A stretch of 20,000 nt of DNA. It comes from Vermamoeba vermiformis (Eukaryota). A program made the position numbers and the translations under genes. Below, piece after piece: positions 1 through 20,000 of the stretch. Below the pieces are notes generated by a model, which worked only from the letters and a program-made list of their open reading frames with translations, made no database searches and had not been told where the DNA came from. How positions within the stretch are numbered: the stretch's first letter is position 1; each line of letters begins with the position of its first letter. The stretch covers positions 172,481 to 192,480 of the forward strand of contig JBEWZL010000073.1 of assembly GCA_045837725.1 (NCBI GenBank). The letters are read 5' to 3'.

Positions 1-578
1 TGAGGACTCTTTTTAAGCCATTCTATTGCCCTCTGCCCCACTTGATAAAATTTATTGTAGGTTGTTCTAAACCAAATTAACAACAATCAAAGTATATGCC
101 AGTTATAATACCACAAACCTTAGAAATTCTTCATTAAATGATTTTGCACATATTCCTCGTTGTCTCTGCCACTCTTTCCCCTCAGCTGTAAAAAGCCCTT
201 TGTCCCCTCCGCATTCATTAATTGATTTGGAAAGCTCCTGTATTCTCCTGAAGGAAAATTCGGTATAAAAAAAAAAAGAAGTGGTATTGTCTTACCATAG
301 CTTGTTAACTCTTTGACTGTGTAAATACTTGATATCTTCTGCATTTGTTACCACTGGTATTGACTTGTTTGGCAAAATTGGGAGAAAATAATTATTTTTC
401 CGCTTTTTCCCAATCTGTTTGTATCTGATTGGTAATTGTAAGTAATCAATAATACAATTACCTCATAAAGATACCAATGAAGGCGCTTTCGTGTATATAA
501 ATAGTACCAAGTAGTAAAAAAGTTTCTCAAACAATATGCTCCAATAACTAAGCTCGTTAACAAAATATAAAAAAGCAT
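1..578 (-). CDS. Cytochrome P450, N-terminal part (runs off the left edge); exons 578-462, 414-296, 247-119, 66-<1
   Basis: Removing GT-AG introns 415-461, 248-295 and 67-118 gives an open frame: MLFYILLTSLVIGAYCLRNFF (membrane anchor)...IPVVTNAEDIKYL...GLFTAEGKEWQRQRGICAKSFNEEFLR..., which contains the P450 C-helix GLFxxEGxxWxxxR motif. The heme-binding Cys motif lies outside the window. Confidence 0.85.
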
Positions 579-805
579 TCTGGGCAATTTGATGTTTTTA
601 TGTTTCTGTGAATATTTGTGAAAAAGCAAAAAGTTGTTGAAAGAATTAGGTTTGTAGGTTAAACGGGATCTAACCTTCTGGAAAAATATTTCAATCGTTA
701 CTTATTTCAGACCAATAGTTAACAGCAATTATATTCATCTTATATAATAGTGCACATATATGCATACAAATCACATACGGCACAATCAACAATTTTTCCG
801 TTTAC

Positions 806-2124
806 TTAGTACAAAAAGTAATTATTATCCCTTCTTTCTAACTCCATAATAACAACTTGATATCGATTGTGGCGAGCTGATAGTGCACAAAAGCAGCTAA
901 TTACAGCCAATTTTTTTGCTTCAAGAGTCCATTCTGTGTGATTGGATCCCAAATTTCTAAGCCACTCCAACTCTGATCGTACAAGATCTTCCTGGCTCAT
1001 CCAACGAAGAGTTCGGAAATGGAAGTATCTTTTAAACATATCCACTTCTGCCATCGAATAGGCATTGCACTGTGGAAGACATTTTGTTTGTAGATACGAG
1101 TCTAAAAAAGAGTTTTGCCTCTGCATGGGATCGTCACAACCCCTTACCACTAACTGTAGCCATACTTTTCCTCCCGGTTTCAATAACTTATGTACTAATT
1201 TTACTGCTTTGTAACGATCATTTAGTGGAATGTGTTCAAACATTTCACAGCAAGAAATGCTATCAAACACTCCAATGCCTTTATCTTCTATGTCTAGAAA
1301 GTTTGCATAGATGGGAGTGCAATTCTCCAACTTTTCATCAGTAATTCGCTTTTCAATGTAGGCTAGCTGGTCTTTGTTGTAAACTATCCCTTTAACTTTT
1401 AAATGTGGATACCTTTTGGATGCACGCGTAATCATTGTTCCCCAACCACAACCAATATCCAAATAAGAAGTCTTTTTGTCAAGTTCCAAATACTCAAAGC
1501 ATTGGTTAACTCTTTTAGAATGGGCTTCCTCAGGAGTTTGAGAATCACTAGAAAAACTTGTGTGAGACCACATCTTTGGGGTTCCAATGAATTTTACAAT
1601 TTCCTTATATAATAAAAATTAATACTACAAGCAATTGATTTGTTCTTACATTTGAAGAATAAACCGCCAAATCAACTTTTGAATTGTTCTGCTCCCAAGA
1701 ATTTCGTTTTACATCATATGGGATACTTTGTGGAATCAATTAGCTGATGTCATGATTTTAAGGGAGAAACTTACCTGAGCAAAGCATACGCATCCATAAT
1801 GCTTAAATTCCGTATGTATTTTTCCCACTGTCCATTGCACAGACTAATAAGTTGATAGGCTTCCCAAATATCCCCATGTAAAAGAAGTTTGCCATTAGTC
1901 CATGCTTCCCAAAAAGGTCCATTATTCCCAATGGTTTTCAGATATCCTATTGCCTCAACACCAGAGAAGGACAATTTCAACTTATTTTTTGCATCACCAA
2001 AGGACAGGGGTTGGTTGAAATAATCTATTTTAATAAAAGCATTATTGATTGCAGGTTGCCAATAAGCCTTTAACAATCGATTGATGCGAGATCTTGAGTA
2101 GAAAATTTTGCTAATCAAACCCAT
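806..2124 (-). CDS. Cyclopropane-fatty-acid-synthase-like (CMAS family) SAM-dependent methyltransferase, ~407 aa; exons 2124-1775, 1725-1650, 1603-806 (alternative in-frame ATG at 2178)
   Basis: Introns 1726-1774 (GTAAGT..AAAG) and 1604-1649 (GTAAGA..TAAG) join the two ORF-track pieces in frame. Motifs: TPEEAHSKR, YLDIGCGWG, FDSISCCEMFEH, LLKPGG. Confidence 0.85.
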
Positions 2125-2711
2125 GGAGCAGTAGTTAAAAAAGAAGAACACCTTGACAAAAAAAAATAGAACAGACATGAGATAATATGTATTCAATAAA
2201 TTAAGCTAGTTTAAGTAATGTGTAGTAAAATGGGTTCCTAATAAAGGATAAAACCTGTCTGAATTTGCATTTTTTACCGCTTTAATTTTGTATTTAAAAT
2301 TTTTTCTTAACAAACATTTTTTTGAATGAAATTGACAGGGGAATAGCATTCTATTGGTTTTTTTATATTGGAATTTAGCTACTTTCGTCCCATAAAGCAT
2401 GTTTAAAGTTTAATATACCTAGTCAACTCTTAAAGTATGTTTTGAGAATCACTTATTCCTCTTTACATTATAAAGTCATTTTGTCCACTAACATATTAAG
2501 TTGGCACTCATTTATGATAAGGATAGTGTTCTTTTCTGCAGCTTCAGTAAATCAAGAAATATACCAAACAAACGTTTCATAGTGCAGCGTTTTTGGATTC
2601 CAATTTTTTTGGAATTATTTAGTAATAAGGATAATAACGCACTGTATTTCAACTAGAACTTTAATTAGAGAGAAAATTTTGTAAGCTTGCTGGTAGATGC
2701 AGAAAATTGCT

Positions 2712-4353
2712 TTACTTCTTTTGATAGGAGGAAATTATGGATGCCAAATTTTCATTTAGAACTATTGGTAATTTCGGGAATGTTTCTTGAAGTTTGCGCC
2801 ATGATCCTTCTTTGCAGATGATTGTTTTTGGAGCAGTCAGTCTTCCTCTTGCATAAAAATTTGCAAATGACTCACAAGTATCCAGAAGGTCATTTTTAAG
2901 TAATTCATCCAGTTGACTAGAGTCTACGTTGCCATCAATTGTTTCCAGATAAACCAAGTGACAGACCTTTGCAGGATCATAAAATATTCCATAGTTGCCT
3001 AAGCTAGTACCCAGAATTGAAAGTGTCTTTACCAAAGACTCCCTGTAATTGGCAACTGGTATTTGTTCACCAAAAAAATTGACCATGTCAGAAACCCTTC
3101 CGAAAAATTCAAACACTGGCATTTTGTTCTTGTAGAAGTCAACTATTTGGATGTAATCATCAGTTCGATACCGATAAAGCCCTGCATAGGTAGTAATTAT
3201 CATCAAATATACTTTTCCAAGCTCTGCATCATATATTTGCTTAATAATCCCAGTATCCTTTTCTTGCAATTCAACAAAAATTTTTCTAGGAAGGAATACA
3301 TATCGGGGGATGGGTTCTTCTAGAAAAATGTTCACTCCAATTATATCAGACTCCGTAGAACCAAACATTGGGCTCCAGATGAATACCCCAGGAGCAAGCT
3401 TCAGAAGATGAGCCTCCCAGTATTTTCCAGCCCTTGAGGTGCTGGCCATAATCATCTTTAAATTTGGCTGATATTGTGTCAATTAATTGATTCAATCATT
3501 ATCATTATTACTTTCTTACCCAAATATGCTTGGCAAATCCATCCTGTTGAAGAGACTCTCTAATTTCATCTGCCCGTTTGGGATCAGGAACAGCCAAAAA
3601 ATCTTTCAGAGGACCTTCAGGCAACTCCTCATTTATGCTTGCTGTTCCATTTTTAATGTCTTCAATAAGAGAGGATGCATTGTCCTTAATATATGTTATA
3701 AATGAAATTATGCTGGTGATAAATGTTGAACCAATCATTTGCAAGTCAGACCTTCGCAGTACACATAGAGCGCTAAGATAGCTTAAGTGTTTTTGAAGCT
3801 TATCATTCATATAAAGATCACGAGGAACTGCTAACTTCCATGAATCTGAAGGCGTCATGCAAATCTTGTACATTGTCATCTCCGTAGTGTACCATACTCG
3901 TGAAGGGTTAACAGGCTTGGATTTAAAAAGAACATGAGTGCAACCCTCAAGTGAAAAATTAGTTTTTGAAGTTAGCTCTTGAAGAGACAAAGCCAAATTC
4001 TGAAACTTTGTAGAGTATTGAACATTTGGGAAAATTTTCCGTTGCCCTGTGGTTCCTCCAGTACAAATAAAATAATCAACCTTTTCTGGAACCATTATAT
4101 TCTCCTCTCCAGAGAGCATTCTATCAACCAAAGGGCGGTATGTTTCCTCATATGCTGTTAGAGGAACTTGTTGATATTCTTCAATTGTGGTGATATGGTT
4201 TATTCCAAGCTGCTTTCCAAGAGTTGTCGATTTTCCATGTCTTAAAATATGAGACAGTGTTTGTTGAACAACCGCTTCAATATTTGCAATATCTTCATCA
4301 TAAACGCTGCGAGTGCAACTAGCTGCTGCCCAAGAGTCAAAGGCAATTGACAT
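2712..4353 (-). CDS. GH3-family acyl-adenylate-forming amido synthetase, 529 aa; exons 4353-3520, 3467-2712
   Basis: A 52-nt intron (3468-3519, GTAAGA..TCAG) restores HIW|PNLK. GH3 motifs: VPLTAYE, CTGGTTGQRKIFP, FGSTES, TTYAGLYRYRTDD, FEFFGR. Confidence 0.9.
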
Positions 4354-4476
4354 CGTTGTTTTTGTTTGTATAATTATAAGGTTTTTCTCTTATTATTACT
4401 GGAAAATATTTTATTATTAGTTGCTTCACTTAAAAAAGGCATGGCTAGTATTTAATTACCACAAAGTTGTGAAAAC

Positions 4477-4878
4477 ATGAGCCCCAGCCAAATTCTTGCA
4501 TTACTAGCAATTTCTTTTTTTGATTTGCTTGGAGCAGTTGCACTACTACTAAATCCAACATATTTTTATGATTGTAATGAACCGAAAGCATTTGAACGTG
4601 CAACACGGAGGTTAGCCCTTCTTCTTATTGGTCAATGTATGTAATTAGTAAATTTTTCTGTTAGTTAAAATGACACTTTAGGCCTTATACCATTAATTGC
4701 TATTATGGCAGAAACTACGATGTCCTTAATTTGGTTTTACTGCATTTATCACGTTGTTTTTTTGGCTGACAGCATATATGAGTACCTAAAGAAAGGAGGC
4801 TTTACCACCTTCAGAAGCAATGCAATTTTTCATGGCATATCATCAGTGGTGATTGTAATCATATTTATTTTTACGTAA
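4477..4878 (+). CDS. Small ~4-TM membrane protein, 118 aa; exons 4477-4636, 4682-4878 (missed by the ORF track)
   Basis: Intron 4637-4681 (GTATGT..TTAG) gives MSPSQILALLAISFFDLLGAVALLLNP...LALLLIGQCLIPLIAIM...LIWFYCIYHVVFLADS...AIFHGISSVVIVIIFIFT*, with four hydrophobic segments. Divergent from GH3 across 123 bp. Confidence 0.75.
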
Positions 4879-4924
4879 AATTGTTTTTCATAGCTCACAT
4901 TTCATAAAATGAACAATAGGCAAC

Positions 4925-5074
4925 TACCCCTAGGTTTTTTATGTAAGCTTCACGCTCTAGGGGTATTTCAGAACGAGGACTTCGAATTTGATGGTATTTT
5001 TAGGATAGGAAATTTTGCCTTAGGTTCTATGGATCCGGTCCCTATCCTAAATCTGCCCAAAAAATCGATTTTTT
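4925..5074. repeat. Cluster of short inverted repeats (possible TE remnant or regulatory hairpins)
   Basis: TACCCCTAG 4925-4933 / CTAGGGGTA 4957-4965; TTTAGGATAGG 4999-5009 / CCTATCCTAAA 5041-5051; palindrome AAAAAATCGATTTTTT 5059-5074. Confidence 0.5.
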
Positions 5075-5360
5075 TTGCTGGAAGTACGGGATATTCTTAG
5101 ATATATTATTTCCAACAACTTTTGTCTTAAAGATGTTTCACTCTTCAATAAATTTTTTTGGTGATCATGTTTTGAATGCAACCGGTAATAACTACTTGCA
5201 TTTATTATAAAGGGCTACCCCCAACAATTGATTAATGGAAATCCAAATTGACTATTGACAGTCAAAATAAATGAAAAAATTTAAATTTTGCCCAAAACTT
5301 AACCTAACTGGCTGAGAAAATCCCCATGGCTTTTTTTGGTAATTTGTAATATTTTATCTA

Positions 5361-7047
5361 ATGATTAGCAATCAGTATATTAAAAATTGGGTGCTTATTC
5401 CACAAGCCCTAAGGGCTAAAGATCCCTTGCCAGATGAATTGAAGTTTTTGGAAGAATGGAATGAGTTGCCAGGCTTGGGCAAGCCATCGAAGAATCTTTT
5501 TGAATTTGGAGATTTCCAATACTTAAGTAATTGACTCTCTGTTCAAATTAGTTTGATATTATAACATTTTATAGATCATGGTGCATTTGGAGTTGTTCCC
5601 CTGGATATTTTGAAGAAAATGGAAAGACTTGAAAAAATTAGGGTTGGCCTCCATAACTTTAAAATGAAAATCTAATTTATCTTGTAGAATGCCAATCCTT
5701 TTAAATTTCAAAACTACTATCTGCCATTGCTTCTTAGTTATGGCATTGCAGCATTGAGCTCGTTTGTGAAATCAGAGCCAGAATTAACTTTCTTTTGCGA
5801 GTCTGTTTGTAATGGTAAGATACTTGAGCCTTACAGTATTAAACCAACATTTTAAGGCATTTATAACTGCTTGATGACCATTATGCAACAAAAAGCTAAC
5901 CCAAGGGTGGCTTATGTCAAAGGATCTTATGGTAGGTAATCCATTTTTTTTTAATTTTTATTCTAATATCAAGTATATAAGTTGGGCTGGCATCAACTCT
6001 GGAGAGCTTAGCAGCAAAAAAAATGATTCAATTGACTCCCTTTGAATCTCAACAGCAAATTGACAGCAGCAAACTTTGTTCCTTTATTCAATGTAACAAC
6101 ATTGATGTACTTGTGCTTGAACACATAACAAATACAACTGGAGTTCTTAATAACGTTAAAGATCTTGTTAATCAAGTCAAATCTCAGTAATTAATTCACT
6201 GTAGTCAGTAATTGTGTGCTAACAAATGTTTAAGGGGAGTAATAACCATTATTGACGGTGCTCACGCCCCTGGAAACATTGACCTTGACATTGCTGGCAT
6301 CAATGCAGATTTTTATGTGGGATCATGTTATAAATGGCTGTTCAGCCTTCAAGTAAAGTAAAATCCAAGGCTACCTTATCTAACTTTGCTTAATAGGGCT
6401 GCTCGTTTGTTTGCATAAACAAAGATTGGCAAAATAAGGTACTTGTATTTGGTTTTTAAATCTCTATCTGACCTTTATTTTTCAAGTTCTCTCCACCATT
6501 TGATACTTTCATGAAGATAAACCAGCTCATTCCTTTTTACTGGAGAGGAGGAATAAATTATATGCCCTATATCTCTTGTATTTGTGGTATTAGCATGCTT
6601 AAACAGTATGGAATCCCTCAAGTTTGGCAGCATATTAAAGAAGTTAAGAACTCAATTGGTAAGTTATACCTCCTCTTATGAGATAATTATATATTTTAAC
6701 GGTTTATTAAATGAAGAAATCAATTTGACAAAGGAATGGGGAGCAGAAGTAATCAGTGCTAACGAGTTGTCATTTACTGTCCTTAAAGTAAACACTAACT
6801 TGAAAAAGGTAAGTTTGTCAAAATAAAAGTGTTTGATTAACTATTTGTCAAGAACTTAAACCTAGGAGTCTGCGCTCTTGAGATGACTGGCATTATTGCA
6901 GAAAAGCTGTCTTCTCAGATTTCAATGACAATTCCTAGCTTTTCTGAGGTTTTAGTTCGAATCTCTCTGAGTATTTACAGTACTGCAGATGACGTAAGTC
7001 AGATCCAGGATTCCTTCCTGGAAATTGTAAAGCAATTTGAAAATTAG
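5361..7047 (+). CDS. PLP-dependent class-V aminotransferase-fold enzyme (Egt2 C-S lyase / isopenicillin N epimerase / L-cysteine desulfhydrase-like), 10 exons
   Basis: Introns 5527-5574, 5643-5687, 5815-5856, 5932-5981, 6187-6234, 6353-6396, 6439-6486, 6659-6716 and 6809-6852 give a continuous frame. Motifs: YLNHGAFG, EHITNTTG, IIDGAHAPG, ADFYVGSCYKWL (PLP lysine), LVRISLSIY. Alternative start at ATG 5326 with one extra intron. Confidence 0.88.
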
Positions 7048-7202
7048 AAAGTTATAGCAGCAATAAAACTAGAACCATGTGCAAGTAAGATTTGATTGTT
7101 AGGGTTTATTGTCCTTATGAAATTTCAAATTTCATGAAACACAACTTGCAGACTATACGTACAAAATATTGCGCACTGGCACTGTGACGACTACAATTTA
7201 TT

Positions 7203-8172
7203 TTACAAATCGACTGGAATTGTTTTTGATGTGAAGTATGCTAATGTGAGGATGAGACCCTTTTCCAGTGGTATTTTTGGTGACCATTGCAGGAGTGATT
7301 TTGCTTTGTCAATATTTGGGCGTCTCATTTTTGGGTCATCGGGTCTAATGACTGGGTCTAAAAATGTGAAGGTTGACTTTGAATGGGTAAGGTCCACAAT
7401 AATATTAGCTATTTGTAAAATGGAGAGCTCCCCATCTGGGTTTCCCAGGTTCACCGGAGTGCTTTCATTTGATTGAGCAAGCAACCATAGCCCCTCTACA
7501 ATATCACTTACATAGGTGAAGCTCCTTGTTTGGTTGCCGGTTCCGTAGATAGCAAGTGGTTTATCAGTGAGGGCTTGTTTTATAAATGCAGGGACAACTC
7601 TACCATCATCTATGTTCATTCTAGGCCCAAATGTATTAAATATACGGGCTATTCTTGTTTTAAGATCAAAAGTTCGATGGTATGCCATAGTAATGGCTTC
7701 AGCATATCTTTTACTTTCATCATAACACGACCTTATGCCAATGGGATTGACATTTCCCCAATAATCTTCTGATTGAGGATGAAGGATCGGATCTCCATAC
7801 ACTTCTGAGGTTGAAGTAAGAACAAATATGGCGCTATTCTTTTTGGCAATCTCCAACATTGCTTGAGTGCCTTCCGACCCCACTTGCAATGTTTCAATGG
7901 GAAAAAGCATGTAATATTTTGGGCTTGCAAAACTAGCAAGATGAAAAACAAAGTCAAGCTTTCCTAAACTCTTCTATTACAGAGCTGCTAAGATTGCATA
8001 CATCTGCTTTGATAAAAGTAAAGAGAGGATTGGTAAGCAAATGTGAAATATTATCTTCTGTTGAGCATGCCAGATTATCCAGAACTGTCACTTTATGCCC
8101 TAGGCCTAACAAGAATTCTGCCAAATGTGAACCAATGAAACCAGCACCTCCACTTATTAAGGAAACATGCAT
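7203..8172 (-). CDS. uxs: UDP-glucuronate decarboxylase (UDP-xylose synthase)-like extended SDR, intronless, with a 1-nt frameshift near 7966-7968
   Basis: Motifs: GGAGFIGSHL, FHLASFASP, STSEVYGDP, HPQSEDYWGNVNPIG, YDESK, RIFNTFGPRM, QTRSF. Removing one T from GAG TTT AGG restores EELGKLDFVFHLAS. Confidence 0.88.
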
Positions 8173-8270
8173 TCTATTCTTATGTTTTTAATTAAAAATG
8201 GATCCAGACAAAAACTTTTCCTATTTTCTCCCCAAAATTGCATTGGCCAGGGACAATTCTCAAATATATA

Positions 8271-8912
8271 ATGACTAGTACAATAAATTGGCTGGATGTC
8301 AAAGAATTACAAGTTCAGGAGGGAACTTGCTATGAAGAAATCAGGCGATTTTATTTCGAGTATCTGTCAAAACCACATCCTATGCTAGGAAGATCTGGAG
8401 CAGTATGCCCTTTTATGCCATTATCATTAAAGTTTAACAAAGTGAAAACCCTGGTTTGGAAAAAGCAGGAATTTGATGAACAAGAGATTTTGGAGTTAAT
8501 GCAAGAAGTATTGGATGAGCTTAAACGGTGCACGATTGACTGTGCAATGGTGGTTTTCTTTCCAAATATTGTTAATACTCAAGATATTGCTTTATTTCAA
8601 GAGAAGTACAAATCTCTGGCTGTCGGAAAAGGATTGATGATTGGGGAGTTTTTTGAATCAAATCCGTCCCCTGGTTTGCACAATAAACATTGGCAGCCTC
8701 TTCAGAGCAAAGTACCTTGCTTGGCCTTTCGGAAAATGGTCAAGGAAGATTTTGCATTCATGCTTAAACCATCTTATCGGTGGTCACAAAAAGTGGTTTA
8801 CATTGCTTCTTACTTCCTTACAATGCATTCAACTGCTATCAAAAGGGTAATAATATTCGCATGCACTCTTTATTTATTTTATTTTCTTGGTTGTTTGTTA
8901 TCAGTTCAGTAA
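8271..8912 (+). CDS. DUF6875-like protein with a C-terminal hydrophobic (TM) extension, 213 aa, intronless
   Basis: YLSKPHPMLGRSGAVCPF and GLMIGEFFESNPSPGLHNKHWQPLQSKVPCLAFRKMVKEDFAFM resemble the mainly bacterial DUF6875 family as I recall it. First in-frame ATG is at 8271. Confidence 0.7.
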   Translation: MTSTINWLDVKELQVQEGTCYEEIRRFYFEYLSKPHPMLGRSGAVCPFMPLSLKFNKVKTLVWKKQEFDEQEILELMQEVLDELKRCTIDCAMVVFFPNIVNTQDIALFQEKYKSLAVGKGLMIGEFFESNPSPGLHNKHWQPLQSKVPCLAFRKMVKEDFAFMLKPSYRWSQKVVYIASYFLTMHSTAIKRVIIFACTLYLFYFLGCLLSVQ

Positions 8913-8940
8913 ATCAAAATGTGGAAAACAGCATTGCAAT

Positions 8941-9290
8941 ATTTTTCTTAGTCTCCATATGGGAGAGTCTTGTCCTCTCTGGTGAGATGAGTTTTTTAGT
9001 TATGCTGTTGCCAAACAAGGCTCGGTGAATGATATTTTCGACAAACTCTTTACAGGAATGGATGCCCACCCTCCTTTACATTATTGGCTAATATTTATTG
9101 TCGTTAAATGGGTTGACAATCCTTTGGGAGCCAGATTGCCATTCATTTTGATTGGAGTGCTACGTGGTTTTCTTCCAGCACTCTAATTGTAAGGGGCTGG
9201 GATGTCAAACAAAGTAGTATCTGCTATTTTTTTACTTTTGACTTCCATTCAACACTACTCAATTACTGGCGTCCATATCTATAATGGCAT
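8941..9290 (+). pseudogene. Degraded GT-C fold glycosyltransferase (PMT_2/ArnT-like), N-terminal fragment
   Basis: One frame reads PLW*DEFFSYAVAKQ...MDAHPPLHYWL...GARLPFILIG, containing the GT-C WxDE, DxHPPL and RLP motifs. There is an in-frame TGA at 8983-8985, a further stop at 9184-9186, and later frameshifts (HYSIT..RPY). Confidence 0.7.
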
Positions 9291-9394
9291 TAACGAAGCA
9301 TTCCATTGTCAAGCACCATTAATTGTATGGCCACAAAACTACGAAAACTAATTAACATAGTGCTGTTCTATTCCTAGTAATAATAATTATTATT

Positions 9395-9495
9395 TTAATT
9401 CTTTTTTTTCCTCTCCTTGCTTTTTCCCTTTCTTCTTTTTTTCTCTTTCCGTATATATATATATAAAAAAAGGTTTTTTTTTTTGGAAAAAAATT
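9395..9495. repeat. Low-complexity T/C tract, (TA)n microsatellite and A/T homopolymers
   Basis: Directly visible: tttttttttcctctcc..., gtatatatatatata, aaaaaaaggtttttttttttggaaaaaaa. Confidence 0.7.
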
Positions 9496-10046
9496 TGGTT
9501 CATGAAAAAAAATGAAAGCAGTTTGTTTCATGAAAGAATAACCCAGTTTTGGTTTGAATGGGTAGATAAAAAATGCCTGAAATTACACTGCTATTGATGT
9601 AAAATAATTAATTACCCAACATCATAATTGTTAATTATAAATTAGCATAGCTGCTTAATATAATAAGTATGGTGCTTTTCTGCCGAGTCCCTGAAAACAA
9701 GTTGGAATTTAAGCGTTAATTAATTATTCGTAGCATATTACTTGGATATTGCAGCAATAAATATTAACAAAAGATAGTTGTTGACTCTAAAATGAAGAAA
9801 AAATTAAGCTTATTTAATTGAAACCAACAACGACCAATCATGATCTGTTTAGATCCAAAAATTGCCTATTCTTTTTGCCGGGCAATTCAAAAAATTGCTA
9901 AGCCCTAAAAAATTACAAAAATTTGGCATGGTTCACCCTGTAATTTAGTACAAGTTCAAACAAGACTATCACATCCAAAAAAATAATGGAAAAATAAACA
10001 AAAATTAACCACCCATCCAAATAATAAGTCCGACACAGGATGTATT

Positions 10047-10383
10047 CATAGGGAGGAATTTGGCCGGGCCCTAACCCATCCAAGTGTCGAAGTCACGTTG
10101 AGGTGACTGACACGACCAAAACCATGTGATTCATCAATAGAAAGGTTGCAGGCATCAAGGCGACACCCCTCCATAAAGGAGACCGTACAACAAAAGAGTG
10201 TCCGCTACGGCAAGTGACAAGTCACTTTCTAGCCATCCAACTCAGTGCCAGTGAGAGTGCTGTTCCGAACCAGCGGTGTTGCCGAGGCAACACGACCTCC
10301 AGACGATACTCTGACCCACATCGTCGAGAATCAGCGCGTAACTTTCTCATTGTAGCGGCGCTAAGGCTTCACCCTTAGACGCC
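10047..10383. ncRNA. Candidate structured RNA / hairpin-rich GC-rich segment flanked by the 9-bp direct repeat GGATGTATT
   Basis: Stems at 10084-10113, 10212-10227, 10276-10293, 10302-10325 and 10356-10384, plus long-range CCGCTAC (10202-10208) / GTAGCGG (10352-10358). GGATGTATT at 10038-10046 and 10384-10392. No ORF in the track. Confidence 0.4.
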
Positions 10384-10439
10384 GGATGTATTACAAACAG
10401 TATTTATTATACTACCTACAGCAAGTTTGTTAACAAATT

Positions 10440-13400
10440 CTATAGTTTAAGCTTACGACAAACAGGTTTGTGTGTGTTCTTACAAGTACTGCACAGAAAA
10501 ATTGGTCTTTTTTTGTCGGAGCTGCATTTCCAACATACTGTGCTAATTTGCTTTCGTTTACGTGGGTTGCACGTTAGGCAAAAACCATTGACTCGTCTTT
10601 CAAAGACATCTTCGCTCTGAACTCGCACATGAGAAGAGAGACTTTTTGATTTCAGATCTTTTGCGACAATTATTCTTCGGGTTCTGAGAGATCTGTGTCT
10701 AGTTAACAGAGATGCATTTTTCTTGTTGCGTGCAGACTGCTCTTGACTAAGTTCATCCTTTAAAATTTGCAAGAAATCTCGAAATTGATCTTCGTCATCG
10801 TTCTGAACTTTCTTATAGTAGCGATAGCACTGGTATGAATTCCAAGTGATTATATTTATAATATTTTCCCATACTACTTGTGTCCATTTTGTTAATCTGA
10901 ATGGCCAATCAAACGTATGAATTTGTCTTGCCGCCTCGTCGACAAATCCTTTGGTCTTTGTGTATTCTTGGACAATAAGTGTCTTTGTACTCTGCATTTA
11001 CAACTAAATTAGTAACTTAATGATGCAAGCATAAGAAGCTTACTGAAGTTGACGGTACTCCTTGACACAGATCTGTCGCGGATGATGACGCTGCAATGAA
11101 ATTAGATAAACACTTTGATTAATATTGAACTAACCATCGACGTAATTGGAATAGAGATTCATAATTGCATTGTTATCGCGGAAAGAGTGAGCGATAATCG
11201 GACCAGCAGTGCCTTCTTTTTCAAACGTCAAGTGTTGCCCTGGTTCTTGTAGAGGATTTTGCAAAGTACCAAATATATATGAAGGAGCATTTTTCTTTGC
11301 CGACAACAAGAATTTAATGCCTTGTTCATCCAAAATAGTAGCCGTCTCTTCCGCACCCCATTTGCTATCTGTTATAATCACGTGGCCTGGCTTGTGATTG
11401 TTCAATTTCTCGGCTAGCTCTAACAGCTGATATTTAGGAGGCAGACATAGACCCAAGAATATATCGAAGTCCCAAATGTAGTAAGATTCATCGGCGGCCA
11501 AGTAGAGTAAGACACCGTTTGGATGTGGCTTGCTTGGAATGAATTGCTGAGTTACGTTAGTTAAAATGTATTATCTAACGATAACAAGTACTTACTCGGG
11601 CATAAAAGCGGCCCAAAAACGGCAAGATGGTTTCATCAAAGGTAATTTTTTGAGATGGAGACCAATTATTTTGGCATCGTTGAGCTACTTCTTGAGTAAC
11701 TTTGTCAATATCAAAGTGGAAATAATGCATAATCTGTTCGAATCGATCTCGGCCCATTTTTGACGATATCCATTCGTTGCCATACAAGGGATCTTTGATA
11801 GTCCAGTAATCTCTGAGGCGACGACCTTTAACACAACGACTTGCGATACCAATGGCAATGAATATATCAAATTCTGGCAGCGTAAGTGGTTTCCAATTTG
11901 TTCTTTGCTTTTGAAAAGTAACTTTGTCTTCTTCGGAAGGTTCAAACTCGGTACTAAAATATTCTTCCAAGCATGCTTTACGTTTGAAACCCAACTTGGT
12001 ACCGTTAGCAATCCTAATTGTGATCAGAATGTTTGTTTTCTCGTTAGCTTATGTAATATTTACTTTGTATTTTTGTGTCGGCCAAAGTGAGGTGAGTGAA
12101 ACGCATGCGTTCTTGCATAACTTCAGAAAATGAAAGACTGGCATAACGGTTTATATCTTCGACCATCTGTAAACGGGTTTGCTCTGCGGTATTCATTAAT
12201 TCTGAGAATATTCAACACTCGAATGAATGATATGTACCAGGCAAAAAGCGCGAAAAGATGCTAGCGTTGGTCATAGGCTGCTTATTGGTGGGCCCGCTAA
12301 CCAACGTACAAAAGGAGGTACGAACAAAACCTTTACTTGTTTTATCTCGTATTTGCCAACCTTGATTGGATAGTGCATGCGGAGATTGGAAGTACTTATT
12401 CATTATTAATAGTGCATTTGCCCGAATGTCCGACTCGCATATCCAATTTGTTTGCACCTTCTTATTTTTCCAATCGATGAGCCATTCCCATAGATCCTAG
12501 CCAAAATAAGACAAACATTCGATTATCTCGCATACGTACATTATGGAAGCGTACTTTGTAAATGCACTTGATTTGCTCAAGAGCTATTTTGCTTCCCGGT
12601 GCCACTTTATCCACCATAAGGAGATCGTCGGTTACAGCCTTAACAACAATATGCGAGTCTGGCAGCTGCCACTCCTTATCTATCGAAGGTGTCTGAAGCT
12701 TTGGTTGGCCTTTTTCCAATTGCTTGGGTTCTTAACGGTGCATTAGAATTAAATTAGCCGCGTTGCACTTACTTTTTTTAGGAGGAGCAATTAAGTTGTC
12801 TTCTGTTTCCAACAGGTTGCATGCGACACTGATTTTACGTTTCCTTGTTTGCATCGTACAGGAAGCAGGAACGGCAGTCTTCAACGGAAATTGAATGCCG
12901 ACTTCGGCTTGTTTAATGTAAACCACTGCACTGGCAGAGCAAACACCACCACTTAACTGCGAAAGAATAGCAACACGCTCCTAATTGACATTTAGTCCAA
13001 GATCGCTTGTTGGAAAAAACATACCCGTGTAACTTTAGCATCATTATAATTGTTCCAATGTAAAGCACAGCGTTCGTTGACAACAACTCCATAATGTCCA
13101 TTATTGTGAGTTTTTCCATCGTGCCAAATTACACCATAAAGTAGGTACAAAGTTCCTTCAAAGTGAACGGATGTTTCGATTGTCAAACGTCGAACTTGCT
13201 TGTGTTCATCGAGCTCGGAGAAACGATTGATTCGAATCAATAACAGTTTTGGGTGGTTCAACACCTGTTTGCGTAATTGGCAATCCTTTTTATCATTAGA
13301 TCGAGTACTTCGTTAACAAACATTGATAATAATTACCTTTGCTTGATATTCTACCACTTCCAGAGCAAAAAAATCGTCAATTCCTTGTTGAACACTCTGA

Positions 13401-14289
13401 ATGGATGGCTTAAAGTAGATGTCGATCCCTGTACTACGTTAGTTATGTGTCACAAAAACAATACGTACAGTTGATCTGCTCCACTCTTCCGTCGTTCACT
13501 TGAGTAGAATTTTCATCAAATATCGCCGTACTGAATTGGATAGCTAGTTCTCGCCGTGAATCTACCAAATTTAACAAATCTTGTAACAATAGGGTAGCGT
13601 CTTGTTGTCCAGCTTGCACAATTGTTCGTACATTAGAATCGATAGCGAGAGTAGTTGCTAGTCTTTCAAACAGAACTGCAGCATCGACCGGTTGGCTTTG
13701 TTCAACGAATTTGAGTAAATACTCGTTGACTAGCATCGCAATCTCGGTAGTTGACTGTTCAAACAGTTGCTGTAGACACGGGACCTTTGCAATAAGTACC
13801 AAGCATACGTGCAGAAAACAACGAACACTTGGGTTAACAAACCCAAATTTAAACAGTGGAGACTATCGCAGAAAATTAGGATTACTGCACAAGATTATTA
13901 TTCTTACCTCAAATTCAAATGGATATAATTGTATCTTTCCTATCTTATGCGAAGTAAAATTGCCTCTATTTTTTGGCTGGCTGTAAATTTGTTAGCACAG
14001 AAGACAGATCGACCGTCGAATTTTCTTACTTTAAAATGTTATTAATGATCGCAATAAATTCATCTTTTGCTATATTGCCGTGATATGCTTCGTAGACCCA
14101 GTGAATGTCGCCCATTGAGAGACCACGCTCATTTGTTTCGTGGAAGTGGATCAACGACTGCATGACATTTGGAGAAGCTACAAAACGTTGTAGATCGGTG
14201 TCTGAAGATACGACACATTAAAAATAATTTTTTAATAGTGCAAATAACATAGCCTTACCCGAAAAGACACGAACAAGCGACATCTGCAT
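10440..14289 (-). CDS. USP (peptidase C19)-chromodomain-piggyBac transposase (DDE_Tnp_1_7 + Cys-rich domain) fusion, ~1076 aa, 14 exons, one unresolved 1-nt frameshift between ~11900 and 12130
   Basis: Introns 14202-14258, 13981-14029, 13863-13907, 13429-13468, 13286-13336, 12981-13024, 12731-12772, 12497-12539, 12184-12237, 12014-12063, 11547-11595, 11091-11134, 10992-11043. USP: GFVNPSVRCF, GQQDA, YGVIWHDG..GHY..WNNYNDAKV. Chromo-like: EWLIDWKNKKVQTNWICESDI. piggyBac: INRYA, MGRDRFEQI..FHFD, FDETI, FIPSKPHPNG, ITDSKW, YTKTKGFVD, CLTC..CWKC..LCSTCKNTH. Confidence 0.82.
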
Positions 14290-14537
14290 CCAAAAAAAAT
14301 AGTACCTTAGTATTGGCTAAAAAATGTAGTAAATTACTCTAGAACGTCCAAATTTAATTGAGATTTAAGCCGTTTGGGTAAAATAAAAAATATGAATATT
14401 CGATTTCAAATTAGGATCGGGGTCATTTACCCTACTGAAGGCCGGCAATTGGTGGTATCTTGCAACAACATAAGCGTCGAACTGGTTCAAAACAGAAAAT
14501 GGCGAATTACTGAAGAAAAAGCACGTGAGTATTTATT

Positions 14538-16623
14538 TCAAGGAATTCCATCGAGATCACTCAGCTGGTTGAAAGCGGCAATGAATGCATTGGGATCGAA
14601 CTCAGGAACTTCAAAAAGTCCAAGCGAGCAAAGCAACACTTCATAATGGAGCTGTAGGTACTGTAGCACCAGATCCAGTGGCTGCTCGCCAAATATTGTC
14701 GCCATAGCAAGCCCACCTGCGTCACTTAACTCTAACTCATCCACAACACCGGCAACTCGTTGGTACAATTCGCAAACTTGGACCAGCAATGGATCTGCAA
14801 AACTCAGCGTCAACAAAGTGCATGATAAAAATGACTCCTCTTACTGATCGTTGGTACTGAATGAGCCAAGGGGTGTTCGCATAGGAATTTATGACGATTG
14901 AATAGCTCAAATGTGTAGAACGGCTCGACGGAGAATTCAGTGTATGCATCCAGGTTCACTCGACGAACTAACCACGTGCCTAATGAATCATTACACAAAT
15001 TGACACGGTGCGAAAGTTGCTTACCGATGAATTGGAAGACATCTTCTTGATATTCAACCGCAATTTCGAGAGGAAGACAGTGATAACAATTGAGCCGCAC
15101 CATGTCATTCCTTGCTGAATCTGCCCCGCGATTGACGACAAATGAGCCATCAATCATCGTGCCGCCCGCCCCACCAACTGTTATAACCCCCTCGCGCCAA
15201 TTACTCCAATTATTACCAGGGAAATTTTTCCGAAGTAACATCGACATACAACCTGGAGTGAATTAATCCATCGCGCCGTTTAATTTGCAGAATTGGAATT
15301 ACCTATTTGACTGAGGCCATTAAAGGAGGAGTCTATTGTTAAGCCACCAGTAAATTCTGCTTTGGCCAAATCGAACTTGGAATACAGCTCCCCAACCTGA
15401 GCTTTCGTTATTTTGATTGAAGTGATTAAACGTCAAGATTGTCACTTACTTTAAGATGTTTTCTCGGGCCGAAGATACATGATTTACCAACGGCACATTC
15501 ATGCAACTGCTCGATGAGCAAAACTCTGCAAGACGCACAATACAACAGTTGATTGTTGTGCAAAAGCAAGTGAGCAAACGCCCAACAACCTCCGGTGGGG
15601 AAAAATATATCAATCAAAGGCTTAATAGGTTCCGTATTCCGAGCCAGTCCACTGCGCGAGAGTTTTCGTTTCTTGGCATTTGTCGAAGGCCGCAGTGCTC
15701 GCCTCCACTGCATTAGCTTTTGTTTGTTGGTTGTCCAGGTCGACAAAGAATAACCAAGAGTTGTATTTGCCTCTATAAAATAATTAGTGGAAGTACAGAC
15801 TAAATATTAACAGCTTACCACAGTTGCGTTTCTCGGACTCGTAAATGTTTACATCTACATTACGAATTGTCGCCACCCAACGTATAAATCTGGAATATAC
15901 ACCGACTACTCGATGTTTCAAGTATGATTGCATTCGTTTTGGTTGTAAAAGCATCATATTGTCCACGAGCGGAATGTCAACGTCCCCTAAGCACAATGCA
16001 TTAGAAATTAATTGTTGCGTAAACAGTAACGCACTCACGAGTCCCAGTCTGCGAACGCTCCTGCACCACAAAGCGCCACCCCGGTGGGGCATCACAGTTA
16101 GCCACCAATTCATCTGGATCTACGAAACCAGAGACCGTAAACACAACAACGTCTCTTGCATTGCCCAAGTACTTGTCATCTAATTGATAAAATAAATACA
16201 AATGCAATAACAATAGTTTGTGTTGCATACTATCAGCATGCAATCCCATGGCGGGGAATACTTCTCGGTTATTTGCCCGAGCTAGTTCTATGTCATCCTC
16301 CGATAAAGGCGGATAGGCAGTAAACATTACACAAGTTGAGTGACTGCAAAAGTAGCCAAAGTCGCGCAGTTTTCGGAATAGTAGCTGGATGCACTTGGGT
16401 GTTTGATTCGTAGAATCACGGTAGAAATTGCTTCATAGTAGTTGTTAGAATAAATAAAATTGATATATTGAATCATACTTATAGGAGATACCAGTGCCAG
16501 TATTTCCGTATACTGCATACAGCCGTTTGGTAACTGCAGTCAACCGATCATTGAGGATGAGTATTCAGACTCGTCAAAAAACTGGTGATAGACCAGAATA
16601 TCAACGCCGAAAGCTGAGATCAT
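14538..16623 (-). CDS. AlkB-family 2OG-Fe(II) dioxygenase with C-terminal extension (possible SRA-like domain), ~578 aa, 8 exons, 1-nt frameshift near 16555
   Basis: Introns 16431-16478, 16180-16230, 15987-16038, 15773-15818, 15397-15449, 15253-15302 and 14795-14844 join five ORF-track fragments. Motifs: KRLYAVYGNTG..SY, MGLHADNDKYLG (HxD), IPLVDNMMLLQPKRMQSYLKHRV (distal His), RWVATIR (Rx5R). Confidence 0.78.
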
Positions 16624-17047
16624 TTCCGTAGCCCTGTGTCACGAGATCATTATAATTATATATAGCCTTAGGAGTAGGCTGGTTTAGGCTTATAGGCTTT
16701 TGACATTAAATGATGAAACTTGCCGTGTAATGCGTATACAAAATAAAAAAGTATATACAAAAATTAAAGTTTGATTGCTTATGGTTCCATGTATGCTTTT
16801 TTGAAAGACATTAATAGGAAACACCTATTAATATACTTGTATTGTGTAGTGACATCCTACAAGTTGCTGGCTGGTCTTAATGGGGAAAGAGTGAATGTGT
16901 ATACGAAACCTGTTATGTATACATAAAAATGCACCTGTGTCTCTAGGACTTGGGAAGAGAATTTGCTTTAATTTTTAAGCACATGTTAGACGAACATTAT
17001 CAATGAAACACTGAGGAGAGTTTACAGTACAAGAGAGACGTTTATTT

Positions 17048-17430
17048 TTACATAACATGTACATTTTGTAAATTGTATATACAAATTAGTTTGGTATATA
17101 CGTTCCACCGATTGTGTATACAAAATGGTGTCCCCTTCCTTTGTGCTGCCCCTTGGCGGGAATTATTGAAGAATGCATTAATTCCCCACACTACTAATGC
17201 TGTTAGTCATATATCTTACACCCCAAACCTTTCGACTTACCTTGTTGCAACAGAGGGTTTGCTGGTCCCCCTCTAGCAAACCCACGATGCGCACTTCTTT
17301 CAAACCCTCGTAAACCTCGTAGCTCGCGTGTTACGACCTAAACTAACCCTTCAGCAGTTTGGAAAAGGTAAGGTTTTACGTACCGAAATACGTTGCAGTA
17401 CTTTTTGGACTGTGGCGACAGCTGAGCGTC
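17048..17430 (-). other. Possible spliced small gene fragment or spliced non-coding transcript
   Basis: Two intron-like segments of the typical size: 17194-17240 (GTAAGT..GACTAAC..TTAG) and 17338-17383 (GTACGT..TTAG). Removing them gives an open frame AVATVQKVLQRISVVTRELRG...NVHVM*, but no convincing start codon was found. Confidence 0.3.
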
Positions 17431-17852
17431 AACAGGCCAGGTTTGATTTCAAAGCATGCTACACTTGAATTTCGCCGTGTAGTGCGTCACTTGAGTGATG
17501 TAAAACCTGAATCCAAAACACAGTAATAGAAAATTATTCGTAGTTGTAAGTCGTTCCTAAGTCTTACACGCTATTAACGATGTTAAGTGGGTGGATATTC
17601 ATTTAATAATAAAAAATTATTCCAGAAGTAACGGTGAAATGAAAAATATTTTATTGACGTCAGTATGTCAGACTGCCAGTCACGAATTAAAGTACCTTAT
17701 AATCCGTTTCCGAGACAGCTTTGTGCAGTACATTGAAATTTAATTGGTTTGTTCCAAAGAGCTCTGGTTGTAAAGGCTTAGACACGGTAACAAAAAAACG
17801 AGGAAAAAAATTAAGTTTTTTAACTTCAAACAACAAAACACGACCACAAACC

Positions 17853-18146
17853 ATGGACTGGAACCCAGTAAATTACCCCACCTGCAGTTGCATCAGAGTT
17901 TGCGTTACCGACGCTGAAAACCGCAAGTATGTACGACTCTCCGTTGAAGAGGCAAGACCGTTGGTTCAACTTGCTCCAGCAACTGCACTTGACCAAGTGA
18001 TCTACGAGGCATGGGCTATAACCAAAGCTGGAAAAGTCTGGATCCGAGCCGAGCTACACAAAGAAGCTCCTATAGTCTCCCATGTTCTTCCATGGAACAG
18101 CGATCTCTTTTCCAATGTCATTGTATTCTCCACTTTATTTGAATAA
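17853..18146 (+). CDS. Hypothetical protein, 97 aa (MDWNPVNYPTCSC...)
   Basis: ATG in ACCATGG context after a CA-rich leader, GC-richer than its flanks, stop codon overlapping AATAAA. No recognisable family. Confidence 0.5.
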   Translation: MDWNPVNYPTCSCIRVCVTDAENRKYVRLSVEEARPLVQLAPATALDQVIYEAWAITKAGKVWIRAELHKEAPIVSHVLPWNSDLFSNVIVFSTLFE

Positions 18147-18579
18147 ATCAATTTTCTAATTACTTGGTTAATTATGATCGTGAGCCTCTTTTTTCGTATA
18201 TATTATGATATGTGTATACAAAATAATGTACACACCGAAATAGCTTTCGGATCTGAACAAGAAGTGAATGTTCTTATTAATCATTCTGTAATAAGTCGTT
18301 GTTTTACATCAAACAATACATAGAAGATTAAATATAAAATTGTGAATTATTCGCTAAAAATCTCGCGTAAAATCTCGATCATCGTGTCGGAGTTCAATTC
18401 ATCAATTCCTACCTCTGAAAAATGTCCTCCCAATCAATTGTATTTATTACATCCATTTCGTCATAATAATTATTAACGGGCACCTAAATTAATAATAGAA
18501 AGGGTACTGCAGTACGAAAGAGAGCAGGTAAATTTTGTATACCAGAAATTTAGTGTACACAGTATTCTGTGCGCACTAT

Positions 18580-19421
18580 TTATTTGGCGGTTTTAAAGGA
18601 GTTCCAATCCGTACAAAATACAATCGATTGCCTATCTCCTTCAACAACAGGAAGGTTCTCGTGCAGCATCTTCTGCGATTGGAAGAAAATGACGTCGCCC
18701 TTTTCAAAGTGGATGCGGATCTTCTCGTCTCGGAAGACCAAATCTCCTCCTGTGAAGTTTCCAAATGGTAGAACGCAACACAAGCCATCAGGACGATCCA
18801 TGTGGTCGTAATGAGGGCCTGTTGTTCCCCAGTTGACGACGCACATTGAAAACGACTTGCCAACAAGTCGCGGGCCCGGAGTCTCCACGTCGCAGTATTC
18901 CTCGTACAGCTTCTTGCTCGTCTGCTTGAACAGCTTGTCCACTATTCTGAACAGCTCCATGTTCAGCACGTTGTAAAAGAATCTGCCACCTTGCTTAATG
19001 CAGCAGGCCATTCCGTCGCGCGAAAGGAACTGGCGTTTACGGTAACGCCGCCAATAACCGAGATGGTAGCTTCTGGTGTTGCGGCAAGCAGGACGACCGA
19101 TGGCCAGTTTGAGGGCACGAGAAGATTTCACTAAGTTGTTACAATACTTGAGAGGAATTTTCTTTTTGAAAAAACGGATGGCCACATTGCCTTCGGCATC
19201 CCAAAAAATAAAGCTAATATTATTAAATTAAAATAAGCACGTGTAAAATAATACTATAAAAATGCTACTTACTCGTCGTTAACTACCTGAAATTCTTTGA
19301 GGATAGGGTCATCGGCCGAGAGTGGTTGCACGTTCGGATCAAGTTTTCGCCTTGATTTCAAAATTATCTTACGCCTGAATACCTGACGGATGCGCCCGCG
19401 ACGTAAATTCTTGAGACCCAT
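18580..19421 (-). CDS. TET/JBP-family 2OG-Fe(II) nucleic-acid dioxygenase, 260 aa; exons 19421-19273, 19213-18580
   Basis: Intron 19214-19272 (GTAAGT..TTAG) gives an intact frame. Motifs: FSMCVVN, PHYDHMD (HxD), CCVLPFGNFTGGDLVF, KGDVIFF..MLHENLPV (distal His), GDRQSIVF (R..S, not the AlkB Rx5R). Basic, NLS-like N-terminus. Confidence 0.82.
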
Positions 19422-19925
19422 GCGTGCGTACTCAACAAAAAAAACTTATGTGGTGGACGGTGTAAGCGAAAATAAACTTTAGCCTACACAAAATCTCGTG
19501 TGAGATACACGAAACTAACCGTTGTGCATATACAGAATGTTTGGTTTTCTGGTATGCACAGAACAATTTTTTTAAGTAACGAATGAACGTAACCACCTGG
19601 CGCGGTCAGTATGTTTAAACAGTCAAGCAGATCCCGGTGATGGCCTTTTTTGGTAAAATTGAAGTTCGCTTCGGTATCTTCGTACTATCACGGGAAAATC
19701 AATTGTAAGTAATTTAAAACTGTTTGCCGTAGTGTGCCCGCAGCTTAAATGCACGGGAACCCGGGAAAAAATATTGTCAAAATAGCGCATCGGGAATAAA
19801 TTCGTAAAAATTTTTAAACTCCCAAAGATCGCATCTTCTTTGCAAATTTAATCCAAAATCCACTTCTTAACGATGCAGAAAATAGCAGTATTGGGCATGA
19901 ACAGCCGAAAACTGTGCAACACATT

Positions 19926-19943
19926 GTTTCGTGTACACGAAAC
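19926..19943. promoter_or_regulatory. Perfect 18-bp palindrome GTTTCGTGTACACGAAAC
   Basis: Self-reverse-complementary; shares the GTRYAC core of the dispersed motif. Confidence 0.45.
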
Positions 19944-20000
19944 GCCTCGATAACTCAAAGTGGTGAGTGATTGGCCCGTTGCCTTTTGAACAACGGACCA

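Follow-up and report, generated by a model that had tools for sequence, protein, structure and literature searches.

The 20,000-nucleotide stretch of Vermamoeba vermiformis DNA analysed here (the window) raises the question of whether a USP protease, a chromo-like module and a piggyBac transposase are encoded by one gene and, if so, whether that gene serves a transposon or its host.

One open frame across 14 exons

On the minus strand, from 14289 to 10440, our gene model links 14 exons over 13 GT-AG introns (40-88 nt) into a single open frame of 1063 codons. The frame runs from an ATG at 14289-14287 to a TAG at 10442-10440, with no stops or frameshifts across 3189 coding bases, and its limits are exactly those given in the preliminary description (10440-14289). 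In the encoded fusion protein, a conserved N-terminal region is followed by the USP (C19), the chromo-like module, the piggyBac DDD core and a Cys-rich tail. The exons are listed below; "the relative" is a metagenomic homologue (contigs L001-L003), P0014 is a third, more distant relative, and X1 and X3 are sources of public records.

Exon 1, 14259..14289, minus strand: 31 nt with the start codon; exon 1 of the relative is also 31 nt and in the same phase
Exon 2, 14030..14201, minus strand: conserved N-terminal region, family unassigned; donor backed by X1 joint 13980|14030
Exon 3, 13908..13980, minus strand: 73 nt; a single X1 record, 13841-13862|13908-13980|14030-14085, fixes both borders
Exon 4, 13469..13862, minus strand: Cys box of the USP, with the codon of the catalytic Cys at 13820-13818, and QQD box
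Exon 5, 13337..13428, minus strand: middle of the USP domain; intron position and phase as in L002; tblastx 66% identity
Exon 6, 13025..13285, minus strand: USP His box, with His 13096-13094 and Asp 13042-13040
Exon 7, 12773..12980, minus strand: last part of the USP domain, followed by a basic linker (RKRK)
Exon 8, 12540..12730, minus strand: linker, with the chromo-like module's first strand starting at ~12584; gapless at the exon end against P0014
Exon 9, 12238..12496, minus strand: remainder of the chromo-like module (12496-12386) and transposase-domain start (IFSRFLP) in one exon
Exon 10, 12064..12183, minus strand: transposase N-terminal helix region (INRYA); acceptor 12184/12183 from joint 12183|12238
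Exon 11, 11596..11975, minus strand: piggyBac core; first catalytic Asp at 11637-11635
Exon 12, 11135..11546, minus strand: piggyBac core with the second Asp, 11369-11367; 67-78% identical to L002; X3 contig 11227-11497 lies inside
Exon 13, 11044..11090, minus strand: 47 nt mini-exon, required by the reading frame
Exon 14, 10440..10991, minus strand: third Asp 10940-10938, Cys-rich tail 10580-10458 and stop 10442-10440

Records in the public run X1 have three of the 13 introns spliced out, and all three joints read CT..AC on the plus strand, corresponding to GT..AG on the gene's own strand. One of them connects exons 9 and 10 within the first part of the transposase domain; this joint, 12183|12238, corrects the start of exon 10 from 12201, as first proposed, to 12183. 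The splice support consists of four records at depth 2 from a run whose RNA nature is guessed, and introns 1, 4-8 and 10-13 are unspanned. Runs X4 (0 reads) and X6 (1 read) leave even neighbouring housekeeping-type genes uncovered and are therefore no test of expression.

Other borders were placed by comparison. We set the start of exon 7 at 12980 because the motif ER..LS.LSGG is kept in P0003, P0009 and L002; a later acceptor gives an alternative model of 1055 instead of 1063 residues. Intron 8 has an identical position and phase in L002. Exon 9 is open in frame and 44% identical to L002, and an X1 record covering 12238-12362 runs on into exon 10, whose spacing equals the relative's. The least certain border of the model is the acceptor of intron 10, which has no read coverage. 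Intron 13 is absent from the relative, which reads an equal length straight through.

The relative consists of three ~99% identical contigs from three metagenome records, found in a locus scan that used a 3-row alignment. It is colinear with the fusion gene from start codon to stop, with model residues 1-1054 covered (L001 aa 1-562, L002 aa 143-1054) at 35-67% identity (~50%). Eight junctions fall at the same place and in the same phase (E4/5, E5/6, E6/7, E7/8, E8/9, E9/10, E11/12 and E12/13). In the relative, the Cys, His and Asp of the USP are retained, as are all three Asp residues of the piggyBac core and the tail cysteines. Its N-terminal region (aa 1-92) is ~35% identical to that of the window; exon 2 had no Pfam match in a profile search on single exons. 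In P0014, the USP end with its His box, the chromo-like part and a transposase-start-like motif share one intronless frame. The single-gene fusion of USP, chromo-like and piggyBac parts claimed in the preliminary description is upheld by the open spliced frame, the three introns with records, the relative's module order and introns, and the uninterrupted frame of P0014.

The USP module

The Pfam UCH profile (PF00443) matches 12992-13312 within a single exon (E 6e-9). The exon with the Cys box, taken alone, matches it over 13443-13862 at E 0.032 (profile 2-108), under the curated cut-off, and gave no match in PDB. When the USP part is spliced, the Cys of this box (13820-13818) aligns with the Cys box of P0027, a protein matched by the UCH profile over 2-241 at 7.5e-23, and the residue is also kept in the relative. 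The His of GHY and the Asp of ND in exon 6 align with PDB chains of USP21 (3i3t) and USP2. The residue at +3 from the catalytic Cys is His in the fusion protein versus Asn in P0027. The module appears to be a compact USP-class cysteine protease with an intact catalytic triad, and protease activity is predicted from its sequence.

An exhaustive search with exon 6 found 47 library matches, the best 54-59% identical; DDE_Tnp_1_7 occurred in none of the 19 that were scanned with Pfam. Long library matches were considered as transposase fusions and rejected: they are tandem-USP proteins, and DDE_Tnp_1_7 was found in 0 of the 12 scanned. Word-based protein searches with the His-box exon, piggyBac exon 11 and P0014 as queries returned no fused relatives of greater length, which is weak evidence, and a full-length fused protein was not found in the databases searched.

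The chromo-like module

The chromodomain named in the preliminary description is treated here as a putative fold, based on a model and not on a profile match. Pfam Chromo had no match on exons 8/9, on the L002 exons or, at E <= 5, on uninterrupted P0014, and a PDB sequence search with a 2-row profile found none for the module. A model of P0014 built from a 7-row alignment reaches pLDDT 61-85 over residues ~204-272 and has the order strand-strand-strand-helix (strands 222-231, 234-241 and 249-254; helix 260-272); a single-sequence model (pLDDT 33) was unusable. In a Foldseek comparison of the P0014 model with PDB, chromo and chromo-shadow domains make up eight of the ten best matches, with TM by target of 0.35-0.68 and E of 0.33-0.85. 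The joined exons 8/9 of the window align to the modelled stretch, and a conserved Trp (..DWK..), read by eye, lies in the strand expected for an aromatic cage that would hold methyl-lysine. This medium-confidence model weakly suggests a chromo-like fold for the module between the USP and the transposase.

The piggyBac core

Pfam DDE_Tnp_1_7 (PF13843) matches 11575-12048 (E 1.2e-16, profile 28-144), 11130-11570 (E 5.8e-8, profile 144-282) and, under the cut-off, 10440-10997 (E 8.7e-4, profile 298-349). Both domains of the proposed UCH plus DDE_Tnp_1_7 architecture are matched by Pfam on single exons. The three catalytic Asp residues and Cys-rich tail reported earlier were also recovered. The Asp of FDET (11637-11635) aligns with piggyBat 9c0f, to which exon 11 matches at 8e-8; that of ITDS (11369-11367) lies inside a Pfam-matched stretch; and that of GFVD (10940-10938) is matched by the Asp of GGVD in T. 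ni piggyBac 6x67. Exon 14 aligns with residues 432-593 of 6x67, its tail cysteines (10580-10458) with ~553-593. All three Asp motifs and the tail cysteines are kept in L002. By analogy with the family, the DDD core and Cys-rich tail would perform cut-and-paste chemistry. Matches to TNP-like_RNaseH_C (E 0.061), Tudor_FRX1, LTI65, FANCM and HAP2 were treated as noise.

A two-gene unit and the ends of the window copy

Three features outside the fusion gene bear on the extent of the unit.

Gene A, upstream partner, 14538..16659, minus strand: multi-exon; colinear in tblastx with L001 855-2638 and L003 1111-2897
Palindrome, 10356..10384, minus strand: ~55 nt past the stop; its left arm, 10372-10383 (plus strand), agrees with the terminal repeat of the relative at 11 of 12 letters
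Non-coding 3' region of the unit, 10042..10439, minus strand: conserved; aligned to L002 3371-3741

In the relative, a perfect inverted repeat of 18 nt lies with one arm at L003:124-141 and the other at L002:3972-3989 (blastn-short E 2.9e-5). The repeat starts CCC, with CCC.../...GGG at its inner side, and L002 ends exactly at it; the true flank of the relative therefore lies outside the sequence. ATAT, not TTAA, stands beside both CCC/GGG tips and may belong to the repeat. Since the inverted repeats enclose both the fusion gene and the upstream gene, the relative's unit comprises ~7.8 kb and two genes. Differences among its contigs are mostly CpG transitions (8/9, 5/6 and 15/16 of transitions at CpG), and L002 has the nonsense codon TGA where the other two have CGA. 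The three could be strains, not copies.

Gene A, the absence of recognisable ends on the window copy and a composition boundary near 10040 are absent from the preliminary description. Gene A is represented in X3 by records at 15052-15245 and at 16302-16430|16479-16500, the latter with a 48-nt intron, and is separated from the fusion gene by 248 nt in the window and ~106 nt in the relative. It has no Pfam family and no Atlas match, and PDB returned nothing beyond a stretch of the DNMT3A zinc finger at E ~0.4-1. Nor does it resemble the TET/JBP-like ORF of the window.

A scan of the window for TTAA-flanked inverted repeats gave a best pair of 10/16 (shuffles 9-12), with no terminal inverted repeat or TTAA duplication; a general repeat search and blastn-short of the two flanks yielded only AT-rich words of 10-13 nt. 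The sole match to the relative's terminal repeat is internal, at 10372-10383, and we considered this 12-mer as the right end but discarded it, since the window stays homologous to the relative for another 330 nt. The palindrome that contains it folds as DNA at -11.1 kcal/mol (z -3.9; 0/200 shuffles as good); L002 has a palindrome of different letters at the aligned place (z -1.0; 29/200 shuffles). The best block of the 3' part is 10124-10042 (blastn 78% over 83 nt to L002). Past ~16659 and 10042, comparison of the window with the relative gave no further similarity, and aligning the left flank to L003 detected no homology upstream of gene A. Rfam at E <= 1 gave 0 families on the window and L002, and a tRNA scan gave 0 hits.

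The relative's right-terminal ~240 bp are missing from the window copy, which seems to have lost, or never had, this last part with the right end. Its coding frame is intact and spliced, but the copy may for this reason no longer move by itself.

Composition changes at the same border. CpG observed/expected is <= 0.64 in all 20 bins of 1-10000 and >= 0.76 in all 20 bins of 10001-20000, and the switch from CpG-poor to CpG-normal at ~10031-10065 coincides with the end of homology to the relative at 10042. We take this switch, the relative's inverted repeat and the largely CpG-type differences among its contigs as evidence of mobility. The CpG-normal block adjoins a TET/JBP-like gene, and the CpG-poor host region lies beside it.

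Readings of the locus

We consider it probable that the fusion gene encodes the transposase of a DNA transposon of the piggyBac superfamily, one that is autonomous or was so until recently. The first ~550 residues (the conserved ~90-residue region, the USP, a basic/acidic linker and the chromo-like module of three strands and a helix) would replace the N-terminal region that is disordered in T. ni piggyBac. The chromo-like module would dock the enzyme on chromatin, and the USP would strip ubiquitin in cis; its substrate may be the transposase itself or the partner protein, which would be stabilised; alternatively, it may act on chromatin or repair proteins close to the donor or target site. 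The preliminary description had likewise proposed, as putative functions, that the transposase is shielded from degradation or that target nucleosomes lose ubiquitin. The fusion gene would travel with the conserved upstream gene A. In a more far-reaching version, to which we attach only a low probability, this is a living two-gene piggyBac family in which the reader picks marked chromatin, the USP erases a ubiquitin mark that the host places against transposition, and the CpG-normal block reflects escape from, or undoing of, methylation silencing. If that were true, the mark could sit on histones, repair factors or the transposase, and the USP would be a built-in counter-defence.

Domestication is unlikely, though it deserves serious weight: a piggyBac-derived host gene with USP and chromo-like parts would then serve the host, immobile, as PGBD genes or ciliate excisases do. 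The intact frame of a window copy without recognisable ends fits this, as do splicing and apparent expression. The order of partner and fusion gene and the intron positions, kept at ~50% protein divergence, would suit orthologous host loci, and the spacer between the two genes is short in both cases (248 nt versus ~106 nt). However, the relative lies between the CCC/GGG-tipped arms of its 18-nt perfect inverted repeat, which coincides with a contig break; one of its three near-identical versions has a nonsense codon; the unit's block differs sharply in CpG content from the adjoining host genes; and no similarity of window and relative turned up beyond ~16659 and 10042.

The remaining alternatives deny either a working element or a single gene. 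We think it very unlikely that the copy is a dead remnant, immobile and decaying, with an inactive protease and a frame left open by recent history. The missing right-terminal ~240 bp, together with the lack of a left end in the window, would agree with decay, and so would the weakly conserved Cys-box region with its unusual His near the Cys; zinc-ribbon cysteines, expected in many USPs, were not seen in the model. Against decay stand 3189 coding bases free of stops and frameshifts, catalytic residues all kept in both lineages, and the spliced records. Hardly credible is the proposal that a USP(-chromo) gene lies next to an independent piggyBac transposase gene and that the two were joined by an artefact of splice-site choice. 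Introns 4-8 do lack a spanning read, retention of intron 7 leads to a stop at 12734-12732, and chance easily yields short GT..AG pairs. But exon 9 alone contains both the chromo-like end and the transposase start, in one open frame, and an X1 record shows it joined to exon 10; introns 6, 7 and 8 share position and phase with L002; in P0014, neither intron nor stop lies between the USP His box and the end of the chromo-like part; and between the modules there is no conserved start-codon context or spacer.

Comparison with known systems

T. ni piggyBac is described as having catalytic residues D268, D346 and D447, a Cys-rich domain that binds a palindromic internal repeat, and a disordered acidic N-terminal stretch of 117 residues (PMC7351741). 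The fusion protein resembles it (PDB 6x67/6x68) and piggyBat (9c0f), as far as these are described, in the DDE_Tnp_1_7 core, the aligned Asp residues and the C-terminal Cys-rich domain; further likenesses to T. ni piggyBac are the CCC at the relative's ends and the palindrome near the 3' side of the window copy. It differs from both in ~550 extra N-terminal residues (USP, chromo-like), 13 introns and a second gene in the unit, and in ATAT instead of TTAA at the relative's ends; the ends of the window copy were not found. A chromatin-reader fold on an RNase-H-fold integrase or transposase has a parallel in the "chromoviruses" of Ty3/gypsy type, whose integrase chromodomain is thought to steer insertion into marked chromatin, although these are retroelements with a C-terminal domain, and the fold and binding pocket of the fusion protein are putative.

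The preliminary description had named Ulp1 and OTU proteases as present in other transposon families, and this is borne out: Ginger1 and Mutator-like transposases carry such domains, and a role of the ubiquitin pathway in transposition has been proposed (PMC2836005). As described there, these too place a papain-fold cysteine protease of ubiquitin/SUMO type on the same polypeptide as a cut-and-paste DDE transposase, but the proteases are of the CE clan (Ulp1) or OTU, the superfamilies are other ones, and the protease is C-terminal, whereas that of the fusion protein is N-terminal. The same source lists a Trichomonas vaginalis protein, XP_001314237.1, with transposase_11 (pfam01609) and Peptidase C19. 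Here a C19 (USP-class) domain is likewise joined to a DDE domain; by its description, that domain is the IS4/IS5-type pfam01609 rather than DDE_Tnp_1_7, and the description mentions no chromo-like part. Helentron and Helitron proteins with a VTD or OTU deubiquitinase are suggested to prevent proteasomal loss of transposition proteins (PMC9741609). By that account they share a deubiquitinase inside the main mobility protein, but on a rolling-circle RepHel, not a DDE enzyme, and with another protease family and active-site layout. Finally, in CSB-PGBD3 and other host-piggyBac fusion genes (PMC12062965) a piggyBac domain is also spliced downstream of another protein. Those fusions are described as domesticated, fixed and formed by exon capture; the partner, introns and gene A of the window fusion are common to relatives, one of which, in contrast, sits between inverted repeats.

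A literature search, with supplementary tables (a possible place for such a listing) outside it, found no paper joining USP/UCH to piggyBac, and because of this we count the USP, chromo-like and piggyBac combination as new. The earlier judgement that a USP on a piggyBac is unusual holds in that respect and is tempered by the Trichomonas protein: transposon-borne ubiquitin-type proteases are already known (Ulp1, OTU, VTD and one C19).

Implications

Proteases of ubiquitin or SUMO recur on unrelated superfamilies (Mutator, Ginger1 and Helitron/Helentron), and we know of no one who has shown the role of a transposase-borne example. The piggyBac version matters because the biochemistry, structures and excision and integration assays of piggyBac are mature, and the role of a fused deubiquitinase or reader is directly testable there by point mutants. 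Should the modules make the protein more stable or guide insertion towards marked chromatin, they would also be of interest for piggyBac gene delivery. Teratorn is the one known giant multi-gene piggyBac case; the conserved gene A indicates that multi-gene piggyBac units exist beyond it.

Gene model and catalytic modules

On the minus strand of the window, stop-to-stop frames and the sequence between them resolve into a chain of open pieces split by short GT...AG stretches. The resulting model of the fusion gene comprises 14 exons; its 13 introns are all GT-AG and 40-88 nt long, and several have CTAAC- or CTAAT-like branch sites. Its spliced frame is free of stops for 1063 residues, from an ATG at 14289 to a TAG at 10440, exactly the limits given in the preliminary description. 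The start of exon 10 was placed at 12183, not 12201, and intron 9 at 12237-12184, because a record from the public sequencing run X1 joins 12183 to 12238. Exon 7 starts at 12980, since residues that a later acceptor would drop are kept in library proteins P0003 and P0009 and in metagenome contig L002. The least secure border, both here and in the relative described below, is that of intron 10. A Pfam scan of the single open pieces gave the following matches, and the pieces between the UCH and DDE_Tnp_1_7 matches had no Pfam match:

13443-13862, minus: UCH, E 0.032, weak and below cut-off
12992-13312, minus: UCH, E 6e-9
11575-12048, minus: DDE_Tnp_1_7, E 1.2e-16
11130-11570, minus: DDE_Tnp_1_7, E 5.8e-8
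10440-10997, minus: DDE_Tnp_1_7, E 8.7e-4, below cut-off

The His-box exon aligned to the USP21 and USP2 structures, GHY His and ND Asp included; the Cys-box exon alone had no structure match. The spliced USP part aligned end to end, Cys on Cys, with P0027, a library UCH protein (Pfam 7.5e-23, from profile position 2). These alignments bear out both USP boxes proposed from the sequence. In the transposase part, exon 11 aligned to piggyBat (9c0f) with the first Asp included, and exon 14 to residues 432-593 of Trichoplusia ni piggyBac (6x67), GGVD and cysteines included. All three Asp motifs and the tail cysteines are retained in the relative, in agreement with the catalytic triad and Cys-rich tail described earlier. 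For T. ni piggyBac, a passage of PMC7351741 assigns the active site to D268, D346 and D447 and describes binding of a palindromic internal repeat by the Cys-rich domain.

Transcript records

Records of four public runs (X1, X3, X4 and X6) were mapped over window 7000-16500. X4 gave no reads and X6 one; neighbouring genes were equally bare, hence these two runs are no test of expression. X1, which is stored as contigs and only guessed to be RNA, contributed four 151-nt records at depth 2. Of these, two fall within exons 11 and 4, and two are spliced, one joining 12158-12183 to 12238-12362 and the other joining 13841-13862, 13908-13980 and 14030-14085. The three joints are introns 9, 3 and 2, each CT..AC on the plus strand and thus GT..AG on the gene strand. 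Contigs of the RNA-Seq run X3 cover 11227-11497, within exon 12, as well as two stretches of the upstream gene A. The transcript evidence for splicing as one gene is real and thin, because introns 1, 4-8 and 10-13 have no spanning record in the four runs.

Relatives and the single-gene question

Word-based protein searches returned no longer relatives. When the His-box exon was searched exhaustively, 47 proteins matched at E <= 0.001; P0001 (54% identical) and P0003 (59%) are the best, and each is a short frame that reads through introns. The long matches carry 2 to 10 USP domains in tandem, and none of the 19 matches scanned with Pfam contains a transposase domain. The nearest relatives of the fusion's USP module include very long tandem-USP proteins (P0002, P0004, P0005, P0006 and P0042), with as many as 10 USP domains in P0002, which is 3205 residues long.

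Metagenome contigs scanned with a 3-row alignment yielded three loci, L001, L002 and L003, which overlap at ~99% identity. By tblastn of the spliced model they represent one colinear relative, with residues 1-562 in L001 and 143-1054 in L002. Compared with the window gene, the relative is 35% identical over the N-terminal region, 40-50% over the USP and ~46% over the chromo-like part; the piggyBac core reaches 64-67% and the tail 51%. Both genes have a 31-nt exon 1, and eight introns agree in place and phase where junctions were read. Intron 13 is absent from the relative, which reads straight through a stretch equal in length to the window's 47-nt exon 13. The USP Cys, His and Asp are retained. 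A third, more distant relative, the 330-aa library protein P0014, runs in a single uninterrupted frame from the USP His box through an acidic linker and a chromo-like stretch to a transposase-start-like motif; the end of exon 8 and the start of exon 9 align to it with no gap at the splice point.

Two separate genes, a USP and a transposase, are very unlikely given this colinear relative with its eight common introns and the unbroken passage of P0014 from the USP end to the transposase start. Together with the stop-free frame and the three X1 joints, these relatives uphold the original proposal of a single fusion gene. The architecture and the catalytic residues are thus shown for the window gene, as is its conservation in two further lineages.

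The chromo-like module

The stretch between USP and transposase gave no profile match in any search made (Pfam pieces, relatives, P0014). P0014 folded alone was useless (pLDDT 33). With a 7-row alignment, residues ~204-272 reached pLDDT 61-85 and were modelled as three strands and a helix; 8 of the 10 top Foldseek PDB matches were chromo or chromo-shadow domains (TM by target 0.35-0.68, E 0.33-0.85). The likeness named in the preliminary description is tentative at the level of the predicted fold and absent from profiles, and the module is called chromo-like here, short of a proven chromodomain.

Gene A and the ends of the unit

The fusion gene is immediately preceded, on its own strand, by a partner gene that is colinear in the relative by tblastx:

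14538-16659, minus: gene A, multi-exon, family unrecognised; L001 855-2638 and L003 442-3297 in the relative

The tblastx matches (L001 855-2638, L003 1111-2897) are 30-88% conserved by piece. Gene A is transcribed, with a 48-nt intron (X3), and has no recognisable family in Pfam, Atlas or PDB searches. The spacer to the fusion gene is 248 nt in the window and ~106 nt in the relative. Gene A and the fusion gene probably belong to one mobile unit.

In the relative, an 18-nt perfect inverted repeat (L003 124-141 and L002 3972-3989, the latter the very end of L002; E 2.9e-5) bounds a unit of ~7.8 kb with both genes inside. CCC and GGG form its inner tips, and each is flanked on the outside by ATAT instead of TTAA. 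No such terminal repeats were found for the window copy, nothing in the window corresponds to the final ~240 nt of the relative, and comparison of the left flank with L003 found no left end. The sole good window match to the repeat (10372-10383, 11 of 12 letters) was rejected as a terminus because homology to L002 goes on to 10042, making it internal.

A palindrome at 10356-10384, ~55 nt past the stop codon, keeps its aligned place in L002 (~3421-3448) with different arm letters, and the left arm of the window copy is similar to the terminal repeat of the relative. Possible roles are a 3'-end hairpin or a site bound by the Cys-rich tail. The best-conserved non-coding block, window 10042-10124 against L002 3662-3741 (78% over 83 nt), matches no Rfam family and contains GGGTTAGGGCCC, which resembles one and a half telomere-type repeats. 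At 17344-17362 (plus), TAACCCTTCAGCAG... looks like a tip of piggyBac type (TTAA-like, followed by CCC) that faces away from the fusion gene; it is probably chance, since the sole partner found lies within the GH3 gene (pair I24).

CpG composition and neighbouring genes

The window is CpG-poor, with host genes, up to ~10031-10065; from there to its end it forms a CpG-normal block. CpG o/e is <= 0.64 in all 20 left bins of 500 nt, which hold host-type genes, and >= 0.76 in all 20 bins right of the boundary; homology to the relative stops at the same place. This pattern is the opposite of the usual CpG-depleted repeats. Differences among L001, L002 and L003 are almost all CpG-to-TpG/CpA transitions (8/9, 5/6 and 15/16 at CpG), and at the start of exon 6 L002 has the nonsense codon TGA where L001 and L003 have CGA. 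Judged from the sequences, such transitions are a mark of cytosine methylation, and with the window's CpG switch they fit mobile or repeated DNA. The neighbours to the left look ordinary:

806-1618, minus: CMAS-type methyltransferase
2712-4389, minus: GH3-family enzyme (N-terminal and central domains)
7203-7973, minus: NAD-dependent epimerase/dehydratase
8196-8912, plus: DUF6875 protein

Within the CpG-normal block, on the strand of the fusion gene, a 215-codon open frame (18580-19227, minus) matches TET/JBP-type 2OG-Fe(II) oxygenases (Tet_JBP 2.4e-7, below cut-off; 2OG-FeII_Oxy_3 6.7e-6) and shows no likeness to gene A.

Transposon or host gene

The relative's repeat-bounded two-gene unit, the CpG transitions and the window's CpG switch lead us to favour a transposon-encoded fusion transposase as the likely identity of this gene. 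Its main rival, a domesticated host gene, we regard as rather unlikely on the same evidence. As a transposon, the window copy is possibly immobile.

Proteases on transposases have precedent. As stated in the preliminary description, Ulp1 or OTU domains occur on Ginger1 and Mutator transposases, according to a section of PMC2836005, and one sentence there mentions a Trichomonas protein with pfam01609 and Peptidase C19, whereas the C19 protease here, the USP, sits on a piggyBac transposase. According to PMC9741609, Helitron proteins can contain deubiquitinases of the VTD and OTU types, for which a role in shielding from the proteasome is suggested. Our literature search, exclusive of supplementary files, found no paper with a USP or chromodomain on piggyBac. 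The pairing may be less unusual than first proposed, since proteases as such, C19 included, are reported on other transposases (PMC2836005, in the section cited).

As expected from the family, the DDD core would cut and paste the element, and the Cys-rich tail would bind its ends. The chromo-like part may anchor the enzyme on chromatin, and the USP could strip ubiquitin from the transposase, the partner protein, or local chromatin or repair factors.

What the first reader, a model, noticed from the sequence alone, without database searches (positions are those of the whole stretch)
14538..16623. AlkB dioxygenase fused to a possible SRA-like methyl-DNA reader
Seen: the ALKBH2/3-style catalytic set appears only after splicing. 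It is followed by an NLS-like KKRK, a Cys/His patch (CASC..HEC), and NWREGVITVGGAGG...ARNDMVRLNCYHCLPLEIAVEYQEDVFQFIG (~15030-15220), which loosely follows the SRA pattern YtGxGG...N..L...P.......y.y.G. Established: AlkB-SRA fusions are described in fungi. Inference: a reader-eraser protein carried by a mobile element.
Basis: partly seen in the sequence, partly recalled or inferred. Interest (0 to 1): 0.7.

Follow-up and report, generated by a model that had tools for sequence, protein, structure and literature searches.

The report
Transposon-linked SRA reader with possible AlkB domain
A spliced gene next to a piggyBac transposase encodes a protein whose back half folds like an SRA modified-DNA reader and whose front half may be an AlkB-type demethylase, though that half is unproven and this copy carries a frame-breaking deletion.

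Summary
The gene is real. It lies on the minus strand at 16623-14538 and has nine coding pieces and eight short GT-AG introns. Four introns are removed in spliced contigs of a public run.

The SRA reading holds. AlphaFold models of the window's exon and of a relative both match SRA domains first in the PDB: SUVH5, KRYPTONITE, UHRF1, TagI and MspJI. One relative cluster gives a sub-threshold Pfam SAD_SRA hit.

The AlkB reading is only a lead. The motifs are present in AlkB order. A profile comparison with bacterial AlkB gives a weak, family-specific match around HxD (P 9e-4, 0 of 261 shuffles). Pfam and PDB searches of the exons find no AlkB, and the C-terminal half has no support. The domain could not be folded.

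Two metagenome contigs keep the order gene X, UCH protease, piggyBac transposase. This suggests transposon cargo, but no element ends were found.

This copy lacks 49 nt near its start, so the ATG is out of frame.

An AlkB-SRA architecture is published for fungi. This family has no annotated relative, only 8 short hits among 1.84 billion representatives.

The parts
16543..16623 (-). 5' coding remnant. The ATG at 16623 is followed by 27 codons and then TGA. It is out of frame with the rest because about 49 nt are missing near 16554.
   Evidence: Searches give the translation. In one search, contig 2 of X7 carries 48 letters plus one repeated base at 16554. In one search, L001 has 49 nt more between the flanking matches.
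16479..16564 (-). Coding piece 1 of the long frame. It holds a conserved Tyr-Gly ... Ser-Tyr block.
   Evidence: One search gives the model. In one search the block is about 90% identical in L001 and L002. In one search the intron 16431-16478 is spliced out in X7.
16231..16430 (-). Coding piece 2. It ends in Gly-Leu-His-Ala-Asp, with the HxD at 16240-16232.
   Evidence: In one search, hhalign aligns this stretch to AlkB positions 91-147.
16180..16230 (-). Probable in-frame intron of 51 nt (GTATGC...TTAG).
   Evidence: Read from the sequence. It is not aligned in L001 or L002, which are interrupted at the same place. No RNA contig covers it.
16039..16179 (-). Coding piece 3. Candidate strands that follow the HxD.
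15819..15986 (-). Coding piece 4. It holds the second His (15915-15913) and the R-x5-R heptad (15882-15862).
   Evidence: Introns on both sides are spliced out in X7. The second Arg is His in L001.
15450..15772 (-). Coding piece 5. Basic KKRK patch (15674-15663) and CxxC-x8-HxC-x4-C patch (15539-15495).
   Evidence: Both patches are conserved in L001 and L002.
15303..15396 (-). Coding piece 6. First strands of the SRA-like domain.
   Evidence: Relative P0016 reads this piece and the next as one unbroken frame.
15253..15302 (-). Intron of 50 nt. It is retained in the only X7 contig that reaches it.
   Evidence: In one search the piece 15241-15394 is unbroken. The junction is supported by P0016.
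14845..15252 (-). Main SRA-like exon. It includes a probable 45-nt in-frame intron at 14980-15024.
   Evidence: model pLDDT 74, and the first 16 PDB matches are SRA proteins. Residues 80-86 of the model, which lie inside the 45-nt segment, have pLDDT below 50. Relatives P0005 and P0015 lack the segment, and L001 has an intron there.
14538..14794 (-). Last coding piece, a C-terminal tail ending at TGA 14540-14538.
   Evidence: A similar tail is present in P0005.
12913..14291 (-). Neighbouring gene: UCH-type ubiquitin hydrolase. It has its own ATG and a conserved N-terminal exon (14217-14026).
   Evidence: Pfam UCH, E 6e-9 on 12992-13312; collinear with L001 3143-4581. ATG and splice sites are read.
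10440..12496 (-). Neighbouring gene: piggyBac-type transposase in several exons.
   Evidence: DDE_Tnp_1_7 on three consecutive frames, E 1.2e-16, 5.8e-8 and 8.7e-4; the N-terminal exon is shared with L001 5009-5275.

Best explanation
Gene X (16623-14538, minus strand) encodes a protein of about 560 residues with two modules. I read it as cargo of a piggyBac-family DNA transposon.

Shown:
- The C-terminal module (about 15396-14845) is a divergent SRA domain, the fold that flips out and reads a modified base in DNA.
- The exons are spliced into one message in at least one organism.
- The gene order X, UCH hydrolase, piggyBac transposase is conserved in two other contigs.

Inferred:
- The N-terminal module (16564-15819) is most likely a very divergent AlkB-type Fe(II)/2-oxoglutarate dioxygenase. 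It has HxD, a later His and an R-x5-R in AlkB order.
- This module is followed by a basic nuclear-localisation-like patch and a small Cys/His knuckle.

Proposed mechanism (inferred):
- The SRA module finds and everts a methylated base (5mC or 6mA).
- The oxygenase module oxidises the methyl group.
- This would remove a silencing mark from the element's own DNA or nearby chromatin, in the way proposed for TET/JBP genes carried by fungal transposons.

The copy in this window has lost 49 nt near its start. As it stands it probably makes no full-length protein.
For: Gene structure:
- Eight GT-AG introns of 45-53 nt keep one frame of 543 codons open.
- Four are removed in X7 contigs that differ from the window by 0-2 letters per piece.

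SRA module:
- The relative P0015 model has 23 PDB matches at E<=1e-3. The listed ones are SUVH5, KRYPTONITE, SUVH6, SUVH9, NP95/UHRF1, TagI and MspJI, plus two oocyte-lattice entries whose chain identity the table does not give. Best E is 2.2e-5.
- The window's own exon model (pLDDT 74) has SRA proteins as its first 16 matches, with TM 0.42-0.56 and probability 0.85-1.00. After those come unrelated folds at probability <=0.13.
- Pfam SAD_SRA scores E 5.6e-5 to 1e-4 over profile positions 13/30-143 of 148 in 3 of 14 family members. All three belong to one 90% cluster.

AlkB module:
- hhalign of window+L001+L002 against 34 bacterial AlkB sequences scores 28.9, P 9e-4, probability 23%, over 55 columns that span three AlkB blocks including HxD.
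- 0 of 261 column shuffles reach that score; the maximum is 27.9.
- The same query scores 10.4, 11.7 and 13.3 against 2OG-FeII_Oxy_3, PhyH and the window's own Tet ORF.
- HMMER gives 3.5 bits, reached by 5 of 2000 shuffles.
- An unconstrained global hhalign alignment pairs HxD, the second His and R-x5-R with their AlkB counterparts.
- By eye on the rows, the motif blocks are the best conserved parts between the window and L001/L002; overall, 112 of 192 N-terminal positions are identical.

Mobile context:
- L001 855-5563 is collinear with window 16659-11973 at the protein level only.
- The transposase is recognised by Pfam.
- G+C rises from about 0.31-0.37 to 0.39-0.45 at about 9500-10000.
Against: AlkB module:
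- No Pfam 2OG family matches any exon piece, even at E<=10.
- There are no AlkB-family chains among PDB sequence matches for exon 2, for the exon-2 profile or for the exon-3 profile.
- A narrow AlkB HMM gives nothing.
- The C-terminal half alone scores 11.3, which 148 of 258 shuffles reach.
- The best local match has only 23% probability and needs a 17-residue insertion.
- The spliced domain could not be folded or sent to Pfam.

SRA module:
- The window's exon gives no Pfam hit.
- Its Foldseek E-values are borderline (1e-3 to 5e-2).
- Models rest on 14 sequences.

One protein:
- The single RNA contig reaching intron 15253-15302 retains it. That would stop the frame before the main SRA exon.
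- Three introns have no RNA evidence.

Mobile element:
- No terminal inverted repeats or TTAA-flanked ends were found.
- Only one copy is visible in the window.
- L001 and L002 look degenerate, with an in-frame stop in the SRA exon.
Confidence: 0.5

Rival explanations
1. The protein is an SRA-type modified-DNA reader whose N-terminal 200 residues are a domain of unknown fold, not a dioxygenase. The HxD, His and R-x5-R are coincidental. The protein would then act as a reader or recruiter only, for example guiding the neighbouring deubiquitinase or the transposase to methylated DNA.
For: - No 2OG-oxygenase family appears in Pfam or PDB sequence searches of any exon or exon profile.
- The half holding the second His and the Arg pair is indistinguishable from shuffles.
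- The best shuffle (27.9) nearly reaches the real hhalign score of 28.9.
- A weak Pfam hit of another kind, TNP-like_RNaseH_C at E 0.0095 and 16.4 bits, falls in the same exon.
Against: - The hhalign match is specific to AlkB among the families tried.
- It spans three ordered AlkB blocks.
- Two independent statistics give about 0.1-0.4%.
- All candidate metal and 2OG ligands are conserved in L002, and all but one are conserved in L001.
- The architecture is one already known in fungi (PMC4738411).
Confidence: 0.33
2. Gene X, the UCH gene and the piggyBac-type gene form a conserved host gene cluster, for example around a domesticated transposase, and are not cargo of an active mobile element.
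For: - No terminal repeats or target-site duplication were found.
- The related contigs L001 and L002 share only protein-level similarity of 34-58%. That is what diverged orthologues would also show.
Against: - Copies look decayed in different ways. The window has a 49-nt deletion. L001 and L002 have an in-frame stop, and L001 has His in place of an Arg. This is typical of transposon copies rather than a conserved host locus.
- The G+C content changes where the block begins.
- Parts of the gene at word-level identity occur in runs labelled with six different organism codes and in water metagenomes. Of these, only X7 was laid, so the others are shares of words only.
Confidence: 0.12
3. The AlkB-like part and the SRA-like part are usually made as separate products. 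A short isoform would end in the retained intron 15253-15302, so the 'fusion' would be an annotation artefact.
For: The only RNA-derived contig that reaches this intron retains it and ends 12 nt later. No read or contig in hand joins the AlkB-like exons to exon 15252-14845.
Against: - The first SRA strands are encoded upstream of that intron (15396-15303). They are spliced to the AlkB-side exons in the same contig.
- Relative P0016 encodes both sides of the junction in one unbroken frame.
- There is no ATG-initiated frame or promoter-like gap between the halves.
- The order and spacing are kept in L001 and L002.
- A contig ending just past a junction is what mixed spliced and unspliced forms produce in an assembly graph (inference).
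Confidence: 0.1

Closest known systems
Fungal AlkBH3-clade dioxygenases fused to a divergent SAD(SRA) domain (Iyer, Zhang, Aravind 2016, PMC4738411; passages read)
   Same: Both have a candidate AlkB-type oxygenase and a divergent SRA-type reader in one polypeptide. The suggested role is the same: reader-guided demethylation, possibly of 6mA rather than 5mC.
   Different: - No sequence relative with that architecture was found. There are 8 short hits only among 1.84 billion representatives, and no longer relatives.
- The AlkB membership of this protein is unproven.
- This gene is linked to a piggyBac transposase and a UCH hydrolase.
- The host is unidentified and need not be a fungus.
- Figure 4 and the supporting information of that paper could not be seen, so the domain order there is unknown to me.
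SRA domains of plant SUVH5 / KRYPTONITE (SUVH4) / SUVH6 and animal UHRF1 (NP95)
   Same: They are the best structural matches of both models. One relative cluster has a sub-threshold Pfam SAD_SRA hit.
   Different: - Identity is 9-19% in the structural alignments.
- The window's exon gives no Pfam hit.
- The partner domain is a candidate oxygenase, not a SET or RING domain.
- Whether the base pocket is kept was not tested.
DNA transposons of fungi that carry a TET/JBP dioxygenase (Kojima 2025, PMC12730594; abstract and outline read, term search)
   Same: Both are DNA transposons carrying an oxidative DNA-demethylation enzyme, presumed to escape methylation-based silencing. A Tet/JBP-like gene also lies 2 kb upstream here.
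   Different: - The abstract lists ten transposon lineages and piggyBac is not among them. The text has no occurrence of piggyBac, SRA, AlkB or ubiquitin.
- The cargo here is a candidate AlkB-SRA protein plus a UCH hydrolase.
- The Tet gene is not shown to belong to the same element.
Bacterial modification-dependent restriction enzymes with SRA-like readers (TagI, MspJI, AspBHI, SauUSI)
   Same: They have an SRA-like reader joined to an enzyme that acts on the DNA it reads. They appear among the structural matches.
   Different: Their partner is a nuclease, not an oxygenase. They are prokaryotic defence genes, not a eukaryotic spliced gene.

Membership tests
AlkB family (Pfam 2OG-FeII_Oxy_2, PF13532) | Match to the family profile above its cut-off | tested here: not met
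   There is no hit on any exon translation at E<=1 or E<=10. The spliced protein could not be submitted, so the test is weaker than a whole-domain test. My own bacterial AlkB HMMs gave no hit and 3.5 bits.
AlkB family (Pfam 2OG-FeII_Oxy_2, PF13532) | HxD ... H iron triad in AlkB-like sequence context | tested here: inconclusive
   - HxD at 16240-16232 aligns to the AlkB HxD in a 55-column local hhalign match: P 9e-4, probability 23%, 0 of 261 shuffles.
- The second His (15915-15913) pairs with the AlkB His only in the global alignment.
- The half containing it has no local support.
AlkB family (Pfam 2OG-FeII_Oxy_2, PF13532) | R-x5-R near the C-terminal strand (2-oxoglutarate and substrate contacts; the roles are recalled) | tested here: inconclusive
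   The heptad is present at 15882-15862 in the window and in L002. In L001 the second Arg is His. It aligns to the AlkB heptad only in the global alignment.
AlkB family (Pfam 2OG-FeII_Oxy_2, PF13532) | Double-stranded beta-helix fold with a nucleotide-recognition lid | not testable with these tools
AlkB family (Pfam 2OG-FeII_Oxy_2, PF13532) | Sequence similarity to solved AlkB/ALKBH structures | tested here: not met
   No AlkB-family chain appears at E<=10 for exon 2, for the exon-2 profile A7 or for the exon-3 profile A6.
SAD/SRA domain (Pfam PF02182) | SRA fold | tested here: met
   The first 16 PDB matches of the window's exon model are SRA proteins. The relative's model has 23 matches at E<=1e-3, and the listed ones are SRA proteins or UHRF1-containing assemblies.
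SAD/SRA domain (Pfam PF02182) | Match to the family profile above its cut-off (30.7 bits) | tested here: not met
   The window's exon gives no hit at E<=1. Relatives P0005, P0012 and P0013 (one cluster) score 22.5-23.4 bits, E 5.6e-5 to 1e-4, over nearly the whole profile. The other 11 of 14 members give no hit.
SAD/SRA domain (Pfam PF02182) | Conserved base-flipping pocket residues | not tested
   No residue-level structural alignment is given by the tools. The family's invariant positions are listed. Mapping them onto UHRF1 or SUVH5 pocket residues would rest on recall.
SAD/SRA domain (Pfam PF02182) | Preferential binding of modified (5mC/5hmC/6mA) DNA | not testable with these tools
   This needs a binding assay.
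piggyBac-superfamily transposon carrying passenger genes | piggyBac (DDE_Tnp_1_7) transposase gene | tested here: met
   Three consecutive frames at 12048-10440 match PF13843 positions 28-349, E 1.2e-16, 5.8e-8 and 8.7e-4.
piggyBac-superfamily transposon carrying passenger genes | Terminal inverted repeats flanked by TTAA | tested here: not met
   No convincing pair lies in the window. The right end may lie beyond base 20000. TTAA followed by CC at 10005 is a candidate left end with no partner in the window.
piggyBac-superfamily transposon carrying passenger genes | Passenger gene travels with the transposase in independent copies | tested here: inconclusive
   The same order X, UCH, transposase N-terminus occurs in L001 and L002. 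Those two are near-identical to each other. That gives two lineages in all, and no insertion sites could be compared.

The most novel reading that the evidence does not exclude
A piggyBac-family transposon carries a complete anti-silencing cassette that mirrors and undoes the host's UHRF1-type maintenance-methylation pathway. An SRA reader would find methylated or hemimethylated element DNA. The fused AlkB-type oxygenase would erase the mark. The neighbouring UCH deubiquitinase would strip the histone ubiquitin that recruits the maintenance methyltransferase. The upstream Tet/JBP gene might be a second eraser.
Probability: 0.2. Interest if true: 0.8.

Novelty: new variant of a known kind. Interest (0 to 1): 0.55.

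Why it matters
Transposons that carry their own DNA-demethylation enzymes are a recent theme, and so far it rests on TET/JBP genes in fungal elements. Three things would be new here if the front domain is an oxygenase.

- **A guided eraser.** The cargo would be a reader fused to an eraser, not a lone enzyme.
- **A new transposon superfamily** for this strategy, namely piggyBac.
- **A linked deubiquitinase**, which hints at interference with the histone-ubiquitin step of methylation maintenance.

The SRA module is also a very divergent branch of a well-studied reader fold. It has no annotated relatives, so its base specificity (5mC, 5hmC or 6mA) is an open and directly testable question.

If the front domain is not an oxygenase, the finding shrinks to an orphan SRA-domain protein next to a transposase.

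Tried and rejected
**Searches for relatives of the N-terminal exon**
- Word-index protein searches found none, whether for longer proteins or proteins of similar length.
- A profile of the SRA family searched against longer proteins also found none.
- These word-index searches are weak evidence of absence.

**Other look-ups that gave nothing**
- ESM Atlas look-ups of the SRA exon and of exon 2 gave no usable hit.
- IMG/VR viral contigs held no relative.
- The scan's earlier findings held nothing by place, sequence or words.
- No whole genome is held for the window, so copy number and element ends could not be studied.
- Rfam found nothing in the window.

**RNA runs**
- X21-X23 carry the same species label as the best DNA holder. 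They gave 0, 0 and 1 reads on 13.5 kb, which includes ordinary host genes. They are therefore no test of expression.

**Complex prediction**
- Complex prediction was run on the exon-2 product, the exon-3 product and Fe. The verdict was 'no answer', so it is not used as evidence either way.

**Readings I considered and dropped**
- The glycine-rich block at 16525-16480 as a degenerate P-loop, which would have made the protein a helicase or ATPase. I dropped this because it has no Lys and no Walker B, and no Pfam hit in the exon-1 frame. From recall of ALKBH proteins, the block fits the Tyr-Gly ... Tyr block that lies upstream of the AlkB core.
- GIY-YIG and HNH nuclease readings of the same block and of the Cys/His patch. 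I checked these by eye only and dropped them because the motifs are incomplete.

**Literature**
- Searches for piggyBac with JBP, AlkB or ubiquitin hydrolase cargo returned no relevant title (listings only).
Full report
**What is there**

The window is eukaryotic DNA with short introns. G+C is 0.31-0.37 in the left half and 0.39-0.45 from about base 9500 onward.

On the minus strand between 16623 and 14538, stop-free frames alternate in a way that only splicing can join. A script model links them through GT-AG introns of 46-53 nt, all in phase.

Comparison with relatives showed two further introns that happen to be in frame and stop-free:
- 16180-16230 (51 nt)
- 14980-15024 (45 nt)

The final model has nine coding pieces: 16564-16479, 16430-16231, 16179-16039, 15986-15819, 15772-15450, 15396-15303, 15252-15025, 14979-14845 and 14794-14538. 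Together they give 543 codons and end at a TGA.

**RNA evidence**

Of 24 public runs listed for this stretch, I laid four on 6500-20000.

The three raw RNA runs share the species label of the best DNA holder. They gave 0, 0 and 1 reads over the whole 13.5 kb, host genes included, so they test nothing.

The contigs of run X7 (coded organism C) differ from the window by 0-2 letters per piece. They skip exactly four of my eight introns, each with CT..AC ends on the plus strand:
- 16431-16478
- about 15987-16038
- 15773-15818
- about 15397-15449

So the gene is transcribed and spliced in at least that sample.

One result goes the other way. The same contig runs unbroken through intron 15253-15302 and ends at 15241. 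That form would stop the frame before the main SRA exon.

The junction itself is right, because relative P0016 encodes both sides in one unbroken frame. Three introns have no RNA coverage: 16180-16230, 14980-15024 and 14795-14844.

**This copy is damaged**

The ATG at 16623 opens a frame that stops after 27 codons. The long frame starts one base out of register at 16564.

Contig 2 of X7 carries 48 extra letters plus one repeated base at window position 16554. L001 has 49 nt more than the window between the matches that flank the same point. Adding 49 nt puts the ATG in frame with everything downstream.

The window's copy therefore carries a 49-nt deletion, or an assembly error of that size. 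As written, it cannot give the full protein.

**The C-terminal half is an SRA domain**

A full HMMER scan of 1.84 billion cluster representatives with the exon product found 8 proteins. All are 65-260 residues long and come from metagenome, Logan, ENA, JGI or NCBI contigs, and none has a usable name. These 8 and the window's exon share 13 invariant positions.

- **Relative's model.** An AlphaFold model of relative P0015 has mean pLDDT 59 over 14 sequences, with core blocks at 77-86. It gave 23 PDB matches at E<=1e-3. Those listed are SUVH5, KRYPTONITE, SUVH6, SUVH9, NP95/UHRF1, TagI and MspJI, plus two oocyte-lattice entries whose chain identity the table does not give. The best E is 2.2e-5.
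- **Window's own exon model.** It has pLDDT 74 and pTM 0.69. Its low-confidence stretch, residues 80-86, falls inside the 45-nt segment that I read as an intron. It gave no match at E<=1e-3. Its first 16 matches are all SRA proteins (E 1.0e-3 to 5.6e-2, TM 0.42-0.56). After them come dihydrofolate reductases and others at probability <=0.13.
- **Pfam.** SAD_SRA matches 3 of 14 family members at 22.5-23.4 bits, under the 30.7-bit cut-off, across almost the whole profile. The three are one 90% cluster, so they count as one sequence.
- **What did not hit.** The window's exon alone gives no Pfam hit. A family profile does not find SRA chains in the PDB by sequence.

Taken together, the fold assignment is sound and the domain is a very divergent member.

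**The N-terminal half may be an AlkB-type oxygenase**

- a conserved Tyr-Gly ... Ser-Tyr block
- a Cys-hydrophobic-...-Tyr-Pro strand
- Gly-Leu-His-Ala-Asp, followed across the 51-nt intron by an acidic, Leu-Gly-containing turn
- a hydrophobic strand ending in Ser-Gly
- a Leu-rich strand, then Gln ... Lys-His
- an R-x5-R heptad with a central Thr

By eye on the rows, these blocks are the best conserved parts between the window and L001/L002.

To test them I built AlkB alignments from tool-fetched genes:
- E. coli alkB
- 80 relatives of it
- more divergent Pfam-defined members from one bacterial phylum (the locus from the unpublished genome G029 was left out)

Results in favour:
- Local hhalign of window+L001+L002 against 34 AlkB sequences scores 28.9, with P 9e-4 and probability 23%. 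It covers 55 columns of AlkB positions 91-147 and needs a 17-residue insertion.
- 0 of 261 column shuffles reach that score. Their mean is 13.7 and their maximum 27.9.
- The same query scores 10.4 against a 2OG-FeII_Oxy_3 alignment, 11.7 against PhyH and 13.3 against the window's own Tet ORF. With these shallow alignments, true superfamily pairs score 20-38.
- HMMER gives 3.5 bits, reached by 5 of 2000 shuffles.
- The unconstrained global alignment pairs all five candidate ligands with their AlkB counterparts.

Results against:
- A narrow AlkB HMM finds nothing.
- The C-terminal half alone is indistinguishable from shuffles: it scores 11.3, and 148 of 258 shuffles reach that.
- Pfam finds no 2OG family on any exon piece, even at E<=10.
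- PDB sequence searches with exon 2, an exon-2 profile and an exon-3 profile find no AlkB or ALKBH chain at E<=10.

The decisive tests would be Pfam or HHpred and a fold of the spliced domain. They could not be run, because the tools take only unspliced translations. I put the oxygenase reading at about one half.

**Between the two halves**

A basic KKRK patch and a CxxC-x8-HxC-x4-C patch lie between the two halves. Both are conserved in L001 and L002. I read them as a nuclear-localisation signal and a small zinc knuckle. That is inference only.

**Context**

Downstream on the same strand lie two more genes:
- A UCH-type ubiquitin hydrolase at about 14291-12913 (Pfam UCH, E 6e-9). It has its own ATG and a conserved first coding exon.
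- A multi-exon piggyBac transposase at 12496-10440 (DDE_Tnp_1_7).

Two metagenome contigs, L001 and L002, are near-identical to each other. They are collinear with window 16659-11973 at the protein level only. They have the same order and several shared intron positions.

Their copies look decayed in other ways. Both have an in-frame stop in the SRA exon, and L001 has His for the second Arg.

Conserved linkage, differently broken copies and the G+C step argue for a transposon with passenger genes. Against that, I found no terminal repeats or TTAA-bounded ends, and no genome was available to count copies.

A two-exon Tet/JBP-like gene lies 2 kb upstream at 19422-18580. Similarity to L001 stops at the start of gene X. 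Its membership in the same element is therefore open.

**Comparison with what is known**

PMC4738411 (passages read) states that a divergent SAD(SRA) domain is fused to an AlkB oxygenase in several fungi.

PMC12730594 (abstract and outline read) reports TET/JBP genes carried by ten lineages of fungal DNA transposons. piggyBac, SRA, AlkB and ubiquitin do not occur in its text.

Full-text searches gave no relevant title in the listings for:
- piggyBac with JBP and dioxygenase (0 papers)
- piggyBac with AlkB (21 papers)
- piggyBac with ubiquitin hydrolase

These searches cover only the held open-access library, and supplements were closed.

**Verdict**

This is a real, expressed gene family with no annotated members. 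It encodes a divergent SRA reader joined to a domain that may be an AlkB-type oxygenase, and it is linked to a piggyBac transposase and a deubiquitinase.

The architecture is known from fungi. The transposon setting and the linked deubiquitinase are not. The copy in this window is frame-shifted. I rate it a new variant of a known kind, with moderate interest.

Noticed in passing
window 18580-19422 (-): A two-exon gene for a small Tet/JBP-like dioxygenase lies 2 kb upstream of gene X on the same strand. Pfam Tet_JBP scores E 2.4e-7 at 30.5 bits, under the 34.9 cut-off. 2OG-FeII_Oxy_3 scores 27.4 bits, just over its cut-off. The nearest solved structure is the Naegleria Tet-like dioxygenase at E 0.012. 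Whether it belongs to the same element is open.
   Followed up: partly
window 12913-14291 (-): A UCH-type ubiquitin hydrolase gene lies between gene X and the transposase, and the same arrangement is kept in L001 and L002. By eye, the Cys-box and His-box residues look intact in both lineages. A deubiquitinase as piggyBac cargo did not turn up in the literature listings.
   Followed up: partly
window 16731-18222: A 12-nt motif (TGTRTATACAAA, one mismatch allowed) occurs 7 times between gene X and the Tet gene, against 0.48 expected; 0 of 200 shuffles reach 7. These could be subterminal or regulatory repeats.
   Followed up: no
window 16633-16635: The X7 transcript contig leaves the window sequence at 16633 and continues for 18 letters that occur nowhere in the window. 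An AG acceptor sits at 16634-16635 on the minus strand. This means either an upstream 5' exon outside the window or a trans-spliced leader.
   Followed up: partly
window 10005-10018: TTAA followed by CC lies where G+C rises, about 430 nt beyond the transposase stop. It is a candidate piggyBac left end, but no inverted partner exists in the window.
   Followed up: partly
window 17703-18146 (+): An open frame of 147 codons lies between gene X and the Tet gene. It has no significant family match; the best is Hyd_WA at E 0.048.
   Followed up: no
window 16231-16429 (-): A weak Pfam hit to TNP-like_RNaseH_C falls inside the candidate AlkB domain (E 0.0095, 16.4 bits against a cut-off of 24, 26 residues). 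It is probably noise, but it is the only family that touches this exon.
   Followed up: no
L001 2600-2707 and L002 2859-2966; L001 1599-1763: The metagenome copies of gene X carry an in-frame stop in the SRA exon. L001 also has His in place of the second Arg of the R-x5-R heptad. These copies appear to be decaying too.
   Followed up: partly
window 806-8912: The left half of the window holds ordinary host genes: a CMAS-type methyltransferase, a GH3-family protein, an NAD-dependent epimerase/dehydratase (by my reading UDP-glucuronate decarboxylase-like) and a DUF6875 protein.
   Followed up: partly
runs X21-X23 on window 6500-20000: Three large RNA runs carry the same species label as the best DNA holder. 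They gave 0, 0 and 1 reads even on the host genes. Either the label covers a different organism or strain, or these genes are silent in those samples.
   Followed up: no
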